Shown piece by piece: positions 1-64,000 of a stretch of 64,000 nucleotides of DNA. Within the stretch, counting starts at the first letter, position 1; every line of letters starts with the position of its first letter. The notes beneath the pieces are model-generated. The model was not told the DNA's origin. It saw nothing but the letters and a program-made list of their open reading frames with translations, and did not search any database. The stretch comes from Gemmatimonadota bacterium (lineage in GTDB: Bacteria > Gemmatimonadota > Gemmatimonadetes > Palauibacterales > Palauibacteraceae). The stretch spans positions 1,032 to 65,031 of the forward strand of contig JBDHGL010000013.1 in NCBI GenBank assembly GCA_039589875.1, given 5' to 3'. Made by a program: the position numbers and the translations under genes.

Positions 1-159
1 GCTTCCAATCCTCTTCCGAGCGATCCGGTTTTTCCCTGTCGCCGTCTGACTCGTCCCTCAACTCTCACCTCCCGGGGCATTCCCGCCCCTACAGTTGAAA
101 CTTTCCGTGTCGGCCTCTCGTGGAGACTTACATATCGTCGACGATACATCTCGGAGGCC

Positions 160-588
160 GTGGTGAAAAAGGCTTTGTTGTTGTCGGCGCTGCTGGCGGT
201 GGTCTGGGTCATGGCGATGACGGGGTGGTCAGCGGCCGCTCACATCACCGGAGCGCCCGGACCGGCGCAAGCGGCGAACCTGATGTTCGACACCGGTTCG
301 GCTGCTCTCGAGGCCGTGGATCTCCCCCGACCGCTCTCACGCTCACGACGTGCCGCCATGCGGCAGCTCAGCACGAGTCGCCGCGTCGTTCTCTCCGCTC
401 TGCGCATGCCCGAACGCGCCGGGGCAGCGATCGCCGATCGATGGTCCGAGCACCACCGATCGGGCAGCGGGCACATGGAGGTCGTGGCACCCAACGTACA
501 CGTACACCGGCCCGTCGTGATCCGGCGCGAGCAGGAACCGATTCGGATCATCGTTCGGTCGGCGGAGAGCTCGAAGTCGTCCCACTGA
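160..588 (+). CDS. Hypothetical small secreted protein; weak call. GTG start preceded by GGAGG, N-terminal signal-peptide-like segment.
   Basis: ORF track 160..588. N-terminus MVKKALLLSALLAVVWVMAMTGWSAAAH looks like a signal peptide. Third codon positions are G/C-biased as expected for coding in this genome. GGAGG lies about 5 nt upstream. No recognisable family. Confidence 0.25.
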   Translation: MVKKALLLSALLAVVWVMAMTGWSAAAHITGAPGPAQAANLMFDTGSAALEAVDLPRPLSRSRRAAMRQLSTSRRVVLSALRMPERAGAAIADRWSEHHRSGSGHMEVVAPNVHVHRPVVIRREQEPIRIIVRSAESSKSSH

Positions 589-739
589 GCTAGATGCAGA
601 TTCGGGCGGAGGCTGTCAAAGCAACCTCCGCCCGTCTGAGTCTCGCGGTAGCCCATTGTTTGGGTATACGCCGCAACGGCGAAACGACTCCTGCTGAGCA
701 CGCGAGTCTCTACTTCTAGTATATCCTACCCTGCCCAGG

Positions 740-2557
740 TTGGCACGAGCCTGGTTCGACGCCGTAGTTTCGCTCCCTATGACCTGGGAAATCGCCTTCG
801 TTTTCATCGTGATCGCGGTGGCGCTCGTCCTCTTCGTGAGCGAGCGCTATCCAATCGACCAGGTTGCCCTGGCGGTCCCGGTGGTGCTCCTCCTCGGAGG
901 CGTCATCACGCCTGCGGAAGCCGTGTCCGGCTTCAGCAACCCGGCGACCATCACCGTCGCCGCCATGCTGATCCTCGGGCTCGGACTCGTGAAGACCGGC
1001 GTCATCGCGGCTATTGCGCGTTGGGCCCTGACCGCGCCGCTGGGTCGACCGCAGATGCGGATGGCGATCCTCTGTTTCGTCGTCGCGCTGATCTCGCCCG
1101 TACTCAACAACACGGCGGTGGTCGTCGTCTTCCTCCCGGTGTTCGTGTCGCTCGCCTATCAGGAGGGCGAGCCCCCATCCCGCTATCTGATGCCGCTGTC
1201 GTATGCGGCCATCCTCGGGGGCACGGTCACGTTGATCGGCACGTCCACGAATCTCGTGGTCTATGGGATCGCTCAGACGCACGGCCTGGACGATTTCTCG
1301 CTGTTCACGATCGCGCCGCTCGGTCTCGTCTATTTGGCCGTCGGCATGCTGTATCTGTTCACGGTGGGACGGAAGCTCATCCCCCGCCGCGTCGGAGCGG
1401 CAGATCTCTCCGGTAAGTACCAGGTGCGCCAGTTTCTGGCGGAGCTGGCGGTCGAGGCGGGATCAGAGGCGATCGGAAGGTCGCTGGGCGAGCTCAAGTG
1501 GCGAGAGCTGTACGGCGTGTCGATTCTCGGGCTGGGGAGAGGAGATCGGTCGGTCTGGGCGCCCGGCTCTGACCGGCGGATCGTCGAGGGCGATATCCTT
1601 TACGCGCAGGGCACCCCCCAGCAACTCCTCCGGCTGGCTCGGCGCGAACAGCTCTCGACCCCGATGCGTCGTGCCAAGAGCGCCGTAGATTTCATATCCG
1701 AGAATGCCCGCCTGATGGAGATCATGATCGGACCTCACTGCTCGCTCGCCGGTCACACCCTGGCCGAGGCCCGCTTCCAGCAACGCCACGACGCGACCGT
1801 CCTGGCCATCCAGCGACACGGTGTCACGATTCGCGACAAGCTGGAGACAGTGAAGATCGGGTTCGGAGATCTGCTGCTGGTGCATGGCCAGGTCGCGGCG
1901 CTCGATGCCCTCGGCGCCGAGCCGGGCTTCGTTCCGCTCCGCATGGTCGAGGATCCCGTCTCGGATCGACCGCGAGCCCTCGTCTCGGTCGGCATCCTCG
2001 TGGGGGTGGTCGCCGCAGCCTCCGCCGGGATCCTTCCGATCATGACGGCCGCTCTTGTGGGCGTCGTTCTGATGATCTTCACGCGCTGCGTCCGAGTGGA
2101 CGAGCTCTACACGGAGATGGACTGGATGGTCGTCTTTCTCCTCGCGGGCCTCCTGCCGCTCGGAATCGCGATGGAAACTACCGGAGCGGCGGCTTGGATG
2201 GTCACGGGCCTTACGGCCGGTCTGAGCGACGTTACTCCGACGGCGGCCATAGCGGCCGTGTACGTAGTCACGGCCCTGCTCACCGCGGTGATGTCCAACG
2301 CTGCAACCGCGGTAGTCGTGGCGCCGGTCGCACTCTTCATGGCCGCGGAACTCGGCATGAACCCGTATGCCCTGCTGATCACCGTGATGTTCGGCGCCTC
2401 GGCCTCCTTCATGACGCCGATGGGATATCAGACGAACGTGCTGATCTACGGGCCGGGCGGATACCGCTTTGCGGACTTCCTGAAGGTCGGCACACCGCTC
2501 ACCGTAATCCTGGGCATCCTCACGACCCTCCTCATCCCGATCTTCTGGCCGGGCTAA
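740..2557 (+). CDS. SLC13/DASS-type anion permease (ArsB/NhaD superfamily) with two internal TrkA-C (RCK_C) domains
   Basis: 605 aa polytopic membrane protein. Hydrophobic N- and C-terminal halves flank a soluble segment with two RCK_C-like repeats (…RQFLAELAVEAGSEAIGRSLGELKWRELYGVSILGLGRGDR… and …IMIGPHCSLAGHTLAEARFQQRHDATVLAIQRHGV…). TTG start. Confidence 0.85.
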   Translation: MARAWFDAVVSLPMTWEIAFVFIVIAVALVLFVSERYPIDQVALAVPVVLLLGGVITPAEAVSGFSNPATITVAAMLILGLGLVKTGVIAAIARWALTAPLGRPQMRMAILCFVVALISPVLNNTAVVVVFLPVFVSLAYQEGEPPSRYLMPLSYAAILGGTVTLIGTSTNLVVYGIAQTHGLDDFSLFTIAPLGLVYLAVGMLYLFTVGRKLIPRRVGAADLSGKYQVRQFLAELAVEAGSEAIGRSLGELKWRELYGVSILGLGRGDRSVWAPGSDRRIVEGDILYAQGTPQQLLRLARREQLSTPMRRAKSAVDFISENARLMEIMIGPHCSLAGHTLAEARFQQRHDATVLAIQRHGVTIRDKLETVKIGFGDLLLVHGQVAALDALGAEPGFVPLRMVEDPVSDRPRALVSVGILVGVVAAASAGILPIMTAALVGVVLMIFTRCVRVDELYTEMDWMVVFLLAGLLPLGIAMETTGAAAWMVTGLTAGLSDVTPTAAIAAVYVVTALLTAVMSNAATAVVVAPVALFMAAELGMNPYALLITVMFGASASFMTPMGYQTNVLIYGPGGYRFADFLKVGTPLTVILGILTTLLIPIFWPG

Positions 2558-2565
2558 TTTTTGTG

Positions 2566-2586
2566 AACCGCAGAGGCGGTTTTTGC
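2566..2586 (+). terminator. Putative rho-independent terminator after the permease gene
   Basis: AACCGC-AGAG-GCGGTT hairpin followed by TTTTTG, immediately after the stop at 2557. Confidence 0.4.
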
Positions 2587-2682
2587 GTTATTGAGTTGGA
2601 CGGAGTCGATCTCGACCGAAGAGGGTCGCAATAGAGACGCCTATGACGCTGTGCTACTGTCAGTTAACTGAATCTCGCCGAG

Positions 2683-3528
2683 GTGTTTGTCGTGTACCGT
2701 GACACGCTGAATTGTGAGGCTGTCCAGCGCTGCCTATGGCCGCTGGACGAACCGCGGCCGTACTCGGAGCAGGAAGAGGCGGCCCGCATGCATCTGGGAC
2801 ACTGTACCGAGTGCCGCGAGTTCTTCGCGCGCGACGCCGCATTGGGACGGGCGATCGTCCGTCACGGGCTGGCAGCGAAGGCGCCGGAGAGCCTGCGGCA
2901 ACGCGTTTGGAACATCCTCTTCGGACTGGAGGCTCCGGCGGAGCGTGACGGCCTGTCCTTGGCGGCGTCGGCAGGGGAAGGTGACGGTCAGGCGGCTCGA
3001 GTGGCTGGAGAGATCATCCGGGCAACCCGCTTTCCGGTGCGGCTGCGCCGCGAGGGTTGGGCGGTCGCCGCGGCCATCGTAGCCCTCCTCACCGCGGCGA
3101 CACTCCTCCGTAGCGGCGCCGACGGAGTCGGCGAAGTATACGCGGAAGACTATCTGAGTCACGTCGAGGACCTGAAGCTCTACTCTCCGGATCCGGCCAC
3201 CGTATCCTCTTTCTTCCAGCAGCAGATGGGCGTTGGCATGCACCCTGTCATGCTGGAAGAGGGTCGGCTAACGCGAGCGATGGTCTGTATACTGGCGGAC
3301 CGGCAGGCAGCGATGGTCGAGTACGCGCTGGGCGATCACGTCGTAGCTCACTACCGCATCGTCCGTGGAACAGAAGCGCCGTCGCAGAACGCCAGAATGC
3401 GGGCTACGACGGAGCGCGGCGTAACGACGATCACCTGGCACGACGCCACCTTCGAGCATGCGCTCGTCTCCGATCTCGCGGCCGACGACCTGGTCGCGTT
3501 GGCGCAGGCTACCTTCTCGGCGCGCTAG
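2683..3528 (+). CDS. Putative zinc-finger (ZAS-type) anti-sigma factor, membrane-anchored, with no adjacent sigma factor
   Basis: N-terminal H-x3-C-x2-C motif (MHLGHCTECREFF). Central hydrophobic helix (WAVAAAIVALLTAATLL). C-terminal domain of unknown function. GTG start. Confidence 0.55.
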   Translation: MFVVYRDTLNCEAVQRCLWPLDEPRPYSEQEEAARMHLGHCTECREFFARDAALGRAIVRHGLAAKAPESLRQRVWNILFGLEAPAERDGLSLAASAGEGDGQAARVAGEIIRATRFPVRLRREGWAVAAAIVALLTAATLLRSGADGVGEVYAEDYLSHVEDLKLYSPDPATVSSFFQQQMGVGMHPVMLEEGRLTRAMVCILADRQAAMVEYALGDHVVAHYRIVRGTEAPSQNARMRATTERGVTTITWHDATFEHALVSDLAADDLVALAQATFSAR

Positions 3529-3540
3529 CCCGCGAGGCTC

Positions 3541-5870
3541 TCACCGCGCGCCAGACACCGGCGTAACCCGCACCGCACAGAACTTGAATTCGGGGATTTT
3601 TCCGGCGGGATCGAGCTCGTCGATCGTCAACAGGTTTGCGGCGGCCTCCCGAAAGTGGAACGGGATGAATGCCGATCCGCGTAACATCCGGTCGGACCCG
3701 GTCACGGGGAGCGTGATGCAGCCGCGCCGGGACGCCACTTCCACGAGATCGCCGTCCCGCAAACCAAGCTCCGCGAGATCGCTCGGATGGAGGTCCACGC
3801 GTGGGGCCGGCTCGAGTGCGTGAAGGGCTGCCGAGCGTCGCGTCATGGTCCCGGTATGCCAGTGCTCCAGCAGCCGTCCCGTGTTGAGCACGTACGGGTA
3901 GTCCTGATCCGGTAGCTCCTTCGCGGGCGCGAACTCGGCGGGCACGAACTTTCCCCGGCCACTCGCGGTCGGGAAGCCATCTCCGAACAAGATCTGGATA
4001 CCGTCCCCCGCATCGGGATCCGGACACGGCCAGAGCTTGCCCGTCGACCCGAGGTTCTCGTACGTCAGCCCAGCGTACGACGGAGCGAGAGAGCTGAACT
4101 CGTCGAAGATCTGGTCCGTCGAATCGTACTCCATGCGATAACCCATTCGCGTGGCCAGCTCGCAGATGATCTCCCAATCGGCTCGCGCCTCTCCGGGTGG
4201 CTCGAGCGCCTTCCGGCCTACCTGGACGCGTCGGTCGGTATTCGTGTACGTGCCGAACTTCTCGAAGAAGCTGGTCGCGGGGAAAATGACATCCGCGAAC
4301 TCGGCGGTCTCGGTCAGGAAGATGTCCTGGACGACGAGGAACTCGAGGTTGGCGAGGGCCTTCCGGACCTTGTTGATGTTCGGATCGGAGAGGAAGGGGT
4401 TCTCGCCCATCATGTACATGCCGCGTATCGATCCCGCGAGCGCACCCCCCATGATCTCGACGACGGTCAATCCCGGCTCCGGATCCAGCTGCACCCCCCA
4501 CGCCTCCTCGAACGTGGCCCGGATCGCCGGGTCCGCGACGCTCTGATAGTCCGGATAGACCATCGGGATCAGTCCGGCGTCCGAAGCTCCCTGGACGTTG
4601 TTCTGCCCCCTCAGCGGGTGGAGCCCGGTGCCCTCGCGGCCGATGTTGCCGGTGAGAAGAGCGAGCGAGATAAGGCAGCGCGAGTTATCCGTGCCGTGCG
4701 TGTGCTGCGAGATCCCCATTCCCCAGAAGATGATGGCCTTTTCGGCGCTTCCGAACGCTCGCGCCGCTTCCCGGATCAGGTCCGGCTCCACACCGCAGAT
4801 CTTCGACGACACCTCCGGGGAGTAGCGCTCGACGACGGCCTTCAGATCTTCGAAGCCCTCGGTCATGCCGGCGATGTACTCCTCATCGATCAGACTCTCC
4901 TCGACGAGGACGTGCATCCATGCGTTGTACAGGGCCACGTCGGTGCCCGGCTCGATTTGCAGGAAATAGTCGGCGTGCTCGGCCATTTCGATCCGGCGGG
5001 GCTCGACGACGATCAGCTTCGTGCCGCCGAGCTTGCGGGCCTGCTTCATGAAGGTCGCCGCCACCGGGTGGTTGCCGGTCGTGTTCGAGCCGGCGATCAG
5101 AGCGACGTCTGCGTTCTTCACGTCCGCGAAGACGTTCGTGACCGCCCCCGAGCCGATCGTCTCCATCAGCGCTGCCACCGAAGAGGCGTGGCAGAGCCGC
5201 GTGCAGTGGTCCACGTTGTTGGTCCCGAAGCCGGCCCGGACCAGCTTCTGAAACAGGTACGCCTCCTCGTTGCTACACTTCGCACTCCCGAACCCGGCCA
5301 ACGCCGATGGGCCGTGCCGGTCCCGGATCTCCGCCAGCCGTCCGGCCGCCAGGTCCAGTGCCTCGTCCCAGGTGGCCTCGCGGAAGTGAGGCATCACCTC
5401 ATCGTAGTCGACGATTCCGCCGGGCCTTCGCTTGCGCTCCCCTCGGACGTCCGCCGAAAGGGCACCCTTCGGGTATGCCGACTCCTTGCGAATGAGAGGC
5501 GTCGTGAGCCGCTGCGGATGAGTCGCGTAGTCGAATCCGAAGCGCCCCTTCACACACAGGCGCTCGTCGTTGACCGGGCTGGCACGTCCATCGGCTCGCC
5601 GGATCCGCCCGGCGTCCTCATCCACGAAATACCGGATTGCGCAGCCGACGCCGCAGTATGGGCAAACCGAGTCGACCATCTGCAGCTCCGGTCGCTCTCC
5701 CCCACCGTCCAGCCCCGCCAGGAGCTCCTCTCGATGCGCGTCGATCGCCTCGCGAAGCTCGGGCGTCAGAGCCCCGTGAAGATCGCTCAGGAGCAGACGC
5801 TCACCCTGGCGGCGGACCTTCACTCCACGCTTGCCGAGCTCCCTGAGTAGCGTCGCAGATGTCATAGGTA
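3541..5870 (-). CDS. fdhA: Formate dehydrogenase catalytic subunit (Mo/W-bis-PGD oxidoreductase, FdhA/FdsA-like, Cys-type)
   Basis: Starts MTSATLL… The N-terminal 4Fe-4S motif CPYCGVGC…C precedes the molybdopterin oxidoreductase and molybdopterin dinucleotide-binding domains. The position of the FdhF selenocysteine is Cys here (RLCHASSVAAL). The ATG overlaps the upstream stop (CTATGACA). Confidence 0.9.
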
Positions 5871-6548
5871 CTCCCAGTTTCCCGGGTCCTCGGTCTCCGG
5901 TGCCGGCTCCGCACCAAAGCTCAGGGAGAGCGCTCCTGTCGGACAAACCTTCTCGCACTCTCCGCACGAAACGCAGGTGCTCGCGCCCATCGGGGCATCC
6001 AGATCGAACGCGATCCTCGTCCCGTATCCCTTTCCGGTCCGGCCCATGACCTCGTTCACCTGAAGATCATCGCAGCCGCGGATGCACCGGTCGCACAGGA
6101 TGCACGCCTGGTGATCCACGTAGATCACCTTCGACGACGGATCCGTGCCGCGTCCATCTCCGGCGGGCAACCCGCTGATCCGCTCCCGAGGCCACGGCAC
6201 ATCCAACTCGCTCGCCAGCGCGAGCAGATCATCCGAGCCCGTCTTCGGACGTCCACCGGCGCTCACCGGATAGTCCGACAGGAGGAGCTCGACGAGCCCC
6301 TGCCGACAGGCCTCGAGGCGCTCGGATGATGTGCGGACCTCCATTCCTTCCTCCGCCCGGCGTACGCAGGAGGCCGCGTACTTCTTATCGCCGACGTCCA
6401 CCAGGCACAGCCGGCAGACGCCCACCGGCTCGAGCCTCGGATCGTGGCACAGGACCGGGATGTCGACCCCCATGTCTCGGGCGGCCTCCCAGACGGTCGT
6501 GCCGGCTGGCACCCGAACCGACCGCCCGTCGATCGTCAGCTCGATCAT
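5862..6548 (-). CDS. NuoG-like N-terminal Fe-S subunit (2Fe-2S plus 4Fe-4S ferredoxin module) of NAD-dependent formate dehydrogenase
   Basis: 228 aa. Plant-type 2Fe-2S cysteines (CHDPRLEPVGVCRLC). Two 4Fe-4S motifs (CILCDRCIRGC, CVSCGECEKVCP). This corresponds to the N-terminal module of single-chain FdsA/NuoG proteins. Confidence 0.85.
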   Translation of the reverse strand: MIELTIDGRSVRVPAGTTVWEAARDMGVDIPVLCHDPRLEPVGVCRLCLVDVGDKKYAASCVRRAEEGMEVRTSSERLEACRQGLVELLLSDYPVSAGGRPKTGSDDLLALASELDVPWPRERISGLPAGDGRGTDPSSKVIYVDHQACILCDRCIRGCDDLQVNEVMGRTGKGYGTRIAFDLDAPMGASTCVSCGECEKVCPTGALSLSFGAEPAPETEDPGNWEYL

Positions 6549-6552
6549 CCCG

Positions 6553-8163
6553 CTACGCCGTGCATCCGGGGACCTCCTCCGGCCAATGCTCGGCCACGGA
6601 AAGGAGCGGATTCAGCGCGACATAGCCGAGTCCGCAGATCGACGTCTCGCTCAAGAGCAGGTTCAGCTTCTCTATCACTGCCCAGTCCAGTGGACCGTCG
6701 GTCTCCAGAGTCGTCTCGAGCATTCGGGTGGCCTTCTCGGTCCCGACCCGGCAAGGGACACACTTTCCGCATGACTCGTTTCGAAAGAAGCGAACGACGT
6801 TGGCGGCAAGCGGGAGAAGCTGCGTCCCATCCGCTACGACCACCAGCGCCCCGGAGCCCATCATGCTGCCGGCCTCCTCGAGAGTACCGAAGTCGATCGC
6901 CACACCCGCTCGATCGGCCGGAAGGAAGTTGGATGAGGCGCCGCCCGGTGCGAACGCCTTCAAGGCTCGGCCTCCCGCCACCCCCCCGGCCATCTCGATC
7001 AACTCGCTCACGCTCGTGCCGGTTTCGATCTCGTAGACTCCTGGGGCCTCTACGTGGCCCGAGACAGAGATGAACTTGAGACCGGCATGTCCGCCTCTTC
7101 CGGCCGACTGCCACCATTCCACGCCGTTTTCGAGGATTCCCGGGACGAGCGCAAGCGTCTCGACGTTGTTCATGAGCGTCGGGAGCCCGCGGAAGCCCAC
7201 CTGGCCCGGGAATGGAGGCTTGTTACGTGGCTCTCCGCGTCGGTCCTCGAGGGCTTCAAGGAGGGCTGTCTCCTCCCCGAGTATGTAGCCGCCGGGGGAC
7301 ACGAAAACCTCCACGTCGAAGGCGAAGCCGGTGCCGAGAATGTCGTCGCCCAGAAGACCGGAGGATCGAGCTCGCTCCACCTCCCCTTCGAGCGCCTCCC
7401 GGGCGCGGCCGTATTCGTGCCGTAGGTAGATGATCCCCTTCTCGGCGCCGACGACGAATGCTCCCAGGGCCATCCCTTCCACGACGAGATGCGGCAGATC
7501 CTCCATGATCACGCGATCCTTGAAGGTCCCCGGCTCGCTCTCGTCCGCGTTGCAGATGACGTACTTCGGGTGATTCTCTTCGGCCCGAACCAGCTTCCAT
7601 TTCAGTCCGGTCGGGAAGCCGGCGCCTCCCATGCCGCGCAGTCCGGCGCTCTCCAGCCGACCGACGATCCGCTCGGCTTCGCCTGCCGCCGACTCTGCCG
7701 TGAGAGCAGCTCGCAGTGCACCGTAGGGCTCGCCATCCGGGTACGGATCGCACCTCCAGCGCGCGCTCGGCGACGGGATCTCGGCAGCTCCATCCCGCAG
7801 GCATTCCTCCACCCGCTCCGGAGAGTCCACTCGAACCGGACTGCCGTTGACGTGCGCCGCCGGAGCCAGCTCGCAGCAGCCGAGACAGGAAGCGCTCTCC
7901 ACCGTCACGTCCTCTCGGCCACCGATCAGATCGCGTACCCTGTCGGCCAGACCATCCGCTCCCGCCAGGTGGCAGCTCATGTCACGGCACAACGAGATCG
8001 TGACCGGCGGAGCGGCCTCAGTCCTGAAGTGCGGGTAGAACGAGACGAGACCTTCGAGACGATAGAGCGGAACCTTGAGCCGTGCCGACAGCTCGCTGAG
8101 AGTGGGCTCGTCCAGGTATCCTTTGGCGGCTTGCAGCCGGTCCAGCTCGCGGAGTAGTCGCAT
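6553..8163 (-). CDS. NuoE-NuoF fusion: NAD(H)-binding FMN/Fe-S flavoprotein (FdsG-FdsB / HoxF-like diaphorase subunit)
   Basis: N-terminal thioredoxin-like 2Fe-2S domain (CRDMSCH…CLGCC). NuoF core with a Gly-rich FMN/NAD motif (GLRGMGGAGFPTGLKW). C-terminal 4Fe-4S motif (ESCGKCVPCR). Confidence 0.9.
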   Translation of the reverse strand: MRLLRELDRLQAAKGYLDEPTLSELSARLKVPLYRLEGLVSFYPHFRTEAAPPVTISLCRDMSCHLAGADGLADRVRDLIGGREDVTVESASCLGCCELAPAAHVNGSPVRVDSPERVEECLRDGAAEIPSPSARWRCDPYPDGEPYGALRAALTAESAAGEAERIVGRLESAGLRGMGGAGFPTGLKWKLVRAEENHPKYVICNADESEPGTFKDRVIMEDLPHLVVEGMALGAFVVGAEKGIIYLRHEYGRAREALEGEVERARSSGLLGDDILGTGFAFDVEVFVSPGGYILGEETALLEALEDRRGEPRNKPPFPGQVGFRGLPTLMNNVETLALVPGILENGVEWWQSAGRGGHAGLKFISVSGHVEAPGVYEIETGTSVSELIEMAGGVAGGRALKAFAPGGASSNFLPADRAGVAIDFGTLEEAGSMMGSGALVVVADGTQLLPLAANVVRFFRNESCGKCVPCRVGTEKATRMLETTLETDGPLDWAVIEKLNLLLSETSICGLGYVALNPLLSVAEHWPEEVPGCTA

Positions 8164-8573
8164 CAGGACTGGTCCCAGTAGCGTGCCTTCCGCGGGCTGA
8201 CGATCGCCCGGATCCCGCCCGTGGGATCAGCGACATCGCCGACATATCGGGGAATTACGTGAATGTGCGCGTGCGGCACGGTCTGTCCGGCAGCCAGGCC
8301 GTCGTTGACTCCTATGGTGAAGCCCTCCGGCCGGGCCTCTCGGATGAGCAGGCTGCGCGCCTCTGACGTGAGACTCCACAGCTCATCCTGTTCCGGCCGC
8401 GACAGGTGAAAGACGCTCTCGACATGTCGATACGGCACGATGAGGAGATGGCCGTCGGCGACCGGGAAGCCGTCGCGCACGACGAGACCGTGCTCTCCCT
8501 CTATGCGAATGCGCTCCTCGGGGAGCTCGCAAAATGGGCAGCCCTGCATGGCATGGAATGTAAGCGCCCGCAC
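8163..8573 (-). CDS. HIT (histidine triad) family protein
   Basis: 136 aa with HxHxHxx motif (HAHIHVIP). Its 3' end abuts the start of the NuoEF-like gene. Confidence 0.85.
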   Translation of the reverse strand: MRALTFHAMQGCPFCELPEERIRIEGEHGLVVRDGFPVADGHLLIVPYRHVESVFHLSRPEQDELWSLTSEARSLLIREARPEGFTIGVNDGLAAGQTVPHAHIHVIPRYVGDVADPTGGIRAIVSPRKARYWDQS

Positions 8574-8925
8574 GGCGTTCTGGCACGCCGCGCCTGCGCT
8601 GAAGTCGGATCTGTGGGGAGTCCGACCTAGTTCTTACGCGCCGACCAGTAGGCCCAGGAGAGGGGGCCGCGAGGTCGGGACGGAGGCGGCTCGGAAGCTC
8701 GCGCCGCCAGGTCCGTCGGAAACTCGAGCACGACCGGCGCGTCATGCGTCACATCGTTCTCCTGCCCACGCGAGCCGTCGCCGTTCTCGGCTTCCGAAGA
8801 GGTCTGCGAGACCTTCTGGGCCGCCGGGTCCTCGGACGTCAGCTGGCGCCAGGCGCCGTGGACGGGTCGGATCGGCCGGCGGCTGTACCCTCGGATGCGC
8901 TTGCGCCAGTTGGCGAAGAGCGGAT

Positions 8926-9669
8926 TCAAGCTCCGCTCCCGTTGAGCAGCAGCCGGCCGCGCCGAAAACGGGCCATGGCCGCCGATACCAAGAGCGCATC
9001 CAGGGTTGCCAGGGATGCCGTCAGCACGAGCGCCACTCGTGCAGGATCTCCGATCAGCAGCGTCGTGATAAGGTCGGTCCTCGTTCCGGCCGGGAGCATC
9101 TGCAGTCCGAACACGGGCACGATGAACGCCGCGAGGACACCCAAGCTGAAGGTCTGCTGGGCATGTCTCACCGTCGGAGCGCGCAGCGAGACCAGGACGC
9201 CGAGAGCTCCTCCAAATATCGATGCCAGCAGGGCGAGTCCCGTGACCGTGCCGAGCTGAGCAGAGGTGTAGAAGACCATCTCGCCCGGCGCGCGAATGTT
9301 GACCGCCACCAGGCTCAGCGGAACGCTGAGCAGCGTAGCGCCCCAAACGTACACGACGGCGGCGCTCATCTTACCTGCGAGGATGGCCCGATCCGGTAGC
9401 CGGGTGGCGAGCAGGCTACCGAGTGTGCCTCGTTCTCGCTCTCCGGCAAACGTATCGGCCGTAACGGTCGTCATGAGAAAGGTCGGTATCCAGACCCAGA
9501 AGAGAAGAACCCACGGTGCCGACAGCCAACTCGGCCCGACCTGATAGGGGAGAAACAGCCCGAGCACGGCAACGAAAACGAGGAGACCGACGATGCCGGA
9601 ATCCCGGCTGCCGGGAGCGTTGAGCTCGCGCCACTCCTTCCAGGCGACCGTCAGGACGTCCCGAATCAC
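8926..9669 (-). CDS. ABC-2 type transporter permease
   Basis: 247 aa with six predicted TM segments. The upstream ATPase stop overlaps this gene's start (9666/9669). Confidence 0.8.
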   Translation of the reverse strand: MIRDVLTVAWKEWRELNAPGSRDSGIVGLLVFVAVLGLFLPYQVGPSWLSAPWVLLFWVWIPTFLMTTVTADTFAGERERGTLGSLLATRLPDRAILAGKMSAAVVYVWGATLLSVPLSLVAVNIRAPGEMVFYTSAQLGTVTGLALLASIFGGALGVLVSLRAPTVRHAQQTFSLGVLAAFIVPVFGLQMLPAGTRTDLITTLLIGDPARVALVLTASLATLDALLVSAAMARFRRGRLLLNGSGA

Positions 9670-10712
9670 GCCGCCCCCACGGCGATATCGTCCGCGACCC
9701 GGTCCGGCGGGTTCAGCGAAAACGCCTCGTCCGCTCTACCGACACCGAAGCGACCTCGCGCGACGCGACGAGGCTCGGACGCACCGTCCTCCACGCCAAG
9801 AACCGAAAGGAAAGCATCCTCGAAGGTCGACTCGCGCAGCACTTCCTCGATCTTCACGCCGCAGCCGGCCAGCAGGTTGACGATAGGTGCCGCAGAGGCT
9901 CCCGGAGCGAGCTTGACGTTCAACACGCCCCTCCCGACTTCTGCTCCGAGGACCTCTGAGTGAACGGCGAGAAGCGTGAACGCCTGTTCGCTGAAGCCGG
10001 ATCCACGAATCCTGATCTGGTTCGTGCCCGACGACGCCCTGAGCTCGTCCGGCGATCCGTTTGCCAGCAGCTTTCCGGCCCGGATGATCCCGACCTGATC
10101 GCAGATCTTGCCGGCCTCCGGCACGTTGTGCGTTGTGAGGAAGACCGTAACCCCTTCCACGGCGACAAGATCGACGAGAGAGCGCCGGAGGGAGTCGGCC
10201 GAAACCGGATCCAACCCAGCCGTCGGCTCATCGAGGAACACGAGATCGGGCCGGTTGAACAGGGCCCGGGCCACGGCCAACTTCCGCTTCATCCCGAAGC
10301 TCAGGCGCCCGGCCGGCTCTTTTCTCCGATCCCACAAACCAAACTGGCGAAGAAGCTCCTCCGAGCGGGCCTTCCGCACCTTCCGTCCCATGTGCCAGAT
10401 GCGGCCGTAAAGCTCGAGGTTGTCCCGCACCGCCAGCCGATCGTACAGGCCGGCCTTGTCCAACAGGGCACCGGTTCGCCGCCGGATTTCGTCGATATTG
10501 GTGGCCACATCGCAGCCGAGCACCTCGGCCTTTCCGCCCGTGGGTCGCAGGAGGCCCAGCAGCAAGTGGATCGTCGTCGTCTTGCCCGCACCGTTCGAAC
10601 CGAGAAAGCCGAATATCGAACCGGTCGGGATCTCCAGCGACAGGCGGTCAAGCGCACATACGGTCGCGTATTGCCGCGTCAGCTCGTCGGTTTGAATCGC
10701 GTAGTGGTTCAT
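9666..10712 (-). CDS. ABC transporter ATP-binding protein (ABC-2/CcmA-like) with a roughly 110-aa C-terminal extension
   Basis: Walker A GSNGAGKTT, signature LSFGMKRKL, Walker B LVFLDEPTAGLD, H-loop. The extra C-terminal region is of unknown function. Confidence 0.9.
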   Translation of the reverse strand: MNHYAIQTDELTRQYATVCALDRLSLEIPTGSIFGFLGSNGAGKTTTIHLLLGLLRPTGGKAEVLGCDVATNIDEIRRRTGALLDKAGLYDRLAVRDNLELYGRIWHMGRKVRKARSEELLRQFGLWDRRKEPAGRLSFGMKRKLAVARALFNRPDLVFLDEPTAGLDPVSADSLRRSLVDLVAVEGVTVFLTTHNVPEAGKICDQVGIIRAGKLLANGSPDELRASSGTNQIRIRGSGFSEQAFTLLAVHSEVLGAEVGRGVLNVKLAPGASAAPIVNLLAGCGVKIEEVLRESTFEDAFLSVLGVEDGASEPRRVARGRFGVGRADEAFSLNPPDRVADDIAVGAA

Positions 10713-11066
10713 CGTGCGCCCCGGGGTTGCAGGAGGCGTACGAGATAGGCCCGGCCGAGGTCGCGAATCCTGTCATCTTCCATAACTTACTGCATCGTAT
10801 GATGTTACATGGTCGGCAGCTCTGTTACGCCAAACCCGATGAACGGATGGCACCCATCGGGCTGTTGCCGTGAAACCACATTCATGCGGGCCGGCCTGTA
10901 ACTGGAGCCTTCTAGGAGCGACACCTGCTGCATCCGGACCACATGCCCGCATCTGGGTCGAGCGCCTTATCTTCAGCATCTTCAGTAATCGGCGATCGGC
11001 GAACGGCGTGAAGCCCGGGCTTCGATCCGCCGCGTAGGCGACAAAACCGCACATAACGAAGGAGAG

Positions 11067-11798
11067 GTGGCGTTGACCGACTCGAGCTCGAAGGCCGTCG
11101 ATTCCCGCATGGTGGTGGGCGAAGAGACGTTCGAAGTCGTAGAGGACGCGCTGGTCGATTTGTGGGCGGTCGTCAACGAGCTGGCACGGATTCGCCCGCC
11201 GAAGCCCAAGTACTACCGGGTCACTATCTTCGGCTCTTCTCGCATGAGGAGCGGCGATCGGCTGTTCGAGGATGTTCGTGACCTGGCCAGGCAGCTGTCC
11301 GCGATGGGTTGCGACATCGTGACTGGCGGCGGACCAGGCCTCATGGAAGCGGCGAACGAAGGAGCGAAGCTGGGAGATCCGGACAACGTCACTCGCTCCT
11401 TCGGATTGCCGATCGAGCTGTCGACGGAAGAGGAGCCGAACCCGTTCGTGGAGAAGCTTTATCGGCACCGGACCTTTTTCTCCCGCCTGCATCAGTTCGT
11501 CCGGCTGTCAAGCGCCTTCATCGTCGTTCCCGGCGGGATCGGAACGCTTCTCGAGACCACCATGATCTGGCAGCTCTGCCAGGTAAAGCATGTCTCCGAG
11601 GTGCCGCTCATCTTCCTCGGCGAGATGTGGGAAGAGCTCCGGGTTTGGGCCCGCGAGCACATGTTGGGCGGCGAGCGCGACCTGGCGGGCCAGACGGATC
11701 TGGACATCCCTTACTGCGTCCCCACCGTAGCGGCGGCGGTAGAGATCATCCGAAAGGACCTCGACCTGTTCAACGGCACGAGCGAGGCCGCCGTTTGA
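11067..11798 (+). CDS. LOG family protein (TIGR00730; cytokinin riboside 5'-monophosphate phosphoribohydrolase-like)
   Basis: GGGPGLMEA and PGGIGTLLE motifs typical of LOG / lysine-decarboxylase-like Rossmann proteins. Confidence 0.85.
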   Translation: MALTDSSSKAVDSRMVVGEETFEVVEDALVDLWAVVNELARIRPPKPKYYRVTIFGSSRMRSGDRLFEDVRDLARQLSAMGCDIVTGGGPGLMEAANEGAKLGDPDNVTRSFGLPIELSTEEEPNPFVEKLYRHRTFFSRLHQFVRLSSAFIVVPGGIGTLLETTMIWQLCQVKHVSEVPLIFLGEMWEELRVWAREHMLGGERDLAGQTDLDIPYCVPTVAAAVEIIRKDLDLFNGTSEAAV

Positions 11799-11902
11799 CC
11801 GCGCGCTCGAGCCCCCGGTGGTTCGGGCGATCGTTTGTCGCCCCTGCCGGATTGCTCTATTTTGATTTGTTCGATAGCAGGCACTCAAGCAGGAGAGAAA
11901 GC

Positions 11903-12496
11903 ATGCGTCACCGTAGTTGCAGTGCGGCTCTGGCCCTGATTCTCGGCTTCGCTCTGGCCCAGCCGGCCTTGGGCCAGGAGCTGGATGAGGCCGCCATGAT
12001 GGCGGCATACGAGAAGGCCATGACGCCTACAGATGCCCACGCCAGGCTCGCTGACATGGCCGGCTCTTGGGATATGACGGTCACGATGTGGATGGAGCCG
12101 GGCGCGGACCCGATCGTCAGCAAAGCAACCGCCAGGCGGGAAATGGTTCTAGGCGGACGTTACCTGACCGAAGTCGTGGAGGGCGAGGGCCTGCTGGGTG
12201 GGCCTTTCCTCGGTCACGGCTGGACCGGCTACGACAACCTCGGGGAGGAGTACAAGGCGACCTGGATCGACAACATGGGCACCGGGATCCTGGTGAGCCA
12301 CGGCAAATGGGACGACGAGATCAACGGTATCGTCTGGCACGCGAGCTATATCGACCCAACGACCGGTGGCAAGGTGAAGGTGAAGTCGATCAGCCAGAGC
12401 GAGGGGCCCGACAAGGAGATCTACTCCTGGTACGAGAAGCGAGAGGGCGAAGAGGAAGGCCGTAAGACGATGGAGATCGTCTCGACCCGCCAGTAA
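11903..12496 (+). CDS. DUF1579 family secreted protein
   Basis: ATG at 11903 preceded by AGGAGAG. Signal peptide MRHRSCSAALALILGFALAQPALGQ. DUF1579-like sequence (LTEVVEGEGLLGGPFLGHGWTGYDN…). Confidence 0.7.
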   Translation: MRHRSCSAALALILGFALAQPALGQELDEAAMMAAYEKAMTPTDAHARLADMAGSWDMTVTMWMEPGADPIVSKATARREMVLGGRYLTEVVEGEGLLGGPFLGHGWTGYDNLGEEYKATWIDNMGTGILVSHGKWDDEINGIVWHASYIDPTTGGKVKVKSISQSEGPDKEIYSWYEKREGEEEGRKTMEIVSTRQ

Positions 12497-12523
12497 CGAC
12501 GAGCACCCCCTCGAACAGCTTGA

Positions 12524-12554
12524 GAGGCTCGCGATTCGTCGCGGGCCTCTTTTA
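12524..12554 (+). terminator. Rho-independent terminator after the DUF1579 gene
   Basis: GAGGCTCGCGA-TTCG-TCGCGGGCCTC hairpin followed by TTTTAC. Confidence 0.55.
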
Positions 12555-12649
12555 CTTCCAACCTTTCTGCACCTCTGCGTGTCCAATTCGTAGCTCGACC
12601 CGGGGAGTCTCGCACGGGGGGCGGTTTCACAGGCCGGGGGGATGTGCTA

Positions 12650-12690
12650 GGTTTTTAGCTTACTGCTAATTTTCTAACACAAGGCGGGCG
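12650..12690 (+). promoter_or_regulatory. AT-rich island with dyad symmetry upstream of blaI; candidate promoter/BlaI operator
   Basis: GTTTTTAGCTTACTGCTAATTTTCTAACAC is conspicuously AT-rich in a GC-rich genome. It contains TTAGC-N5-GCTAA inverted half-sites about 45 bp upstream of the blaI start. Confidence 0.35.
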
Positions 12691-12732
12691 ACCACCTCGA
12701 TCGCCCGACCTACTCCTAGCCAGGAGAGCGCG

Positions 12733-13122
12733 ATGCAGAAGCAGCCTCACATTCACCTGACGCGGCGAGAGCGCCAGATCATGGACATCGTGTACCAGCG
12801 CGGTCGAGCTACGGCCGCCGAGGTACAGGAGAGTCTGCCGGATCCGCCAAGCTACTCGGCGGTGCGCGCGTTGTTGAGGCTGCTCGAGGAGAAGGGCCAC
12901 TTGAAGCACAGGCAGGTCGGCCCTCGCTATGTCTACCGGCCCACCGTAGCGCGAGAGACGGCCAGGAGATCTGCCACCCGTCGCCTCCTTGACACCTTTT
13001 TCGAGGGATCGGCCGCGCAGGCGGTGGCGACCCTGCTTGACGTGTCGACCGACGAGCTTACCGGCGACGAGTTGGCGCAGCTGGCAGACTTGATCGACAA
13101 GGCTCGGCGGGAAGGCCGCTAG
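12733..13122 (+). CDS. blaI: BlaI/MecI/CopY family transcriptional repressor
   Basis: 129 aa penicillinase-repressor-type winged helix (LTRRERQIMDIVYQRGRATAAEVQESL…). Its stop is immediately followed by the ATG of the next gene. Confidence 0.9.
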   Translation: MQKQPHIHLTRRERQIMDIVYQRGRATAAEVQESLPDPPSYSAVRALLRLLEEKGHLKHRQVGPRYVYRPTVARETARRSATRRLLDTFFEGSAAQAVATLLDVSTDELTGDELAQLADLIDKARREGR

Positions 13123-14517
13123 ATGGTCGGATTCCTCGACCCGACCTCGCTCATGGCTCTATCGGATCCTGCGGTAATCCTGATCCTCGACCTCGCGCTG
13201 AAAGGAACGGCGGCCCTCGGAGTGGGCCTGCTCGGCGCCTTGATGCTGCGGCGCGGGAGCGCCTCGACGCGGCATCTCGTTCTGGGGCTCACGTTCGGCT
13301 CGCTCCTCGCGCTCCCGCTCCTTGGGCCTCTCCTTCCGAGCTGGGAAGTGGAGGTGCCTTCAGGCGTCAGGTCGTCGCTCGCGAGTGTACAGGAGGCCTA
13401 CGTTGACGACCTGGTGGAGGTCGCGCCGTTCTCTCGGGCGATGCCGCTCGCCGCGCTCCCCTCCGATCGCTTTCCGCTGCGCCTGCGTTTGCTCGCCGGG
13501 TGGAGCATCGGAACCCTAGCGCTTCTCGTCTACTTCGGGCTTGGAACCGTGCGCGTACGCCGGCTCGCGGCGGGAGCACGAAGGGTCACGAACGGCCGCT
13601 GGTTGGAGGAGGCATCACAGGCCCGACGCACGCTCCATGTGGATCGCCGGGTGCGGCTGCTGCAAAGCGATCGTGCGACCGTCCCGATGACCTGGGGAGT
13701 TTTCAGGCCGTCCGTCGTGCTTCCGGCAGGCGCGGAAAGCTGGGACCCGAGCCTCCGACGGGATGTCCTATTGCACGAGATGGCACATGTAAGACGACGC
13801 GATTGTCTGATGCAGCTCGCGGTGCGGGCGGCTTGTGCCCTGTACTGGTTCCACCCGTTCGTCTGGTGGGCGGCTCACGAGATGCGGCAGCTCAGAGAGC
13901 GAGCCTGCGACGATGAAGTTCTGAGAGCCCACCTGCTGCAGGTCGCCAGATCCTTCGGGCGGCCGAGCCTCGCTCAACGGGCAAGCATCGCGTTTGCCAG
14001 GGGACCTAGCTTCGTCGGTCGGGTGACCGACCTGCTCGATGGCGATCGACCGCGCGGCTCGGTGAGGCGCCCGGTTGCCGTCCTTTCCCTTGTCACAGCC
14101 AGCCTATTCGTCGTTCCGCTGGCAGCGATTACTCCATGGCCGGCCGGCGTTGCGGAGGATTGCGTCGCCAAGGAAGCGCCCGCGCGGCTCGTCCACGCCA
14201 GCTTTACGACCGGAGACATCGTCGCGGCGTACGACGCTCCGCACCTTCGCTTGCCAGCGACGCCTCTGCAGGGGAAGGCCGACTTCACCGCTCGTGGGTG
14301 GTGTCCGGTGCGCTTCGGCCAGCCGGCCGACGGGTCGAAGGAGCCGGGAGCCGTGAGTATCTCGCTACGGGACCCGGTCTCGTCACTCAGGCGTACGGGG
14401 CGGCTCTCGCTGGAAACGGTAGCGAAGCGGCCGTCCCCGGCGCTGCCGAAACCGGCAGCCATGTTGCTGGCTTGCGCTTCCTATAAACAACTGGAGATAT
14501 CGGCGTCTAAGACATAG
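13123..14517 (+). CDS. blaR1: BlaR1/MecR1-like M56 family peptidase (signal-transducer/antirepressor)
   Basis: N-terminal TM helices. HEXXH motif (LLHEMAHVRRRD) in a peptidase M56 domain. C-terminal extracellular domain of unknown type, not an obvious PBP/transpeptidase sensor. Confidence 0.85.
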   Translation: MVGFLDPTSLMALSDPAVILILDLALKGTAALGVGLLGALMLRRGSASTRHLVLGLTFGSLLALPLLGPLLPSWEVEVPSGVRSSLASVQEAYVDDLVEVAPFSRAMPLAALPSDRFPLRLRLLAGWSIGTLALLVYFGLGTVRVRRLAAGARRVTNGRWLEEASQARRTLHVDRRVRLLQSDRATVPMTWGVFRPSVVLPAGAESWDPSLRRDVLLHEMAHVRRRDCLMQLAVRAACALYWFHPFVWWAAHEMRQLRERACDDEVLRAHLLQVARSFGRPSLAQRASIAFARGPSFVGRVTDLLDGDRPRGSVRRPVAVLSLVTASLFVVPLAAITPWPAGVAEDCVAKEAPARLVHASFTTGDIVAAYDAPHLRLPATPLQGKADFTARGWCPVRFGQPADGSKEPGAVSISLRDPVSSLRRTGRLSLETVAKRPSPALPKPAAMLLACASYKQLEISASKT

Positions 14518-14595
14518 CCACGATTACTCTTAACTAGTTACAGCAACTCGCGCCGTTACGGAGTGAGGTGGGAGTGAGGGAAGAGGGATGGTTAC

Positions 14596-17361
14596 GTGAC
14601 GGCCGAGCCGTACTCTGGTCGGGCAGGCTCACCTAGAGTCAGGGCGAGGGCGGAAGGGTCGGACGACGTGCTCGAGACAGACCGAAGACGATCAGGACAC
14701 CCTCCCAGCGTGCTGGCGCGCGCGCTACTCGCTGCTGGATGCCTCTTGGCAGCAACGGCGAAGACTGGCTCCATCGCCCACCTGGCCGCCGATCCCCCCG
14801 ATCCCGATCCGGAGAATGCCCCACCCAAGCGGTTGGAGGCACAGCTCGTACCGGAGGGGCCGAGCATCGACGGAACGCTAGACGAAGCGATCTGGCAGAA
14901 CGCGGTGTTCATCTCGGACTTTATTCAGAAGGAACCGGAAGAGGGAGCGCCAGCCACTCAACGCACCGAAGTAGCGATCGTATACGATGGCAACGCGATC
15001 TACATCGGCGCCCGGATGCACAGCACCGATCCCGAGGCCATCGACGCGCTCATGACCAGACGCGACGATGCCGGGACCGCCGATCGACTGATCGTCTCTT
15101 TCGACACCTACCGAGACCGACGCACGGCCTTCAGCTTCGGCGTCACGGCCGCAGGGGTGCGGCTCGACTGGTATCACCCCGAGGACAACGAGTTCAACCG
15201 AGACCGGACGTACGATCCGATCTGGGACGCCGCCGCGAACGTCACCGAGGATGGCTGGACGGCCGAGATGCGGATTCCCTTCTCGCAGCTCCGCTTCAAC
15301 GGAGGGGATCAGCAGGTTTGGGGGCTGAACGTGAACCGGTTCATCCCCGCCAACAACGAGGACGTTTTCTGGGTCTACGTTCCCAAGGACGAGACCGGTT
15401 GGTCGTCCCGCTTCGGAGAGCTCCACGGCATTCAGAATATCAACTCGCCGAGGCGAATCGAGTTTCTGCCCTACGTTGCCAGTCAGGCGACATTCACTAG
15501 CTCTTCCCTCGTCGATGCCACCGACCCGTTCAACGGCGCTACGGACGTCGACGCTCGGTTCGGCTTCGATTTTTCGATGGGGCTGGGGTCCAGCCTATCG
15601 CTCGACGCCACGGTGAACCCGGATTTCGGTCAGCTCGAGGCGGATCCGGCCGTCGTCAATCTGAGCGCGTTCGAGACCTTTTTCCCGGAGCGAAGGCCTT
15701 TCTTCACGGAGAGCCGACAGTCGCTAATGGGCAACGGGCCCAACTACTTCTATTCGCGGCGAGTCGGCGCGGCGCCACACGGCGGCATCGAGGGTGACTT
15801 CACGGCGATCCCCAACGTGACGACCATTCTGGGAGCGGCAAAGGTCACGGGCCGACTCTCATCCGGCCTGTCTATCGGCGCGCTGGGAGCACTGACTGAT
15901 CGGGAGTACGGACAGACATTCGACGAAGAGAGCGGCGAGTTCGGCGAGCTCAAAGTCGAGCCCATGACATCCTACGGCGTGCTTCGCCTCGAGCAGGAAT
16001 TCGGCGCGGAGGCCTCGACGGCCGGCCTGATGTTCACCGGAGTTCGGCGAAACCTCGGGACGGATTCGTTGGCAAACCTCCTCGTCCGGCAGGCGTACGC
16101 TGGCGGCCTCGACTGGAACAAGCGGTTCAGCGGCGGGACCTACGAGCTTCTCGGACATGTCGGGTTCAGCCACGTCGCGGGTGACTCGACAGCCCTGGAG
16201 GATCTGCAGCGCAGCAGCACGCACTACTTCCAGCGGCCGGACCAGAGTCACGTGACGCTCGATCCCTCGCGAACCTCGCTCTCGGGCTGGACCGCCTCGC
16301 TTCGTGCCGAGAAGCAGGAGGGCAATTGGCGGTGGGATGCGGGAACCTGGCTGGAGTCTCCCGGATTTCAGATCAACGATGCCGGACGTCAGTCACAGGC
16401 CGACTTCATCGAGGGATGGGCCGGTCTCTGGTACAACCACACCGAGCCGGGAAGCATCTTTCGCGACTGGCGCGGAGGCGTGTGGACCAACCAGCGCTGG
16501 AACTTCGGTGGGATCAGGCAGAATTCCAACTTCGGCGGCTGGGGCCGAATGACGTGGAACAACTACTGGTGGAACTGGATCAACCTGAACGTCGGTCTTC
16601 GCTCGCAGAGCCACTCTCAGACGAGGGGCGGCCCTCTCATGCAGACGGCTCAATGGTGGAGACTGGCGGGTGGATTCGGCGGAAACCCGGCCAACTCGAC
16701 GAATTGGGGCTTGCAGCTCAGGGGCGGCGGTGACGAGCTGGGCGGTTGGCTGTATTGGGGCAGAGGGAACTTCAGCGTGCAGCCGAACGACCGCATCATC
16801 ATCGGGGTGGAGCCCCGATACGTTCGCCGCGCCGACCCCCGGCAATACCTGACAACCGAGGAGGGCGGAAGCGAGATCACGTTCGGCGAGAGGTACGTGT
16901 TCGGATTCATCGAGCGGAGCGAGATCGCAGCGCCCCTCCGGATCAACTACTCCTTCACGCCCGACCTAAGCCTCGAGGTTTACGCGGAGCCCTTCGCGTC
17001 GAGCGGCCTCTACTCGAGCATCGGAGAGCTGGCGGCGCCCCAAACATCGGACCTGCGGCTGTACGGTACGGATGGCACGACAATCGAGCGCGATGAAGAC
17101 GGCGACTATACGGTCACCGATGGAGAGGACCAGTTCACGATCTCCAATCCGGACTTCAACGGACTCTCGTTTCGCAGCAACCTGGTGCTTCGTTGGGAGT
17201 GGAGACCGGGATCCACCCTGTTCGTGGTCTGGCAGGCGAACCGTTCGGACTCCTTCGACGACGGCACTCCGGTCGGAGCCGGCTCTCTCATGGATGCCTT
17301 CAGCTCGCCGGGAGACAATGTCCTGTCGGTGAAGCTCACGTACTGGCTGCCCGTCGACTGA
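14596..17361 (+). CDS. Large secreted/outer-membrane protein: N-terminal CBM9-like carbohydrate-binding domain plus DUF5916 domain
   Basis: 921 aa. An alternative GTG at 14710 would give a signal peptide (VLARALLAAGCLLAATA). CBM family 9-like region (IDGTLDEAIWQNA…VAIVYDGNAIYIGARM). Long, aromatic-rich C-terminal region consistent with a beta-barrel (DUF5916). Confidence 0.7.
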   Translation: MTAEPYSGRAGSPRVRARAEGSDDVLETDRRRSGHPPSVLARALLAAGCLLAATAKTGSIAHLAADPPDPDPENAPPKRLEAQLVPEGPSIDGTLDEAIWQNAVFISDFIQKEPEEGAPATQRTEVAIVYDGNAIYIGARMHSTDPEAIDALMTRRDDAGTADRLIVSFDTYRDRRTAFSFGVTAAGVRLDWYHPEDNEFNRDRTYDPIWDAAANVTEDGWTAEMRIPFSQLRFNGGDQQVWGLNVNRFIPANNEDVFWVYVPKDETGWSSRFGELHGIQNINSPRRIEFLPYVASQATFTSSSLVDATDPFNGATDVDARFGFDFSMGLGSSLSLDATVNPDFGQLEADPAVVNLSAFETFFPERRPFFTESRQSLMGNGPNYFYSRRVGAAPHGGIEGDFTAIPNVTTILGAAKVTGRLSSGLSIGALGALTDREYGQTFDEESGEFGELKVEPMTSYGVLRLEQEFGAEASTAGLMFTGVRRNLGTDSLANLLVRQAYAGGLDWNKRFSGGTYELLGHVGFSHVAGDSTALEDLQRSSTHYFQRPDQSHVTLDPSRTSLSGWTASLRAEKQEGNWRWDAGTWLESPGFQINDAGRQSQADFIEGWAGLWYNHTEPGSIFRDWRGGVWTNQRWNFGGIRQNSNFGGWGRMTWNNYWWNWINLNVGLRSQSHSQTRGGPLMQTAQWWRLAGGFGGNPANSTNWGLQLRGGGDELGGWLYWGRGNFSVQPNDRIIIGVEPRYVRRADPRQYLTTEEGGSEITFGERYVFGFIERSEIAAPLRINYSFTPDLSLEVYAEPFASSGLYSSIGELAAPQTSDLRLYGTDGTTIERDEDGDYTVTDGEDQFTISNPDFNGLSFRSNLVLRWEWRPGSTLFVVWQANRSDSFDDGTPVGAGSLMDAFSSPGDNVLSVKLTYWLPVD

Positions 17362-17384
17362 CCTCGGGCCGACTTTCGGATGCA

Positions 17385-17420
17385 AGAGAAGCCCGGGCAG
17401 CAGCCCGGGCTTCTCTTTTT
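17385..17420. terminator. Bidirectional rho-independent terminator between two convergent genes
   Basis: AGAGAAGCCCGGGC-AGCA-GCCCGGGCTTCTCT perfect hairpin followed by TTTTT. It lies between the 3' ends of the DUF5916 gene (+) and the PDZ gene (-). Confidence 0.75.
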
Positions 17421-17454
17421 GGGATGCCCGCCTGATCTGTGTTGTCGGTCTCCG

Positions 17455-18603
17455 CTAGCCGGTCACCGCCGCCGGGTGGGGAGCTTCCGCCGGATGGGGA
17501 GCTTCCGCCGGGTGCGGAGCCTCGGGCGCGTGCAGCCCGTGCGAATGAGATCCGTTGCCCTCGGGGGCGACAAAGACGTCCTCACAGTCGTCTGTCCCAC
17601 GCTCCGGGAGAGTCACGGTCAGGCTACGCTCCTGACCTCCGCGCATCACGCTGACTTGGACCGGTCCGGCCTCGGCTCCGCGCACCGCTCGTGCGACGTC
17701 GCCCGTGCTCTCGACGGCCTCGGACCCGATTCCCACGATGACGTCGCCGGCCAGCATGCCCGCAGCGGCGGCGGGTGAATCTTCACGCACCGACGCGACC
17801 AGCGCCCCGCCATCCTCGACGCCGAAGTACGAGCCGAGCTGTTCGGTCAGACTCTGGAGCTGCACCCCCATGCGTCCGCGACCCCTGTGGGCGATCACGA
17901 CGTGCCGTCCATCCCCGTCGCCCTCCACCTCGATGACGCATTCCCGCAGGCGTTCGCGGTATTCACGCAGGTGCTCCCGCGCCTCGCCCATATGCTCCCG
18001 CGCCTTCTCGAGTCGAGCCCTCACCTCGGGCCCGATACGGTAGACGAGAGTTCTAGCCAGAGCGGACCGGTCTCCGAGCTCGACGCTGATCGTCTGCTGG
18101 GATCCACCTCGGTAGACGCCGAGATCGACGCTCCGGCCCGCGGGGGTCTCATGTACGAGCCGGCTCAAAGACGCCACGCTCTCTATCGCCTGCCCGTTCC
18201 AGCTTGTGACCACGTCGTTCTCCTGGAATCCCGCCTCCGCAGCCGGACTCTCCTCGCTCACACTCTCGATCAGGGCGCCGCGCTCTCCCGGCAGCCCCAG
18301 CTGGGCGACGTCGTCGGACGTCACATCCCGAAGCGTGACTCCGAGGTATGCGCCGGAGCCGGCGAAGGTGCGGATGGTCCGCTCTTGCACGCGCACTGCC
18401 CGCTCATGCTGAGCCTCTGCGCGCTCGTGCGCCCGCAAGGCCCGCTCGTGTTCCCTCTCCTCGAGTGCTCGCGCCTTCTCCGCCGCTTCCGCCTTCTCCG
18501 CCGTCGCGGCTTCTGCCGCCGGTTCTTGGGCGCGCAGCGCCTGTGGGGCAACCAAGCAAAGCAGCAAGCCGATCACCGCTATCATCTGAAACCGCCTCAT
18601 CAC
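17455..18603 (-). CDS. Periplasmic protein with two PDZ domains, an N-terminal His/Glu-rich coiled coil and a C-terminal His-rich APHPAE repeat tail
   Basis: Signal peptide MMRRFQMIAVIGLLLCLVAPQALRAQ. EREHERALRAHERAEAQHER segment. Two PDZ-like modules (…GAYLGVTLRDV…GALIESVSEESPAAEAGFQENDVV… and …GMLAGDVIVGIGSEAV…). No protease domain. Confidence 0.75.
   Translation of the reverse strand: MMRRFQMIAVIGLLLCLVAPQALRAQEPAAEAATAEKAEAAEKARALEEREHERALRAHERAEAQHERAVRVQERTIRTFAGSGAYLGVTLRDVTSDDVAQLGLPGERGALIESVSEESPAAEAGFQENDVVTSWNGQAIESVASLSRLVHETPAGRSVDLGVYRGGSQQTISVELGDRSALARTLVYRIGPEVRARLEKAREHMGEAREHLREYRERLRECVIEVEGDGDGRHVVIAHRGRGRMGVQLQSLTEQLGSYFGVEDGGALVASVREDSPAAAAGMLAGDVIVGIGSEAVESTGDVARAVRGAEAGPVQVSVMRGGQERSLTVTLPERGTDDCEDVFVAPEGNGSHSHGLHAPEAPHPAEAPHPAEAPHPAAVTG
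17461..17530. repeat. Tandem 15-nt direct repeats within a CDS, encoding APHPAE repeats
   Basis: GGGGAGCTTCCGCCG repeated. On the minus strand it encodes …HAPEAPHPAEAPHPAEAPHPAA at the C-terminus of the PDZ protein. Confidence 0.7.
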
Positions 18604-18683
18604 TCCCCATCTCCGTTAGGTGTCTATCCCGTTTGCCATCGCTGGATGGACAGCCGGCGGGCAGCGACAGTTGTCCATCGGCC

Positions 18684-19604
18684 TCAGCCGAGCCTGTACG
18701 GCACGGTGAGTGGATCCGCGTCCGGACAGCGGACGCGCAACGCCCCGGGCTTCACCTCGTAACTGATCGGCTCCGATCCGGCCGGCTCTCCATCGATCGT
18801 GACCGGCATCGGACCCGCTGCCGCCACCCTGACACGGCGGGCCCGGCGGTGGAGGACGTGGCGGCTTCGCAGCTGCCGGCCGGCCAGCACCCTGGGAACC
18901 AGACCGAACAGCCGCGCGGTCGACAGTGCCGGCAGCACGACGACGTCTAGCAAGCCATCATCGAGACTCGCCGCAGGCGCAACCGGAATTCCGCCACCGA
19001 GGTAGCGGCCGTTGGCGACGACAACGTTCGTCGACTCAAGCTCGAGCACCTGGTCGTCGAGCCGAATCTCGATTGCGAAGCCGGCTGCGGCTCCGAGCTC
19101 GTCCAAAGCCATCCGGAGATACACGGCCGGCCCCCACGTCCGCTTGAGCTCGAGATCGAGTCCCTGAGTAAGATCGCCGCCGAGGCCGGCGACCGACGCG
19201 TTGGCCATCAAGCCCGGGCGCGCGCCGTCGACCGCGACCAGATCGATGCTTCGAGTTCGGCCGCCAAGAGCGATCGCCGCGGCCTCCAGCAAGTCGAGGG
19301 GAATCCCCAGCGATCGGGCCAGATCGTTGCCGGTGCCGAAGGGAAGAATCGCCAGATCGCCCTTGCTCGGAACCAAGGTCAGGCCTGCCACGACTTCATT
19401 GATGGTCCCGTCTCCACCGGCGGCGACAACCAGCGGTGCGCCCCGAGACACGGCTTCCTGCGCCAGGAGCGTGGCGTGCCCCGGCCCTTCGGTCCAGCGC
19501 AGGCGGCTGGCCTCGAAGCCGGCCAGCAGCGCCTCCAACCGGCTCGGCGAGATCTCTCGCCCGGAGCGCGGGTTCGCGATCACTACGGTGGGCGACTCGG
19601 TCAT
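18684..19604 (-). CDS. Diacylglycerol kinase catalytic-domain lipid kinase (YegS/LCB5/BmrU family)
   Basis: DAGK_cat motifs: VIANPRSG, GGDGT (AAGGDGTINEVV), FGTGNDLAR. Confidence 0.85.
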   Translation of the reverse strand: MTESPTVVIANPRSGREISPSRLEALLAGFEASRLRWTEGPGHATLLAQEAVSRGAPLVVAAGGDGTINEVVAGLTLVPSKGDLAILPFGTGNDLARSLGIPLDLLEAAAIALGGRTRSIDLVAVDGARPGLMANASVAGLGGDLTQGLDLELKRTWGPAVYLRMALDELGAAAGFAIEIRLDDQVLELESTNVVVANGRYLGGGIPVAPAASLDDGLLDVVVLPALSTARLFGLVPRVLAGRQLRSRHVLHRRARRVRVAAAGPMPVTIDGEPAGSEPISYEVKPGALRVRCPDADPLTVPYRLG

Positions 19605-19650
19605 CAGAGCGGTACGCCGCTATCTTCAGGAGACTTGAATGGCATTCTCG

Positions 19651-19682
19651 ATCTTCCAACCCTTTGCGAGCTAACACCGTCT
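19651..19682 (+). promoter_or_regulatory. Candidate ECF-type autoregulated promoter upstream of the sigma factor gene
   Basis: CCAACC-N16-CGTCTTAA resembles the GGAAC-N16-CGTC(T) ECF -35/-10 architecture and sits about 35 to 60 bp upstream of the sigma ORF. Confidence 0.3.
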
Positions 19683-19686
19683 TAAC

Positions 19687-20265
19687 GTGCGAGACCGAAA
19701 ACCGCCACGAGAGAGACCGACACTGATCGAGCACGCGCACGTGCCACAGGGGGATCCGGATCTCCGCGATGCGGCGCTCGCCGCCGAAGGAGACGATGGA
19801 GCTTTCGAGCGGCTGTACCGACGTCACGTGAACCGGATTCACAGCCTGGCCCGACGCATGGCGGGGCCGGATGCGGCCGATGAGCTCACACAAGATGCCT
19901 TCGTCCGCGCTTGGCAGAAGATGTCGCAGTTCAGGGGCGAAGCGGCTTTCGGCTCCTGGCTGTACCGAGTCGCGATCAGCGTGATTCTGGGACACAGGAG
20001 GCGCCTGGCGATCCACAGGGGACGCGAGGCACCGGAGGAATCGATTCGAGGAGGAACACCGTCGCATGAGACGAGCACGCAGATCGGGATCGACTTCGAG
20101 GCGGCGATGGAGACGCTGCCCGAGCGGGCCCGGCACGTCTTCGTCCTTCACGACGTGGAAGGATACAAGCACCACGAGATCGCCCGGTTCATGAAGATCA
20201 CGACCGGCACCTCGAAATCTCAGCTGCACAGGGCGCGCATGCTTTTGCGTACGTCGCTGGCCTGA
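19687..20265 (+). CDS. ECF-family RNA polymerase sigma-70 factor
   Basis: Sigma-70 region 2 (ELTQDAFVRAWQKMSQF…SWLYRVA). Region 4 helix-turn-helix (HDVEGYKHHEIARFMKITTGTSKSQLHRAR). The true start may be the internal GTG near 19741. Confidence 0.9.
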   Translation: MRDRKPPRERPTLIEHAHVPQGDPDLRDAALAAEGDDGAFERLYRRHVNRIHSLARRMAGPDAADELTQDAFVRAWQKMSQFRGEAAFGSWLYRVAISVILGHRRRLAIHRGREAPEESIRGGTPSHETSTQIGIDFEAAMETLPERARHVFVLHDVEGYKHHEIARFMKITTGTSKSQLHRARMLLRTSLA

Positions 20266-20275
20266 GGAGACGGAG

Positions 20276-20986
20276 ATGAACGACAGAACGGATATCTGGC
20301 GCGCCCGGCTCTCAGAGTATTTGGATGGCGAGTTGGCGACCCCGGAGCGAGCGGCGCTCGAGGAGCACCTCGAGGAGTGCGGCGACTGCCGGGCCCTGCT
20401 TGACGACCTGCGTCGGGTAATCACGCAGGCGAGCAGGCTGGTTGATTCGCCACCCTCCGAGGACCTGTGGACGGGGATCGCGGAGCGCATCCGCGCCGAG
20501 AAGCCCGCGGGCATCGACCGAGGAGCTTCGACCGTCACGGATCGGCACCGCAGCCGGGAAGCCACCAGGAAGCTCAGCTTCAGCATGCCGCAGCTGGCGG
20601 CCGCCGCCGTATTGCTGGTGACCGTCTCCTCGGGCGTCGCCTGGCAACTGGCAGCAGGCTTCTCTTCTCGGCAGGAGGAAGTGGCTGGCCCGGCGCCGAC
20701 CGCGGTGGCCGGCGAGCTGCTCCGAGTGGCGCGAGTCGCGAACCTCGACTACGAGTCGGCGATCGCGCAGCTGGAGACCGCCCTCGATGCCGGGCGGCAG
20801 AATCTCGATACAGCGACCGTTCGCAAGGTGGAAGAGCGGCTGGCCCTCATCGACAAGGCGATCGAGGAGGCTCGGCAGGCGCTGGCCGCCGATCCGTCCA
20901 ACGCTTACCTGAACCACTATCTGGCCGGCACGATGCGGCGGAAGCTCGACCTCCTGCGCCGCACTGCCGCCCTGACCGAAACCTGA
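20276..20986 (+). CDS. Zinc-finger (ZAS) anti-sigma factor, membrane-spanning
   Basis: Lies 11 nt after the sigma gene. H-x3-C-x2-C motif (HLEECGDCRAL). TM helix (LAAAAVLLVTVSSGVAW). C-terminal periplasmic helical domain. Confidence 0.8.
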   Translation: MNDRTDIWRARLSEYLDGELATPERAALEEHLEECGDCRALLDDLRRVITQASRLVDSPPSEDLWTGIAERIRAEKPAGIDRGASTVTDRHRSREATRKLSFSMPQLAAAAVLLVTVSSGVAWQLAAGFSSRQEEVAGPAPTAVAGELLRVARVANLDYESAIAQLETALDAGRQNLDTATVRKVEERLALIDKAIEEARQALAADPSNAYLNHYLAGTMRRKLDLLRRTAALTET

Positions 20987-21018
20987 TCCCGTGAACCGTA
21001 CGAAGAGAGGATAGAATC

Positions 21019-21882
21019 GTGACAGCAACTATCATCGCGGCCGCGCTCAGCGCCCTGGTGACGGTCCAACAGCAGACGGACACCCTGGTCGCCGTCCCGA
21101 GCGACGTCCGAATCTCGGTGAACAATGTCGCCGGTGACGTGACGGTCAGCAGCTGGGATCAGAACCAGGTGCGCGTCGTGGCCGAACATGGCTCGGACGA
21201 TATCGTGGAGATCGACGCCGAGGGCAATGCGCTCGAGATCCAGGCCGTCTCCGCGACAGGTCACGCGATCGCCGATCTGGAGCTCACCGTCCCGACGGGC
21301 GCCTCGCTCGAGATCCACGCGCCGTTCGCCGATGTGACGATTGAGGGAACGCAAGGCGATGTCACCGTCGAGACGGTGGAGGGAGACATCCACCTGGAGG
21401 GCGGCCGAGGTCAGGTGCAGCTGGACGCGGTGGACGGAGACATCATGATCAGCGGAGCGGAGGGCAACATCCAGGCGGCATCCGTGGACGGAGACGTGAC
21501 CCTGGAAGGCGTATCCGGCGCCATTCAGGCGGAAGCCGTGGACGGAGATGTGGTCCTGATGAACGCCTCATCCGAGAGCGTCGAGGCGGCGACGATCGAC
21601 GGCGACATCGAGTGGGATGGCGACATTCAAGATGGCGGGAGCTACAGCTTCGTGACCCACGATGGAGACCTGCTCGTGGGACTCCAGCCCGGCGCGAACG
21701 CCAGGATTTCCGTCGCCAGCTTCGACGCGGACTTCACGACCGACTTCGAAAGTGCGCTGCAGGAGCTGGAGGCCAGCGAGGGAGCGAAGCGGTTCAGCTT
21801 CGTTCTGGGCAGCGGCAGCGCGCGGGTCGAGCTCGAGTCGTTCGATGGGACGATCCACCTGACGCGGCGCGGCTCCTTCTAG
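21019..21882 (+). CDS. DUF4097 family protein (putative adhesin-like beta-helix; LiaF/YvlB-like)
   Basis: Repetitive (V/I)DGD(V/I)xxxGxxG units (VDGDIMISGAEGNIQAASVDGDVTLEGVSGAIQAEAVDGDVVL) typical of DUF4097. Confidence 0.75.
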   Translation: MTATIIAAALSALVTVQQQTDTLVAVPSDVRISVNNVAGDVTVSSWDQNQVRVVAEHGSDDIVEIDAEGNALEIQAVSATGHAIADLELTVPTGASLEIHAPFADVTIEGTQGDVTVETVEGDIHLEGGRGQVQLDAVDGDIMISGAEGNIQAASVDGDVTLEGVSGAIQAEAVDGDVVLMNASSESVEAATIDGDIEWDGDIQDGGSYSFVTHDGDLLVGLQPGANARISVASFDADFTTDFESALQELEASEGAKRFSFVLGSGSARVELESFDGTIHLTRRGSF

Positions 21883-21920
21883 TCCAGCTTCGGATCGCGG
21901 AGACCGCGGTCGACTAAGGA

Positions 21921-22802
21921 ATGAACCATCACCCGGAGGAAATTCACGTGTTCGCAAGAAAGCTCAACAACCCGCTGGTCGTCTCTCTGGCCGCCGGTCT
22001 GCTGGGACTCGTCCTGGCCAACGAAGCCGCTATCGCACCCGAGCCGTCGCTCGGCAGCCTACACGCCGTGCCGGATGTCGAGCAGGAGAGCCAGGAATTC
22101 CGATGGAGCGGTGCCATGCAGCCGGGAACGACGCTCGAGGTCCGGGGCGTGAACGGTGAGGTGAAGGCGGAGGGCGTCTCGGGCGGCCAGGCCGAGGTCG
22201 TGGCCGTCAAGAAGGGCAAGGATGATGATCCGACCGATGTGCAGGTCGAAGTGGTGGAGCATAGCGGCGGGATCACGATCTGCGCCGTATACCCGAACAA
22301 ACCCGGAAAGGACCCCAACGAGTGCGCACCGGGCGGTGGCGGCCGCATCAGCAGCCACGACAACGACGTCTCCGTGAAGTTCACCGTCCTCGTTCCACGA
22401 GGCGTGAACCTGAAGGCCAGCACGGTCAACGGTGCCGTCGAGGCCCAATCGATCGACGGGGACGTCAACGCTCAGACGGTCAACGGAAGTGTGAAGGTGA
22501 GCGCCGCGGGCACGGCGGAGGCGCAGACGGTCAACGGTTCGGTGACGGCCGCGATGGGACGTGCGGAAGGACCGCTCAGCTTCCAGACCGTGAACGGAAG
22601 CATCACGGTGGAGCTGCCGGAGGGTGTCGGGGCGGATGTGAAGGTTCAGACGGTCAACGGACGCATCAACACGGATTTCCCGATGACCGTGAAGGGCCGA
22701 TTCGGGTCGCGCAGCGCGAGCGGCACGATCGGTGGAGGTGGACCGGACCTCTCCCTGCAGACGGTGAACGGCAGCATCAATCTGAAGCGGGCAAGCAGCT
22801 AG
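21921..22802 (+). CDS. DUF4097 family protein, second paralog with TVNGSV repeats
   Basis: Repeats of QTVNGS(V/I)xV. N-terminal hydrophobic anchor. Same module and strand as the preceding gene. Confidence 0.75.
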   Translation: MNHHPEEIHVFARKLNNPLVVSLAAGLLGLVLANEAAIAPEPSLGSLHAVPDVEQESQEFRWSGAMQPGTTLEVRGVNGEVKAEGVSGGQAEVVAVKKGKDDDPTDVQVEVVEHSGGITICAVYPNKPGKDPNECAPGGGGRISSHDNDVSVKFTVLVPRGVNLKASTVNGAVEAQSIDGDVNAQTVNGSVKVSAAGTAEAQTVNGSVTAAMGRAEGPLSFQTVNGSITVELPEGVGADVKVQTVNGRINTDFPMTVKGRFGSRSASGTIGGGGPDLSLQTVNGSINLKRASS

Positions 22803-22818
22803 GGCGGCCGCCCAGCGG

Positions 22819-23639
22819 CTAGGGGACGACGGCGACGGCCCGCAGAGGGCCGCCGGTCCCGCCGCGAATCTTCATCGGTAACGCGATCACGATAAAGCCG
22901 GTCTCGGGAAGCTCGTCTAGGTTGGCGAGGTTCTCGAGACCTGGCACATCGGCCGCGGCCGCGATGCGGTGCACCGCGAAATCTCGCGAAGCCCCATAGT
23001 CGATCGAAGCCGCGTCGACGCCCAGGGCAGCCACCTGTCGGCCCTCCACCAGCAATCGAGCCGCCTCCTCGCCAAAGCTCGGAAAGTGGAGGGCGCTCGC
23101 ATCACCGGGCGTGTCGTCCCCCAGGTAGGCTTTCCTGTCCGGCCACCTCCGGCCCCATCCCGTGCGGAGCAGAACGATGGTTCGCGGCGGGATCCGTCCG
23201 TGCGCCTGCTCGAAGCGAAGCACGTCATCCGGCGTCAGGCGATAGTCCTGGTTCTGCGCGGCACTCTCCGAAACATCGATGATCACCCCGGGTGCGATCA
23301 GCTTGGCGAGCGGGATCTGATCGGTGGTCTGCCGGCCCTCGCCGAAATGGATCGGTGCGTCCAGGTGGGTCCCGCCGTGCTCCGGAGTAGCCAGGCTGGC
23401 CGAGGCGTAGAAGTATCCTCCCTCGGTCGCGCCCCAGGCGAGCGTGTCCAGCCGGAAGCCTGACGGAGAGGTCGGCCAGTATACGGTGGTGTCATCGAAT
23501 GCGAAGGTGAGGTCGACGAGCCGGGACGAGCTCAGATCTACCGTCTGGCCGAAGAGCCAGGCCGGCGTGAGACATACGGCGAGCACGGCGGGGCGGGCCG
23601 TCCTGACGGCTGAGCGAAAGGCGGTACGGACACGTTGCA
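22819..23639 (-). CDS. Cyclase family protein (kynurenine formamidase-like, PF04199)
   Basis: Start ATG at 23637..23639 (MQRVRTAF…). Conserved HGGTHLDAPIHF metal-binding motif. The track ORF extends further upstream, but that extension overlaps the EamA gene and is low-complexity. Confidence 0.8.
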
Positions 23640-23756
23640 TGAGAATTCCTCCGACGTCTGGCTTTGGCGGTCGTGGGGTGGATCTTACCGCAGGGCCTTG
23701 AGAGGCACGAGCGTGATCAGGAGGCGGGCCGGACGTGAACATCGATCTGGAGCTGG

Positions 23757-24642
23757 AGTGACTCGGGAGGTTCGCGGTACGCTGGCCGTCTTCGGGGCGG
23801 CAATCGGCTACAGCTTTCTGCCCATTCTGGCCAAGCTGGCCCTCGCCGAAGGCGTCCTGCTCCTGCCGATGGTCGCCTGGCGATTCGTAACCGCGAGCGC
23901 CGCGATATGGCTCCTCATGGGGGCGACACGCAGACCGGCCCCGAGTCGACCGACGTGGCCCGGCCTCGTCGGTCTGGGGCTGCTGTACGCCGTCAACGCT
24001 ACAGCCTATCTGGCCGCTCTGCAGTGGCTCTCGGCGTCCTTCGCCTCGCTCGTGTTCTTTACCTATCCCGTTGTAGTCATCGCTCTCGCGGCCCTGTTTC
24101 TCGGCGAGCGGCTTACCCGGCCACGCATGCTGGCCACACTTCTGGCCGTCTCGGGATCCGCACTGATCATCGGTTTTCGGGGCCATCAGGCTGCGCCGGC
24201 CGGACTGCTGCTCATCGCCGTCGCCGTCGCCTTCGTGTCGGTCTACATCCTCTTCGGACAACGGGTGATGAGGGACGCGCCGGCACACGGAGCGGCTGCG
24301 GTCAGCCTGCTCGCCACCGCAACGGTAATGGTCATGACCGCGTGGGCAGCGGGCGGATTGGCGCTGGGTGGTGGGGCGCGCGGAGCCCTGCTCGTGGCGC
24401 TCATGGGCGTGGTGTCTACGGCTCTCCCGGTTACTCTTCTCCTCATCGGGATCCGCGACATCGGGCCCGGGACGGCATCCGTCTACGCCACGGTCGAACC
24501 GCTTCTCACGGTTCTGTTGGCCGCCTCCCTGCTGAGCGAGCGAATCGCGCCGCTCCAGTACGCGGGAGGCGCCGTACTCCTTTCGGGCGTGCTTTGGCTC
24601 CGGCTGCAGCGGCCGCGACAGGCGCCGGCCCTGGCCGAATAG
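23757..24642 (+). CDS. EamA/DMT family transporter
   Basis: About ten TM helices in two EamA-like repeats. GTG start near 23757 (VTREVRGTLAVFGAAIGYSFLPILAKLA…). Confidence 0.8.
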
Positions 24643-24654
24643 CGGAATCGATCT

Positions 24655-25182
24655 CTAGGCCGGTCCCTCCCGGACGTCGGCCATCCACGAGACGTCCACC
24701 GCACCCCGCAGGGTAGCGGCGGTCGGGCACTTGGACTGATGAAGCTCCAGCGCCCAGTCGACGATCTCCCGTGTTCCCTCGGGAATATGAAGCGAGTACT
24801 CGATCTCGATCCGGGTGAGTACGGGCAGCCGGTCGACGATCTCGTTGAAGCCCGTAACCTTGGCCGTGATCGCCTCTGATGGCAGCACCACCTCGCGCGC
24901 CTCCAGCGCGCCGTTCAGGGTTCCCAGCATTCACCCGCCGGTGAGCGCCACCATGTAGTCGACCGGGAGAGGCTGATCCTGCGCTTTCAGCCTGTAGTGC
25001 TCCTTGATCGGGCCGTGCACACCCATATCGAACTCCGCCCCCGTCTCGAGCCGGGCCCGACGGTGCACGCCCTCTACCTTCCAGACGTCGGCTGTCGAAA
25101 TGTAGAACGGCTCGGCCACCTGTCTCCTCCTGTTTCGGGCTCCCCGACAGACCGCGTCGGCCGCGCTGGTCCGTCCAGACAT
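24655..25182 (-). pseudogene. OsmC/Ohr family peroxiredoxin-like gene with one in-frame TGA at the peroxidatic Cys position (candidate selenoprotein or nonsense pseudogene)
   Basis: Two contiguous same-frame ORFs (24931..25182 and 24655..24930) are separated only by TGA: …PVDYMVALTGG-TGA-MLGTLNGALEAREV…. This aligns with OsmC …PEELLLAALAGC…. The second conserved Cys motif is present downstream (KCPTAATLRG). Confidence 0.7.
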
Positions 25183-25269
25183 CTTGCTGGTCGCTCGTAC
25201 CGGCGTCTAGCTTCGGCACGGCGGTCACCCGCCATATCGGTCACTCCAGTGCTACTTCGAGGTTTAAAA

Positions 25270-27075
25270 ATGCTCAATGCGCTCAAGGTTTTGACGATCG
25301 TCGCGGTCATCGCCGCGGCCGGGTGTGCGGGCGGAGACGGCTCTGATGGCGATGCGGCTCCGGACGGTGGAACGCCAAGCGCTCAAGCGCTCGGGGATCT
25401 TGCAGGACGATACTGGGCGTGGAGCCTCGAAGAGTACCCCACGATGGCCACGCGGCTGGGGGACCGTCGCTACGACGACCGGCTCACCGACATCTCGGCG
25501 GCCGCACGAGACAGGCGCCACGCGACTACTGAAGCCTTCCTCGCGGAGCTCCGGGAGATCGGCAACGAGGATCTGAGCGGCCAGGATCTCATCTCCTACC
25601 TCGCTCTGGAGGAGGAGCTGCAGGAGGATCTCGATCGCCGCATCTGCCGCTCGCCGGAGTGGCGGATCGACCATCGGAACGGACCGCAGGTCGGCCTCCA
25701 GAACATCGCCGACGTCCAGCGGGTCGAGACCCCCGCCGATGGCCGGAAAATGGTCGCGAGATGGCAGGCCATGGGCCCGTACATCGACGACTACATCGCC
25801 AACCTGCGGAGCGGGCTGGCGGACGGGCTCGTCCAGAACCGGGTGACCGTGGAGCACGCGATCGAGCAGCTGGAGATGCAGCTCGCTCAGCCCGACGACG
25901 AGTGGCCTCTGGCCGAGCCGGCCGAGATCCGCCGAGAGGGCTGGTCGGAGGAAGCGCACGAGGAATTCAGGGCTGGCCTCCTCTCCGCGATCGGCGAGGG
26001 CGTGCGGCCCTCGTTCGTGCGGCTCAAGGCCCTTCTCGAGGACGAGATCCTCCCGGCGGCCCGGACGGGCGATCAGGTCGGCCTCGTCGGCCTGCCGGCC
26101 GGTGATGAGTGCTACACGGTGCTTCGGCGCTCCTACACGACCCTGGATCTGAGCGCCGAGGAGATCCACGAGATCGGCCTTCAGGAGAACGCTCGTATCC
26201 GGGCGGAGATGGCCGTTCTGGGCGAGAGCGTGTTCGGCACCTCAGACGTCGGCGAGATTCAGACTAGGCTACGGACCGATCCAGAGCTGCACTTCTCGGA
26301 TGAAGAGGAGGTCAAGGCCAAGGCGGAGCAGGCAACGAAACTGGCGCTCGAGACGATCCCTTCCTGGTTCGGGCGGCTCCCCGAGGCGCCGATCGTGGTG
26401 AAGGAGATCCCGTCGTACGAGGCCCCGTTCACGACCATCGCCTACTACCGGCAGCCGGCGACCGACGGCTCCCGGCCCGGCACGTACTTCATCAACACCT
26501 ACGCGCCGACCACCCGGCCGAAGTACGACGCCGAGGTGCTAGCCTACCACGAGGGCATCCCCGGCCATCACCTGCAGATCGCCATCGCGCAGGAGCTGAC
26601 CGGTGTCCCCGAGTTCCGGAAGCATCAAGGAGCGACCGCGTTCGTCGAGGGATGGGCGCTCTACACCGAACGCCTTTCCGACGAGATGGGACTCTACACG
26701 GGAGACCTGGACCGGCTCGGCGTGCTCTCTTTCGATGCCTGGCGGGCGAGCCGCTTGGTGGTGGACACCGGCGTCCACGCGTTCGGCTGGACGCGCCAAC
26801 AGGCGATCGACTACATGCTCGAGAACACGCTGCTCGCCGAGAACAACGTGGTGAACGAGGTCGACCGATATGTCTCGTGGCCGGGTCAGGCCCTGGCCTA
26901 CAAGCTCGGTCAAAGGGAGATCCTCCGGCTGCGTGATCAGGCGAAGGAGGTGCTCGGCCCCAGCTTCGATATCCGAGCCTTCCACGACCGGGTGCTCGAA
27001 AACGGAGCTGTCAGCCTGGCCGTGCTCGGGACGGTGATCGAGGAGTGGCTGGCCGAGGAGGCTGCCAGCGAGTAG
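25270..27075 (+). CDS. DUF885 family lipoprotein (putative metallopeptidase-like)
   Basis: Lipoprotein signal MLNALKVLTIVAVIAAAGC. DUF885 signature including HEGIPGHH. Confidence 0.85.
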   Translation: MLNALKVLTIVAVIAAAGCAGGDGSDGDAAPDGGTPSAQALGDLAGRYWAWSLEEYPTMATRLGDRRYDDRLTDISAAARDRRHATTEAFLAELREIGNEDLSGQDLISYLALEEELQEDLDRRICRSPEWRIDHRNGPQVGLQNIADVQRVETPADGRKMVARWQAMGPYIDDYIANLRSGLADGLVQNRVTVEHAIEQLEMQLAQPDDEWPLAEPAEIRREGWSEEAHEEFRAGLLSAIGEGVRPSFVRLKALLEDEILPAARTGDQVGLVGLPAGDECYTVLRRSYTTLDLSAEEIHEIGLQENARIRAEMAVLGESVFGTSDVGEIQTRLRTDPELHFSDEEEVKAKAEQATKLALETIPSWFGRLPEAPIVVKEIPSYEAPFTTIAYYRQPATDGSRPGTYFINTYAPTTRPKYDAEVLAYHEGIPGHHLQIAIAQELTGVPEFRKHQGATAFVEGWALYTERLSDEMGLYTGDLDRLGVLSFDAWRASRLVVDTGVHAFGWTRQQAIDYMLENTLLAENNVVNEVDRYVSWPGQALAYKLGQREILRLRDQAKEVLGPSFDIRAFHDRVLENGAVSLAVLGTVIEEWLAEEAASE

Positions 27076-27087
27076 CGGACCGGCCGA

Positions 27088-27522
27088 CTAGTAGATGTTC
27101 CAGTAGGTCTGGCTGAGGGGATACTGGAAGGTCACTTCCACCACGTCGCCCCTCTCGACGAGAAGCTCCTCCGTCGCGTAGACGACGTTTGAGCCGATCG
27201 CATCCACCGCGATGCGGAACTGAGTTGATGCCGCCATCGTGCCCCTCACCGCGAACTCCGCGTTTCGGTTGGTGGTCACGACGCCGAGAAACTGGCGGCT
27301 GCCTCCGAACATCGCGTGGACGTTGAGATCGAGCCGGTACCGGTTCTTGATCACCAGGTAGACCGTGTCGGGCACCGCCACGAGCGCCTCGATCTCCGGG
27401 TCGTCCCGACCCCCTGTACCGGTGGCGCATGCGAGCAGCGGAACCAGGACAATCACGCTCATGCCGGCCAGGAGCGCCTCAAATCCGCCCCTTCGAGCCC
27501 ACCGTCTCGGCGCGTCTCTCAT
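27088..27522 (-). CDS. Hypothetical small lipoprotein (paralog A)
   Basis: Start ATG 27520..27522. Basic N-terminus plus lipobox (MRDAPRRWARRGGFEALLAGMSVIVLVPLLACATG). About 40% identical to the adjacent gene. Confidence 0.55.
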   Translation of the reverse strand: MRDAPRRWARRGGFEALLAGMSVIVLVPLLACATGTGGRDDPEIEALVAVPDTVYLVIKNRYRLDLNVHAMFGGSRQFLGVVTTNRNAEFAVRGTMAASTQFRIAVDAIGSNVVYATEELLVERGDVVEVTFQYPLSQTYWNIY

Positions 27523-27566
27523 AACGCGAAACCTCCCCGCCTGCGTGGGGCCATATCGGAGCCTTC

Positions 27567-28013
27567 TCAGTAGCCGGACGCCTGGCCTACCCGTATCGCG
27601 TAGTACGACTGCGTCAGCGGATTCATCACCATGAGCTCGACCAGGTTTCCCTTTCGTACCTGGAGATCGTCCGTCGTGTAGATCGCCTCGGAGCCGATGG
27701 GCGTCGCCGTCAGGAAGAAACGATTGCTCTCCGCGAGGGCTCCCGGTACGACAAACTCTTCGGTGTTGTTCGTGACGACGGTGCCCAGACGTTCTCGCGT
27801 GCCGCCGAAAAAGGCGAAGACGTTCACGTTCTGCCAGTTCCGGTTGGTCACCTGGACGAACACGGTGTCCGGAACGTGAAGGAGCGCGTCGATCTCCGGG
27901 TCCTGGCTTCCGCCCGTCGCGCACGCCAAGGGAAGAAAAACGAACGCGCTCATCCCGGCGACGAGGGCCTCGAAGCCGCTTCGGCGCTTCCATCGTTTCG
28001 CCCCCTTCATCAT
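27567..28013 (-). CDS. Hypothetical small lipoprotein (paralog B), tandem duplicate of 27088..27522
   Basis: MMKGAKRWKRRSGFEALVAGMSAFVFLPLACATGG… It shares PEI(E/D)AL, VPDTV, FGG(S/T)R, VVTxN, EF(A/V)V and PLxQxY motifs with paralog A. Confidence 0.55.
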   Translation of the reverse strand: MMKGAKRWKRRSGFEALVAGMSAFVFLPLACATGGSQDPEIDALLHVPDTVFVQVTNRNWQNVNVFAFFGGTRERLGTVVTNNTEEFVVPGALAESNRFFLTATPIGSEAIYTTDDLQVRKGNLVELMVMNPLTQSYYAIRVGQASGY

Positions 28014-28121
28014 GTCCCGACACCTCCATCGGCGTAGGCAACCTCGCCACGCTCAAGATACATACTCGACCTTCCCGGGAGTACACCGCGGTCCACCGGG
28101 ACGCCGCCGGTTGAGAGCGGT

Positions 28122-29234
28122 TTGATGCCCGGCCATCAGTCTCGAGGCGGCCCGACCCCCAATCCGGAGGACCCTCTGACTGCCAAGAAGATGCCCGAAA
28201 GCGACGGTCGAAGCGGAGCCGCTCTTCCGTTCACACTTCTCCTGCTGATCGCGTTCACGGTGCTCGCCGCGGCTGGCTTCCTGTTCGCTTTTTTGGATCT
28301 CCGAACGGCCGAGAATCAGGCGAGCGCCGTTCGTGCCTTTTACCGGGCGGAGGCCGGACTCAACCGGCACCGGGCCGAGAGCGTCGATGATACCGCCGGC
28401 ATCGTAACGAACCGGTACGACATCGATGGAGATACCGTTGTGGTCACGTCCAGCCGCCTTCTGAAGCTCGACCCGTTGCGCGAGCTCCGCCTGCTCCGAG
28501 CGGAAGCGGCGCACGACCCTCTGCGGGAAGGACCATCCAACCGAACCGTTTCTCAGGTCGCGATCACGCCCGTCCCGCTTCGTCCCCCAGCGGCACTGGT
28601 CTCTAGCAGATCGATCAATCTTGGACCTCGAGGCCGCGTCTCCGGAATCGGCGCGACGAACGCCGCCTGTACGGCGGCTCCGACAGCGGTAGCCGGGGTT
28701 GTTGCGCTGCCTGGCGGCTTCCAGGGAGACACGGCTTCCCTGCGTGGCCGCCCTCCTCTGCTGGAGGCCGCCAACATCGGTCCACTCCTGCTCGCCTCCG
28801 GACTCGACTGGCGTAACTTCGAGCGACCGGAGTTCGTCCAACCAGAGATCACGGTGACGTCCAACTGGCCACCTTCCATCGCCCCGGCCCCCGGCGATTG
28901 GCCGGTTCTCTACGCGGAGCCCACTGCACCTCCGATCGCGGGAACGGTTCTGGGCCGCGGTGCGTTGGTCGTGGCCGGCGACCTAGTGATCCCCGGCTCG
29001 CTTCGCTGGGAAGGTCTTGTCCTCGTCGCTGGGAGCGTGACGGTATCCGGAATCCTGGACGTGCGTGGAGCGCTCTATGCGGGCCTGGCTGCGTCGGGGG
29101 CCGGAGCCGGTAACCCGATGGACCTGGGAGGCGCGGTCACCGTCGTCTACGATGGCTGCGCTGCCGCCGAGGCGGCTGCCCGACTGTCGCGCGGCATCGT
29201 GAGCCGTCCGGGGGGCTGGTTCGAGGTGTTCTAG
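28122..29234 (+). CDS. Hypothetical protein with a PilX-like N-terminal (type IV pilus minor pilin) domain
   Basis: N-terminal TM helix then AxxAFYRAEAGL (PilX_N-like). Gly/Ala/Val-rich C-terminal beta region. The start may be an internal Met (about 28191). Confidence 0.5.
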   Translation: MMPGHQSRGGPTPNPEDPLTAKKMPESDGRSGAALPFTLLLLIAFTVLAAAGFLFAFLDLRTAENQASAVRAFYRAEAGLNRHRAESVDDTAGIVTNRYDIDGDTVVVTSSRLLKLDPLRELRLLRAEAAHDPLREGPSNRTVSQVAITPVPLRPPAALVSSRSINLGPRGRVSGIGATNAACTAAPTAVAGVVALPGGFQGDTASLRGRPPLLEAANIGPLLLASGLDWRNFERPEFVQPEITVTSNWPPSIAPAPGDWPVLYAEPTAPPIAGTVLGRGALVVAGDLVIPGSLRWEGLVLVAGSVTVSGILDVRGALYAGLAASGAGAGNPMDLGGAVTVVYDGCAAAEAAARLSRGIVSRPGGWFEVF

Positions 29235-30145
29235 TCGTCCGGCAGATGTTGGCGCAGGAGATCGAGGACCGCGGACGGGTTGTCGGCATTCAGCCAGTGC
29301 CCTCCCTCCACGAGGTGCAGGAAGACTGGTTCGTTCCGGCCGGCGGCCCGGATTCTCTCGGCCTCGGGCGCGGTCAGAACATTCGACCGGCTGGCTCGGA
29401 CGAAGTGGAGCGACACGCCCTCCGGAGGCCGCTCGACGACCGACCAGAGGTCGGTGCGGAAAAAGTCCTCCAGCAGGCCCTCCAAGGCGTCGAAATCGAG
29501 ACCCCAGACGAGGCCCTGTTCGGTTCGCCTCAGGTTTGCCGACATCCACTGGCCGACGCTATGGGCGAACCCCGCCTTCTCGAGATCATCTATAGCCCGA
29601 GCGCGCGATTCGAAGATCGGCGGCAGGGCTCGGACGGTTCGCAGCATCCGCTGCGGGTCGCCAGTCGGCACACGGGCGGCGGGGGTGGAGTCCATAATCC
29701 ACAGCTGTTGTGGGACCGGACCGCTGGACGCGGCCAGCTTGAGATAGGAGAGTGCCACCTTCCCGCCGAAAGAGTGGCCGAGCACCGCCGTGGGAACCAG
29801 ATCGGTGTCTCTGGCCAGGTCTTCCAGGTCCGCGGCGCATGCGGCCAGCGTGTGGGGGGGCACGAAAGCTGGAGATCGGCCATGCAGGCGAAGGTCGACT
29901 GCGACGGCCCCCCAGGGTGGGCGGGTCTCGCTGACCCGACGACCGATGCTCCGCCAGTTCCGCCCGGCTCCGAAGATGCCGTGCAGCAGATACATCCAGG
30001 GCCGGCCGGAGGGCGACGCTTCGCCCGCGGCCGGGATGACATCGTGGTGCAGCCGGGGTCGGCTCGACATCAGGGCTCGCTCCCGCAACCTTGTGGATCC
30101 ACGCAACATACCGAAGGAGCGCGAGAGTTTGAACACGACCTTCAC
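29231..30145 (-). CDS. Alpha/beta hydrolase fold protein
   Basis: HGIFGAGRNW oxyanion-hole region. Nucleophile elbow GHSFGG. C-terminal His (EGGHWLN). The real start is probably the internal Met near 30070. Confidence 0.75.
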   Translation of the reverse strand: MKVVFKLSRSFGMLRGSTRLRERALMSSRPRLHHDVIPAAGEASPSGRPWMYLLHGIFGAGRNWRSIGRRVSETRPPWGAVAVDLRLHGRSPAFVPPHTLAACAADLEDLARDTDLVPTAVLGHSFGGKVALSYLKLAASSGPVPQQLWIMDSTPAARVPTGDPQRMLRTVRALPPIFESRARAIDDLEKAGFAHSVGQWMSANLRRTEQGLVWGLDFDALEGLLEDFFRTDLWSVVERPPEGVSLHFVRASRSNVLTAPEAERIRAAGRNEPVFLHLVEGGHWLNADNPSAVLDLLRQHLPDD

Positions 30146-31181
30146 GCTGCGCCGGTTCGAGCCGGCATGGTGGCTCCCGGGACCGCATGCCCAGACGATC
30201 CTCGGGAGGGTTTTGAGGATGCGGCGGAACCGTCGGAAGGTGACGTACGTGCGCGAGCGCTTCCGTACGCCCGACGGAGATTTTCTGGATGTCGACTTCA
30301 GCCGGCCCGCGGCGAATCGGTCAAGGACGCCGCCGATCGTCGTTCTCCTACACGGATTGGAGGGCTGCTCGGACTCCGGCTACATGATGGAGGCCGCGCG
30401 CTTGTGCACCGAGGCCGGCTTGCAGGCGGCCGCTCTCAACTTCCGCGGTCGAAGCGGCGCGCCGAACCGGAACTCGCGAGCCTACCATGCCGGTGAGACC
30501 GGGGACCTCGGCTTCCTGGTAGATTCGCTGGCCGAACGGGCACCGGGAGTCCCCCTCGCCGCAATCGGCTTCTCCCTCGGAGGCAACGTTCTGTTGAAGT
30601 ACCTGGGTGAGAGGGGTCGGGATGGAAAGCCCGGCAGGCTGGAGGCGGCGGTCGCGGTCTCGGCGCCGTTCGACCTGGCCGCCTCCACGGGCCGCATGGA
30701 ACGTGGCATGGGGAAGGTCTACACGCGGTATTTTCTTCAGTCGCTGCGCGATGGCGTGCGCGCGAAGGCGGCCATCGGCCCGCTCGGCTATGCCATGACG
30801 GCGGCATTGGACGCACGGACCCTGAGAGAGTTCGACGAGGCCGTGACCGCGCCGCTGCACGGCTTCCGGGATGCAGCCGACTATTACGAACGGTCCAGCT
30901 CGATCCGCTACCTCGACTCCATCCGGGTTCCGACCCTCGTGATCCAGGCGAGGGACGACCCGTTTCACCCTTTTGCCTCGGACCACGAGAGCACGCTGGC
31001 GGCCAACCCGTGGTTGCACGACGGCTGGGTGGAACGCGGCGGACACATGGGCTTCGTGGAGGGAGCGGGACCGTGGGCTACGCGCTTCTGGGCAGAGGCC
31101 GAGACGGTTAGGTTTATCGCCTCGATACTAGACAGGAACCGTGCAGATGCGCGGCAAGATGATATGGCAATACGGAGGTGA
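30131..31181 (+). CDS. YheT-type alpha/beta hydrolase (abhydrolase_1, BAAT/esterase-like)
   Basis: TTG start preceded by AAGGAG. WWLPGPHAQT N-terminus typical of YheT. GFSLGGN nucleophile. The 5' end overlaps the divergent hydrolase gene on the other strand. Confidence 0.8.
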
Positions 31182-31187
31182 TGGCGG

Positions 31188-32252
31188 ATGATGAACGGGA
31201 CACAGGAACTCCTACAGAACTGGAGCGGTCTGGGAGTTGTCCAGGCATTCGATCAAGAGACCGGAACCTGGTTCTTTATCGCGCTGCACGACGCGAGTCG
31301 TGGGACGATGGTGGGCGGCTGCCGGATGAACGTCTACGAGGCCCCTGAGGACGGGATGCGCGACGCCATGCGCCTGGCCGAGGGGATGACCTACAAGTGG
31401 GCCGCGATCGATTTCCCGTTTGGTGGCGGCAAGTCCGTCCTCGCCATTCCGCGACCGTTCGACGGGGAGGAGCGGCGCGAGCTCATCCGCCGCTTCGGGC
31501 GGCTGCTGGAATCGCTCGGCGGCGCCTACGCGACGGGAGTCGATCTCGGAACGACGCCCGAGGACATGGACGTCCTGGCGGGCGCTTCGCGGTTCGTCAT
31601 GGGGCATGGCGCACAGGGCTCGGGGACGGAGGATCCGGGGCCGTATACGGCCCTCGGCGTGTACGCCGGGATCCGGTCCGCTCTCAAGGCCGTCGATGGC
31701 AGCCCGGAACCGGCCGGGAAGACCGTCCTCATCCAAGGGGCAGGCGATGTCGGAGAGCCCCTGGCCCGGATGCTCGCCAAAGCCGGAGCGACGGTGCTCA
31801 TCTCGGACGTGAACTCGGAGAGAGCGGAGAGGCTGGCCGAGGAGCTCGGAGGCCGGATGGTGCCCGTCGGGGAAACGTACACGACGCCCTGCGACGTATT
31901 CGCGCCGTGCGCGATCGGGGCCATCCTCAACTCTGAGACGATACCGGTCCTCGGCTGCCGGATCGTGGCCGGCTCGGCCAACAACCAGCTCGAGCGTCCG
32001 GAGGACGCCGACGCCCTGCACGAGCGAGGGATCCTCTATGCCCCGGATTACGTCGTGAACGCGGGCGGCGCGATCGCCTTCGGCATGATGCACTTCGGAG
32101 AAACGGGAAGAGAGGCCCTCGAGGAGCGCGTCCTCGGCATCGAGAGCGCTCTGGACCGGATCTTCGCCGAGGCCCGGGAGCGCGACGAGTCCCCGGCATA
32201 CGGGGCCCGCCGGGTGGCGCAGGCAGCTCTGAGCGGGGCACGGGAAGGCTAG
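31188..32252 (+). CDS. Glu/Leu/Phe/Val dehydrogenase family (leucine/phenylalanine dehydrogenase-like)
   Basis: Catalytic FGGGK motif (IDFPFGGGKSVL). Rossmann GAGDVG. Begins 7 nt after the YheT-like gene. Confidence 0.9.
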   Translation: MMNGTQELLQNWSGLGVVQAFDQETGTWFFIALHDASRGTMVGGCRMNVYEAPEDGMRDAMRLAEGMTYKWAAIDFPFGGGKSVLAIPRPFDGEERRELIRRFGRLLESLGGAYATGVDLGTTPEDMDVLAGASRFVMGHGAQGSGTEDPGPYTALGVYAGIRSALKAVDGSPEPAGKTVLIQGAGDVGEPLARMLAKAGATVLISDVNSERAERLAEELGGRMVPVGETYTTPCDVFAPCAIGAILNSETIPVLGCRIVAGSANNQLERPEDADALHERGILYAPDYVVNAGGAIAFGMMHFGETGREALEERVLGIESALDRIFAEARERDESPAYGARRVAQAALSGAREG

Positions 32253-32325
32253 GCGCTACTCCGCGACCGATGGGAAACCTCCGCAGGAGGCCTCCCGGTC
32301 GGATTGCTCGCCGTGACAAAGAAAA

Positions 32326-32353
32326 GGCCGGTGGCTCGAACGAGCCACCGGCC
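32326..32353. terminator. Hairpin terminator between convergent leuDH-like (+) and susD-like (-) genes
   Basis: GGCCGGTGGCTCG-AA-CGAGCCACCGGCC with a T-rich tract on the minus strand (TTTTCTTTGTC). Confidence 0.55.
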
Positions 32354-32381
32354 TTCCTACATCCGGCTTGATCGCCTGGGA

Positions 32382-33845
32382 TCAGCCTCGTGCGCTCACC
32401 TCATCCTGCGGGATCGGATAACGCGCGTTGACCTGGAATGTGGCTTGGTCGAGCGGAAGGATGTCCAGCATGTTGTACCGCCGCAGGTCGATCCAGCGGT
32501 GGCCACCCTCCCAGAGCAGCGAGAACTGCTTCTCGTAGAGAAGCCGCTCGAGCGCGTTGCCCGCCGTCAGCGTGACCGGCGCCAGGCCTCCGGAGTTGGT
32601 GCGGACGAAGTTGATGTCCGTCTCCGCTGCGCCGAGGTTCCCGAGCCCGATGTTCGCCTCGGCCCGCAGGAGGATCAGCTCCTCGTTCTTTATGATCGGA
32701 ATCGGTGCGGTCGTGCTGCTGTACTGCGTGTAGCCGATGTCGCACTCCTGCCTGGCGAACTCGATGCCCGGCACGAGGTCCTTGAAGCGCGGATCCGGTG
32801 GCCACCCAGGAGTGGACTCCGGGACGCCGGCACAGATCGGGGGACCGCCGAACGGGATGTTGTTGATCACGCGCGTCTTCGCCGAGAACCGGTCGTCCGG
32901 CGAGCCGTCCGCCTTCAGCTCCACATCCTGCTTCAGCACGGGGTGTGCCTTCAGCCGTGGGCCGTCGGACGGATCGAACAGGCCGTTCAGCAGGTCGCCC
33001 GACAGGGACGAGAAGGCGTGCCATACGCCGAACCCCATCGGCAGACTCGTGTCCAGGAAAGACTCCGAGAGCGCCTGAAGGGCCGTGCTGTAGTCTCCTC
33101 GATAAACGGCCACCCTCGCACGGACGGCCCGGTTGAACCGCCGGAAGTTGTCCGCGTCGTTGAAGAAGGCCAGGCCGCTGCCGGGGATCCCGTCGAAGCC
33201 GCTCGGCACCGAGAACGGCGCCGCTCCATCGGCCGCCGACAGGTGGGCCGCGCCCTCATCCAGCAGCTGGATCATCCTTGCATACACCTGATCCACACTG
33301 ACCTGCGGCGCCGGGTCGTCAACCGCTTCCGGCAGAGTGATTGGGCAACCACAGTTGGTGTCCCGGGTCACGGCGATCGCCAGAAAGTCGAGCGCGATGA
33401 TCGTCTTCACCCAACCCCGCGTCCACTCCTTGTCGCTCTGCGAGTAGAGCGCGTCGTCGATCGCGTTCAGCGCGTCGAGCGTGATCTGGCCGAGCCGGAT
33501 GTTCTGGTACGGATCGTTCCAGAAGTTCCCGCCGAAGGCGGGGCTGGAGGGCTGCAGGTCGCCGCCCAACATCTCGGTCACGAACCGAGGATCCGCGATG
33601 TCGTTGTTGTAGGATTCCCGCCCGAGGATGCCCAGCATCGACAGGTAGTCGTTCGGGCTGAACCAGTACACCCGGTTGCCGAACAATACACCCAGCGCGG
33701 CCGTGTTCACCGACGAGGGGGTGGGGTCGTTGATAAGCTCATCCAGGTCGCCGGCGTTGAAGTTCGGCGACGTCAGGTTTTTGCATGCCGGAGCTCCGAG
33801 CAGCAATGCGCCCAGGAGCACCGAAAAACAGATCTTTCTCGTCAT
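32382..33845 (-). CDS. SusD/RagB family nutrient-binding outer-membrane lipoprotein
   Basis: Lipoprotein signal MTRKICFSVLLGALLLGAPAC. SusD-like TPR architecture. Immediately downstream of the SusC-like gene. Confidence 0.85.
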   Translation of the reverse strand: MTRKICFSVLLGALLLGAPACKNLTSPNFNAGDLDELINDPTPSSVNTAALGVLFGNRVYWFSPNDYLSMLGILGRESYNNDIADPRFVTEMLGGDLQPSSPAFGGNFWNDPYQNIRLGQITLDALNAIDDALYSQSDKEWTRGWVKTIIALDFLAIAVTRDTNCGCPITLPEAVDDPAPQVSVDQVYARMIQLLDEGAAHLSAADGAAPFSVPSGFDGIPGSGLAFFNDADNFRRFNRAVRARVAVYRGDYSTALQALSESFLDTSLPMGFGVWHAFSSLSGDLLNGLFDPSDGPRLKAHPVLKQDVELKADGSPDDRFSAKTRVINNIPFGGPPICAGVPESTPGWPPDPRFKDLVPGIEFARQECDIGYTQYSSTTAPIPIIKNEELILLRAEANIGLGNLGAAETDINFVRTNSGGLAPVTLTAGNALERLLYEKQFSLLWEGGHRWIDLRRYNMLDILPLDQATFQVNARYPIPQDEVSARG

Positions 33846-33897
33846 GGTATCGTATCCCATTCTCGAGTCTCGTCTACGGTAACTCATCGGACGCTGC

Positions 33898-36800
33898 CTA
33901 AAACGTCATGTCGAAGCCGGCCCAGAAGCTCCGGCTCGGTGGGAAGGGCGCCACGTCGATGCTCCGCCCGACTGCCTGATTCCCGAAGTTGCTCACCTCC
34001 GGATCGAGGCCGCGGTAGTTGGTCACCGTCCACAGGTTCCGGCCGGCGATCCGCAGGCGGATCAGCTTGAAAGTGTCCGATCGGAAGGGCAGGTCCCACG
34101 TGAGGGCCAGCTCCCGCACCTTCATGAAGCCCGAGGGCTGCGTGTAGGGGAGCGCGTTCCCGTTACTCCACTCCGTGAGCCGCTCCGTGCCGTTGCAGTC
34201 CGGGTAGCACTCGTCGATCGGGCGTAGGGGCTCGCCGACACCGTCGTCGGGCGAGTTGGCTCCGAAGTCGTACAGGAGCTCGGTGAGGTTGACGATCGTC
34301 TGGCCCTGCCGCCACTCGAGCAGCGAGAAGATGTTCACGTTGTTCATGATCGTGAAGTCGTTCGTGAACGCCATCACGAAATCAGGGTTCGAGTTGCCGA
34401 ACCGGGCCAGTCCAGCATCGGTACGGCACCGGGGGAACGGATCCCCGAGACCGTTGCAGGCCGGATCCGTCGCGACCATCTGGGTGAGGGAGGATCCCTC
34501 CTCGACGTAGAAGCCACCCAGGAAGAGGCCGAAGCCCGCGTCCGCCTCGAACGGCGGAACCGAGAGCTCGGTGATCTGCGTCCGGTTGAAGAAATACGTC
34601 GTCCGCGACACCCAGGTGAACGACGAGCCGACGAACGGGGTGAGGCCGAGGGTCGTCTCGAAGCCGTAGTTCTTCATCTTCCCGCCGTTGAACACCTGTG
34701 AAGTGAAGCCGGTCGACGGGGCGGTCGTCTGATCGATGATCAGGTCGGTAATGTTCTGGTAGTAACCGGTCAGCTCGAGAGTGAACCGTCCGCCCCAACC
34801 CGTGAGGTCGGCGCCGCCTTCGAACTCGGCGGTGCGCTCAGGCTGCAGGTTCGGGTCGCCCACCTGGCCGAGGATCTGGAAGCCGGCGAACCCCTCGATG
34901 TTCTTGTCGAGCTCGAGGCTGGTGAACTTCTGGCATCCGTCCAGAACCGTGCACTGCGGCCGGTTACCCGACTGACCGTAGGCCACGCGCACCTTCACCT
35001 CGTTGATCGCATCGCCGAGGTCCGGGAAGCGGTAGGAGGCATACCCCTTCGGGTACATGAAGAGCTTGGTCGTGTTGCCGTTCGCGCTGCTCTGGTCCCA
35101 GCGAAGGCTACCGCCGATGAGCAGCTTGTCGTTGACGGCCAGGAGCTCCTCCTGAATGTAGAAGCCGAAGTCCTGGATCTGGTTCTCGCTCTCCCGGATC
35201 TGCACCTGCGTCGCGGCGTCCGCCTTGTTCTTACCGGCGGTGAGGCTCTGGCCGATGAGCCGGTCGATCTTCGTGTTCACCGTCTCGTAGCCGACCCCTA
35301 CCGCACTGGTGAGCCGCATGCCCGTGTCGATCTGCCAGTCCCAGACGCCGCTCGCGTTGACGTTGATGTTCCGGTTCGCCGAGTTGCCCTGAACCACCGT
35401 GCCCGGCAGTCCGTCCGTCGGCTCCCAGAAGATCTCGGGAGGCGAGTAGATCCGGTTGTCCTGTTGGAAGTAGTCGATTCCGAGAGGCGCGACGATCTGG
35501 AACGTGTGCTTCTCGTTCTGGACGAGGCGCCAGTCGATGTTGGTCGAGAAGATGTAGCGCCACACGTTCTCGTCGTTCTCGAGCAGCGCCGCCGTCTGCA
35601 GCGGGTTGCTCAGGTTGCCCTGGAAGATCGCCTCCGGGTAGCTCCCGTCCGGGTTCTGCGAGAGGTCGAAGAAGCTGGGCGAGAACGGAAAGACCATGTA
35701 GTAGCTGACGTTGTTGTTGTCGTTGTTCGTCAGCCCGCGGCGCGCCCGCGTGTGGAGCACGTTGGCGTTGAACGCGATGTCGAAGTTGCCGAACGTCGGA
35801 GTCAGGTTCGCCCTCGCCGACTGACGCGCGAACCCCGTGTTGTCGATGATCCCCTGATCATCCCGCCAGAGGAGCGACCCGAAGTAGGCGAAGCTCTGTG
35901 GATCGCCACCCGTGACGCTCAGGTTGGCCTGGTAAGAGAAGTCCCGGCGGTGCGCCAGCGCCTCTTCGTTGTCGAAGAAGGGACATGGCGAGGAGGGGCA
36001 GAACTCCGCCGCCTGCGGGCCCCATGCGGCCACGGCCTCGGCCTGGTCCCCGAAGGAGCGCGCCCCGAACGTGTTCGAGAGGCTGTACGCCCCGCCGATG
36101 AAGCCGAGCCTCAGGTCGGACGTTCCCGTGCCGCCCCGCCGGGTCGTGATCACGACCACGCCGTTGGCCGCCTTGGCGCCGTAGATCGCCGCCGCCGAAG
36201 CGCCCTTCAGGACCTCGATCGTCTCGATGTCCTCGGGGTTCAGGTCGGCGATTCGGTTCACCTGGTTGTCCTGCTCGAGCGACGGGTTGGAACCGCCGGC
36301 CGCCGCGCTGAGCACGTTCTGGTCCGACGGTATCGACACGTTGCTCGCGATCACACCGTCGATCACATACAGCGGAGCGGAGGCCGCGGTGATCGATGAA
36401 GGTCCGCGGATCTCGAGCTGCAGGCCGCCGCCCGGCGCCCCGCCGTTCGCCGAGATGACCGCGCCGCTCACGCGGCCTGCGATCGCCCGATCGATGGTTT
36501 GGTTAGGCACCTGCTGGATCTCGGTGCCGTCGACCGTGCCGATCGAGTTCGGCAGGTTCCTACGGCGCGTCTCGGTGGCTCGTCCCGTCACCACCAGCTC
36601 TTCCACCCTCAGGTAGTCGACGGTGAGGGCGACGTCCACGACGACCGTCCCGGGTTCCACGTTCGTGCTGCTCGTCCGATACCCGATCCGCTGGACATTG
36701 AGCGTGAACGGAACGCCGGCCGGCACGTCAAGCGTATACCGCCCGTCCTCGTCTCCCACCGTCCCGACCGTAGTGGCAGCGCCAGCCCGATCCGGGGCTG

Positions 36801-36954
36801 CCGATCCTGCGACCGAGACTTGCGGGAAGGAGATCGCCTCGCCCGTCACATCGTCCGTAACCTGCCCGGTGATGGTTCTCACCTGTTGTTGGGCACTTCC
36901 GGTCGCTGCGAAGACGAGGAGGAATAGGGTGGTGAGCAAACTGAGTTTCCTCAT
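33898..36954 (-). CDS. SusC/RagA family TonB-dependent outer-membrane transporter
   Basis: Start ATG 36952..36954 (MRKLSLLTTLFLLVFAATGSAQQ). Carboxypeptidase-regulatory-like N-domain. Plug (VTGRATETRRRNLPNSIGTVD…YVIDGV) and a long beta-barrel ending in the C-terminal Phe typical of outer-membrane proteins. Confidence 0.9.
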   Translation of the reverse strand: MRKLSLLTTLFLLVFAATGSAQQQVRTITGQVTDDVTGEAISFPQVSVAGSAAPDRAGAATTVGTVGDEDGRYTLDVPAGVPFTLNVQRIGYRTSSTNVEPGTVVVDVALTVDYLRVEELVVTGRATETRRRNLPNSIGTVDGTEIQQVPNQTIDRAIAGRVSGAVISANGGAPGGGLQLEIRGPSSITAASAPLYVIDGVIASNVSIPSDQNVLSAAAGGSNPSLEQDNQVNRIADLNPEDIETIEVLKGASAAAIYGAKAANGVVVITTRRGGTGTSDLRLGFIGGAYSLSNTFGARSFGDQAEAVAAWGPQAAEFCPSSPCPFFDNEEALAHRRDFSYQANLSVTGGDPQSFAYFGSLLWRDDQGIIDNTGFARQSARANLTPTFGNFDIAFNANVLHTRARRGLTNNDNNNVSYYMVFPFSPSFFDLSQNPDGSYPEAIFQGNLSNPLQTAALLENDENVWRYIFSTNIDWRLVQNEKHTFQIVAPLGIDYFQQDNRIYSPPEIFWEPTDGLPGTVVQGNSANRNINVNASGVWDWQIDTGMRLTSAVGVGYETVNTKIDRLIGQSLTAGKNKADAATQVQIRESENQIQDFGFYIQEELLAVNDKLLIGGSLRWDQSSANGNTTKLFMYPKGYASYRFPDLGDAINEVKVRVAYGQSGNRPQCTVLDGCQKFTSLELDKNIEGFAGFQILGQVGDPNLQPERTAEFEGGADLTGWGGRFTLELTGYYQNITDLIIDQTTAPSTGFTSQVFNGGKMKNYGFETTLGLTPFVGSSFTWVSRTTYFFNRTQITELSVPPFEADAGFGLFLGGFYVEEGSSLTQMVATDPACNGLGDPFPRCRTDAGLARFGNSNPDFVMAFTNDFTIMNNVNIFSLLEWRQGQTIVNLTELLYDFGANSPDDGVGEPLRPIDECYPDCNGTERLTEWSNGNALPYTQPSGFMKVRELALTWDLPFRSDTFKLIRLRIAGRNLWTVTNYRGLDPEVSNFGNQAVGRSIDVAPFPPSRSFWAGFDMTF

Positions 36955-37335
36955 GGGGCCCCTCCCAAACCGCGAAGTGAATTTCATGGATTCCCATCCA
37001 CCTCCGAAAGCGGCAGCCGTTCGCGGTCTCCCGGCGCTCCGCTCCCCCAAAAAAGCCACAAAATCCTGCATGCGTAGGGATACGTTTGTCAACCAACGCG
37101 TACGCATGGAAGCCAGGGCTCCCGGCGCAAAGGGCTGACAAAACTCCCCACGTCATTTTACGCCCGAAGAACGGATGCCCGGCGTGAATCGTGACGATCG
37201 CCCGGGCCGCCCTCGGTCTCCGCCCGGCACCTGCCCCCTCGGTGCTGGGTAGTCTCAGCGTATGAAGCCGTGCGGAGCCACAGAAGAGATTCCGCGCAAG
37301 GCTATCCACAGCAACTTTTTAAGCTACTTTATACA

Positions 37336-38523
37336 ATGACGACATCGGTGACCACGTCACGAGAAAGAGCGGCACTCTGGCTACCAGCCATCGGCCTGAT
37401 CCTCTCGGGATGTTCGTCGGACTCCGGAACCGGCCCTCCAGCTCCGCCCCCAGGTGGGTTCGACCTGGCGGTCGAGACGATCGCATCGGGCCTGACCCGT
37501 CCACTCTACCTGACGTCGCCGGCGGACGACGATCGGCTGTTCGTCGTCGAACAGGCCGGCCGGATCCGGATCGTGCGCGAAGGGACCGCGGATCCACAGC
37601 CGTTCCTCGATATCCGGTCTCTCGTGACGAGCACCGTCGAGCGCGGACTTTTAAGCATAGCGTTCCATCCCGGGTACACGAGCAACGGCCTGTTCTACGT
37701 CAGTTACACGGACAACGGCGGTGACACGCGGATCGAGAGATACTCGGCGAGCACCGATCCGGACGTCGCGGATCCGGCGTCCGCCAAGTTGATCCTGGAG
37801 CTGGAGCAGCCGCGCGCGAACCACAACGGCGGACATATACTCTTCGGCCCCGATGGCATGCTCTACGTCGCGCTCGGCGACGGGGGAGGCGCCGGCGATC
37901 CGCTGGAGAGCGGGCAGGACGCGAGCACCCTGCTGGGCTCGCTTCTCCGACTGGATGTCGACGGCGGCGATCCGTTCGCCATCCCGCCGGACAACCCCTT
38001 CGTCGGCGGGCCGGGCCGCGACGAGATCTGGGCCTTCGGGCTCAGAAACCCGTGGCGTATCGCATTCGACCCCCCGACCGGCCTCTTCTATATCGCGGAC
38101 GTCGGTCAGACAGCCTTCGAAGAGGTCAACGTGGTCGACGATGACGAAGCCGGCCTCAACTTCGGCTGGAACATCATGGAGGGGGCACACTGCTTCCCGG
38201 ACGGCCCGCAGGGCGCGAGCTGTGATGAAGCCGGCCTCGTGCTTCCCGTGCTGGAGTACGGACACGACGAAGGCTGCGCGGTGACCGGTGGCCTGGTCTA
38301 CCGGGGAAGCGACCTACCAGAGATCTCGGGACACTACTTCTATTCGGACTTCTGCGCCGGCTTCCTGCGGAGCTTTACGTTCGACGGGGGCTCGGCTACG
38401 GATCTCACGGAATGGGATGTCGGAGACCTCGCCGATGTTCTCTCCTTCGGGCAGGATTCACGAGGCGAGCTCTACATCCTCTCGGCTAGCGGACAGGTCC
38501 TGAAGATCGTACGCGGCTCCTAG
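37336..38523 (+). CDS. PQQ-dependent soluble sugar dehydrogenase (YliI/GSDH family) lipoprotein
   Basis: Lipobox LSGC. GSDH beta-propeller motifs (NHNGGHILFGPDGMLYVALGDGG, FGLRNPWRIAFDP, FGWNIMEG). Confidence 0.85.
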   Translation: MTTSVTTSRERAALWLPAIGLILSGCSSDSGTGPPAPPPGGFDLAVETIASGLTRPLYLTSPADDDRLFVVEQAGRIRIVREGTADPQPFLDIRSLVTSTVERGLLSIAFHPGYTSNGLFYVSYTDNGGDTRIERYSASTDPDVADPASAKLILELEQPRANHNGGHILFGPDGMLYVALGDGGGAGDPLESGQDASTLLGSLLRLDVDGGDPFAIPPDNPFVGGPGRDEIWAFGLRNPWRIAFDPPTGLFYIADVGQTAFEEVNVVDDDEAGLNFGWNIMEGAHCFPDGPQGASCDEAGLVLPVLEYGHDEGCAVTGGLVYRGSDLPEISGHYFYSDFCAGFLRSFTFDGGSATDLTEWDVGDLADVLSFGQDSRGELYILSASGQVLKIVRGS

Positions 38524-38585
38524 GTTCGCCTTTAACGAAGCGGCGCGGCCTCTCGTCCTTAGATACAGAACGGACGAAAAGAGGG

Positions 38586-40415
38586 ATGATGCCCAGCCCC
38601 ATAACCGATAGACCGCACGCCGCCAAGCCGGCTGCCAACAGAACGCCTCACGGAGCCGCCCTGCTGAGCGGCCTAGCGCCCTTGATCCTCATGACCGTGT
38701 CCGGAGTCCCGGCAGCCCAGGCACAGACGGCCGCCGTTCCGGACGCCGATACGGCGCGCGCGGTGCACCTGCTCTCTCGGGCCACGTACGGAGTCAGGCC
38801 GGAAGATCTGGCCGGGCTGCTCGACAGCGGCATCGACGCCTGGCTCGACCGACAGCTCACCCCGAGCCGAATCGACAACTCCGCCCTGGAAGCCCGGCTG
38901 GAAACGTATCCAGCGGCCGAGATGACCATCGCCGAGCTGTACGAGGCCTACCCACCTCCCCAGGTCGTGCGGGAGCGGCTCGGGAATCCCGATTCGGTCT
39001 CGCAGGAGGAGATGCGGCGCATGCGCCGGGAGCTACGCATTCAAAGCCCCAATCGGATCCTCTTCGACCTCGGTGGAGCCAAGCTGCAACGGGCCGTCTA
39101 CGCGAAGCGCCAGCTCGAGGAGGTGATGACGGACTTCTGGTTCAACCACTTCAACGTCTTCTTCGCGAAGGGCCCCGACCGCTGGCTCGTCGGCGACTAC
39201 GAGCGCGAGGCGATCCGGCCGTACGTCTTCGGTGAGTTCGAGGACATGCTCGTGGCCACCGCCTCGCATCCGGCGATGCTGGTCTACCTGGATAATTGGC
39301 AGAGCCAGGTTCCGGACTCGCTGAACCCTCGTGCGGGGCAGCAGGCGCGAAACCGCGAGCGTTTCCGGAATATGTCGCCGCGCCAGCGTCAGGTCGTCCT
39401 TCGCATGCGGGGAGTTTCAGACGAACAGATCGCCCGGATCGAAGGGGCGGTGAAGCGGCAAGCCGGACGCGAGCCGGGACTGAACGAGAACTACGCACGC
39501 GAGCTCCTGGAGCTGCATACGCTGGGCGTGGACGGTGGGTACTCGCAGGAGGACGTCGTAGCGGTCGCCCGGGCGTTTACCGGCTGGACGATCCAGCTGC
39601 CTGGACGTGGAGGAGGTGGCCGTCGCTCGGGGACGAAGATGCCTGACGGGAGCTCCTCCGCCGGACAGTTCGTGTTTCGCGAGGAATGGCACGACCCGGG
39701 CGAGAAGGTCGTGCTCGACCGCACGCTACCGTCCGGCCGCGGCATGGAGGACGGGCTCGACGTGCTTCGCATGCTCGCCGTCCACCCATCGACGGCGGAG
39801 CACATCGCCCGGAAGCTGAGCGAGGCGTTCGTGTCGGACGAGCCGTCGCCTCGGATGGTCGAAGAGCTGACCGCCGTCTTTCTCGAGACGCGGGGAGATC
39901 TCCGGGAGGTCACCAAGGCGCTGTTCACGTCGCCTTACTTCTACGACCCGGCCAACTTCGGCACCAAGCTGAAGTCGCCGTTCGAGCTCGTGGCCAGCGC
40001 GCTCAGGGTGACGGGCGCCGAGTTCGGCGCGTCGCGAGGGCTCGGCGAGCAGCTCAGGGCGCTCGACCAGATTCCCTATATGTCCTCGCCGCCGACCGGC
40101 TACCCGGCGGTTTCCGAGGAATGGGCCAGCGGTGGGGCGCTGCTTCAGCGGATGAATCTCGGCCTCGCGCTCGCTACCGGGAACATCCGGAACGTCCAGA
40201 TCCCGCGGGACCTTTCGCGGCAGCCGTTGGACCAGATGCTGTCGGACATCCTGCCGGGGATGGACACCTCCGGCTTGAGCGCGACCATCGCCGCCGAAAT
40301 GCAGAGCGGTTTCGCCGGACTGGATGGCACGCAGGCGGAGCTGCGTCGACAATCCGGGCCGAGCGATCTGGCGCTCGGCCTCGCGCTCGGGTCGCCCGAG
40401 TTCCAGCGGCACTGA
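38586..40415 (+). CDS. DUF1800 domain protein
   Basis: Signal peptide, then DUF1800 signature (FWFNHFNVF…). Confidence 0.8.
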   Translation: MMPSPITDRPHAAKPAANRTPHGAALLSGLAPLILMTVSGVPAAQAQTAAVPDADTARAVHLLSRATYGVRPEDLAGLLDSGIDAWLDRQLTPSRIDNSALEARLETYPAAEMTIAELYEAYPPPQVVRERLGNPDSVSQEEMRRMRRELRIQSPNRILFDLGGAKLQRAVYAKRQLEEVMTDFWFNHFNVFFAKGPDRWLVGDYEREAIRPYVFGEFEDMLVATASHPAMLVYLDNWQSQVPDSLNPRAGQQARNRERFRNMSPRQRQVVLRMRGVSDEQIARIEGAVKRQAGREPGLNENYARELLELHTLGVDGGYSQEDVVAVARAFTGWTIQLPGRGGGGRRSGTKMPDGSSSAGQFVFREEWHDPGEKVVLDRTLPSGRGMEDGLDVLRMLAVHPSTAEHIARKLSEAFVSDEPSPRMVEELTAVFLETRGDLREVTKALFTSPYFYDPANFGTKLKSPFELVASALRVTGAEFGASRGLGEQLRALDQIPYMSSPPTGYPAVSEEWASGGALLQRMNLGLALATGNIRNVQIPRDLSRQPLDQMLSDILPGMDTSGLSATIAAEMQSGFAGLDGTQAELRRQSGPSDLALGLALGSPEFQRH

Positions 40416-40449
40416 CTCCGGTCCCCGGTTGGAGTAGCTGGAGAGAATC

Positions 40450-41799
40450 ATGACACCGATCAATCGACGGATATTTATAAAGCAGGGCGCGGTCGGCCTG
40501 GTCGCCATCGGGCTACCGCCCCAGTTCCTGGCACGGACGCTGCTTGCCGAGACGAGCTCGGCGGGAGATCAGAAGACGGTCGTCTTCATATTTCAGCGAG
40601 GCGCCGTGGACGGGTTGAACATGATCGTCCCGTTCGGAGAGAAGGCCTACTACCGTGCGCGTCGTTCCATCGCGGTCCCCCAGCCTTCCCGCGGGAGCGA
40701 CGCCACGGCAGTGGACCTGGATGGCTTCTTCGGGCTCCACCCTTCCCTGCGGCCCCTGTACGACCTGTATCGTGACGGCGCTCTGGCGATCGTGCACGGC
40801 TCTGGATCTCCGCACCCGACGCGATCGCACTTCGACGCGCAGGACTTCATGGAGACCGCCACCCCGGGGATCAAGTCCACCGGGGATGGTTGGATGAACA
40901 GGCTGCTGGCGGAGAACGGTTGCGCCTGCACCGGACGGACGCTCGCGGATGGGCCCGCCCATAGCGTGGATCATGCGAGCGGCCAGCTCGGGATGGCCGA
41001 GTCCTCGCCGCTTCGCGGCGTCGCCATGGGAGCCGAGATGCCGCGGGCGCTTCGCGGTTCCCATCCGACGGTGGCGATCGCCGACCTGGCGCGCTTCGGC
41101 ATCGCCGGCGGCCAGAGCCCGGAGTTGGAATCGGTGTTCGAGCGGATGTACCGCAGCGAGGAGAACGATCTGATCGCCGGGGCGGCGGGCGATTCGTTCG
41201 AGGCCATCGAGCTGATCCGCCGGACCGATCCCCTTCAGTACCGGTCCCGGGCGGGCGCGGAGTATCCAAACGGCGAGTTCGGCCGCTCCTTGCGGCAGAT
41301 CGCCCAGCTCATCAAGGCAGGCGTCGGGCTGGAGATCGCCTTCACGGACATCGGCGGCTGGGATACCCACCTGGCGCAGGGTGGCGCTCAGGGACAGCTG
41401 GCCAACCGGCTGAGCGAGCTGGCAAGGGGGATTCGGGCGCTATACGACGACCTGGGCGACAGGATGGAAGATGTCGTCGTCGTCACGATGTCGGAATTCG
41501 GCCGGACGGTGGCCGAGAACGGCTCCGGCGGGACAGACCACGGCCACGGCAACTGCATGCTTGTCCTCGGTGGCTCGACAGCCGGTGGGCGCGTGCTCGG
41601 GAGATGGCCCGGCCTCGAGCCGGAGCAGCTCTATGAGGGGCGTGATCTGGCGATCACGACCGACTTCCGGGACGTCTTCGCCGAGGTGGCGAGCGGCCAT
41701 CTCGGCGCGGAGCATCTCGAGCGGGTCTTCCCAGGCTATCGGGTAGACCGGTCGAGGTTCGCCGGGGTCCTGGGCTCAGAAGCGAATCGAACCCGATAG
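40450..41799 (+). CDS. DUF1501 domain protein (sulfatase/alkaline-phosphatase-like) with Tat signal
   Basis: Twin-arginine motif NRRIFIK. DUF1501 body. Canonical DUF1800/DUF1501 gene pair. Confidence 0.85.
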   Translation: MTPINRRIFIKQGAVGLVAIGLPPQFLARTLLAETSSAGDQKTVVFIFQRGAVDGLNMIVPFGEKAYYRARRSIAVPQPSRGSDATAVDLDGFFGLHPSLRPLYDLYRDGALAIVHGSGSPHPTRSHFDAQDFMETATPGIKSTGDGWMNRLLAENGCACTGRTLADGPAHSVDHASGQLGMAESSPLRGVAMGAEMPRALRGSHPTVAIADLARFGIAGGQSPELESVFERMYRSEENDLIAGAAGDSFEAIELIRRTDPLQYRSRAGAEYPNGEFGRSLRQIAQLIKAGVGLEIAFTDIGGWDTHLAQGGAQGQLANRLSELARGIRALYDDLGDRMEDVVVVTMSEFGRTVAENGSGGTDHGHGNCMLVLGGSTAGGRVLGRWPGLEPEQLYEGRDLAITTDFRDVFAEVASGHLGAEHLERVFPGYRVDRSRFAGVLGSEANRTR

Positions 41800-42558
41800 A
41801 TAAGGTACGGCGCGGCCCGAGATCTCCACCCGCCCGTCTCTGAGCTCACACCACAGCTCTCCGCCCCGCCGGGAGATCTGTCGCGCATGCAGGCTCGTCT
41901 TGCCGAGCCGTTCCGCCCAGTAGGGGGTGAGCGTGCAGTGGGCGGAGCCGGTCACCGGATCCTCGGGAATGCCGAGATCGGGGGCGAAGAAGCGCGAGAC
42001 GAAGTCGCAGCTTTCGCCGGGTGCCGTGACGATCACGCCGCGCGCCTTCAGCCCGCGGAGACCCTCGAAGTCGGGGCGGAGGTCACGTACCTCAGTCTCC
42101 TCCGAATATCGCACCAGGTAGTCCGCGGCTAAAAGGACCTCGCTCGGCGATCCGCCGAGCGCCTTCCGAAGCCCGTCCGGCTCGGGGCACGGCTCGGGTT
42201 GACGGGCCGGAAAGTCCATCCGGAGGAGCCCGTCGTCGGCACTCCGGACGGTCAGGCGCCCGCTCCGCGTTTCGAAGCTCACCTCCCGGCTCTCCACGGA
42301 GAAGTGCTCGAACAGCACGTAGGCGGAGGCGAGCGTGGCGTGGCCGCAGAGATCCACCTCGGCGACCGGCGTGAACCATCGTAGCCCGTACTCCGAGCCT
42401 GACCCAACGAGAAACGCCGTCTCGGAGAGGTTGTTCTCGGTCGCGATCGCCTGCATGACGGCCTCGTCGGGCCATCGTCGCAGCACGCACACGGCAGCCG
42501 GGTTACCGGCGAACAGACGATCTGCGAACGCATCCACCTGAAAAAGAGGTGCTTCCAT
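41776..42558 (-). CDS. PhzF family isomerase-like protein
   Basis: MEAPLFQVDAFADRLFAGNPAAV… is the typical PhzF N-terminus. The 3' end overlaps the DUF1501 gene by 24 nt. Confidence 0.85.
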   Translation of the reverse strand: MEAPLFQVDAFADRLFAGNPAAVCVLRRWPDEAVMQAIATENNLSETAFLVGSGSEYGLRWFTPVAEVDLCGHATLASAYVLFEHFSVESREVSFETRSGRLTVRSADDGLLRMDFPARQPEPCPEPDGLRKALGGSPSEVLLAADYLVRYSEETEVRDLRPDFEGLRGLKARGVIVTAPGESCDFVSRFFAPDLGIPEDPVTGSAHCTLTPYWAERLGKTSLHARQISRRGGELWCELRDGRVEISGRAVPYLSGSIRF

Positions 42559-42683
42559 TTCGGCTCTCCTTGCTCCCACCCTGCTCCCCGTCCCGACTCA
42601 CGCCAAACGCCTACGGCGCGTCTTGCTCCGCCGTCCGGGCGCTCTCTATCGTTCGCCTCGTGACCTCGCCCCCGCTAGACCCG

Positions 42684-43133
42684 ATGATCCCCTCGGTACG
42701 CCGCACGTTCTGGTCGCTCGCCGTGACGGTCGTCCCGGACGCCGTCACCCTGGACGCAGACGGCTGGCAGGATGTCGAGGAGCGAATCGAGGCCGCACTT
42801 TCCTCCCGTCCCGCCAGGCTTCGGCGCCAGCTCCGCCTGCTGCTGACGTTTCTGGAATGGAGGCCGATTCTCCGGCATGGACGACGGTTCAGCCACCTCG
42901 ACGCCGAGCGCCGGACCGAGTTCCTGGATCGGGTACAACACTCGTCGGCACTCCTTCTCAGGCGGGGGTTCTGGGGAGCTCGGACCCTCGTATATCTCGG
43001 CTACTACGGACGCCCCGACGTGCGACGATCCATCGGATATCGAGCCGATCCACGCGGCTGGACTGCACCGGGCCACGGCACAGCCGGTGGAGTGACCGAC
43101 TCGGCGACCGGCGGTGGTGAGGTCCAGCGGTGA
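42684..43133 (+). CDS. Putative small subunit of a two-component GMC flavoprotein dehydrogenase (gluconate 2-dehydrogenase subunit 3-like)
   Basis: About 150 aa. The start is uncertain (ATG 42684, RRTFW…). Its position, overlapping the GMC gene start, is typical for this small subunit. Sequence similarity to the family is weak and judged from memory. Confidence 0.45.
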   Translation: MIPSVRRTFWSLAVTVVPDAVTLDADGWQDVEERIEAALSSRPARLRRQLRLLLTFLEWRPILRHGRRFSHLDAERRTEFLDRVQHSSALLLRRGFWGARTLVYLGYYGRPDVRRSIGYRADPRGWTAPGHGTAGGVTDSATGGGEVQR

Positions 43134-44641
43134 TCCAGCGGGAGTACGACGTCGTGATCGTCGGGTCGGGAGCGGGAGGAGGAACGGTCGCGCTCGGTCT
43201 CGCTCCCCTAGTGGAGCAGGGCCGCCGTGTGCTCGTTCTAGAGCAGGGCCCACGCCTCGGAGGCGGGGAGTTCACCGGTGAAGAGGTCGAGATGGCCGAG
43301 GCCCTGTACGCGGATTCGGGCGGCTTTCTGACATCCGATGGGACCATGACGCTCGCCTTCGGTCGAGTGTACGGCGGGTCGACGGCCGTGTACACCGGCA
43401 CATCGCTGATCGCCGGGGCCCGGGTGATCGACGACTGGGACGTGCCGGAGCTGGCTCACGCGGATCTCGTGGAGCGATCTCGGCGGTTCGCCGACCAGAA
43501 CAACGTCCATCTGCTCGAGCCTCATGAGATCAACGAGAACAACACGCTCTTTGTGAAAGGGTGCGAGCGCGCCGGGTTCGAGGCGCACCAGTTTCCGGTC
43601 AACGTGAAGGGATGCCTCGGGTCGAGCCTCTGCAACCTGGGATGCCCGAACGGAGCGAAGCAGGGGACGGACCGGGTGCAGCTTCCGGCAGCGGAAGCGC
43701 GCGGCGTCGAAGTCGTGACGCGAGCCGAAGTCGACCGAGTGGAGGATGGTTCGGTGATCGCTCGCGTTTCCGGGATCTCCTTGGGCGGAAAGGGAGCCGC
43801 CTCCGAGTGGGAGCCGGGCGAGTACCGGGTTCGAGCCTCCATCATCGTCGTGGCCGGCGGCGCGATCGGCTCGCCCGCCCTGCTGCTGCGATCAGGCTTC
43901 GAAAGGCAGCTTCCGCGCCTCGGGGAGGGGTTCACCTGTCATCCGGCGTTCATTCTCGTCGCGGAGCACTCGAAGGAGATCACCAACGATGTCGGCCATC
44001 CGAAGAGCTATTACGTGGACCGTGCGAACGAGGAAGGCTACGTGCTAGAGACGTGCATGTACTTCCCGTTCGTCACGGCGAAGAACCTGCGGGGGTTCGG
44101 CGAGTCGCCGCAGCGCTTTCTGGCCGCGTTTCCTCGTCTTCAGATGATCCTGGTTCTGGCCTGCGACCGCGCGACTCCCGGAAACCGAATCGCGGTCGAC
44201 TCCGACGGGAATCCGATCGTGCACTACCGGTTCACGGACGAGGTGGTGCGCGCGCTCGCGCGAGGGACTCGCGCTTCGACCCGGATTTTCTTCGGGGCCG
44301 GCGCGGAGCGCGTGCACGCCCCTCTCGCCCGGCCGGCGGAGATCGAGGCCGAGGAGGCCGACCGGATCGACCAGAGGATCCGCGCCGCGCACTTCTTGCC
44401 GGGTACGGTGGCCGTCTCGGCTGCTCACCTCATGGGCGGCTGCGCCATGGGTAAATCTGCTGCGGACTCCGTGACGGACGGCTGGGGTCGCGTTCACGGT
44501 CGACCCGGACTGCGAGTCGCGGACTCCAGCCTCTTCCCGGACTCGCTGCAGATCAACCCGTATCTGACCATCATGGCCCTCGCCGACCGAACGGCGGAAG
44601 CGATCCGGCGCGATGCCGGAGAGCTGCTCGGTTCACCATGA
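43130..44641 (+). CDS. GMC family FAD-dependent oxidoreductase
   Basis: N-terminal FAD fold (YDVVIVGSGAGGGTVA). GMC C-terminal region (…AAHLMGGCAMG…RVADSSLFP…NP). Confidence 0.9.
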   Translation: MIQREYDVVIVGSGAGGGTVALGLAPLVEQGRRVLVLEQGPRLGGGEFTGEEVEMAEALYADSGGFLTSDGTMTLAFGRVYGGSTAVYTGTSLIAGARVIDDWDVPELAHADLVERSRRFADQNNVHLLEPHEINENNTLFVKGCERAGFEAHQFPVNVKGCLGSSLCNLGCPNGAKQGTDRVQLPAAEARGVEVVTRAEVDRVEDGSVIARVSGISLGGKGAASEWEPGEYRVRASIIVVAGGAIGSPALLLRSGFERQLPRLGEGFTCHPAFILVAEHSKEITNDVGHPKSYYVDRANEEGYVLETCMYFPFVTAKNLRGFGESPQRFLAAFPRLQMILVLACDRATPGNRIAVDSDGNPIVHYRFTDEVVRALARGTRASTRIFFGAGAERVHAPLARPAEIEAEEADRIDQRIRAAHFLPGTVAVSAAHLMGGCAMGKSAADSVTDGWGRVHGRPGLRVADSSLFPDSLQINPYLTIMALADRTAEAIRRDAGELLGSP

Positions 44642-46377
44642 AGCTTCCTGCCGCGAAGGCGGTCGTCGCGGCCCTGGAGGCCGAGAACATCACCCACACC
44701 TTCGGCATTCCCGGTACGCACAACATAGAGCTCTACGATGCTCTCGCCGGCTCGCGAAGCGTGCATCCCGTACTCGTGACGGACGAACAATCCGCTTCCT
44801 TCATCGCGGACGGATATTGGCGGGCATCGGGCCGTCTGGCGTGCGTCAACGTGGTTCCCGGCGCGGGCCTGACGCACGCACTCTCCGGCATAGCCGAGGC
44901 CTACCTCGACAACGTTCCGATGCTCGTGCTCGCCTGCGGAATCCGTCAGCGAACGGACAAGGCCTATCAGCTGCACGAGGTGGACCAGCTGGCGATCGCG
45001 GCGCCGGTGGTGAAGGACGTGCTCCGGGCCAGCCGCAGGTCCGAGGTCTACGCCACCGTGCGGCACGCATGCGCAACGGCTCGCGCGGGCGTTCCGGGCC
45101 CGGTGGTGGTCGAGATCCCCGCAGACCACTATCTGGCACAAGATGCCGTGGAGCAGGAGCCCGCCTCTGCAATGGCCGGCCAGCCCGAGCCGCTGGATCG
45201 AGACCTGGTTCTGCGCGCCCTGGAAACCCTCGAGGCGGCAAGATGCCCGCTCCTCTACGTGGGCTACGGAGCGGCCGGCGCGGCGGATCGTCTGGTCGAG
45301 CTGGCCGAGCGGCTGGAGTCACCAGTATCCACCACGATCCAGGGCAAAGGAGTTTTCCCCGAGTCGCACCCGCTGTACCTGTGGCCCGGCTTCGGGGAAG
45401 CCGCTCCCTCGTTTGCCCGGCGGGTCGCTGGGAGCTGCGATGCCACGCTCGCAATCGGCTGCCGGTTCAGTGAAGTCGGTACCGGGAGCTACGGCCTCGA
45501 GCCGCCCGGCCCCCTCGTTCACGTAGACATCGATCCCGAGGTTCCCGGCCGGAACTACGAAGCGGCGGTACCGCTCATCGGGGAAGCGGGCGCGGTGATC
45601 GATGCCCTGCTCGCCGAGCTGCGGTCCAGGAAGCCCGATGAAGGTCTGCGCCGCCGGATCGCAGAGGGCCACGCCGCCCTGGCGCCAAGCGCGAAGGGGG
45701 GCACGCGCTCCGGCGTCTCTCCCGCGCGGCTCTTCCGGGAGCTTCAGGCACGATACCCGGAGGAGACCATCTACGTGACCGACAGCGGGAACGGGACCTT
45801 TCTGGCGATGGAGCATCTGCGTCTCGCGGCCCCCGGCCGGTTCCTGGCTCCGGTCGATTACTCCTGCATGGGCTATTCGGTGCCGGCGGGAATCGGGGCA
45901 TCGCTCGCTTGCCCGGACGTTCCCGTGGTGGCGCTGCCGGGGGACGGCGCCTTCCTGATGACCGGCCTGGAGCTTCTCACGGCTGCCCGAGAGGGTGCGG
46001 CAACCGCCGTTTTCGTGCTTCGCGACCGGGAGCTCGCCCAGATCGCACAGTTTCAGGATACGGCGCTCAGCCGGCGAACCAGCAGCGAGCTTCCGGACTA
46101 CGACTTGGGAGCCCTGGCGACGGCTGTCGGAGTGGAGTGCCGGAGCCTTCTTTCGGACGGCGATGTGGAGGAGACGGTCGCATGGTCGGCCGAGGTTATC
46201 GGCGAGGGGCGGCCGGCGCTGGTCGATCTCGCGATCGACTACTCGGAGAAGACCCACTTCACGAAGGGGGTCGTGAAGACCGCGTTCGGACGGCTCTCCT
46301 GGGGCGACCGTCTGCGCTTCGTGGGACGGGCGCTCGGGCGCAAGCTCCCGGGTTCGATGGCGCCTTCCCACCGTTGA
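44638..46377 (+). CDS. Thiamine-diphosphate-dependent enzyme (acetolactate synthase / benzoylformate decarboxylase-like family)
   Basis: TPP N-terminal PYR domain. Central domain. C-terminal PP domain with GDG(A/S)F…N motif (LPGDGAFLMT). Its ATG overlaps the GMC gene's stop. Confidence 0.85.
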   Translation: MKLPAAKAVVAALEAENITHTFGIPGTHNIELYDALAGSRSVHPVLVTDEQSASFIADGYWRASGRLACVNVVPGAGLTHALSGIAEAYLDNVPMLVLACGIRQRTDKAYQLHEVDQLAIAAPVVKDVLRASRRSEVYATVRHACATARAGVPGPVVVEIPADHYLAQDAVEQEPASAMAGQPEPLDRDLVLRALETLEAARCPLLYVGYGAAGAADRLVELAERLESPVSTTIQGKGVFPESHPLYLWPGFGEAAPSFARRVAGSCDATLAIGCRFSEVGTGSYGLEPPGPLVHVDIDPEVPGRNYEAAVPLIGEAGAVIDALLAELRSRKPDEGLRRRIAEGHAALAPSAKGGTRSGVSPARLFRELQARYPEETIYVTDSGNGTFLAMEHLRLAAPGRFLAPVDYSCMGYSVPAGIGASLACPDVPVVALPGDGAFLMTGLELLTAAREGAATAVFVLRDRELAQIAQFQDTALSRRTSSELPDYDLGALATAVGVECRSLLSDGDVEETVAWSAEVIGEGRPALVDLAIDYSEKTHFTKGVVKTAFGRLSWGDRLRFVGRALGRKLPGSMAPSHR

Positions 46378-47279
46378 GCTCCCTTCCGGTCGTGTTCGAT
46401 GAGTCCTACGAGATCGATATCGGCCCGCACGTCTTTCCGACCCTCAAATACCGCCTTGTCCGGGACAGACTGCTTCGAGACGAGGTCATCTCGAGGGACG
46501 ATCTGCGGCGCCCTCGGACCGCGACCGAGGAGCAGTTAGCGCTCGTACACACCCCGGAGTATCTGCAGAAGATCGAATCGGGCAGCTTCACGCTTGCCGA
46601 ACTGATACAGCTGGAGGTGCCGTTCTCGCCGGAGCTCGCAGCTGCTTCCAGGCTGTGCGCGGGCGGATCCATCCTGGCCGGAGAGCTCGCGCTCGAGGTT
46701 GGCATCGCGGCTCATCTCGGAGGCGGCTTTCATCACGCATTCCCCGATCACGGGGAGGGCTTCTGCCTCATCAACGACGTCGCGGTGGCGATTCGAGTGC
46801 TTCAAGAGCAAGGGAAGTTGGATCGAGCGGCGGTCGTCGACCTCGACGTCCACCACGGCAACGGCACGGCGACCATCTTCGCGGGAGACGACCGGACGGC
46901 GACGTTCTCCATGCACGAGAAGTCGAACTATCCGGCGGTCAAGCCGGCGAGCGACCTGGATCTGGATCTGGAAAGCGGCATCGAAGACGCCGAGTATCTC
47001 GAGCTCCTCTCCGAGCATCTGCCCGCCCTGCTCCGCGGTTGCCGTCCGGAGCTCGTCTTCTACCTGGCGGGCGCCGATCCCTACCGCGAGGATCAGCTCG
47101 GCGGACTCGGGCTGACGATCGACGGCCTGGCCGCGCGTGACGCCGCCGTGCTGCGATCGATTGAGGAGATCGACGCCTCGGCCGCGGTGGTGCTGGCCGG
47201 CGGATACGCACGTCGTACCGACGACACGGTGGCCATCCACTGCGCGACGGTAGGGGCCGCACACGCGCTGGCAAGCTGA
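46374..47279 (+). CDS. Histone deacetylase / acetoin utilization (AcuC) family amidohydrolase
   Basis: Candidate starts at TTG 46374 or GTG 46392. HDAC signatures (EGFCLINDVAVA, DLDVHHGNGT, GGYA). Confidence 0.8.
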   Translation: MSSLPVVFDESYEIDIGPHVFPTLKYRLVRDRLLRDEVISRDDLRRPRTATEEQLALVHTPEYLQKIESGSFTLAELIQLEVPFSPELAAASRLCAGGSILAGELALEVGIAAHLGGGFHHAFPDHGEGFCLINDVAVAIRVLQEQGKLDRAAVVDLDVHHGNGTATIFAGDDRTATFSMHEKSNYPAVKPASDLDLDLESGIEDAEYLELLSEHLPALLRGCRPELVFYLAGADPYREDQLGGLGLTIDGLAARDAAVLRSIEEIDASAAVVLAGGYARRTDDTVAIHCATVGAAHALAS

Positions 47280-47356
47280 GCGGCGCTCGCCTATAGTGCG
47301 AGGGCTCCGCCCGCCGTCGATTCGGAGTCCGGCCTTCCTGACAAGGAGATACGTCC

Positions 47357-47914
47357 ATGTGGATCGCGCTCTTGATCCTGATCGTCCTGATCGTGGCCTT
47401 CGTCGCGATCTACAACGGTCTCGTCAAGCTGAAGGTCCGGGTCGACAACTCCTGGGCTGATATCGATGTGCAGCTCAAGCGGCGCTACGACCTGATCCCG
47501 AACCTCGTCGAGACCGTGAAAGGGTACGCAAGCCACGAAAGGGACACTCTGGAAGCCGTGATCGAGGCTCGCAATCGAGCGATGAGCGCCCAGGGACCGG
47601 AGGCACAAGCAGAGGCCGAGAACGTGCTCACGGGTGCGCTCAGACAGCTCTTCGCCCTGTCGGAGGCGTACCCCCAGCTCCGTGCCGTGGAGAGCTTCAC
47701 GGATCTACAGGGCACCCTGAGCGAGATCGAGGACGCCGTCCAAAACGCCCGCCGTTACTACAACGCGGTCGTCCGAGACTACAACACGAAGATCCAGACC
47801 GTGCCGTCCAACCTCGTTGCCGGCATGTTCAGCTTCCCGCCACGCCAATTCTTTGGCCTCGAGGATGAAAGCGAACGCGAGGCTCCAAAGGTCGATTTCG
47901 GAGCCGCCGGCTAG
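47357..47914 (+). CDS. lemA: LemA family protein
   Basis: N-terminal TM helix, then the LemA core (YNGLVKLKVRVDNSWADIDVQLKRRYDLIPNLVETVKGYASHE). Confidence 0.9.
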   Translation: MWIALLILIVLIVAFVAIYNGLVKLKVRVDNSWADIDVQLKRRYDLIPNLVETVKGYASHERDTLEAVIEARNRAMSAQGPEAQAEAENVLTGALRQLFALSEAYPQLRAVESFTDLQGTLSEIEDAVQNARRYYNAVVRDYNTKIQTVPSNLVAGMFSFPPRQFFGLEDESEREAPKVDFGAAG

Positions 47915-49733
47915 GCGCCGCCGGCGTCGGTCGGTCGGGCAAGCTGCCTCCCTAGCCGCGGTCGGCCTCGCGGCCGCGGCCGCGCTGGCTTTCGAAGGCG
48001 GCGCCGGAGTCGCGGTTGGCGCCGCGCTGGCGCCCGAAGCTCGTTTCCCGGTCACCCGCGAGTGGGTAATCGAGAGCTTCGACGTCGAGGTACGGGTGCA
48101 GCGCAGTGGCCGAATCGATGTCACCGAGACGATCCAGCCCCGTTTCACCGGATCCTACCAGGGGATCTTCCGCACCATCCCAATCCGCTATCGAGACGCA
48201 AAGGGGTTCAACTACGCACTGCGGCTCGACGTTCACGAGGTGACGGACGGATCGGGGAACGCCTTGCGGTACGAGGTGAGTCGGGAGGGCCAGTTCAGGA
48301 AGATTACCATCTGGGTGCCCGGCGCCGCCGACGCGACCCGTACGGTGCAGATCCGATACAGCGTGGCAAACGGGCTGCGGTTCCCTGAGGGCGAGTCGGA
48401 GTTCGACACGTGGGACGAACTGTACTGGAACGTCACGGGTGACGAGTGGCCGGTGCCGATCGAGCGGGCGACGGCGGGGATCTTCCTCCCGGCTGAGGTG
48501 ACCGGCCTTCGGGCGCGAGCCTTCACGGGCGCCTACGGATCCACGGAATCGGCGGCTCGCGTCGATGTGCAGGACCGCTTCGTACGCATCGAGACAACGC
48601 GACCGCTCGCCTTCAAAGAGGGGCTCACCGTGGCCGTCGCGTGGGACGCCGGCGTGATCGATCGACCGGGTGCCGTTGCGAAGACGGGCGACTTTCTCAG
48701 AGCCAACTGGCCGCTCTTCGTACCGATCCTCGCCTTTCTACTGATGTGGCAGCTATGGAAGGCGCGCGGAAAGGACCCGGAAACGGGCACGATAGCCGCC
48801 CAATACGAGCCCCCCGACGAACTCTCGCCCGGCGAGATCGGAGTGCTCATCGACCACTCCCCCGACATGCGCGACGTGACAGCAACGATCGTGGATCTCG
48901 CCGTCCGGGGGTACCTGAGCATAGAGGAGAAGGAGACGAAGAAGCTTCTCGGCTTCATCTCGGACACGGACTACACGTTTCGCCTCGAGAAGGCGCGCAG
49001 CGACTGGCCGTGGGATGACCTGCAGGCGCACGAGACCGCGCTGCTCGATGCGTTGTTCGGATCTTCCGGCTCGGCCGTAGACCTCTCGGATCTCCAGAAC
49101 GAGTTCTATCGCGACCTTCCGGCGATCCGAGATGGCATGTTCAGGCGGCTTCTCAAACGACGGTACTACGAGCGCCGGCCTGACCGAGTGAAAGCCGCGT
49201 ACGTCGGCGCTGGCGTCGTCGTCACCGTGCTGATCCTGGTCGGCGGCAACATCCTCGCCGCCACTCTCGGAGAGTCGCCGCTGACCGTGATCTTCGCCGG
49301 AGTGCTGACCGGGGCGGTCATCGCCGGGTTCGGGCTGATCATGCCGGCCCGGACGGTGCGAGGCACTCGAGTCTTTGCACAGGCGCGCGGCTTCGAGGAG
49401 TTCTTGGAGCGGGTCGAAAGCGATCGCTTCAAGCGCATGATCACCGGTCCCGAGATGTTCGAGAAGTATCTCCCGTTCGCCATGGCCCTGGGGGTCGAAA
49501 GCAAGTGGGCAGCGGCGTTCGAGGATATCTACAAGGAACCCCCGAGCTGGTATCACGGCTCGAGCTTCCACTCGTTTCGCACCGGCGTCTTCGTGAACGA
49601 TCTCTCCCGCATGGCGACCCACACGTCGCAGACCATGGCTTCCAGGCCACGCAGCTCGGGCGGGTCGGGATTCAGTGGAGGTGGAGGCTTCTCCGGGGGC
49701 GGCTTTGGCGGTGGCGGGGGCGGCGCGTTCTAG
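47862..49733 (+). CDS. DUF2207 domain membrane protein with C-terminal Gly-rich tail
   Basis: Canonical LemA partner. Extracellular beta domain, TM helices and a GGSGFSGGGGFSGGGFGGGGGG tail. The exact start is uncertain and overlaps the lemA 3' end. Confidence 0.75.
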   Translation, partial: RMKANARLQRSISEPPARRRRRRSVGQAASLAAVGLAAAAALAFEGGAGVAVGAALAPEARFPVTREWVIESFDVEVRVQRSGRIDVTETIQPRFTGSYQGIFRTIPIRYRDAKGFNYALRLDVHEVTDGSGNALRYEVSREGQFRKITIWVPGAADATRTVQIRYSVANGLRFPEGESEFDTWDELYWNVTGDEWPVPIERATAGIFLPAEVTGLRARAFTGAYGSTESAARVDVQDRFVRIETTRPLAFKEGLTVAVAWDAGVIDRPGAVAKTGDFLRANWPLFVPILAFLLMWQLWKARGKDPETGTIAAQYEPPDELSPGEIGVLIDHSPDMRDVTATIVDLAVRGYLSIEEKETKKLLGFISDTDYTFRLEKARSDWPWDDLQAHETALLDALFGSSGSAVDLSDLQNEFYRDLPAIRDGMFRRLLKRRYYERRPDRVKAAYVGAGVVVTVLILVGGNILAATLGESPLTVIFAGVLTGAVIAGFGLIMPARTVRGTRVFAQARGFEEFLERVESDRFKRMITGPEMFEKYLPFAMALGVESKWAAAFEDIYKEPPSWYHGSSFHSFRTGVFVNDLSRMATHTSQTMASRPRSSGGSGFSGGGGFSGGGFGGGGGGAF

Positions 49734-49760
49734 CTCGCCGCCCGCAAAAGGAGATCTGGC

Positions 49761-50228
49761 ATGGCCGTACGAACAGGAGATATGGCGCCGGCGTTTCAGC
49801 TTCCCCAGGGACCCGGCGACGTTGTTGATCTCGGGGAGCACATCGGAAGTGAGAAGGTCGTACTCCTCTTCTTTCCGCTCGCGTTCAGCTCGGTGTGCAC
49901 GGCAGAGCTGTGCACGATCTCACAGGACTGGGGAGCCTGGGACGACCTGGGTGCCCGCGTCTTCGGAATCAGCGTGGACAGTCCTTTCGTCACGCAGCGC
50001 TTCCGGGAGGAGGAGGGGATCACGTTTCCCCTCCTCTCCGATTTCAACAAGCACGTGGCCGAGGAGTACGGCGTTCTGTACGAGAACCTCGTCGGGCTCG
50101 AGGGCGTGGCCAAGCGATCCGTGTTCGTGGTCGATGCGAGCGGAAGGGTCGTCTACGATTGGGTGTCGGAGGACTCCGGTGTGGAGCCGGATTACGACGA
50201 GATCAGGAGTGCTCTCGAGGCGGCTTGA
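49761..50228 (+). CDS. Peroxiredoxin (AhpC/TSA, Bcp/PrxQ-like)
   Basis: Peroxidatic Cys motif FSSVCTAELC and PFVTQRF motif. 155 aa. Confidence 0.9.
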   Translation: MAVRTGDMAPAFQLPQGPGDVVDLGEHIGSEKVVLLFFPLAFSSVCTAELCTISQDWGAWDDLGARVFGISVDSPFVTQRFREEEGITFPLLSDFNKHVAEEYGVLYENLVGLEGVAKRSVFVVDASGRVVYDWVSEDSGVEPDYDEIRSALEAA

Positions 50229-50251
50229 TCCGCTCGGCGGGCGGTCTCGAG

Positions 50252-50267
50252 CGTACGCGCGCGTACG
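50252..50267. repeat. Perfect 16-nt palindrome CGTACGCGCGCGTACG in an intergenic leader
   Basis: Self-complementary 16-mer 20 to 40 nt downstream of the peroxiredoxin stop, in the 243-bp region upstream of the GGDEF gene. Confidence 0.5.
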
Positions 50268-50470
50268 GAACCCTTCTTGCGCAGCTGATCGGGGAAATCG
50301 AACCCGATCAGGGGAGGACGTTGGTACCGTCGCCTACTAAGACGGCGCCTGTCTCAACCCTTCTAAGTTCGTTTCAATAAGCGTGTTAGAGACTACGCCG
50401 ACGCACGGTCTCGATAACCGGACCGGGCCGTCGGATCGGACGGAAGGGCCTTCGGACGGCGGCGGTACGA

Positions 50471-51991
50471 ATGAGCGAACTCGCCTCGCTAGCGGCAGTT
50501 TACGAGGCAACCCGCGAGATCGGCCTGAGCGACAACCTGGACCTTCTGCTCGAGAAGGTGCTCGCTCGCGCTCAGGATCTCATCGGATTCGATCACTGCG
50601 CTTTGATGCTGTACGACGCCGAGAGTCGCACCCTCTCCGTAAAGTCGGTTCGAGGCTACGGTGACCGGGCGGCCGATGTTCTGAGACTCTCGCTTCCTGA
50701 AGGTCGCGGGATCTCCAGCTGGGCCGCCGCACACCGACAGGCGGTGCGGGTGAGCGATGTGTCGGACGACCCGCGCTACGTAGTCGGACTCCAGGAGGCT
50801 CACTCCAACATGGCCGTCCCCCTCGTTGTGGGTAACGAGGTGGCGGGCGTTATCAACGTGGAGTCGGACCGGAAGGCCGCTTTCACGGAGGAGCATGAAA
50901 AGCTCCTTACGGTTCTCGGGGCGCAGGCGGCGCTTGCTATCGTCGCCTCCCGGGCCCGTGAGCGACTTCGCTCCAGGATCAACCAGCTTGATGCGCTCTA
51001 TCGCATCAGCCAGCTGGCCAGCGATGGACGGGACATCCACTCAACGCTGGAAGCGATACTGGAGGTCGCTCAGGACGCCATCCCGTGCGGGCAGTGCGCG
51101 ATGCTGTTGGTGGACGACGATGAGCGCGTCCTTCGGGTCCGGGCAGCCAACGGATACGCCGAGGGCGTCGAAGAGCTCACCATCCCGCTTCGGGAAGGCA
51201 TCACCGGGCGCTGCGCGGCATCCGGGCAGACCATCGTCGTCAACGATCTTGACGCCGACGAAGACTACATCCCGGGCGTCGCCGGCGCGCGCAGCGAGAT
51301 CGCTGTCCCTTTAATAGTCGAAGGACGGGTGATCGGAGTGTTGAATGCCGAATCCACGCGTCTCGATGCGTACCGGGAAGAGCACGCGCACACGCTCTCG
51401 GTCGTGGCGCAGCAGGCCGCCGTTGTACTGCGTTCGGCCAGGCTTCAGGAGGAGACGCGACGTCTCGCGGTAACCGATCCACTCACCGGCCTTCACAATC
51501 GTCGGTACTTCGTGGAGCGCCTCGGCGAGCACATGGCCCGGGCCGAAAGATACGGCGAGAAGCTCGGCATGCTCCTGCTGGACAGCGATCACCTCAAGTT
51601 GATCAACGACCGCCACGGTCATCACACCGGTGACGTCGTTCTCCAGAGGATCGCCGCCGCGTTCCGTAAAACCCTGCGCGATTCGGATGAAGTGTCGCGC
51701 ATCGGCGGCGACGAATTCGCCGCCCTTCTGCTTCAGGCGGACGAGTCCCTGGCGCTCGGGATCGCTCGGCGGCTGAAGGAGGAGTTGCACGAGGCCGCTC
51801 TGCCCTCCGAGAGCGGCGAGTTGATCGCGATCAGCTGTTCCGTCGGCATCGCCCTGTACCCGGACGATGCCGTGGATGCCAAGGCCCTCCTCCGGGCTGC
51901 GGACCTCGCCCTTTACAACGCGAAGGGACGTGGACGGAACCAGATCTCGGTAGCGAGACAGCGCCTACAGCTCGCGGTTCACGGCCCCTAG
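50471..51991 (+). CDS. GAF-GAF-GGDEF diguanylate cyclase
   Basis: Two GAF domains, then a GGDEF domain with RIGGDEF A-site and RxxD I-site-like motif. Confidence 0.9.
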   Translation: MSELASLAAVYEATREIGLSDNLDLLLEKVLARAQDLIGFDHCALMLYDAESRTLSVKSVRGYGDRAADVLRLSLPEGRGISSWAAAHRQAVRVSDVSDDPRYVVGLQEAHSNMAVPLVVGNEVAGVINVESDRKAAFTEEHEKLLTVLGAQAALAIVASRARERLRSRINQLDALYRISQLASDGRDIHSTLEAILEVAQDAIPCGQCAMLLVDDDERVLRVRAANGYAEGVEELTIPLREGITGRCAASGQTIVVNDLDADEDYIPGVAGARSEIAVPLIVEGRVIGVLNAESTRLDAYREEHAHTLSVVAQQAAVVLRSARLQEETRRLAVTDPLTGLHNRRYFVERLGEHMARAERYGEKLGMLLLDSDHLKLINDRHGHHTGDVVLQRIAAAFRKTLRDSDEVSRIGGDEFAALLLQADESLALGIARRLKEELHEAALPSESGELIAISCSVGIALYPDDAVDAKALLRAADLALYNAKGRGRNQISVARQRLQLAVHGP

Positions 51992-52067
51992 CCGGTCCTC
52001 GGCCTTGCGGCCGGAGTCCTTACGGGCACACCCTCCGGCACGAAGTGCACTCGGAACGGAGGAGTCG

Positions 52068-52397
52068 ATGTCCAGCGATCTGGCGAGTAAGACATGCGTG
52101 CCGTGCAGGGGAGGAGTGCCGCCGCTCCAGGGCGAGGAGCTGACGGCGCTCGAGGGGAGGCTCGGTAACGACTGGCACGTCATCGATGACCACCACCTCG
52201 ACAAGACGTACCCATTCGACGATTTCCTGGCGGCACTCGCCTTCACGAACCGAGTCGGTGCGCTCGCCGAGGAACAGGGTCACCACCCCGACATCCACCT
52301 GAGCTGGGGACGCGTGCGGGTCGAGATCTGGACGCACAAGATCGACGGCCTGACCGAAAGCGACTTCATCCTGGCCGCCAAGATCGACGAGATCTAG
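52068..52397 (+). CDS. Pterin-4a-carbinolamine dehydratase (PCD/DCoH)
   Basis: About 109 aa from ATG 52068. Conserved EEQGHHPDI motif. Confidence 0.85.
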   Translation: MSSDLASKTCVPCRGGVPPLQGEELTALEGRLGNDWHVIDDHHLDKTYPFDDFLAALAFTNRVGALAEEQGHHPDIHLSWGRVRVEIWTHKIDGLTESDFILAAKIDEI

Positions 52398-52407
52398 GGG
52401 GCGGCGG

Positions 52408-53460
52408 CTGCGCATCGCCTTCCTGAACTCCTGGCCCCTGGAGCCGCACGTCGGTAGCGGCTCCGCCGCCGGCATCCGGGGCCTTGCCGAGGCGCTCGAG
52501 AAGCTGGGGCACACCGTTCAGCTGGTCGGAGCCCGATCTCCTCGCCGAGCAAGTACGGGTCGACGACTCGCCTACAACATCCGCCTGGCCCGGCAGGCAC
52601 CGTTCGGTCCGGGGGAGATCGACCTGATCGTCGGGTTCGACCTCGACGGGTTCGCGCTTCGCGAGACGATGCCGCGCTATGTCGTTTCCTTGAAGGGCAT
52701 CATGGCCGATGAGCGGCGCTTCGAGAGCGGTTGGCCCCGGTTGCGATTCAGCCTTCTATCACGCCTCGAGGCCGCAAACGCCGGCCGAGCGGACATCGTG
52801 ACGGTAACGAGCCAGCATAGCCGGCGGATCGCCCTGGCGGCGTATGGCCTGGATCCGGACCGGATGCGCGTCGTGCCGGAGGGGATCGACTTGACCGGCT
52901 GGGGTTCGGCCGAGCGCCCCCGCGAGGGGTCGGTCATCCTCAGCGTGGCCCGGCAGTATCGAAGAAAGAACACGATCGCTCTCGTCCGGGCCATGGCGCA
53001 GGTTCGGGAGTCCATGCCGCTGGCCCGACTTCGCGTCGTCGGGGGTGGCCCGGAGCTCGACCGGTTGCGCCGGGAGCGACGCTCTCTCGGCTTGGAGGGG
53101 ACGATCGAGCTGCTGGGAGAGATGCCGGGATCGCAGGCCCTGCGAGAGGAGTACCGGAGGGCGGACATCTTCTGTCTCCCCTCCCTGCAGGAGGGCTTCG
53201 GCATCGTGTACCTGGAGGCCATGGCCAGTGGCCTGCCGATCGTTGCACTCGACGCCGCCGCCGTCCCCGAGATCGTGCTCGAAGACCGGGTCGGCATGCT
53301 CGTGCCGCCCGACAAGCCCGGAGCTTTGGCGGAGACCCTCATCCGCCTCCTCCAGGACCGCGATCTCAGACTCCGCATGGGAACGGCCGGCAAGGAAAGA
53401 GCAGCGCTCTACGACTGGCCGAATGTGGCCCGGCGCTTCCTCGACGCCGTGGCCGAGTAA
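52408..53460 (+). CDS. GT4 family glycosyltransferase; apparent CTG initiation
   Basis: The reading frame is open from before 52402. It encodes (L/M)RIAFLNSWPLEPHVGSGSAAGIRGLAEALEKLGHTVQLV (GT4 N-domain), then a glycos_transf_1 C-domain with the EGFGIVYLEAMASGLPIV motif. The first canonical start in frame is only at 52669, inside the fold. Confidence 0.6.
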   Translation: MRIAFLNSWPLEPHVGSGSAAGIRGLAEALEKLGHTVQLVGARSPRRASTGRRLAYNIRLARQAPFGPGEIDLIVGFDLDGFALRETMPRYVVSLKGIMADERRFESGWPRLRFSLLSRLEAANAGRADIVTVTSQHSRRIALAAYGLDPDRMRVVPEGIDLTGWGSAERPREGSVILSVARQYRRKNTIALVRAMAQVRESMPLARLRVVGGGPELDRLRRERRSLGLEGTIELLGEMPGSQALREEYRRADIFCLPSLQEGFGIVYLEAMASGLPIVALDAAAVPEIVLEDRVGMLVPPDKPGALAETLIRLLQDRDLRLRMGTAGKERAALYDWPNVARRFLDAVAE

Positions 53461-53583
53461 GCTCGGAGCCGACTTTCTCTCTGGGCAGGCCAGCTTTAGC
53501 TTTGACCCGGCCCTTGAGGTCTAGCGACCTGACAGCTCTAGCAGCCTACAGCGGCTCTAGACAGCTCGCCGGAGGGTATCTGG

Positions 53584-55506
53584 ATGGGCGACAAGGACGT
53601 CCTCGCGATCGACACTGATCGACGGCGCGTGTTCACGAAGCACCTGCTTCGTGACATGCAGGCGCTCGAGGAAATCCTGAACTCCGGCGCGATCGAGGCC
53701 GACGTCAGGCGCATCGGCGTGGAGCAGGAGATGTTCCTCGTCGACGAGGATTGGCAGCCCGCCCCGACGGCCATCGAGGTCCTGAAGAGAATCGACGACC
53801 CAAGGGTCACTCACGAGCTGGCTCTGTTCAACCTGGAAGCCAACCTCGATCCTCTTCCGTTCGGTGGAGACTGTCTCAGCCGTCTCGAAGAGGGCCTCCG
53901 CGAGATCCTAGAGCTGGTTCGCAAGGCGGCTCTGGAGGTCGGATCGGACGTGGTCCTTACGGGGATCCTGCCCACCCTGCAGAAATCCCATCTCGGACTC
54001 GACAACATGACGCCCGAGAAGCGGTATTTCGCCCTTAACGACGCTCTCAATCAACTGCGCGGAGGGCCGTACAGCTTCTATCTGAAGGGCGTGGACGAGC
54101 TGCTCGTCGAGCATGACAACGTGATGCTCGAGTCGGCCAACACGAGCTTCCAAGTCCACTTTCAGGTCGGAGCCGAAGAGTTCGCCCGTTTATACAACAT
54201 CGCCATGGTGGCGGCCGCTCCCGTGCTGGCGGTCGGAGTGGGATCTCCCCTCCTCTTCGGCAAGCGGCTCTGGCGGGAGACGAGGATCGCGCTCTTCCAG
54301 CAGGCGATCGACACCCGCAGCGCCCGCGCGGACATGCGGGACATCAGGCCACGCGTGCATTTCGGTACTCGATGGGTCGACGACTCCGTCCTCGAGATCT
54401 ACCGTGACGACCTGGCTCGTTTTCGCGTCATACTCAGCCGTGACATCGAGGAGGATCCGATCGAGGAGCTTCGGGAAGGGCGGGTCCCCCGGCTGCATGC
54501 GCTGCAGCTCCACAACAGCACGATCTGGCGCTGGAACCGCCCGTGCTACGGGATCAGCGACGGCAAGCCGCATCTACGGATCGAGAACCGAGTGCTCGGC
54601 TCGGGCCCGACGATTCGGGACGAGGTCGCCAACGCGGCCTTCTGGTTCGGGCTGGTCAGCGCCCTCGCCCACGAGGAACGCGATGTCCGGCAAGGCATGG
54701 AGTTCGACGACGCGCACGCCAACTTCGTCGCGGCGGCACGTCTGGGACTCGACTCCCACCTGCACTGGCTGGGCATGCGCGAAACGAGGAGCGCCCGCCG
54801 CTTGATCACGGAGACGCTGCTTCCCTTGGCTCGTGAAGGACTCGAGGTGGGAGAGCTGGACCAGGATGATATCGATCATTACCTCGGCATCATCCGGGAG
54901 CGCGTCGAATCCAAGCAGACGACTGCCGTCTGGCTGCTTCGCTCGCTGGCCCGCATGAAGGAGCGCGGAAGCCTGATCGAACGGCTAACCGCGCTTACGG
55001 CCGCCCTCGCTGAACGGCAGATCACGGGCGAACCCGTACATCACTGGTCTCTGGCCGAGTTCGAGGAGGCCGGGGACTGGACTCCCAGCTACCGCCGCAT
55101 CGAGCAGTACATGACGACCGATCTGATCACCGTCGGCCAGGATGAATCGATCGACCTGGTTGCCCGGCTCATGGACTGGCACCACATCCACCACATCCCG
55201 GTCGAGGACGAGCAGCACAAGCTGCTCGGCCTGATGTCGCACCGCTCGTTGCTTCGCTTTCTCGCCGCGAGCGTGGGCCGGCCCGAGAGACCTCCGACGC
55301 CGGTCAGCCAGATCATGCAGCGCGACCTGATCACGGTTGCTCCGGATACCGCGACTCTAGAGGCGATCGAGCTGATGAAAACGAACCGTATCGGTTGTCT
55401 CCCGGTGACCGTGGACGGACGACTGGTCGGCGTAGTCACCGAGCACGACTTCCTTCGGGTCGCGAGCGTCCTGCTGGAGCAACGCCTGCGGGAGCAAGGC
55501 GATTAG
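53584..55506 (+). CDS. Glutamate-cysteine ligase family 2 (GCS2/YbdK-like carboxylate-amine ligase) fused to a C-terminal CBS domain pair
   Basis: N-terminal about 400 aa with GCS2 features (IGVEQEMFLVD…). C-terminal two CBS motifs (…TDLITVGQDESIDLVARLM…HHIPV… and …RDLITVAPDTATLEAIELMKTNRIGCLPV…). Confidence 0.8.
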   Translation: MGDKDVLAIDTDRRRVFTKHLLRDMQALEEILNSGAIEADVRRIGVEQEMFLVDEDWQPAPTAIEVLKRIDDPRVTHELALFNLEANLDPLPFGGDCLSRLEEGLREILELVRKAALEVGSDVVLTGILPTLQKSHLGLDNMTPEKRYFALNDALNQLRGGPYSFYLKGVDELLVEHDNVMLESANTSFQVHFQVGAEEFARLYNIAMVAAAPVLAVGVGSPLLFGKRLWRETRIALFQQAIDTRSARADMRDIRPRVHFGTRWVDDSVLEIYRDDLARFRVILSRDIEEDPIEELREGRVPRLHALQLHNSTIWRWNRPCYGISDGKPHLRIENRVLGSGPTIRDEVANAAFWFGLVSALAHEERDVRQGMEFDDAHANFVAAARLGLDSHLHWLGMRETRSARRLITETLLPLAREGLEVGELDQDDIDHYLGIIRERVESKQTTAVWLLRSLARMKERGSLIERLTALTAALAERQITGEPVHHWSLAEFEEAGDWTPSYRRIEQYMTTDLITVGQDESIDLVARLMDWHHIHHIPVEDEQHKLLGLMSHRSLLRFLAASVGRPERPPTPVSQIMQRDLITVAPDTATLEAIELMKTNRIGCLPVTVDGRLVGVVTEHDFLRVASVLLEQRLREQGD

Positions 55507-55509
55507 CCG

Positions 55510-57099
55510 CTAGCTTCGGCGCTGCCGGATGCGAGGCAGCACCGCCCCAAAAGCAGCCGCCAGGGCGGCCAGCCAACCCACCAGATCGCCGGTCCGGGTA
55601 AACAGGGTGAGCCCATCGGTCGTGAGCACATCGGCGGTGAAGATCGTACGCTCGAACAGCTTCGTCTCGTTGTGGACGCGGCCGAGCGGATCCACGGTTT
55701 GGGATATGCCGGTGTTGGCCGCTCTCGCGATCCCCACACGGTTCTCGATTGCGCGAAGAACTAGATGGGACGGGTGCTGCCAGAGGGCTCCGCTCTGGCT
55801 CCACCATTCGTCTTCTCGGCCGAACCAGGCGTCGTTCGTGATATTCACCACGAAATCCGCTCCCTGGAGACGGTACCGGCGGCTCAGCCCGGCGAAGATC
55901 GATTCGTAGCAGACGAGCACCCCGAAACGGAGATCACCTGACTCGAGCGGCGTCAGGTTCCGGCCCACGGCAAATCCTCCGAAGTACTCGGCCCACTTGA
56001 ACCACTCCGGATTCAGGAACGGGACGCGCTCGACGAACGGGACGAGATGGTGCTTATCGTAGCGCCCGACCGGTCGTCCGAAAGCATCGATCAGAAACGC
56101 CGAGTTGAAGTACTTCCATTCCTCGTGACTGAGGTTCTGGATGCCGATCGCCCCATAGACGACGGAAGCGCCCGTCCCGAAAGCCAGTCCTCCCATCCAG
56201 TGGCGCAGATCCTGTCTCCCCCTGAACTGCGTGGCCAGAATCGGTTCGATCGGCTGCGGGATGACGGTCTCCGGCAGGATCAACAAATCGGTCTGCGTCT
56301 CGCGATCCCAGTCGGACAGCAGCTCCGCCACCGCTTGCCGGGCGCTGTCGACCGCGGCCTCCGAGTTCAGCTTGATGCTCTCGGGCACGTTCGGCTGAAT
56401 CGCGGTCACCGTCGCCGCGGGTCTCATCTCGAGACTCTCCCAACGCCAGAGGGAATAGCCGACCGGCACGGCAAAAGCGGCCAGCCAGCCACCGAAGGCG
56501 AGCCAGGCGTCGCGTCGCCGACCGGCGAGCCAGGCGAGAGCCCCTGCGGCCAGCAGGGCGTTCAGCAGGACGAGCCAGAAGCTGATCCCGCGCGCCCCGA
56601 TGAGATCGGCAGCCCCGATGAGCCGCGGAAAGCCGGTCAACGAGTACCCGAGCTCCTGCCAGGGAAAGGCGATCGGCCCGAGGTGGGCTCTAAACCATTC
56701 CGCGGCGGTCCAGAACACCGGGAGGCCGATCCAGATGGGCCATCCCAACCGGTGCCGAACGTGATGGACGCCGGTCGCCGCAACTCCCAGAAACAGGCAC
56801 ATCGACCCCATGGTGAATATGAAAGCGAGGATCGCCAACAGGGAGTAGGAGATGAGGGCGGTCGCCAGCCAGTAGAGCAGCAGGGTGTAGTAGATGACGC
56901 CAAGCCAGAAGCCGCCGCGAAAGGCGGATCGCCGGCCCTCTTCACCCTCCGGGAGCCGGGCGAGCCACGCGCAGAACGGCACCAGACCGATGAACGACGG
57001 GAGGAGGTAATGGAACGGCGGATGGGCCAAGCCGAGAAGCAGGCCGGCTGCAGCGATCCACCCCGAGCTCGGCGGAGGAGCCGGGAAGCGGATGCGCAC
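55510..57099 (-). CDS. lnt: Apolipoprotein N-acyltransferase
   Basis: GTG start 57097..57099 overlapping the upstream stop. N-terminal polytopic membrane domain plus C-terminal CN-hydrolase domain. Confidence 0.85.
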   Translation of the reverse strand: MRIRFPAPPPSSGWIAAAGLLLGLAHPPFHYLLPSFIGLVPFCAWLARLPEGEEGRRSAFRGGFWLGVIYYTLLLYWLATALISYSLLAILAFIFTMGSMCLFLGVAATGVHHVRHRLGWPIWIGLPVFWTAAEWFRAHLGPIAFPWQELGYSLTGFPRLIGAADLIGARGISFWLVLLNALLAAGALAWLAGRRRDAWLAFGGWLAAFAVPVGYSLWRWESLEMRPAATVTAIQPNVPESIKLNSEAAVDSARQAVAELLSDWDRETQTDLLILPETVIPQPIEPILATQFRGRQDLRHWMGGLAFGTGASVVYGAIGIQNLSHEEWKYFNSAFLIDAFGRPVGRYDKHHLVPFVERVPFLNPEWFKWAEYFGGFAVGRNLTPLESGDLRFGVLVCYESIFAGLSRRYRLQGADFVVNITNDAWFGREDEWWSQSGALWQHPSHLVLRAIENRVGIARAANTGISQTVDPLGRVHNETKLFERTIFTADVLTTDGLTLFTRTGDLVGWLAALAAAFGAVLPRIRQRRS

Positions 57100-58102
57100 T
57101 AAACCGTGACCTCGCACCCTTCTTGGGCGGACCGGTAACAGGCCTCGACCACGCGCATCAGTCGGATTTGCTCGGAGGGGTAGTCCAACGGCTTGTCGCC
57201 GCGCACTAAGCGGAGGAACTCGGTCCACTCCCTACGATAGGCGGCAGTGTACATGCCGGACTCATCAACGTCGAGCGGCGGCGTCACGTCCGTCAGTCCC
57301 GTCTCCATTTCCTTGCGCACCCGGAAAGGCGACACGCCGGCGGACCCCAGGGTTCCGAGAAGCCGAATCGCATGTCGATCCCTCTCTGCCCGCAGCTCCC
57401 AACTGACTTCCAGTTGCAGCGCCGAGCCGCCCTCCAAGGCGAGGAACGCGGCCGCCGAGTCTTCCACGCCTCCCGCCGGGTGTGTCCTTGCGCTCACCCG
57501 CTGAACATCCGGGTAGCCGAGCAGCCACAGCGCCGCGTCCAGGGCCTGAACCCCGAGGTCCATCAAAACGCCCCCGCCCGAGTGCTCGGGATCGCGTCTC
57601 CATCCGCGCCGAGGTCGTCGTTCGCTCCGTGTGAGCCAGACCGAGCGAACCAGGAACACCTCTCCGAGCTCACCACTCGCAACGAACTGCTGAATCGCCC
57701 GCACATCGAGGCGATAACGCTGGTTCATCGCGACCATCAACTGCCGGTCCGCCGCCTCGGCTGCCTCGATCAGCTTGGCCACTTCGTCGCTCGAAGGGGC
57801 CAACGGCCTCTCGCACAGAACGTGGCACCCTTGTTCAAGCGCTTCCGTGACGAGCTCCGCATGCGAATCGGTCGGCGTGCTGACCAGGACCGCGTCCACG
57901 GCATCAGGTAACTCGGCAAGCGTCCGAGAGACGACCGGGACCTGGAAGCGATCCGCGATCGTCCGGGCCTTCTCCAGGTGCGTATCGACCAGCGCAACCA
58001 CTTCCACGTCCGGCAGGCGCTTTAGAATCGGCAGATGCACAACCTGGGCGATGCCGCCCGCACCGACCACTCCGACTCGAACGTCCCGTTCTACATGGCT
58101 CA
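57099..58102 (-). CDS. Gfo/Idh/MocA family NAD(P)-dependent oxidoreductase
   Basis: ATG 58100..58102 (MSHVERDVRVGVVGAGGIAQ…) gives the Rossmann GxGxxA, and the C-terminal GFO_IDH_MocA_C domain follows. Confidence 0.85.
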
Positions 58103-58120
58103 TATAGGCTCTCCGCAGAG

Positions 58121-59476
58121 CTAGTAGAGCTTGGCTATCTCGGCACCCTGATAGTAGGCGGCCAGGATCTGTCGGTAGCTCTGGCCGTCCCTCGCCCTGC
58201 CGATCGCTCCCCACTGGCACATGCCGATGCCATGGCCGAATCCTCGGCCCTCGACGACGATCTCGGCGTCGGCGACACGGCCCTGCCGGACCACGAAATC
58301 CGTCGAGCGGAGGATGCGCGCTTCCGTGGGCCGCAAGACCCAGCGGATGTCGTTCTTGCGCACGACGTAACGCCCTCCGTCAGCCTCTATCTCGAGCTGA
58401 TCCACTCGATCGTGCTCCGTCCGGCTCAACACCCGGATGCCCCGGACTCGGCCGACCGACGCAGGCGTCACGCCCAGTCTTTCGGCCAACGCGGCCCGGA
58501 CGAAGCCGTTCATGCTCGCCGCTGTCCAGCTTTCCTGCCAGCGGTGGCGCGGCGAGATCGCGCAGAAGTCGTCGCTCCCGTTCTCACCGTCCCTCACCGA
58601 TCGGAGGTACGGAAGGTCGGGCTCGCCCCACACCTCGTATCGGGTCGCGGTTCGACCGCCGCAAGTGGAGTGGTAGAGCGCCAACGCCGCCTGTCCCTCG
58701 AAGGTGAGAATCTCGCCGGCCGTCTCCCGTATCGCACGGTCGATTTCCGCCCGTTCGACCTCCACACCGCCGTACGCCTGATCCTCGACGGTGGCAAAGA
58801 CGTCGAAGCCCAGCGAGTCGCGGCTGCCCAGGCTGGCGATCGTGTACGTCCGGGCCGCCACCGCTTGAGCCTTCACCGCCGAAAACTCTTCAGGCGGCCG
58901 CGGCCCGATCTCGGCCGGGACGACACCGAGCAAGTATGCCTCGAGGTCGAGACGGTTGATGACCGTCAGGCCGCGCTTCTCATCGCTTACGATCTCGGCG
59001 GCACCCCGATACTTCGTGCCGGCGATGATCACTCCCAGCGATGGATCGATCGGTTCGATGATCAGGTGCGATCGCGTTCCGTCTATCCGCCCGGCCGGGT
59101 CGACGAGAATAGCACCGCCGCTGGCTCGCTCGAACCGGAGGATCTCCTCGCGCGTCTCCAACAGCTCGGCACCGCTGGCAGCATCGCGGACGCGCAATCC
59201 GCCGGTCGACATGACAGCCGGCGCTCGGACTCCGATCTCCACGCCGACACGTATGACCGGCTCGGAGGTGATGCGCTCCGTGATCCGGAGCTCCACGGGA
59301 GCCTCGGCGGCGCCCGGAGCTTCGTCCGGCGCTTCGGCGGCGTCTCTTGCACCGGGTGGCGACTCGTCAGGTTCGGGCGTCGGTGGCCGTGACCCTCCCG
59401 CGCAACCCGAGGCCGCAAACACCAGTCCCCCTCCGGCCAGCACGACCAGGCGCGCTCTAGCCGGCGAGAGTTGCAT
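58121..59476 (-). CDS. SpoIID/LytB domain lipoprotein (amidase-enhancer-like)
   Basis: Lipoprotein signal (…LAGGGLVFAASGCAGG). SpoIID signature (AQAVAARTY…YHSTCGGRT). Confidence 0.8.
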   Translation of the reverse strand: MQLSPARARLVVLAGGGLVFAASGCAGGSRPPTPEPDESPPGARDAAEAPDEAPGAAEAPVELRITERITSEPVIRVGVEIGVRAPAVMSTGGLRVRDAASGAELLETREEILRFERASGGAILVDPAGRIDGTRSHLIIEPIDPSLGVIIAGTKYRGAAEIVSDEKRGLTVINRLDLEAYLLGVVPAEIGPRPPEEFSAVKAQAVAARTYTIASLGSRDSLGFDVFATVEDQAYGGVEVERAEIDRAIRETAGEILTFEGQAALALYHSTCGGRTATRYEVWGEPDLPYLRSVRDGENGSDDFCAISPRHRWQESWTAASMNGFVRAALAERLGVTPASVGRVRGIRVLSRTEHDRVDQLEIEADGGRYVVRKNDIRWVLRPTEARILRSTDFVVRQGRVADAEIVVEGRGFGHGIGMCQWGAIGRARDGQSYRQILAAYYQGAEIAKLY

Positions 59477-60749
59477 CCATCGCCTCCCCTGCAGCGGCCA
59501 CCGTATGCTCGATCTCCTCGGTCCCGTGCGCCGTCGAGAGAAACCCCGCTTCGAAGGCGGACGGCGCGAAGAAGACACCTCTCTCTAGGCACTCGCGGTG
59601 ATAGACTGAGAAGAACTCGGTGTCCGTCCGCTTTGCTGCAGCGTAATCGCGAACCGGGCCCTCGGTGAAGTACACGCCCCACATGGATCCGACGTGCGCG
59701 CCGCAGGCCGGAATTCCACGCGCGGCCGCCGCCTCGAGCACTCCCGCCACGAGCTCTCCGGTCAGCCGTTCCAAACCGTCGTACGGGCTCTCCGCCTGTA
59801 AGACCCCGAGCTGGGCGAGTCCGGCCGCCATGCCGAGAGGGTTTCCGCTCAGCGTGCCGGCCTGGTAGATCGGACCGCTGGGGGCCACTTGTTCCATGAT
59901 CTCACGCTTCCCGCCGAAGGCAGCGACCGGAAGCCCTCCGCCGACAACCTTGCCGAGCGTGGTCAGATCCGGTTGCACTCCGTAGCGCTCCTGGGCGCCT
60001 CCCAGGCTGACACGAAACCCGGTCATCACCTCATCGAAGATCAAGAGCGATCCTTGCTCGCGGGTCAGCTCGCGTAGGCCGGACAGATAGCCCGGCTCCG
60101 GCTGGATCAATCCCACGTTGCCCATGACCGGCTCGAGGATCACCGCCGCTACCTCCTCCGGATAGCGTTCGAACGCGGCCGCAGCAGCCTCTAAGTCATT
60201 GAATGGAACCGAGATCGTCAGGGCCGACAGGGCTCGCGGAACCCCGGGCGAATCGGGCAGCCCGAACGTGGCCACGCCCGATCCGGCCTGCACGAGAAAC
60301 GAATCGGAGTGGCCGTGATAACAGCCGTCGAACTTGAGGATCCGCTCCCTTCCGGTCGCTCCGCGCGCCAGGCGGATAGCCGACATCGTCGCTTCGGTTC
60401 CGCTGCTCACGAACCGGACGCGCTCGATCGCCGGCATAATGGCGACTATCAACTCCGCCAACTCGACTTCGGTTTCGGCGGGCGTCCCGAAGGTGAGGCC
60501 CGATCGGGCAGCGCGCTCCACCGCTTCCAGGACAGCGGGATGAGCGTGCCCGAGGATCAGCGGACCCCAGGAAAGAACGTAGTCGACGTAACGCCGGCCT
60601 TGATGATCCTCCAGGTACGCTCCCTCACCTCGACTGGAGAAGAACGGCTCGCCGCCAACTGAGCGAAAAGAGCGAACCGGCGAGCTGACGCCGCCCGGCA
60701 GGACCCGGCAGGCGCGCTCCCACAGATCCTGCACGGCTATCTTCCCCAC
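59457..60749 (-). CDS. hemL: Glutamate-1-semialdehyde 2,1-aminomutase
   Basis: Class III aminotransferase. 430 aa. Full-length collinear similarity to HemL (…GVSSPVR…DGCYHGH…). Confidence 0.95.
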   Translation of the reverse strand: MGKIAVQDLWERACRVLPGGVSSPVRSFRSVGGEPFFSSRGEGAYLEDHQGRRYVDYVLSWGPLILGHAHPAVLEAVERAARSGLTFGTPAETEVELAELIVAIMPAIERVRFVSSGTEATMSAIRLARGATGRERILKFDGCYHGHSDSFLVQAGSGVATFGLPDSPGVPRALSALTISVPFNDLEAAAAAFERYPEEVAAVILEPVMGNVGLIQPEPGYLSGLRELTREQGSLLIFDEVMTGFRVSLGGAQERYGVQPDLTTLGKVVGGGLPVAAFGGKREIMEQVAPSGPIYQAGTLSGNPLGMAAGLAQLGVLQAESPYDGLERLTGELVAGVLEAAAARGIPACGAHVGSMWGVYFTEGPVRDYAAAKRTDTEFFSVYHRECLERGVFFAPSAFEAGFLSTAHGTEEIEHTVAAAGEAMDATLAG

Positions 60750-62161
60750 GCCGTCTCGAGCCCGAGAGGAGCCACCGGAAGCCTTCTGCCGTTTCGGGCG
60801 AGGCTCTCCAAGGGAGGTCCGTCCGGCGTCCGGGCCGCGGGCGCCGGCCTGATCTCGCGAATCACTCTGGCCGTCAGATCGTAATCATCCGCGCCCGTGA
60901 TCTCGGCCTCAACGATCTGGCCGGGCTGCAAAGCGGCCTCGGCGGCCAGCCGAGTCACACCATCGACATCATCGGCCTGGCTCGCGATTCGGCCGGCCGC
61001 GTCCCCGGTGCCGTCTCCAGTCGAGTCGACGATGGCCAGCCGACGGCTGCCGATCTCGGCCTCCATCTCTTCGCGCGAGATGGCCCTTTGAACCTCGAGG
61101 AGCTCCTCGAGCCGCTGTCGCGCGACGCTCTCCGGAACGTGTAGCTCTGCGTTCATCTCCGCCCCGCGCGTTCCCTCCTGGGGAGAGAACGCGAACGCGC
61201 CCAGCCGGTCGAACCGAGTCTCCTCCAGGAAGTCGAGCAGCGCCCTGAAGTCCTCATCCGTCTCGCCGGGAAAGCCTACCAGCACGGTGGTGCGCAGTGT
61301 GAGATCGGGGATAGCCTCGCGCAGCCAAGAGATTTTCCTGCGCAGGGTACCTTGGCGCTCGGGGCGGCGCATCCGCTCCAGCACGGGATCGCTTGCGTGC
61401 TGAATCGGCATGTCTATGTAGGGGAGGATCCTCTCCTCCGCCGCCATCAGACGCACGAGGGATTCGCGGAGTCCGGCGGAGTAAATGTACAGCAAGCGGA
61501 ACCACGGGATCTCCGTTTCCTCGACAAGGCGGGCGAGAAGGCTCGCGATATCGGTTCCGTCGCGCAGCCCGCGGCCGTAGTGGGCCAGATCCTGGGCGAC
61601 CAAGTTGAGCTCCACGGCGCCCTGCGACTCGAGGCCTTGGGCTTCGCCGATGAGCGCGTCCGGATCGAACGATCGATGACGACCACGCCAGAGCGGGATC
61701 GCACAAAAAGCGCAACCGTGATCGCACCCCTCGCTCACCTTCAGATAGCGAACGTGGCGCGCCGAGCCCAGGGGCAGCCGTTCCCCGGGATGGGCCGGCT
61801 CTGTCGGGAGAAGCCCGCGCCGGCGAAGCTCCGGCAAGAGCTGGCTCAGGTCACGGAGGCCCAGGAAGAGATCGACCTCGGGCAGCGAGGAAGTCAACTC
61901 CTCCCGATGGCGCTCGACGAGGCAACCCACCGCCACGACCGCCTTGCAGGCCCCCTCCTCCTTGAGCCTCGCGGCATCCAACAGGGTGTCGATCGACTCC
62001 TGTTTGGCCTGGTCAATGAAGCCGCATGTATTGACCAGGACGACGTCCGCTGTCTGCAGGGATTCCGCAGGCGTGGCGCCGCTGGCGGCGAGTGTGGCGG
62101 AGATTCGCTCCGAATCGACCGTGTTCTTGTCGCAGCCCAGGCTTACCAGGCCCAGCTTCAT
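60737..62161 (-). CDS. rimO: Ribosomal protein S12 methylthiotransferase RimO (radical SAM MTTase) with low-complexity C-terminal extension
   Basis: ATG 62159..62161 (MKLGLVSLGCDKN…). MTTase N-domain Cys triad. Radical SAM CxxxCxxC (CDHGCAFC). TRAM domain. The extra Pro/Arg-rich tail overlaps the hemL 5' end by 13 nt. Confidence 0.9.
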   Translation of the reverse strand: MKLGLVSLGCDKNTVDSERISATLAASGATPAESLQTADVVLVNTCGFIDQAKQESIDTLLDAARLKEEGACKAVVAVGCLVERHREELTSSLPEVDLFLGLRDLSQLLPELRRRGLLPTEPAHPGERLPLGSARHVRYLKVSEGCDHGCAFCAIPLWRGRHRSFDPDALIGEAQGLESQGAVELNLVAQDLAHYGRGLRDGTDIASLLARLVEETEIPWFRLLYIYSAGLRESLVRLMAAEERILPYIDMPIQHASDPVLERMRRPERQGTLRRKISWLREAIPDLTLRTTVLVGFPGETDEDFRALLDFLEETRFDRLGAFAFSPQEGTRGAEMNAELHVPESVARQRLEELLEVQRAISREEMEAEIGSRRLAIVDSTGDGTGDAAGRIASQADDVDGVTRLAAEAALQPGQIVEAEITGADDYDLTARVIREIRPAPAARTPDGPPLESLARNGRRLPVAPLGLETAWGR

Positions 62162-62901
62162 CCCTGAAAGACGTCCACTTCCGAGGGGAGCTGGAACAGG
62201 AACGTCCGGTCGGTGATCGGAACGTCGGGCTCCAGCTGGCTCAGCTCGACCGTGCGGACCGTCTCGTTTTCTTCGGTGATCTCGAACTTTCGCACGAGGA
62301 AAGTCTCGGTATCCACCCAAACCCGTACGAGACGATAAGGCGACGCCTCTCGCGGAGTGAGCGCGACCAGGTGCGTCGGCTTGCCGGTCACCTCCTCATC
62401 GAGGACGTGTTCCGCCTCGTAAACCGTCTTCGCATCGTCGAAGATTCTGCCCTGTAGGTCGAACATCTGGGCGCCGGTCGGGCTCGCCTCGATCGTAGAG
62501 CGAATGACCTGACCCGGGTTCGTCGTCGGATAGTAGAGCCAGACGTACGTGCCGTCCGCCACGATCAGGTCTCCGTGCGGATCCGTGAACTCCATCTTGA
62601 AGCGGCCACGGCCCTTCTGGTACCAGAGGCCCGATCCGGTCCGCGTGCGCTCGAGGAGCGGTACTACGATGGTCTGCCGGAAGCGAGCTCGCAGGGTGCG
62701 CAGCGCTTCATACTTCTCTTCGGCGCAGGCCAGGATCTCGCGCACTTCGAGATCTGCCTGAACGCCCACCTGGCATCGACTCACCCGAACCCTTGAGACC
62801 TCGGGCGCCGGACGTGCGCCGGCCGGCGAGAGCGGCACGGCCAGGCTCGCTGCGACGGTCAGGCCGAGCAATGACCAGCGGGCTTCTCGGTGCGCTGTCA
62901 A
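62158..62901 (-). CDS. lolA: LolA-like outer-membrane lipoprotein carrier protein
   Basis: Secreted beta-barrel-like protein about 245 aa. Placed between ftsK and rimO, as in the conserved ftsK-lolA synteny. Sequence-level similarity is modest. Confidence 0.65.
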   Translation of the reverse strand: MTAHREARWSLLGLTVAASLAVPLSPAGARPAPEVSRVRVSRCQVGVQADLEVREILACAEEKYEALRTLRARFRQTIVVPLLERTRTGSGLWYQKGRGRFKMEFTDPHGDLIVADGTYVWLYYPTTNPGQVIRSTIEASPTGAQMFDLQGRIFDDAKTVYEAEHVLDEEVTGKPTHLVALTPREASPYRLVRVWVDTETFLVRKFEITEENETVRTVELSQLEPDVPITDRTFLFQLPSEVDVFQG

Positions 62902-62988
62902 CGTACGAATCCCCTCTGCTGCAAAGGCGGTCGGCGGTTCTGCCGTATAGGTGAAACTACACGAGCTGTCGAGGCCCGTTCCGGCACC

Positions 62989-64000
62989 TCAGACTGGACC
63001 CTCATGGCGGGTGATCTCGATGATTTGAGGAAGATCTTCGAGGCCTACCAAGACCTCCCGCGGGCGGGACCCATCCGGGGGACCGAGTATCCCCGCATGA
63101 TGGAGCTGGTCCACGATCCGTGCCGCCCGTCCATACCCTATCTTCAACCGGCGCTGCAGCAGACTCGTGGATCCGGAATCGTTGGTGATCACGATCTCCG
63201 CTGCCTGCCGGAACAGATCGTCCCAATCGGCAAGCACGCCCCCCGCCACGTCGATTCTCGACTCCTCCGCTTCCAGCTCGCGCACGACCTCGAGGATGTC
63301 GGATTCAGCGGCCGGCTCCGCGACTTCGACCTCGGCCTGAGCCCGGTACCACTCCACGAGACGCTCGGTCTCGTCGCTGGAGATGAACGCCCCCTGGATG
63401 CGGATCGGATCCGCTTCGCCCGGTGGGAGAAACAGCATGTCACCGTTCCCGAGCAGGCTCTCGGAGCCGTTCTGATCCAGGATGGTCCGGCTGTCCGTCT
63501 TCGAAGCCACTCGAAACGCTATGCGGCTCGGGAAGTTCGCCTTGATGAGGCCGGTGATCACGTTCACAGACGGCCGCTGTGTGGCGATCACCAGGTGAAG
63601 CCCCACCGCACGAGCCTTCTGCGCCAATATGGCCAACGGGGTCTCCACCTCCGCCTGCACCGTCATGATCAGGTCGGCGAGCTCGTCGATGAGCAGAACG
63701 ATGTACGGCAGTTGGCCCTCGTCGTACTCCTTCATGTAGCCTTCCGGCATCCGGATGTCGCTACCAGAGGCCACACGCCGGTTGAACTCTTCGACATTCC
63801 GGCAGGCGTTGGAGGAGAGGAGTCCGTATCTCCGGGTCATCTCGTAGACGGCCCACTTCAGAAGCGCGGCCGCCTCGCTGTTGTCGATCACGACAGGGTG
63901 GCGGAGATGCGGAAGGTCGTTGTATACGCTGAGCTCGACCATCTTGGGATCCACCATGAGGAGCCGGAGCTCGGCCGGGGTGAACCGATAGATGAGACTC
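62989..64000 (-). CDS. ftsK: DNA translocase FtsK/SpoIIIE, C-terminal part (N-terminus lies beyond the window)
   Basis: Motor-domain segments (…IATQRPSVNVITGLIKANFPSRIAFRVASKTDSRTIL…). C-terminal gamma winged-helix domain (…LLQRRLKIGYGRAARIVDQL…). The ORF runs off the 3' end of the window. Confidence 0.9.
   Translation of the reverse strand, partial: SLIYRFTPAELRLLMVDPKMVELSVYNDLPHLRHPVVIDNSEAAALLKWAVYEMTRRYGLLSSNACRNVEEFNRRVASGSDIRMPEGYMKEYDEGQLPYIVLLIDELADLIMTVQAEVETPLAILAQKARAVGLHLVIATQRPSVNVITGLIKANFPSRIAFRVASKTDSRTILDQNGSESLLGNGDMLFLPPGEADPIRIQGAFISSDETERLVEWYRAQAEVEVAEPAAESDILEVVRELEAEESRIDVAGGVLADWDDLFRQAAEIVITNDSGSTSLLQRRLKIGYGRAARIVDQLHHAGILGPPDGSRPREVLVGLEDLPQIIEITRHEGPV

What the first reader, a model, noticed from the sequence alone, without database searches (positions are those of the whole stretch)
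3541..8573. NAD-linked formate dehydrogenase operon with a split alpha subunit, a NuoE-NuoF fusion and a leading HIT gene
Four tightly coupled minus-strand genes: HIT, a NuoE-NuoF fusion, a 228-aa NuoG-N-terminal-like Fe-S protein, and an 808-aa ORF (about 775 aa from the MTSATLL start) encoding the Mo-bisPGD catalytic subunit. In characterised FdsA-type enzymes the Fe-S module and the Mo domain form one polypeptide. Here they are separate genes joined by an ATGA stop/start overlap (CTATGACA at 5862..5870), so the split is genuine rather than a frameshift. The diaphorase E and F subunits are fused instead. The catalytic residue is Cys, not Sec. No fdhD/fdsC/fdsD accessory genes lie within the operon, and a HIT hydrolase leads it, which is not a described arrangement.
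Basis: partly seen in the sequence, partly recalled or inferred. Interest (0 to 1): 0.5.

Follow-up and report, generated by a model that had tools for sequence, protein, structure and literature searches.

The report
Split formate dehydrogenase with docking domains
This is a real NAD-linked formate dehydrogenase operon whose catalytic subunit was split into two genes, and the two halves carry the tail-and-docking-domain pair known so far only from antibiotic-making NRPS/PKS assembly lines.

Summary
The four minus-strand genes are real. They encode a HIT protein, a NuoE-NuoF fusion, a 228-aa Fe-S protein and a 774-aa W/Mo-bisPGD subunit with Cys225-His226. All three enzyme parts match the Methylorubrum extorquens tungsten FDH1 (Fdh1AB). 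The alpha chain is cut in the linker between its residues 272 and 290. The NuoE-NuoF fusion is the family norm, not a novelty. The split is genuine: at least 44 protein clusters from many metagenomes share it, in one Gemmatimonadota clade nested among fused relatives. An independent split occurs in Ectothiorhodospiraceae and related groups. The new point is the roughly 55-aa N-terminus of the catalytic half. It is a beta-hairpin docking domain (Pfam TubC_N) that matches EpoB, Bamb_5915, AerJ and TubC by sequence and predicted fold. Every upstream Fe-S subunit paired with it ends in a variable linker followed by W-E-x-[L/V/I]-COOH. Two sublineages that lost the domain also lost this tail. Most likely the pair tethers the two halves non-covalently; binding is inferred, not shown. 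HIT is specific to the main split clade and its role is unknown. The window contains no fdhD. I rate this a new variant of a known enzyme.

The parts
8163..8549 (-). HIT-family gene (128 aa from the ATG; an alternative GTG start lies at 8573). Histidine triad HAHIHV at 8256..8273. First gene of the operon; its stop overlaps the next start (TGATG).
   Evidence: Pfam HIT scores 67.7 bits. The nearest solved relative is Ap4A phosphorylase Rv2613c, 3WO5, at 62.8 bits, in the Fhit branch. NCBIfam ATP adenylyltransferase scores only 66.5 against a cutoff of 290. HIT lies immediately upstream of NuoEF in L006, L007, L087, L089, L091 and L092. It is absent from L002, L003, L093 and from fused-alpha loci.
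6553..8163 (-). Beta subunit, a NuoE-NuoF fusion (536 aa). It carries a thioredoxin-like [2Fe-2S] domain, an FMN/NAD(H) site and a [4Fe-4S] cluster.
   Evidence: Pfam 2Fe-2S_thioredx, Complex1_51K, SLBB and NADH_4Fe-4S. The best solved match is the tungsten FDH beta subunit 7E5Z_B over residues 4-532, 348 bits.
5862..6548 (-). Alpha-N, a stand-alone Fe-S subunit (228 aa). It corresponds to residues 72-272 of the fused M. extorquens FDH1 alpha. Cys34/45/48/61 form the [2Fe-2S] site. Cys149/152/155/159 and Cys192/195/198/202 form two [4Fe-4S] sites.
   Evidence: The Cys columns are invariant across split and fused relatives.
5880..5927 (-). Variable acidic, Pro/Ala/Gly-rich linker of alpha-N (residues 208-223, SLSFGAEPAPETEDPG).
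   Evidence: Length and sequence vary freely among homologues, in contrast to the terminal motif that follows.
5865..5879 (-). C-terminal short linear motif of alpha-N, N-W-E-Y-L-COOH. Family consensus is W-E-x-[L/V/I]-COOH.
   Evidence: 23 further cluster representatives end in W-E-x-[LVI] plus one in WEAV. All eight alpha-N genes seen next to a docking-domain gene (window, L092, L091, L006, L007, L086, L089, L003) have it. The docking-less L002 and L093 lack it, as do five further docking-less-type representatives. It is the only ORF of at least 80 aa in the window ending this way.
5862..5865 (-). ATGA stop/start overlap between alpha-N and alpha-C (translational coupling).
   Evidence: The same NTGA overlap (ATGA, GTGA or TTGA) occurs in all eight docking-type loci.
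5701..5865 (-). Beta-hairpin docking domain (TubC_N type), residues 1-55 of alpha-C.
   Evidence: Pfam PF18563 scores 36.9 bits against a gathering cutoff of 26, E 4e-9. A profile search of PDB finds EpoB 5T7Z (6e-7), Bamb_5915 6CGO (1e-6), AerJ 8AQQ (4e-6) and TubC 2JUG (2e-4). The AF2 model has pLDDT 85.5 and topology H3-12, E15-20, E23-28, H35-43, H45-53. The top 10 Foldseek PDB matches are all docking domains, TM 0.51-0.87 (nine at 0.75 or above; the TubC NMR model is the outlier), probability 0.99-1.00. dN/dS is 0.09-0.5 at dS 0.7-1.7.
3541..5700 (-). Alpha-C catalytic core. It consists of a short linker, a [4Fe-4S] domain (CPYCGVGC from residue 68), and the W/Mo-bisPGD domains. The ligand is Cys225 (TGC, 5191..5193) next to His226.
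   Evidence: TIGR01591 scores 805.8 against a cutoff of 666. The match to 7VW6_A/7E5Z_A residues 290-984 scores 863 bits, with an identical TRLCHASSVAALME active-site stretch.

Best explanation
The operon encodes a soluble NAD+-linked tungsten- or molybdenum-bisPGD formate dehydrogenase of the Fdh1AB type (M. extorquens FDH1).

Inferred electron path: formate is oxidised at the Cys225-ligated metal centre of alpha-C. Electrons pass through the alpha-C [4Fe-4S] cluster, across a subunit interface into the two [4Fe-4S] clusters and the [2Fe-2S] cluster of alpha-N, and then to the FMN of the NuoE-NuoF fusion, which reduces NAD+.

In this Gemmatimonadota clade the ancestral single alpha gene was cut in its inter-domain linker. 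The cut is bridged by a megasynthase-type docking pair. A disordered C-terminal tail on alpha-N ends in W-E-x-[L/V/I]-COOH, and most likely adds a strand to the beta-hairpin of the N-terminal docking domain of alpha-C. This would replace the lost covalent linker with a non-covalent tether that helps the two halves find and hold each other.

The simplest origin is the insertion of an NRPS-like subunit-junction cassette (tail, overlapping stop/start, docking domain) into the linker.

Shown here: the enzyme family, the split, the docking-domain fold, the conserved tail, and their joint gain and joint loss. Inferred: physical binding, the electron path, and the choice of metal. The role of HIT is unknown.
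For: Enzyme identity:
- Alpha-C, alpha-N and beta best match chains A (residues 290-984 and 72-272) and B of the tungsten FDH1 structures 7VW6/7E5Z.
- TIGR01591 is above its cutoff.

Split:
- Of 80 species-representative relatives, 74 are fused, 3 are split and 3 are cut by contig ends.
- Split forms are monophyletic (bootstrap 84) and sit inside fused Gemmatimonadota sequences.

Docking domain: detailed under parts.

Tail:
- W and E are invariant and the last residue is aliphatic in 24 cluster representatives, while the preceding 14-24 residues vary.

Joint presence and absence:
- All eight loci where both genes were read have the pair.
- The nested docking-less lineage (L002/P0049, L093/P0053) lacks both elements.
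- That lineage still keeps the first five codons MTTAT and the ...LTRVDS flank, the signature of an internal deletion.

Selection: dN/dS is 0.1-0.3 for most pairs, with dS near saturation.

The SLiM-binding strand carries invariant R23, L26 and D28. Their positions match R24 and E28 of Kj12C, which form the salt bridges in the solved complex (PMC6195595).

A genuine NRPS junction, L090, has the same layout: PCP, linker, VEEVEF*, a TTGA overlap, then MSLSELLHELRTRGVELR.

The review PMC9113145 defines the pair as a disordered C-terminal motif of fewer than 15 residues whose last five residues bind strand beta2.
Against: - No binding or complex model could be obtained.
- The tail register (x-W-E-x-hydrophobic) differs from the one solved example (L-R-G-E-I), so the contacts cannot simply be copied.
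- Docking is dispensable for a split FDH. The L002/L093 lineage and the independent Ectothiorhodospiraceae-type split work without it.
- In some NRPS systems the tail contributes little and the domain grips the partner's globular part instead (PMC13324335).
- The TubC docking domain is a homodimer, so a dimerisation role is conceivable.
- The linker between the docking domain and the core is about 10 aa, shorter than the roughly 20 aa typical of NRPS.
- All sequences come from MAGs or metagenomes. No expression or activity data exist.
Confidence: 0.68

Rival explanations
1. The N-terminal beta-hairpin domain serves another purpose. It could recruit a maturation factor (for example an FdhD-like sulfurtransferase or a cofactor-insertion chaperone), bind the globular part of alpha-N or beta, or dimerise the enzyme as TubC's domain does. 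The conserved W-E-x-hydrophobic tail would then have an unrelated role, such as packing onto the Mo domain.
For: - N-termini of cytoplasmic molybdoenzymes are known chaperone-binding sites (general knowledge of NarG/NarJ).
- The TubC docking domain is dimeric (PMC6195595).
- In the FR-901375 system the domain grips the carrier protein and the tail is dispensable.
- TubC_N domains occur in many short non-NRPS proteins of unknown function.
Against: - Strict co-occurrence and co-loss of tail and domain.
- The tail is at the extreme C-terminus after a variable linker, exactly as in NRPS pairs, and is encoded directly upstream with an overlapping stop/start as in L090.
- No chaperone gene is present in the operon or the window.
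Confidence: 0.17
2. The docking domain and tail are functionless relics of the DNA insertion that split the gene. The two halves assemble through the native inter-domain interface alone.
For: - Docking-less split enzymes exist in a nested Gemmatimonadota lineage and in an independent, much larger group.
- The pair was lost at least once.
Against: - Purifying selection on the domain: dN/dS of about 0.1-0.3 at near-saturated dS.
- 18 invariant columns across nine diverse sequences.
- W, E and the terminal aliphatic residue are invariant while the linker drifts.
- The pair is retained in at least 44 clusters down to 77% identity.
Confidence: 0.1
3. The split is an artefact (a frameshift or assembly error) or a pseudogene, and the real protein is a single FdsA-like chain.
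For: None found. The out-of-frame upstream extension of the 808-aa ORF is simply the alpha-N tail read in another frame.
Against: - The same stop/start overlap is seen in ten independently assembled loci from different samples.
- Both products are under selection, with all Fe-S cysteines intact.
- The inserted sequence encodes a folded domain.
Confidence: 0.01

Closest known systems
Tungsten-containing NAD+-dependent formate dehydrogenase FDH1 (Fdh1AB) of Methylorubrum extorquens AM1 (PDB 7VW6, 7E5Z; Laukel et al. 2003, cited in PMC7311640)
   Same: - The beta subunit is a NuoE-NuoF fusion (348 bits over its full length).
- The alpha chain has the same Fe-S module and the same bisPGD domain (144 and 863 bits).
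- The Cys-His active-site stretch TRLCHASSVAALME is identical.
- No gamma or delta subunit genes lie in the operon.
   Different: - Here the alpha chain is two polypeptides, cut between the equivalents of residues 272 and 290.
- About 65 extra residues sit at the cut (tail plus docking domain).
- A HIT gene leads the operon.
- The metal (W or Mo) is unknown.
FdsABG(D) Mo-formate dehydrogenases of Rhodobacter capsulatus and Cupriavidus necator (PDB 6TGA, 6VW7)
   Same: Same overall logic: a NuoG-like Fe-S module plus a Mo-bisPGD domain, with a NuoF/NuoE-type diaphorase and a Cys ligand (529 bits to 6TG9_A).
   Different: - More distant than Fdh1AB.
- Fds has separate FdsB (NuoF-like) and FdsG (NuoE-like) subunits.
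- Fds has fdsC and fdsD accessory genes, which are absent here.
SLiM / beta-hairpin docking domain pairs of NRPS and PKS-NRPS assembly lines (TubB-TubC, EpoA-EpoB, Bamb_5917-Bamb_5915, Kj12A/B/C, AerJ)
   Same: [quoted passage not shown]
- The upstream subunit ends in a disordered linker plus a short conserved hydrophobic/acidic C-terminal motif.
- The stop and start codons overlap.
- Charged residues are conserved on strand beta2.
   Different: - The host is a primary-metabolism redox enzyme, not a megasynthase. No carrier protein or condensation domain is involved.
- The motif is W-E-x-hydrophobic rather than, for example, L-R-G-E-I.
- The pair joins two halves that already share a native domain interface.
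- The linker to the catalytic core is shorter.
HoxFU diaphorase of NAD-reducing [NiFe] hydrogenases, and the docking-less split FDH operons of Ectothiorhodospiraceae, SAR324 and others
   Same: A stand-alone HoxU/NuoG-N-like Fe-S subunit of about 225 aa beside a NuoE-NuoF-type flavoprotein. In L059 the gene order NuoEF, small subunit, FdhA and the ATGA overlap are the same.
   Different: - Alpha-N scores 152 bits against a cutoff of 333 for HoxU, so it is not a HoxU equivalog.
- The other split FDHs have short tails and only about 20 aa before the CPYCG motif. They have no docking pair and no HIT.

Membership tests
Metal-dependent formate dehydrogenase alpha subunit (TIGR01591 / Fdh1A-FdsA type) | bisPGD-binding catalytic domains scoring above the curated family cutoff | tested here: met
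   TIGR01591 scores 805.8 bits against a cutoff of 666.25. The match to 7VW6_A scores 863 bits.
Metal-dependent formate dehydrogenase alpha subunit (TIGR01591 / Fdh1A-FdsA type) | Cys or Sec metal ligand followed by His | tested here: met
   Cys225 (TGC) and His226 lie in TRLCHASSVAALME, which is identical to the M. extorquens FDH1 stretch.
Fdh1AB / FdsA-type NAD-linked FDH | NuoG-like N-terminal Fe-S module on the same polypeptide as the bisPGD domain | tested here: not met
   The two parts are separate genes with an ATGA overlap. By contrast, 74 of 80 related species-representative loci are fused. The enzyme works like the family but is a split variant.
Fdh1AB-type NAD-linked FDH | Beta subunit that is a NuoE-NuoF fusion | tested here: met
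   Pfam 2Fe-2S_thioredx plus Complex1_51K, SLBB and NADH_4Fe-4S lie in one 536-aa ORF. 7E5Z_B aligns over residues 4-532.
Fdh1AB-type NAD-linked FDH | NAD+-dependent formate oxidation; W or Mo content | not testable with these tools
   Needs a purified enzyme and metal analysis.
Beta-hairpin docking domain (Pfam TubC_N, PF18563) | Sequence match above the Pfam gathering score | tested here: met
   36.9 bits against a cutoff of 26, E 4e-9. PF18563 is precomputed on all 44 closest homologues. PDB profile hits are EpoB, Bamb_5915, AerJ and TubC.
Beta-hairpin docking domain (Pfam TubC_N, PF18563) | [quoted passage not shown] | tested here: met
   The AF2 model has pLDDT 85.5 and topology H-E-E-H-H. 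The top 10 Foldseek PDB matches are all such domains, nine of them with rmsd 1.0-1.8 A; the TubC NMR model is at 3.5 A. This is a predicted fold, not an experimental one.
SLiM / beta-hairpin docking pair | Partner subunit ends in a disordered linker plus a short conserved C-terminal motif | tested here: met
   W-E-x-[LVI]-COOH follows a variable 14-24-aa linker in 24 cluster representatives. The motif is absent wherever the domain is absent. Disorder is inferred from composition and variability only; the AF2 model was uninformative.
SLiM / beta-hairpin docking pair | Physical binding of the tail to strand beta2 of the domain | not testable with these tools
SLiM / beta-hairpin docking pair | Located at a subunit junction of an NRPS or PKS-NRPS assembly line | tested here: not met
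   No NRPS or PKS domains occur in the operon or the window. The host is a formate dehydrogenase.
HoxU (bidirectional hydrogenase diaphorase Fe-S subunit, NF005745) | Score above the curated equivalog cutoff | tested here: not met
   152.3 bits against a cutoff of 333. The best structural-sequence match is FDH1 alpha residues 72-272.
HIT superfamily | HIT domain with an H-x-H-x-H-x-x triad | tested here: met
   Pfam HIT scores 67.7 bits. The triad HAHIHVIP starts at residue 93. The subfamily is unresolved: Ap4A phosphorylase/ATP adenylyltransferase NF052622 scores 66.5 against a cutoff of 290.

The most novel reading that the evidence does not exclude
A complete megasynthase subunit-junction cassette (C-terminal tail, overlapping stop/start, N-terminal beta-hairpin docking domain) was inserted into the inter-domain linker of a formate dehydrogenase alpha gene. 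In one step this produced a split enzyme whose halves re-associate through the imported docking pair. It would be the first natural use of NRPS/PKS docking domains in primary redox metabolism. It would also be a natural counterpart of the synthetic-biology practice of splitting enzymes with docking domains.
Probability: 0.4. Interest if true: 0.72.

Novelty: new variant of a known kind. Interest (0 to 1): 0.58.

Why it matters
Beta-hairpin docking domains and their C-terminal partner motifs are treated in the literature, up to 2026, as devices of specialised metabolism. I found no paper linking them to a molybdo- or tungsto-enzyme.

If the pair works here, several things follow:
- These portable docking elements have escaped into core energy metabolism.
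- Gene fission can be rescued, or even caused, by importing a ready-made docking pair.
- Nature supplies matched controls for testing what the tether contributes to assembly of a multi-cluster redox enzyme: fused relatives, split relatives with docking, and split relatives without docking.
- It is relevant to engineering modular CO2-reducing formate dehydrogenases, where swapping catalytic and diaphorase modules is a goal.

The rest of the finding is ordinary for the family: the enzyme type, the NuoE-NuoF fusion, the Cys ligand and the missing accessory genes.

Tried and rejected
1. A word-indexed protein search with the docking-domain profile returned one weak hit. The exhaustive representative search worked instead.
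3. The AF2 model of alpha-N was poor (pLDDT 57, residues 123-228 below 50). It therefore says nothing about tail disorder.
4. Promoter and terminator scans of 3300..9100 gave nothing above shuffled expectation.
5. The FdhD motif SCG[VILM]CG, a second docking domain, and an NRPS HHxxxDG motif were sought in all six frames of the window. None was credible. The single HHxxxDG match, in a 244-aa ORF at 10773..11507, has no Pfam support.
6. I looked for covariation between tail position -2 and docking-domain residues. For example, the tail ending WERV co-occurs with VELRR / KDLHR. But only about eight independent pairs exist and L003 breaks the pattern, so I make no claim.
7. The HoxFU-plus-FdhF chimera idea was rejected. 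Alpha-N is closest to fused Gemmatimonadota FDH alpha N-termini (60-70% identity) and to FDH1 alpha, not to HoxU.
8. The idea that the docking-less split is the ancestral intermediate was rejected. The tree nests it inside a docking-bearing clade (bootstrap 100 for P0044+P0049+P0053) and the retained MTTAT start points to a deletion.
9. The literature search on Fdh1B fusions gave only indirect citations.


Full report
**Observation.** The minus strand of 3541..8573 carries four closely packed ORFs.
- A HIT protein. It is 128 aa from the ATG at 8549, as called on the public copy of the contig. The GTG at 8573 is an alternative start.
- A 536-aa NuoE-NuoF fusion (6553..8163).
- A 228-aa Fe-S protein (5862..6548).
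- A bisPGD catalytic subunit, 774 aa from the ATG at 5865 (MTSATLL...).

The junctions are a TGATG overlap, a 4-nt gap and an ATGA overlap. Pfam and NCBIfam confirm the domain content. TIGR01591 'formate dehydrogenase subunit alpha' scores 805.8 bits against a cutoff of 666.

**What enzyme it is.** All three redox proteins have the same best solved relative: the tungsten-containing NAD+-dependent FDH1 of Methylorubrum extorquens (7VW6/7E5Z).
- The catalytic subunit (residues 63-773) aligns to alpha residues 290-984 at 863 bits. The active-site stretch TRLCHASSVAALME is identical, which gives Cys225-His226.
- The 228-aa protein aligns to alpha residues 72-272.
- The NuoE-NuoF fusion aligns over its whole length to the beta chain.

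So this is an Fdh1AB-type enzyme whose alpha chain is cut in the 18-residue linker between the Fe-S module and the bisPGD module. Among 80 related loci from species-representative genomes, a NuoEF gene lies next to alpha in 61, and at least 55 of those include the NuoE-like part. Fused Gemmatimonadota relatives have bare two-gene operons with no fdhD or fdsD. The lack of accessory genes is therefore also normal. The rest of the 64-kb window holds housekeeping genes. It has no FdhD, no Mo-cofactor genes and no NRPS.

**How common the split is.**
- Of the 80 species-representative loci, 74 have a fused alpha, 3 are split and 3 are cut by contig ends.
- In the protein database, the 44 closest clusters (77-100% identity, 769-778 aa, from NCBI, JGI, ENA and Logan) are all split. 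From 78% identity downward the hits are fused chains of 930-990 aa from other Gemmatimonadota.
- A neighbour-joining tree of the catalytic core puts all split forms in one clade (bootstrap 84) nested among fused Gemmatimonadota sequences. This indicates a single fission event.
- The split is not unique, however. 83 of the 120 closest relatives of the small subunit are stand-alone proteins of about 223 aa from Ectothiorhodospiraceae (Aquisalimonas, Spiribacter halobius), SAR324 and others.
- Locus L059 shows the same NuoEF, small subunit, FdhA order with an ATGA overlap. This is an independent fission, annotated only generically.

**The new element.** Residues 1-55 of the catalytic subunit match Pfam TubC_N (PF18563), the N-terminal docking domain of NRPS and PKS-NRPS subunits, at 36.9 bits against a gathering cutoff of 26. 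The precomputed Pfam lists show it on all 44 split homologues.
- A profile of nine diverse copies finds the four solved sequence relatives in the PDB: EpoB 6e-7, Bamb_5915 1e-6, AerJ 4e-6 and TubC 2e-4.
- AlphaFold2 gives a confident model (pLDDT 85.5) with helix-strand-strand-helix-helix topology.
- The ten best Foldseek matches in the PDB are all beta-hairpin docking domains. TM-scores are 0.51-0.87, with nine at 0.75 or above and rmsd 1.0-1.8 A for those nine; the TubC NMR model is the outlier at TM 0.51 and rmsd 3.5 A.
- The coding region is under purifying selection, with dN/dS mostly 0.1-0.3 and dS at 0.7-1.7.

**The partner motif.** In megasynthases this domain binds a short linear motif at the extreme C-terminus of the upstream subunit. 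That motif follows a disordered linker, and only its last five residues form a strand against beta2 (PMC9113145, PMC6195595).

The upstream Fe-S subunit has the same layout. After the last cluster motif (CPTGAL) comes a linker of 14-24 residues that varies in length and sequence. Then comes an invariant W-E, one variable residue, and a terminal L, V or I: NWEYL here, and SWEYV, GWEVL, DWEVL, GWERV and GWELV elsewhere.
- This holds in all eight loci where both genes were read.
- It also holds in 24 cluster representatives of the small subunit.
- Strand beta2 of the domain carries invariant R23, L26 and D28. These sit at the positions of the salt-bridge residues R24 and E28 of Kj12C.
- A genuine NRPS junction recovered in the metagenome scan (L090) has the same gene-level layout: PCP, linker, VEEVEF-stop, a TTGA overlap, then MSLSELLHELRTRGVELR....

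**Joint gain and joint loss.** Inside the split clade, one lineage (P0049/L002 and P0053/L093) lacks the docking domain. Its small subunits end in ...SLTILIDEAT or ...SLQILIGDHASPPPAG, with no W-E motif.
- This lineage is sister to the docking-bearing P0044/L003 (bootstrap 100), and L002 shares L003's upstream gene neighbourhood while L093 shares its downstream one.
- Its catalytic subunit starts MTTATVPRLTRVDS. P0044 starts MTAATLLEEL...MKPLTRVDS. The difference is an in-frame deletion of the domain.
- The most parsimonious history is: fused alpha, then split with the docking pair, then loss of both elements together in one lineage.
- Co-gain and co-loss are the strongest available argument that the two elements work as a pair.
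- The co-gain also suggests that a ready-made junction cassette was inserted into the linker. That is inference.

**Mechanism and confidence.** That this is an Fdh1AB-type formate dehydrogenase with a genuinely split alpha is close to certain. That the tail binds the docking domain and tethers the two halves is my best explanation (about 0.7), but it is not shown. I could not model a complex. The motif register also differs from the one solved example. Docking-less split enzymes show the tether is not essential.

Rival readings:
- The domain has another partner or causes dimerisation (about 0.17).
- The pair is a neutral relic (about 0.1). Selection argues against this.
- The split is an artefact (about 0.01).

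**HIT.** The HIT gene belongs to the Fhit / Ap4A-phosphorylase branch. It lies immediately upstream of NuoEF in all seven main-clade loci that include upstream sequence. It is absent from L002, L003, L093 and from all other relatives. It is a conserved, clade-specific and probably co-translated neighbour. I found no evidence bearing on its role.

**Comparison and novelty.** The enzyme is a member of a known family. The split has an unreported but already sequenced parallel elsewhere. What I could not find described is a SLiM / beta-hairpin docking pair on a primary-metabolism redox enzyme. Reviews and a 2026 paper treat the pair as a feature of specialised metabolism, and targeted searches found nothing. 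The exhaustive profile search does show many TubC_N domains on short non-NRPS proteins of unknown function. The domain's range is therefore wider than the literature implies. I rate the finding a new variant of a known kind, of moderate to good interest.

Noticed in passing
L059:1932-6930; protein clusters P0307-P0389: A large, separate group of split-alpha FDH operons has stand-alone Fe-S subunits of about 223 aa, short tails and no docking domain. Members include Ectothiorhodospiraceae (Aquisalimonas sp. 2447, Spiribacter halobius), SAR324 and Lambdaproteobacteria. One subgroup has its own conserved acidic tail (...VEEET).
   Followed up: partly
P0124, P0126, P0131, P0137, P0144, P0149, P0183: TubC_N-type docking domains are frequent on short non-NRPS proteins. 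Some carry two tandem copies and some are followed by CxxC...CxxC zinc-ribbon-like segments. Pfam finds no other domain. Their contexts and partners are unknown.
   Followed up: partly
L090:4808-5220: This is a genuine NRPS subunit junction from a metagenome. The PCP domain ends ...PVEEVEF-stop, and a TTGA overlap leads into a docking domain (SLSELLHELRTRGVELR...). The gene-level layout is the same as at window 5862..5865.
   Followed up: yes
L002:7339-8100 and L093:1686-2460: A sublineage of the split clade has deleted the docking domain, keeping the first five codons (MTTAT), and has also lost the W-E-x-hydrophobic tail. In L093 the two genes are separated by 22 nt instead of overlapping.
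   Followed up: yes
window 8550-8925: About 375 nt lie between the ABC-2 permease gene and HIT. An ORF (8627..9346) overlaps this stretch but has no Pfam hit. The syntenic locus L091 has a called 133-aa gene at this position. The stretch may hold a small gene or the operon's regulatory region.
   Followed up: no
window 2683-3528 (+): A conserved 281-aa protein with no Pfam match is convergent with the FDH operon, with only 12 nt between the two stop codons. It is syntenic in L091 and L092 (277-288 aa, also without hits).
   Followed up: no
window 19687-22802: An ECF sigma factor, a zf-HC2 anti-sigma factor and two DUF4097 'toastrack' proteins lie in a row. This is a typical envelope-stress module.
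   Followed up: no
window 38586-41799: An adjacent DUF1800 / DUF1501 gene pair lies next to a GSDH-family dehydrogenase (37270-38523). Its function is unknown.
   Followed up: no

Follow-up and report, generated by a model that had tools for sequence, protein, structure and literature searches.

Proteins of the OsmC/Ohr type reduce peroxides via an intramolecular bond between a first and a second redox residue; the first redox cysteine is the peroxidatic one and the second is the resolving one. Selenium-containing members of this superfamily are known from marine sequences.

An OsmC-like selenoprotein was described in 2005 from the Sargasso Sea by Zhang, Fomenko and Gladyshev (PMC1088965), and later catalogues list the OsmC-like selenoprotein with the motif UxxT. 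Three sequences were counted in the Sargasso set and five in the GOS set. Bacterial SECIS elements (bSECIS) have been delimited by an apical loop of 3-9 nt with a G in its first two positions, an upper stem of 4-16 bp, a distance of 16-37 nt from the UGA to the loop and a minimum free energy at or below -7.5 kcal/mol (PMC13188914).

Here we analyse a 64,000-nucleotide stretch of contig JBDHGL010000013.1 (assembly GCA_039589875.1) of a Gemmatimonadota bacterium, hereafter the window, in which an OsmC-like gene is interrupted by a single TGA. We propose, with a probability of about 0.88, that the UGA at 24933-24931 is read as selenocysteine (Sec) in a 154-residue thiol peroxidase of the OsmC superfamily, in which Sec replaces the peroxidatic cysteine.

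The gene and its reading frame

Translation of the minus strand between 25182 and 24655 gives one frame whose sole internal stop is the TGA at 24933-24931. The features of the locus are as follows.

24655..25119, minus strand: coding sequence of the proposed OsmC-like selenoprotein, 154 codons including Sec63, from GTG (25119-25117) to TAG (24657-24655)
25126..25131, minus strand: Shine-Dalgarno-like AGGAGG, read from the sequence, with a 6-nt spacer before the GTG start
24931..24933, minus strand: in-frame UGA, proposed Sec63, in the column that holds the first (peroxidatic) Cys in the OsmC family, placed by conservation and alignments
24895..24911, minus strand: candidate bacterial SECIS hairpin GCGCGCU-GGA-GGCGCGC, with a 7-bp stem and a 3-nt apical loop
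24727..24729, minus strand: TGC codon of Cys131 in the motif KCPTAATL, the predicted resolving cysteine, placed by family alignments and by the alignment with Thermus OsmC

The residues around the predicted Sec63 read VALTGG-U-MLGTLNGALEAR. The earlier note had begun the gene at the in-frame ATG at 25182, which lies 63 nt too far upstream and, judging from the alignments, is probably not the start; the orthologues and the AGGAGG favour the GTG at 25119. Among 82 relatives aligned at this GTG, the start column holds ATG in 49, GTG in 29 and TTG in 4. The G+C content of the window is 65 per cent and the GC3 values of the two halves of the gene are 0.80 and 0.84, a coding-type G+C pattern on either side of the TGA. 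The gene is monocistronic, and a scan of the window found no TGA-interrupted coding region besides it.

Membership in the OsmC superfamily

When the joined 154-residue protein was analysed with Cys substituted for the stop, it matched the Pfam OsmC family (PF02566) with 38.3 bits (cutoff 27.5 bits; E = 1.9e-9) over residues 48-145 of 154, across the UGA. The description in the earlier note of a complete OsmC-like protein in one frame with a single TGA is thus borne out by both the translation and the Pfam match. In the family profile alignment, the column of U63 corresponds to the Cys of 'HAGC' in Thermus thermophilus OsmC (1UKK) and that of Cys131 (KCPTA) to the second catalytic Cys (EGCPVS) of the same protein. 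Together with the Cys homologues, which read GGCMLGTL, these alignments support two further claims made from the sequence at the outset, namely that the UGA occupies the peroxidatic Cys column and that the resolving-Cys motif KCPTAATL is intact downstream. The Cys131 column is invariant in the family alignments.

An AlphaFold model was obtained for the Cys homologue P0006, 57 per cent identical to the window protein and modelled as a stand-in for it (pLDDT 94.2). The modelled structure has the alpha/beta fold of OsmC, with the first redox residue predicted on the long central helix: the two redox residues of the model fall in helix 53-75 and at the helix break at 131/133. The top PDB matches of this model in Foldseek were YhfA (1ML8), OsmC TM0919, Ta0195 and Ohr (TM 0.63-0.85), with a probability of 1.00 for an OsmC/Ohr-type fold and 10-26 per cent identity to the solved structures. 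The window protein stays below the cutoffs of the NCBIfam OsmC/Ohr subfamily models; against these models (e.g. TIGR03562) it had no match at E<=0.001, and the Cys-form homologue P0029 scored 18.9 bits on TIGR03562 (cutoff 85.8 bits).

Conservation of the UGA among relatives

A search of 5.8 billion proteins returned 346 matches to the protein of this gene. Most of the best 120 of these 346 matches are fragments of 89-93 residues starting at the Met that follows the TGA, which indicates that gene callers halted at the same place in many assemblies. At the DNA level, a scan of species-representative genomes yielded 18 loci, all in Gemmatimonadota metagenome-assembled genomes (MAGs), and the TGA is found at the same column in all 18; tblastn covered residues 1-154 in 15 of them, the other three being shorter at one end or cut by the contig. 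A metagenome scan added 80 loci, all 80 with the TGA. A few further loci bring the total to 104 TGA forms from independent MAGs and metagenomes, containing 84 distinct 63-nt segments around the TGA codon. Across these 104 relatives, whose proteins are 58-88 per cent identical, the column always holds TGA and never TAA or TAG.

The sequence on each side of the UGA varies as translated DNA does. For the 16 codons before the UGA the entropies of codon positions 1, 2 and 3 are 0.36, 0.32 and 1.23, the third position being three to four times as variable as the other two; for codons +13 to +30 after the UGA the values are 0.85, 0.69 and 1.37. This excess at third positions is characteristic of translated sequence and points to purifying selection on both sides of the UGA. 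The loci are orthologous: neighbouring genes are conserved as well, a divergent DUF885 gene in 23 loci and a convergent EamA gene in 17.

Five full-length homologues (P0003, P0006, P0010, P0023 and P0029) carry a Cys codon at the UGA column, TGT in L099 and TGC in L101-L104, within the motif GGCMLGTL. Such Cys forms are rarer than TGA forms (5 versus 104). Two apparent 'Trp' homologues, P0002 and P0004, were rejected, as their DNA has TGA, which the source (JGI) had translated as W. At these loci (L100:463-525 and L105:272-334) the JGI calls produce full-length but wrong proteins, apparently because a code with UGA as Trp had been applied to short contigs.

A conserved hairpin downstream of the UGA

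Counted from the U of the UGA, the candidate SECIS hairpin occupies positions +22 to +38, inside the codons G70-A71-L72-E73-A74-R75, and 19 nt separate the UGA from the first paired base. With a 3-nt GGA loop, a 7-bp stem, 26 nt from the UGA to the loop and -12.8 kcal/mol, it falls within all the limits listed above for bSECIS elements. Folding energy taken alone is not unusual for this G+C-rich DNA: that of the single window sequence was no better than that of its shuffles (z=0.27), and it was therefore not used as evidence, the support for the hairpin being comparative.

RNAalifold applied to the 84 distinct sequences returned exactly this 7-bp hairpin, and 99.7 per cent of the pair cells in the alignment hold standard pairs. 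Two pairs show double-sided changes: pair 32-42 changes from C-G to U-A in 11 sequences, and pair 33-41 is A-U in 47 sequences and G-C in 34. None of 500 shuffles reached the observed pairing or covariation, although this control overstates the independence of related sequences with common ancestry, and slid registers collapse. The switches in the stem come at the cost of Ala to Val changes, to which synonymous codons that are otherwise rare, such as GCA, provide the match. Third positions within the stem are nearly fixed (Leu CTG in 82 of 83, Gly GGC in 81 of 83), whereas they are free to vary in six equally conserved codons 5' of the stem and in the codons 3' of it.

The full 7-pair stem is present in 103 of the 104 TGA forms and in one of the five Cys forms; sampling synonymous codons at the codon usage of the window would give it in 3.5-4.3 per cent of cases. 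The sole exception among the TGA forms (L096:3017-3079, GALAVR) retains five of the seven usual pairs and can form, at the same place, a longer alternative hairpin, GGUGC..CGCCG-UGCG-CGGCG..GCACC. The GC-rich, SECIS-like hairpin that had been read from the single sequence is therefore confirmed by its fit to the bacterial constraints and by compensatory changes, and the structure is conserved in orthologous loci. RNAalifold found no conserved lower stem reaching the UGA, and no Rfam family matched in the window.

The UGA, the frame on both sides of it and the hairpin are thus conserved together, and the Cys forms mostly do without the hairpin, which argues for a selenoprotein.

Proposed decoding and catalysis

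We infer that SelB binds the hairpin. In the proposed mechanism, SelB carrying Sec-tRNA(Sec) would recognize the 7-bp stem with its GGA apical loop closed by U.G and deliver Sec at the UGA, and the ribosome would then read on to make the full-length protein. Catalysis would follow, by analogy, that of OsmC and Ohr: the Sec63 selenolate, located on the long central helix, would reduce a hydroperoxide to the alcohol and itself become a selenenic acid. This would be resolved by Cys131 (KCPTA) to a selenenylsulfide, which a cellular thiol reductant, perhaps thioredoxin or a lipoyl protein, would re-reduce. The function suggested by this analogy would be peroxide detoxification, as a thiol-dependent hydroperoxide reductase.

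Alternative readings of the UGA

Three other explanations of the in-frame TGA were weighed. The one that survives best, while still improbable, is that the UGA is decoded as an ordinary amino acid, either under a code in which it means Trp or Gly or through near-cognate read-through (Trp, Cys or Arg) stimulated by the hairpin in a cell without Sec machinery. The W that JGI places at the TGA in P0002 and P0004 agrees with this, as does the failure to find Sec machinery in the window or in the flanks of related loci (see below). A change of code fails, however, because 22 of the 51 likely genes of the window end at TGA, including genes with Pfam domains complete just before it; UGA is a normal stop here. 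Across about 730 kb only one further conserved in-frame TGA was found, likewise at a Cys position. Trp, Gly or Arg at the catalytic column, where the homologues have Cys, would abolish the chemistry, and near-cognate read-through would likewise put a non-catalytic residue into the active site. It would also leave unexplained the agreement of the hairpin with the SelB-type SECIS model in both loop sequence and spacing.

Rather less probable again is a true split gene, in which the ribosome terminates at the TGA and initiates anew at the neighbouring ATG, and the resulting polypeptides of 62 and 91 residues assemble into an OsmC fold without the first catalytic residue. An ATG does follow the TGA directly (TGAATG) in most sequences, and database annotation shows a pair of ORFs, one of 62-63 and the other of 89-93 residues. 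In L014, L015, L052, L100 and L105, nevertheless, the TGA is followed by CTA or CTG, neither of them a start codon, and the Met is also present in the Cys forms (CMLGT), which makes it a residue of the family and not a start. Such a split would cut the central helix and lose the catalytic residue. The frozen synonymous sites, the compensatory changes and the loss of the hairpin in Cys forms would all go unexplained.

Finally, the fallback offered in the earlier note, a fresh nonsense pseudogene or a sequencing error, is excluded, and so is an assembly error in an ordinary Cys-type OsmC gene: TGA is one base away from TGC or TGT and gene callers give only the 91-residue C-terminal piece, but all 104 independently assembled relatives have the same TGA, selection is purifying on either side of it, the conservation of the hairpin is specific to TGA forms, and the differing sources and sequences rule out a systematic artefact shared across assemblies.

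Selenocysteine machinery and a second candidate gene

Genes for Sec decoding were sought in several ways. ARAGORN found no tRNA at all in the 64-kb window, hence no tRNA-Sec, and Rfam found none either; among about 50 ORFs of the window scanned with Pfam, none had a SelA, SelB or SelD domain. With E. coli queries, which are approximate, tblastn gave no match to selA, selB or selD in the window and 98 related loci, and neither these genes nor tRNA-Sec were found by tblastn and ARAGORN in the flanks of related loci, about 670 kb in all. We found no published mention of a Sec trait in Gemmatimonadota in main texts and survey supplements.

The formate dehydrogenase in the window had been taken in the earlier note as a sign that the Sec machinery may be absent. 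The enzyme is indeed of the Cys type (RLCHASS), but this says nothing about the presence of Sec machinery: many Sec-using organisms also have Cys-type formate dehydrogenases, so that the enzyme in the window is neutral on the question.

A second gene, outside the window, bears on it indirectly. On contigs of relatives that have the OsmC-like gene with UGA, the CxCC motif of a DUF411/CopG-like gene (PF04214) has a conserved TGA in the place of its first Cys:

L033:168-641: DUF411 gene with TGA at 300-302, encoding a signal peptide and the stretch VTVYLTPT-[TGA]-GCCAEW
L107, 9980: DUF411 TGA
L108, 5272: DUF411 TGA
L109, 618: DUF411 TGA
L110, 2889: DUF411 TGA

The loci L111-L114 are identical copies. 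In L107, L109 and L110 the DUF411 gene is found upstream of the split OsmC gene, at a distance of 0.2-3 kb. It too has a hairpin, GUGGGUG-GUU-CACCUGC, which begins 14 nt after the UGA, with its paired bases at +17 to +33 from the U. The closest database homologues (72-95 per cent identity) are truncations of 106-107 residues; more distant homologues, at about 50-60 per cent identity, are full-length with 150-160 residues and presumably carry Cys at the TGA column. No paper that treats DUF411 and selenocysteine together was found.

A second gene with TGA in place of Cys on the same contigs argues, if indirectly, that the lineage decodes Sec. We lean slightly towards the view that Gemmatimonadota possess a small unannotated selenoproteome comprising the OsmC-like clade and a periplasmic DUF411/CopG-like protein, in which the copper-cluster motif CxCC may have Sec in place of its first Cys.

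Neighbourhood and other genes of the window

At positions 23635-27072 of the window the order is DUF885 (divergent), the OsmC-like gene and an EamA transporter gene (convergent), the stop codons of the last two being 12 nt apart. This order recurs in 17-23 related loci (among L001-L026), down to 53 per cent DUF885 identity.

The NAD-type formate dehydrogenase alpha subunit (TIGR01591, 805 bits) belongs to a pair of minus-strand genes at 3541-5865 and 5862-6611, the enzyme and a HoxU/NuoG-like partner. Cys occupies its Mo-ligand position. Unusually for such an enzyme, its N-terminus matches a TubC_N docking domain (E = 4.8e-9). The ATG of the enzyme gene overlaps, as ATGA, the stop of the upstream gene for the HoxU/NuoG-like Fe-S subunit; a frameshift was considered here and rejected in favour of two genes overlapping in this way. 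The window also contains an uninterrupted AhpC/TSA-type thiol peroxidase gene at 49734-50228 on the plus strand, directly after the TAG stop of a DUF2207 gene and in the same frame.

Significance and comparison with known systems

NCBI, JGI, ENA and Logan annotate the gene as an ORF of 62-63 residues followed by one of 89-93 residues named 'OsmC family' or 'hypothetical', or else translate the UGA as Trp. The split annotation leaves hundreds of database entries without their catalytic residue, and a dedicated model would correct those entries. The sequences described here would add a numerous second clade to a family of selenoproteins of which only a handful, all marine, had been known, and suggest that selenium serves in peroxide defence in Gemmatimonadota of sediments and soils. 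The coexistence of Sec and Cys forms, with the hairpin mainly in the Sec forms, also makes the family a clean natural benchmark on which to try SECIS predictors.

Among described elements, the fdhF-type SECIS of E. coli and the bSECIS consensus are likewise coding-region stem-loops after the UGA with a G at the start of the loop. The U-GGA-G of the window hairpin fits the consensus N1-G-[G|U]-N-N2, and its loop, 26 nt from the UGA, lies within the range of 16-37. The hairpin differs in having no sequence resemblance to the fdhF element and in that no conserved lower stem down to the UGA was found for it.

The Cys-type OsmC and Ohr proteins (E. coli OsmC 1QWI, 1UKK, Ohr of Pseudomonas and Chromobacterium, YhfA 1ML8) have the same fold as the P0006 model and two redox residues in the same columns, the window protein being predicted to have selenium in place of sulfur at the first. 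By analogy, its chemistry is likely the same as theirs.

The closest described system is the OsmC-like selenoprotein of the Sargasso and GOS sets, which likewise belongs to the PF02566 superfamily and keeps the second Cys downstream. The Sargasso motif 'GIGF-U-LLTQL' aligns Sec to Sec with 'LTGG-U-MLGTL' of the window, and in both genes a hairpin of the SECIS type lies in the coding region just after the UGA. The profile comparison with the Sargasso-type family is weak, however (27 per cent probability over 43 columns), and the window protein and its relatives have U-M-L-G-T, that is U-x-x-x-T, and not the U-x-x-T of that family. On the NCBIfam model NF041052, 'OsmC-related (seleno)protein' (OsmC_like_Se), whose cutoff is 95 bits, the window protein scores 23.1 bits, P0006 21.5 bits and P0029 19.8 bits, compared with 157.4 bits for the Sargasso reference AACY01145085, taken from the supplement of PMC1088965. 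The hosts differ as well, G+C-rich Gemmatimonadota of sediments and soils on the one hand and low-G+C marine plankton on the other, and the window clade is far more numerous in current data, counting 346 proteins in databases and 209 stretches in metagenomes, compared with three Sargasso and five GOS sequences. By sequence comparison, the Gemmatimonadota proteins are a clade separate from the Sargasso branch, while the mechanism and the kind of selenoprotein proposed for them are already known.

Follow-up and report, generated by a model that had tools for sequence, protein, structure and literature searches.

The stretch of DNA analysed here (64,000 nucleotides from a Gemmatimonadota bacterium, hereafter the window) carries four closely packed genes at positions 42684-47279. 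An earlier note on this DNA had read them as a single operon and suggested that the encoded enzymes would suit the breakdown or tailoring of a sugar or polyol in N-acylated or keto form. Here, we ask which of the four genes belong together and what their products might do.

Four overlapping genes form a probable transcription unit

All four open reading frames were confirmed on the plus strand. They encode a small protein (42684-43133, ATG start, 149 aa), the putative catalytic subunit of a GMC-family FAD dehydrogenase (43130-44641, GTG start, 503 aa), a ThDP-dependent enzyme resembling acetolactate synthase (ALS) and alpha-hydroxy-beta-keto acid (HKA) synthase (44638-46377, ATG start, 579 aa) and a predicted Zn-dependent deacylase of class IV (HDAC11-like, clade B; 46374-47279, TTG start, 301 aa). 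The start-to-stop overlaps described before can be read at each junction, i.e. GTGA (43130-43133), ATGA (44638-44641) and TTGA (46374-46377), and neither a terminator-like nor a promoter-like site was found inside the cluster. This packing fits the proposed single operon, and the four genes are a probable single transcription unit. As also noted before, a PhzF-family isomerase-like gene lies divergently upstream (41776-42579, minus strand); it matches Pfam PhzC-PhzF (4.2e-60) and TIGR00654 (131 bits). The 104-bp intergenic region between this gene and the small ORF (42580-42683) is, from the gene arrangement, presumed to hold the operon promoter; it yielded no sigma-70-like and no Rfam match.

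The conserved unit comprises three genes

We surveyed 80 genome loci anchored on the GMC gene from Gemmatimonadota, Acidobacteriota and other phyla, 76 of which were informative for adjacency of the ThDP gene. The order small ORF-GMC-ThDP was present in 59 of these 76 loci, with an overlap of modally 4 bp, and look-ups anchored on the ThDP gene recovered the same order. The pair of small and GMC genes was found in essentially all 80 loci, and wherever a locus extended far enough upstream, the small ORF preceded the GMC gene. In 17 of the 76 loci, this dehydrogenase pair occurs without an adjacent ThDP gene and can thus exist on its own. MAGs carrying the triad are labelled Gemmatimonadota, Thermoanaerobaculia, Vicinamibacteria, Planctomycetales, Akkermansiaceae and Rubricoccaceae, and the triad proteins share 60-70% identity across phyla. 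In a collection with one genome per species, 447 places were confirmed to carry relatives of the GMC gene, and the conservation of the triad is put at several hundred bacterial species. Besides the triad, no gene family recurs in more than nine of the surveyed loci, and the recurring neighbours look like housekeeping families, as judged by reading their sequences rather than by a family scan. Around the triad in these loci, no transporter specific for a substrate, no regulator and no additional enzyme of a pathway is conserved, and the substrate can therefore not be deduced from the neighbours.

The HDAC-like gene behaves differently. In the GMC-anchored survey it adjoins the triad in four loci only (L003, L005, L006 and L008). 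These loci keep all four genes plus PhzF, but they are syntenic with the window over the whole 15-kb region, which makes the joint retention uninformative. Only relatives whose GMC protein is at least 78% identical have HDAC and PhzF next to the triad. In L010 and L075, where the flanks are conserved, LemA-DUF2207 comes straight after the ThDP gene and the HDAC gene is absent; L010 lacks PhzF as well. Furthermore, the triad was present in none of 80 metagenome loci anchored on the HDAC gene. Conservation of the gene neighbourhood, which the earlier note had proposed as a check, is thus seen across phyla for the small, GMC and ThDP genes but not for the four-gene set, and the view of all four as one conserved functional set is not supported. 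The conserved unit is the small-GMC-ThDP triad only, and the HDAC-like gene is a local addition in one lineage. The PhzF-like gene is likewise outside the conserved module and accompanies the triad in its nearest relatives only.

A dehydrogenase pair without Tat signal and cytochrome subunit

The small ORF of the window gave no Pfam match at default thresholds, and the source annotation of a sister assembly omits it and calls an 88-aa antisense ORF in its place. Homologs of the ORF are conserved upstream of the GMC gene, and substitutions relative to them concentrate at the third codon position of the plus frame (e.g. 37/23/73 at positions 1/2/3); the small ORF is therefore a real gene. Pfam PF13618 (Gluconate_2-dh3) is matched by 27 of 30 homologs with a best E-value of 9.5e-9, while the window copy scores 0.017. 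The protein contains no cysteine, and its AF2 model is all-helical (pLDDT 82.6). The homologs are ~130-150 aa long, and the N-termini of about 80 of them begin directly at a conserved (V)R..FRA.A.T.VPE motif, with no hydrophobic region, no conserved RR and no signal, i.e. without the marks of a twin-arginine (Tat) signal. Judged by its homologs, the small protein belongs to the Gluconate_2-dh3 (gamma/'hitchhiker') family, of which it is a divergent member lacking the Tat signal.

The larger protein matches GMC_oxred_N (2.2e-31) and GMC_oxred_C (4.7e-24), in agreement with the earlier description of a GMC oxidoreductase with a small partner, which can now be placed in the Gluconate_2-dh3 family. 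Its scores fall far short of all NCBIfam cutoffs. Among PDB chains, it comes closest to the alpha subunit of the Burkholderia cepacia FAD-glucose dehydrogenase (BcGDH; 6a2u_B), although the sequence similarity is remote (E about 1e-10). In this alignment, His433 pairs with the histidine of the BcGDH 'NH' dipeptide, which we take to be the catalytic His476. Asn476 is presumably the counterpart of BcGDH Asn519, an assignment made by the NP-x-x-T motif and not from the 6a2u_B alignment. A putative 3Fe-4S motif (C162-x5-C168-x3-C172-P173) aligns with Cys212, Cys218 and Cys222 of BcGDH. C162, C168, C172, His433 and Asn476 are all invariant in 120 homologs. The three cysteines of BcGDH are the ligands of its 3Fe-4S cluster (PMC6719666, from which the residue roles in the catalytic and cluster sites are taken), and the C-x5-C-x3-C-P motif of the GMC protein is expected to hold such a cluster.

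With FAD/3Fe-4S complexes such as BcGDH gamma-alpha-beta (6A2U) and Gluconobacter fructose dehydrogenase (7W2J), the pair thus shares the GMC fold, the His/Asn pair, the Cys-x5-Cys-x3-Cys-Pro motif at the cluster ligands and a Gluconate_2-dh3 partner gene immediately upstream. Gluconate 2-dehydrogenase, sorbitol dehydrogenase and glucoside 3-dehydrogenase are further members of this group of FAD/3Fe-4S complexes. In contrast to the BcGDH type, the small subunit has no Tat signal, which suggests that the window dehydrogenase is cytoplasmic rather than periplasmic. The multihaem cytochrome c subunit is also absent, and a ThDP enzyme is coupled in its stead: none of the proteins encoded at 37.2-52 kb of the window has a CxxCH motif, and no conserved third partner besides the ThDP enzyme was found in the 80 loci or in annotated contexts. 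Moreover, the inter-subunit disulfide of BcGDH has no equivalent, with Leu163 replacing Cys213 and the partner being free of cysteine. The suggested likeness to glucoside 3-dehydrogenase therefore holds for the type of complex but not for the Tat signal and the cytochrome c subunit; the PDB and NCBIfam results for the GMC protein included no glucoside 3-dehydrogenase reference.

The ThDP-dependent enzyme is closest to an HKA synthase

The third protein of the triad contains the Pfam domains TPP_enzyme_N, TPP_enzyme_M and TPP_enzyme_C, the catalytic Glu50 and the GDG-x(24-27)-N/D Mg-ThDP motif (G435-D-G...R462-D463, ending on D463), and it falls into the ALS-like/POX-like branch of the ThDP superfamily. 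Glu50 and the cofactor motif are invariant in the family. TIGR00118 is its best NCBIfam model, but the score of 305.7 bits lies far below the 538.35 bits required, and the other ALS models also remain below their cutoffs. Among PDB sequences, BbmA ranks first (8xod, 2.4e-66). A Foldseek search with the AF2 model (pLDDT 87.8) returned 8x3x, a 'ThDP-dependent HKA synthase', as top match (1.3e-44), and HKA synthases and acetohydroxyacid synthase (AHAS) led the matches. These three comparisons bear out the earlier call of a ThDP-dependent carboligase or decarboxylase and specify it as ALS-like. Profile-HMM classification, the other check proposed before, thus yields a type, but neither the ThDP enzyme nor the GMC protein reaches the cutoff of a curated family.

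With the HKA synthases BbmA and CsmA (8X3X, 8XOD, 8X3Z) and with AHAS, the enzyme has in common a three-domain ALS-like fold (TM about 0.81-0.88), the catalytic Glu, the GDG motif and an Arg-Phe at the acceptor-carboxylate position of AHAS ('RFDDR'), the latter invariant in the family. Sequence identity is about 30% to BbmA, whose role as HKA synthase is taken from the PDB title, and about 25% to AHAS. The AHAS positions Gln207, Asn564-Asn565 and Trp574 (At numbering) are occupied by His113, Arg462-Asp463 and Phe472, all of them invariant; BbmA likewise has a His in place of the AHAS Gln. In contrast to both HKA synthases and AHAS, 'RD' replaces 'NN' in the ThDP motif and an extra basic tail is present at the C-terminus. 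This tail is invariant in the family and predicted to form two helices, the last with a hydrophobic moment of 0.51; it matched no PDB chain by sequence, so that neither PoxB nor other pyruvate oxidases came up with it. Unlike AHAS, the enzyme has no regulatory subunit, as no ilvN/ilvH-like gene adjoins its gene, and its genomic partner is a flavoprotein dehydrogenase. Homologs are named 'acetolactate synthase large subunit' by JGI. Two specific assignments were rejected: biosynthetic AHAS (TIGR00118), given the score below cutoff, the changed AHAS signatures and the missing adjacent regulatory subunit, and sulfoacetaldehyde acetyltransferase (Xsc), whose models gave 204.5 bits (NF005713, cutoff 620) and 195.5 bits (TIGR03457, cutoff 676.4). 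As judged by sequence and predicted fold, the enzyme is ALS-like and closest to the "HKA synthase" BbmA.

The HDAC-like protein carries class IV clade B signatures

The fourth protein matches Pfam Hist_deacetyl (PF00850, 4.7e-59). Its best PDB match is 9gz5/9rjd (2.5e-69, full length), with 9rje and 9gkv from clade A ranking lower; we infer that the 305-aa chain of these entries is Leptospira interrogans HDAC11/B (liHDAC11/B; PMC13325672). Clade B is defined by a loop-2 Glu, a Phe/Tyr gatekeeper and the lack of the Arg-Glu foot-pocket pair (PMC13325672). Correspondingly, the alignment shows HVFP within a 'GPHVFP' loop-1 motif identical to that of liHDAC11/B, a Glu at the E84 position and a Phe gatekeeper (GGGFHH), both shared with that enzyme, and no Arg at the S94 position. 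The Zn-binding and catalytic motifs GGGFHH, DLDVHHGNG, GADPY and GGY are intact. These signatures assign the protein to clade B of the class IV (HDAC11-type) deacylases. Those of its bacterial relatives that have been characterised act on acyl-lysine peptides and not on N-acyl sugars (PMC13325672), which speaks against the amidohydrolase for an N-acylated sugar that had been suggested. Most likely, it acts on short- or medium-chain acyl-lysine and is functionally independent of the triad.

The TTG start of the gene coincides with the ATG start (MSRPHVVFD...) of the relatives in L003 and L005. Unlike the gene of liHDAC11/B, that of the putative window deacylase follows a ThDP gene as if in an operon, an association limited to one Gemmatimonadota lineage. 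The overlap of its start with the ThDP stop codon counts against a pure passenger reading and leaves some probability for a functional link in this lineage; the gene is probably co-transcribed with the triad though lineage-specific.

A possible two-step module in the cytoplasm

With moderate confidence, we favour a model in which the locus combines a conserved three-gene operon, acting as a cytoplasmic two-step module, with a lineage-specific passenger gene. The small protein would bind and stabilise the flavoprotein in the cytoplasm, and the flavoprotein would oxidise a hydroxyl to a carbonyl group. Electrons would pass from FAD via the 3Fe-4S cluster to some acceptor other than a cytochrome c subunit, for which the operon has no gene. 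As in gluconate 2-dehydrogenase, the enzyme after which the family is named, the reaction could plausibly convert a 2-hydroxy acid (e.g. an aldonate) into a 2-oxo acid; alternatively, an alcohol would give an aldehyde or ketone. The carbonyl product might then enter the reaction of the ThDP enzyme, whose gene is translationally coupled, as 2-oxo-acid donor or as acceptor. As donor, the product would undergo decarboxylation with or without carboligation, giving an alpha-hydroxy-beta-keto acid or an acyloin. In one Gemmatimonadota lineage, the HDAC11-type gene would have been inserted between the ThDP gene and LemA. Complex formation, the presence of the 3Fe-4S cluster, the substrate class and the hand-over of a metabolite between the two enzymes are what we infer in this model. 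Points against it are the 17 loci with a dehydrogenase pair but no ThDP gene beside it, the lack of a gene for an electron acceptor, the lack of conserved neighbours that hint at a substrate, and the scores of the GMC and ThDP proteins far under the family cutoffs. The same two-step logic, as an analogy only, is found with isethionate dehydrogenase IseJ, a flavin-dependent enzyme whose carbonyl product is cleaved by the ALS-like ThDP enzyme Xsc (PMC6453916). However, IseJ is membrane-bound, and among loci with annotated neighbours none showed a gene for a sulfite exporter or a phosphotransacetylase next to the triad. Consistent with the earlier note, a literature search found no described pathway with this exact gene set. 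More tentatively, the triad could be a widespread undescribed cytoplasmic pathway module, in which a Tat-less and cytochrome-less dehydrogenase feeds a new ALS/HKA-synthase-like ThDP enzyme, possibly within a complex.

A biosynthetic role appears rather unlikely but deserves consideration. Here, the ThDP enzyme would be an HKA or acyloin synthase whose product, a small alpha-hydroxy-beta-keto acid or acyloin, serves for instance as signal, as cofactor or in building a lipid head group, and the flavoprotein would supply its carbonyl partner or oxidise the product further, e.g. an acyloin to a 1,2-diketone. The closest solved relatives, BbmA and CsmA, His113 as in BbmA, and a self-contained, well conserved triad without catabolic neighbours would all suit such a role. 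The identity to BbmA is low, however, there are no conserved tailoring, export or other biosynthetic genes nearby, and sequence alone cannot separate this reading from the two-step model.

Much less probable is the sugar pathway, in which the HDAC-like protein would N-deacylate, the GMC protein act as glycoside 3-dehydrogenase and the ThDP enzyme work on a keto sugar, perhaps with PhzF. The overlaps do join all four genes in the window, four surveyed loci hold them together with PhzF, and the family of the GMC protein and its small subunit includes sugar dehydrogenases. Yet those loci belong to close relatives with 15-kb synteny, the HDAC gene is missing from L010 and L075 although the flanks persist (in L010 together with PhzF), none of the 80 HDAC-anchored loci carries the triad, the HDAC signatures are those of peptide acyl-lysine deacylases, and no sugar transporter or kinase is conserved near the triad. 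The N-acylated or keto sugar or polyol pathway is therefore not upheld.

Less probable still is a redox coupling, with the ThDP enzyme as a PoxB-like 2-oxo-acid oxidoreductase and the FAD/3Fe-4S protein and its small subunit as electron-transfer partner, or the reverse, in place of the cytochrome c subunit. The lack of an encoded cytochrome c or other acceptor, pyruvate oxidases among the structural neighbours and the invariant basic tail with its two predicted helices point in this direction, but AHAS and HKA synthases outscore pyruvate oxidases, the tail finds no PoxB-type counterpart by sequence, and the dehydrogenase pair occurs without an adjacent ThDP gene in 17 loci. Least probable of all is mere adjacency of an ordinary AHAS isozyme for branched-chain amino acids to an unrelated GMC pair: the TIGR00118 match and the JGI name would fit, but the score far below the cutoff, the three family-invariant replacements, the lack of a regulatory small-subunit gene or ilvC/ilvD nearby and the 4-bp coupling to GMC conserved across phyla stand against it.

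Implications

For annotation, the locus teaches that automatic gene calling misses the small subunit and that the HDAC gene is not to be read as a pathway member. If the triad is indeed a widespread undescribed module, it would add to the 'direct-electron-transfer' dehydrogenases a branch that is both new and soluble, together with a new ThDP enzyme specificity. The biosensor field, which currently engineers the periplasmic enzymes of Burkholderia and Gluconobacter, would have an interest in an FAD/3Fe-4S dehydrogenase that is naturally soluble, cytoplasmic and equipped with a small subunit of its own, and a new ALS/HKA-synthase-like carboligase would be of interest for biocatalysis. If our reading holds, the triad would mark a so far unassigned two-step reaction of many bacteria from soil and sediment, among them Gemmatimonadota and Acidobacteriota, whose metabolism is poorly understood.

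Four overlapping genes contain a triad conserved across bacteria

Four forward-strand genes run from position 42684 to 47279, and reading of the ORFs and junctions together with Pfam bore out the start-to-stop overlaps that the earlier note had described. A small ORF with an ATG start (42684-43133) is followed by genes assigned by Pfam to a GMC oxidoreductase (43130-44641, GTG start), a thiamine diphosphate (ThDP)-dependent enzyme (44638-46377, ATG start) and an HDAC-family protein (46374-47279, TTG start), the three junctions overlapping by GTGA, ATGA and TTGA, respectively. Pfam also confirmed the PhzF gene divergently upstream (41776-42579, reverse strand). The G+C content of the window is 63-68%. 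No terminator-like or promoter-like sites were found inside the cluster, and no Rfam element or riboswitch (e.g. TPP) matched upstream of it with E < 0.2.

We scanned a collection holding one genome per species with the GMC protein as anchor and confirmed at least 447 stretches encoding relatives, the best 80 of which (67-81% identity) were used for locus comparison. By their record titles, these 80 loci derive from Gemmatimonadota, Thermoanaerobaculia, Vicinamibacteria, other Acidobacteriota, Planctomycetales, Akkermansiaceae and Rubricoccaceae; since all relatives are MAG contigs, these labels may carry binning errors. The GMC protein itself is identical in GCA_039588775.1 and GCA_039589135.1, both of them Gemmatimonadota MAG assemblies. 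For 59 of the 76 informative loci, a tblastn search placed the ThDP gene directly 3' of the GMC gene, most commonly with an overlap of 4 bp; the other 17 have no adjacent ThDP gene. The order small ORF-GMC-ThDP was recovered again when three ThDP homologs (63-64% identity) served as anchors. Thus, of the gene neighbourhood that the earlier note proposed to check, the order of the first three genes is kept, while HDAC and PhzF accompany them in the nearest relatives only. The conserved unit is the triad of small, GMC and ThDP genes, which is translationally coupled and widely conserved.

A hidden fourth conserved partner such as a cytochrome, transporter or regulator was rejected: clustering of neighbouring ORFs across the 80 loci returned only apparently lineage-specific housekeeping genes. 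Other neighbour families recur in at most 9 of the 80 loci and comprise GreA-like, glutamate dehydrogenase, M20 peptidase, ECF sigma and thioredoxin genes (from reading of the sequences only) as well as Moa genes (Pfam). Two of the three ThDP-anchored loci have the triad embedded among molybdenum-cofactor genes. At L085 (4477-10806) and L086 (4444-10789), one of them labelled Acidithiobacillales, it lies between moaA plus a MoCF_biosynth gene and moaC plus an NTP_transf_3 (MobA-like) gene, and several Acidobacteriota loci resemble this arrangement in the ORF lengths and order obtained from ORF clustering. The recurrent siting of the triad inside a molybdenum-cofactor cluster probably reflects lineage synteny.

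The small ORF is a genuine gene

The small ORF gave no Pfam match at default thresholds and is absent from the source annotation, which instead calls an 88-aa antisense ORF (42675-42941, reverse strand). A tblastn search nevertheless places a homolog ahead of the GMC gene in all related loci with upstream sequence, and substitutions relative to relatives concentrate at codon position 3 of the small ORF frame. On these two grounds, the small ORF is a genuine gene, and the antisense call over this conserved small-subunit gene is an annotation error. The same error probably recurs in other genomes, as members of the small-subunit family are often labelled 'hypothetical' or left uncalled. The encoded protein contains no cysteine.

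The GMC protein carries active-site and predicted iron-sulfur ligand residues

The GMC protein scores far under every NCBIfam cutoff. Among PDB chains, it comes closest to the catalytic subunits of FAD-glucose dehydrogenase and fructose dehydrogenase (E ~1e-10). We take H433 and N476 to be the His/Asn catalytic pair, N476 by an NP-x-x-T motif that we assume to mark it. C162, C168 and C172 align with Cys212, Cys218 and Cys222 of 6a2u_B, the ligands of its 3Fe-4S cluster (PMC6719666). The disulfide-forming Cys213 is replaced by Leu163. All five residues, C162, C168, C172, H433 and N476, are invariant in 120 homologs. By this alignment, the flavoprotein matches the FAD-dependent dehydrogenase-complex family in the residues of its active site and in the Fe-S ligands. 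No CxxCH proteins were found encoded near the cluster.

The ThDP enzyme resembles acetolactate synthases

All three ThDP domains are present by Pfam. The best NCBIfam match is biosynthetic acetolactate synthase (ALS; 305.7 bits, with the cutoff at 538), and the nearest PDB entry is BbmA (2.4e-66), labelled by its PDB title a ThDP-dependent α-hydroxy-β-keto acid synthase. Scores under the curated cutoffs of the Xsc and AruI-type models led us to reject these assignments, and IolD was set aside as it was not among the best 25 NCBIfam matches listed. Invariant positions include the catalytic Glu50; His113, which is Gln in acetohydroxyacid synthase (AHAS) and His also in BbmA; Arg276-Phe277, the AHAS 'RF' acceptor site; G435-D-G ... 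R462-D463, with 'RD' instead of 'NN'; and Phe472 at the position of AHAS Trp574. Judged by its domains and residues, the enzyme has a complete cofactor and catalytic apparatus.

The protein ends in a conserved, basic tail (AIDYS.KT.FT.GVVKTN..RLPW.DRLRF..RAL; approximately residues 540-579, window 46255-46377), for which structure prediction with database homologs yields two helices. Its 'KTN(F/L)LR' presumably resembles the C-terminus of PoxB, which would make the tail a membrane-binding element of that type, but querying the PDB by phmmer with the tail consensus gave no match and the hydrophobic moment is only moderate, leaving this as a minor alternative. Candidate roles of the tail are an active-site lid, partner docking or membrane binding.

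The HDAC gene is lineage-specific and probably a passenger

HDAC and PhzF genes lie beside the triad only in relatives with at least 78% GMC identity (L003-L008), in which synteny extends over the whole region. At two other related loci, L010 and L075, a LemA-DUF2207 pair stands directly 3' of the ThDP gene and HDAC is absent; by this gene order, HDAC was inserted into a syntenic block within a single lineage. The reciprocal scan of metagenome contigs, with the HDAC protein as anchor, gave 80 loci (47-64% identity), none of which has GMC, ThDP or small genes near it, and together with the GMC-anchored loci it sets the conserved triad apart from the inserted HDAC gene. The four-gene pathway for sugar N-deacylation suggested earlier is thus not upheld.

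The HDAC catalytic motifs are intact, and the TTG start occupies the position of an ATG start in relatives. The best PDB match is 9gz5/9rjd (E 2.5e-69), a 305-aa chain. PMC13325672 names 9RJD and 9RJE, and the way residues are numbered in the alignment leads us to take this chain for the clade B class IV HDAC from Leptospira interrogans described there. The window protein has the GPHVFP loop of this chain, its Glu on loop 2 and its gatekeeper Phe, and lacks the Arg of clade A. Basal bacterial enzymes of clade B remove acyl groups from acetyl- to octanoyl-lysine peptides (PMC13325672). Most simply, the HDAC-family protein would be a co-transcribed, functionally independent acyl-lysine deacylase.

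GCA_039588775.1 (L001, around 6418) lacks 82 bp of the window HDAC gene (46435-46516), the rest of the aligned stretch being identical. The loss causes a frameshift, and the annotation there calls only a 220-aa fragment; this copy is a pseudogene at the strain level, or else the assembly is in error.

Flanking genes

Upstream, 32382-41799 encodes a TonB-dependent receptor (Plug/CarboxypepD_reg, 1069 aa) with a SusD-like gene, a soluble glucose/sorbosone dehydrogenase (GSDH) and a DUF1800-DUF1501 pair, possibly a glycan-uptake region adjoining the cluster. The DUF1800/DUF1501 pair is kept only in the nearest relatives (at least 78% GMC identity) and L010. The DUF1501 gene (forward, ending at 41799) and PhzF (reverse, ending at 41776) converge with a 24-bp 3' overlap (41776-41799). 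The first genes downstream of the cluster code for LemA and a DUF2207 membrane protein (47357-49733). Ahead of LemA are a sigma-70-like match (47268-47297) and AAGGAG, a strong ribosome-binding site. A GAF-GAF-GGDEF diguanylate cyclase gene following an AhpC/Redoxin gene (50471-51991) is unrelated to the triad.

A proposed route through a 2-oxo acid

The GMC and small proteins would work like FAD/3Fe-4S dehydrogenases with a gamma subunit, the small protein serving the flavoprotein as a structural partner in the cytoplasm. The flavoprotein would oxidize a hydroxyl to a carbonyl group, with electrons leaving through the predicted 3Fe-4S cluster to a further acceptor, and the ThDP enzyme would consume the product. 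The reaction that names the Gluconate_2-dh3 family, gluconate to 2-ketogluconate, yields a 2-oxo acid, the canonical ThDP donor. For this reason, we prefer a sequence in which a 2-hydroxy acid would be oxidized to a 2-oxo acid that then undergoes decarboxylation or carboligation. The isethionate pathway of IseJ and Xsc likewise pairs a flavin-dependent with a ThDP-dependent step (PMC6453916), a functional analogy only, because the ThDP enzyme scores under the cutoffs of the Xsc models.

The earlier note held that no described pathway has this gene set, in agreement with our literature search, which returned no relevant paper on a GMC protein combined with gluconate 2-dehydrogenase subunit 3 and a ThDP-binding protein. 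Unlike the periplasmic FAD-dependent dehydrogenase complexes, the triad has neither a Tat signal nor a cytochrome c subunit. What appears to be new here is a FAD/3Fe-4S-type dehydrogenase that would dispense with both and is joined to an ALS-like ThDP enzyme.
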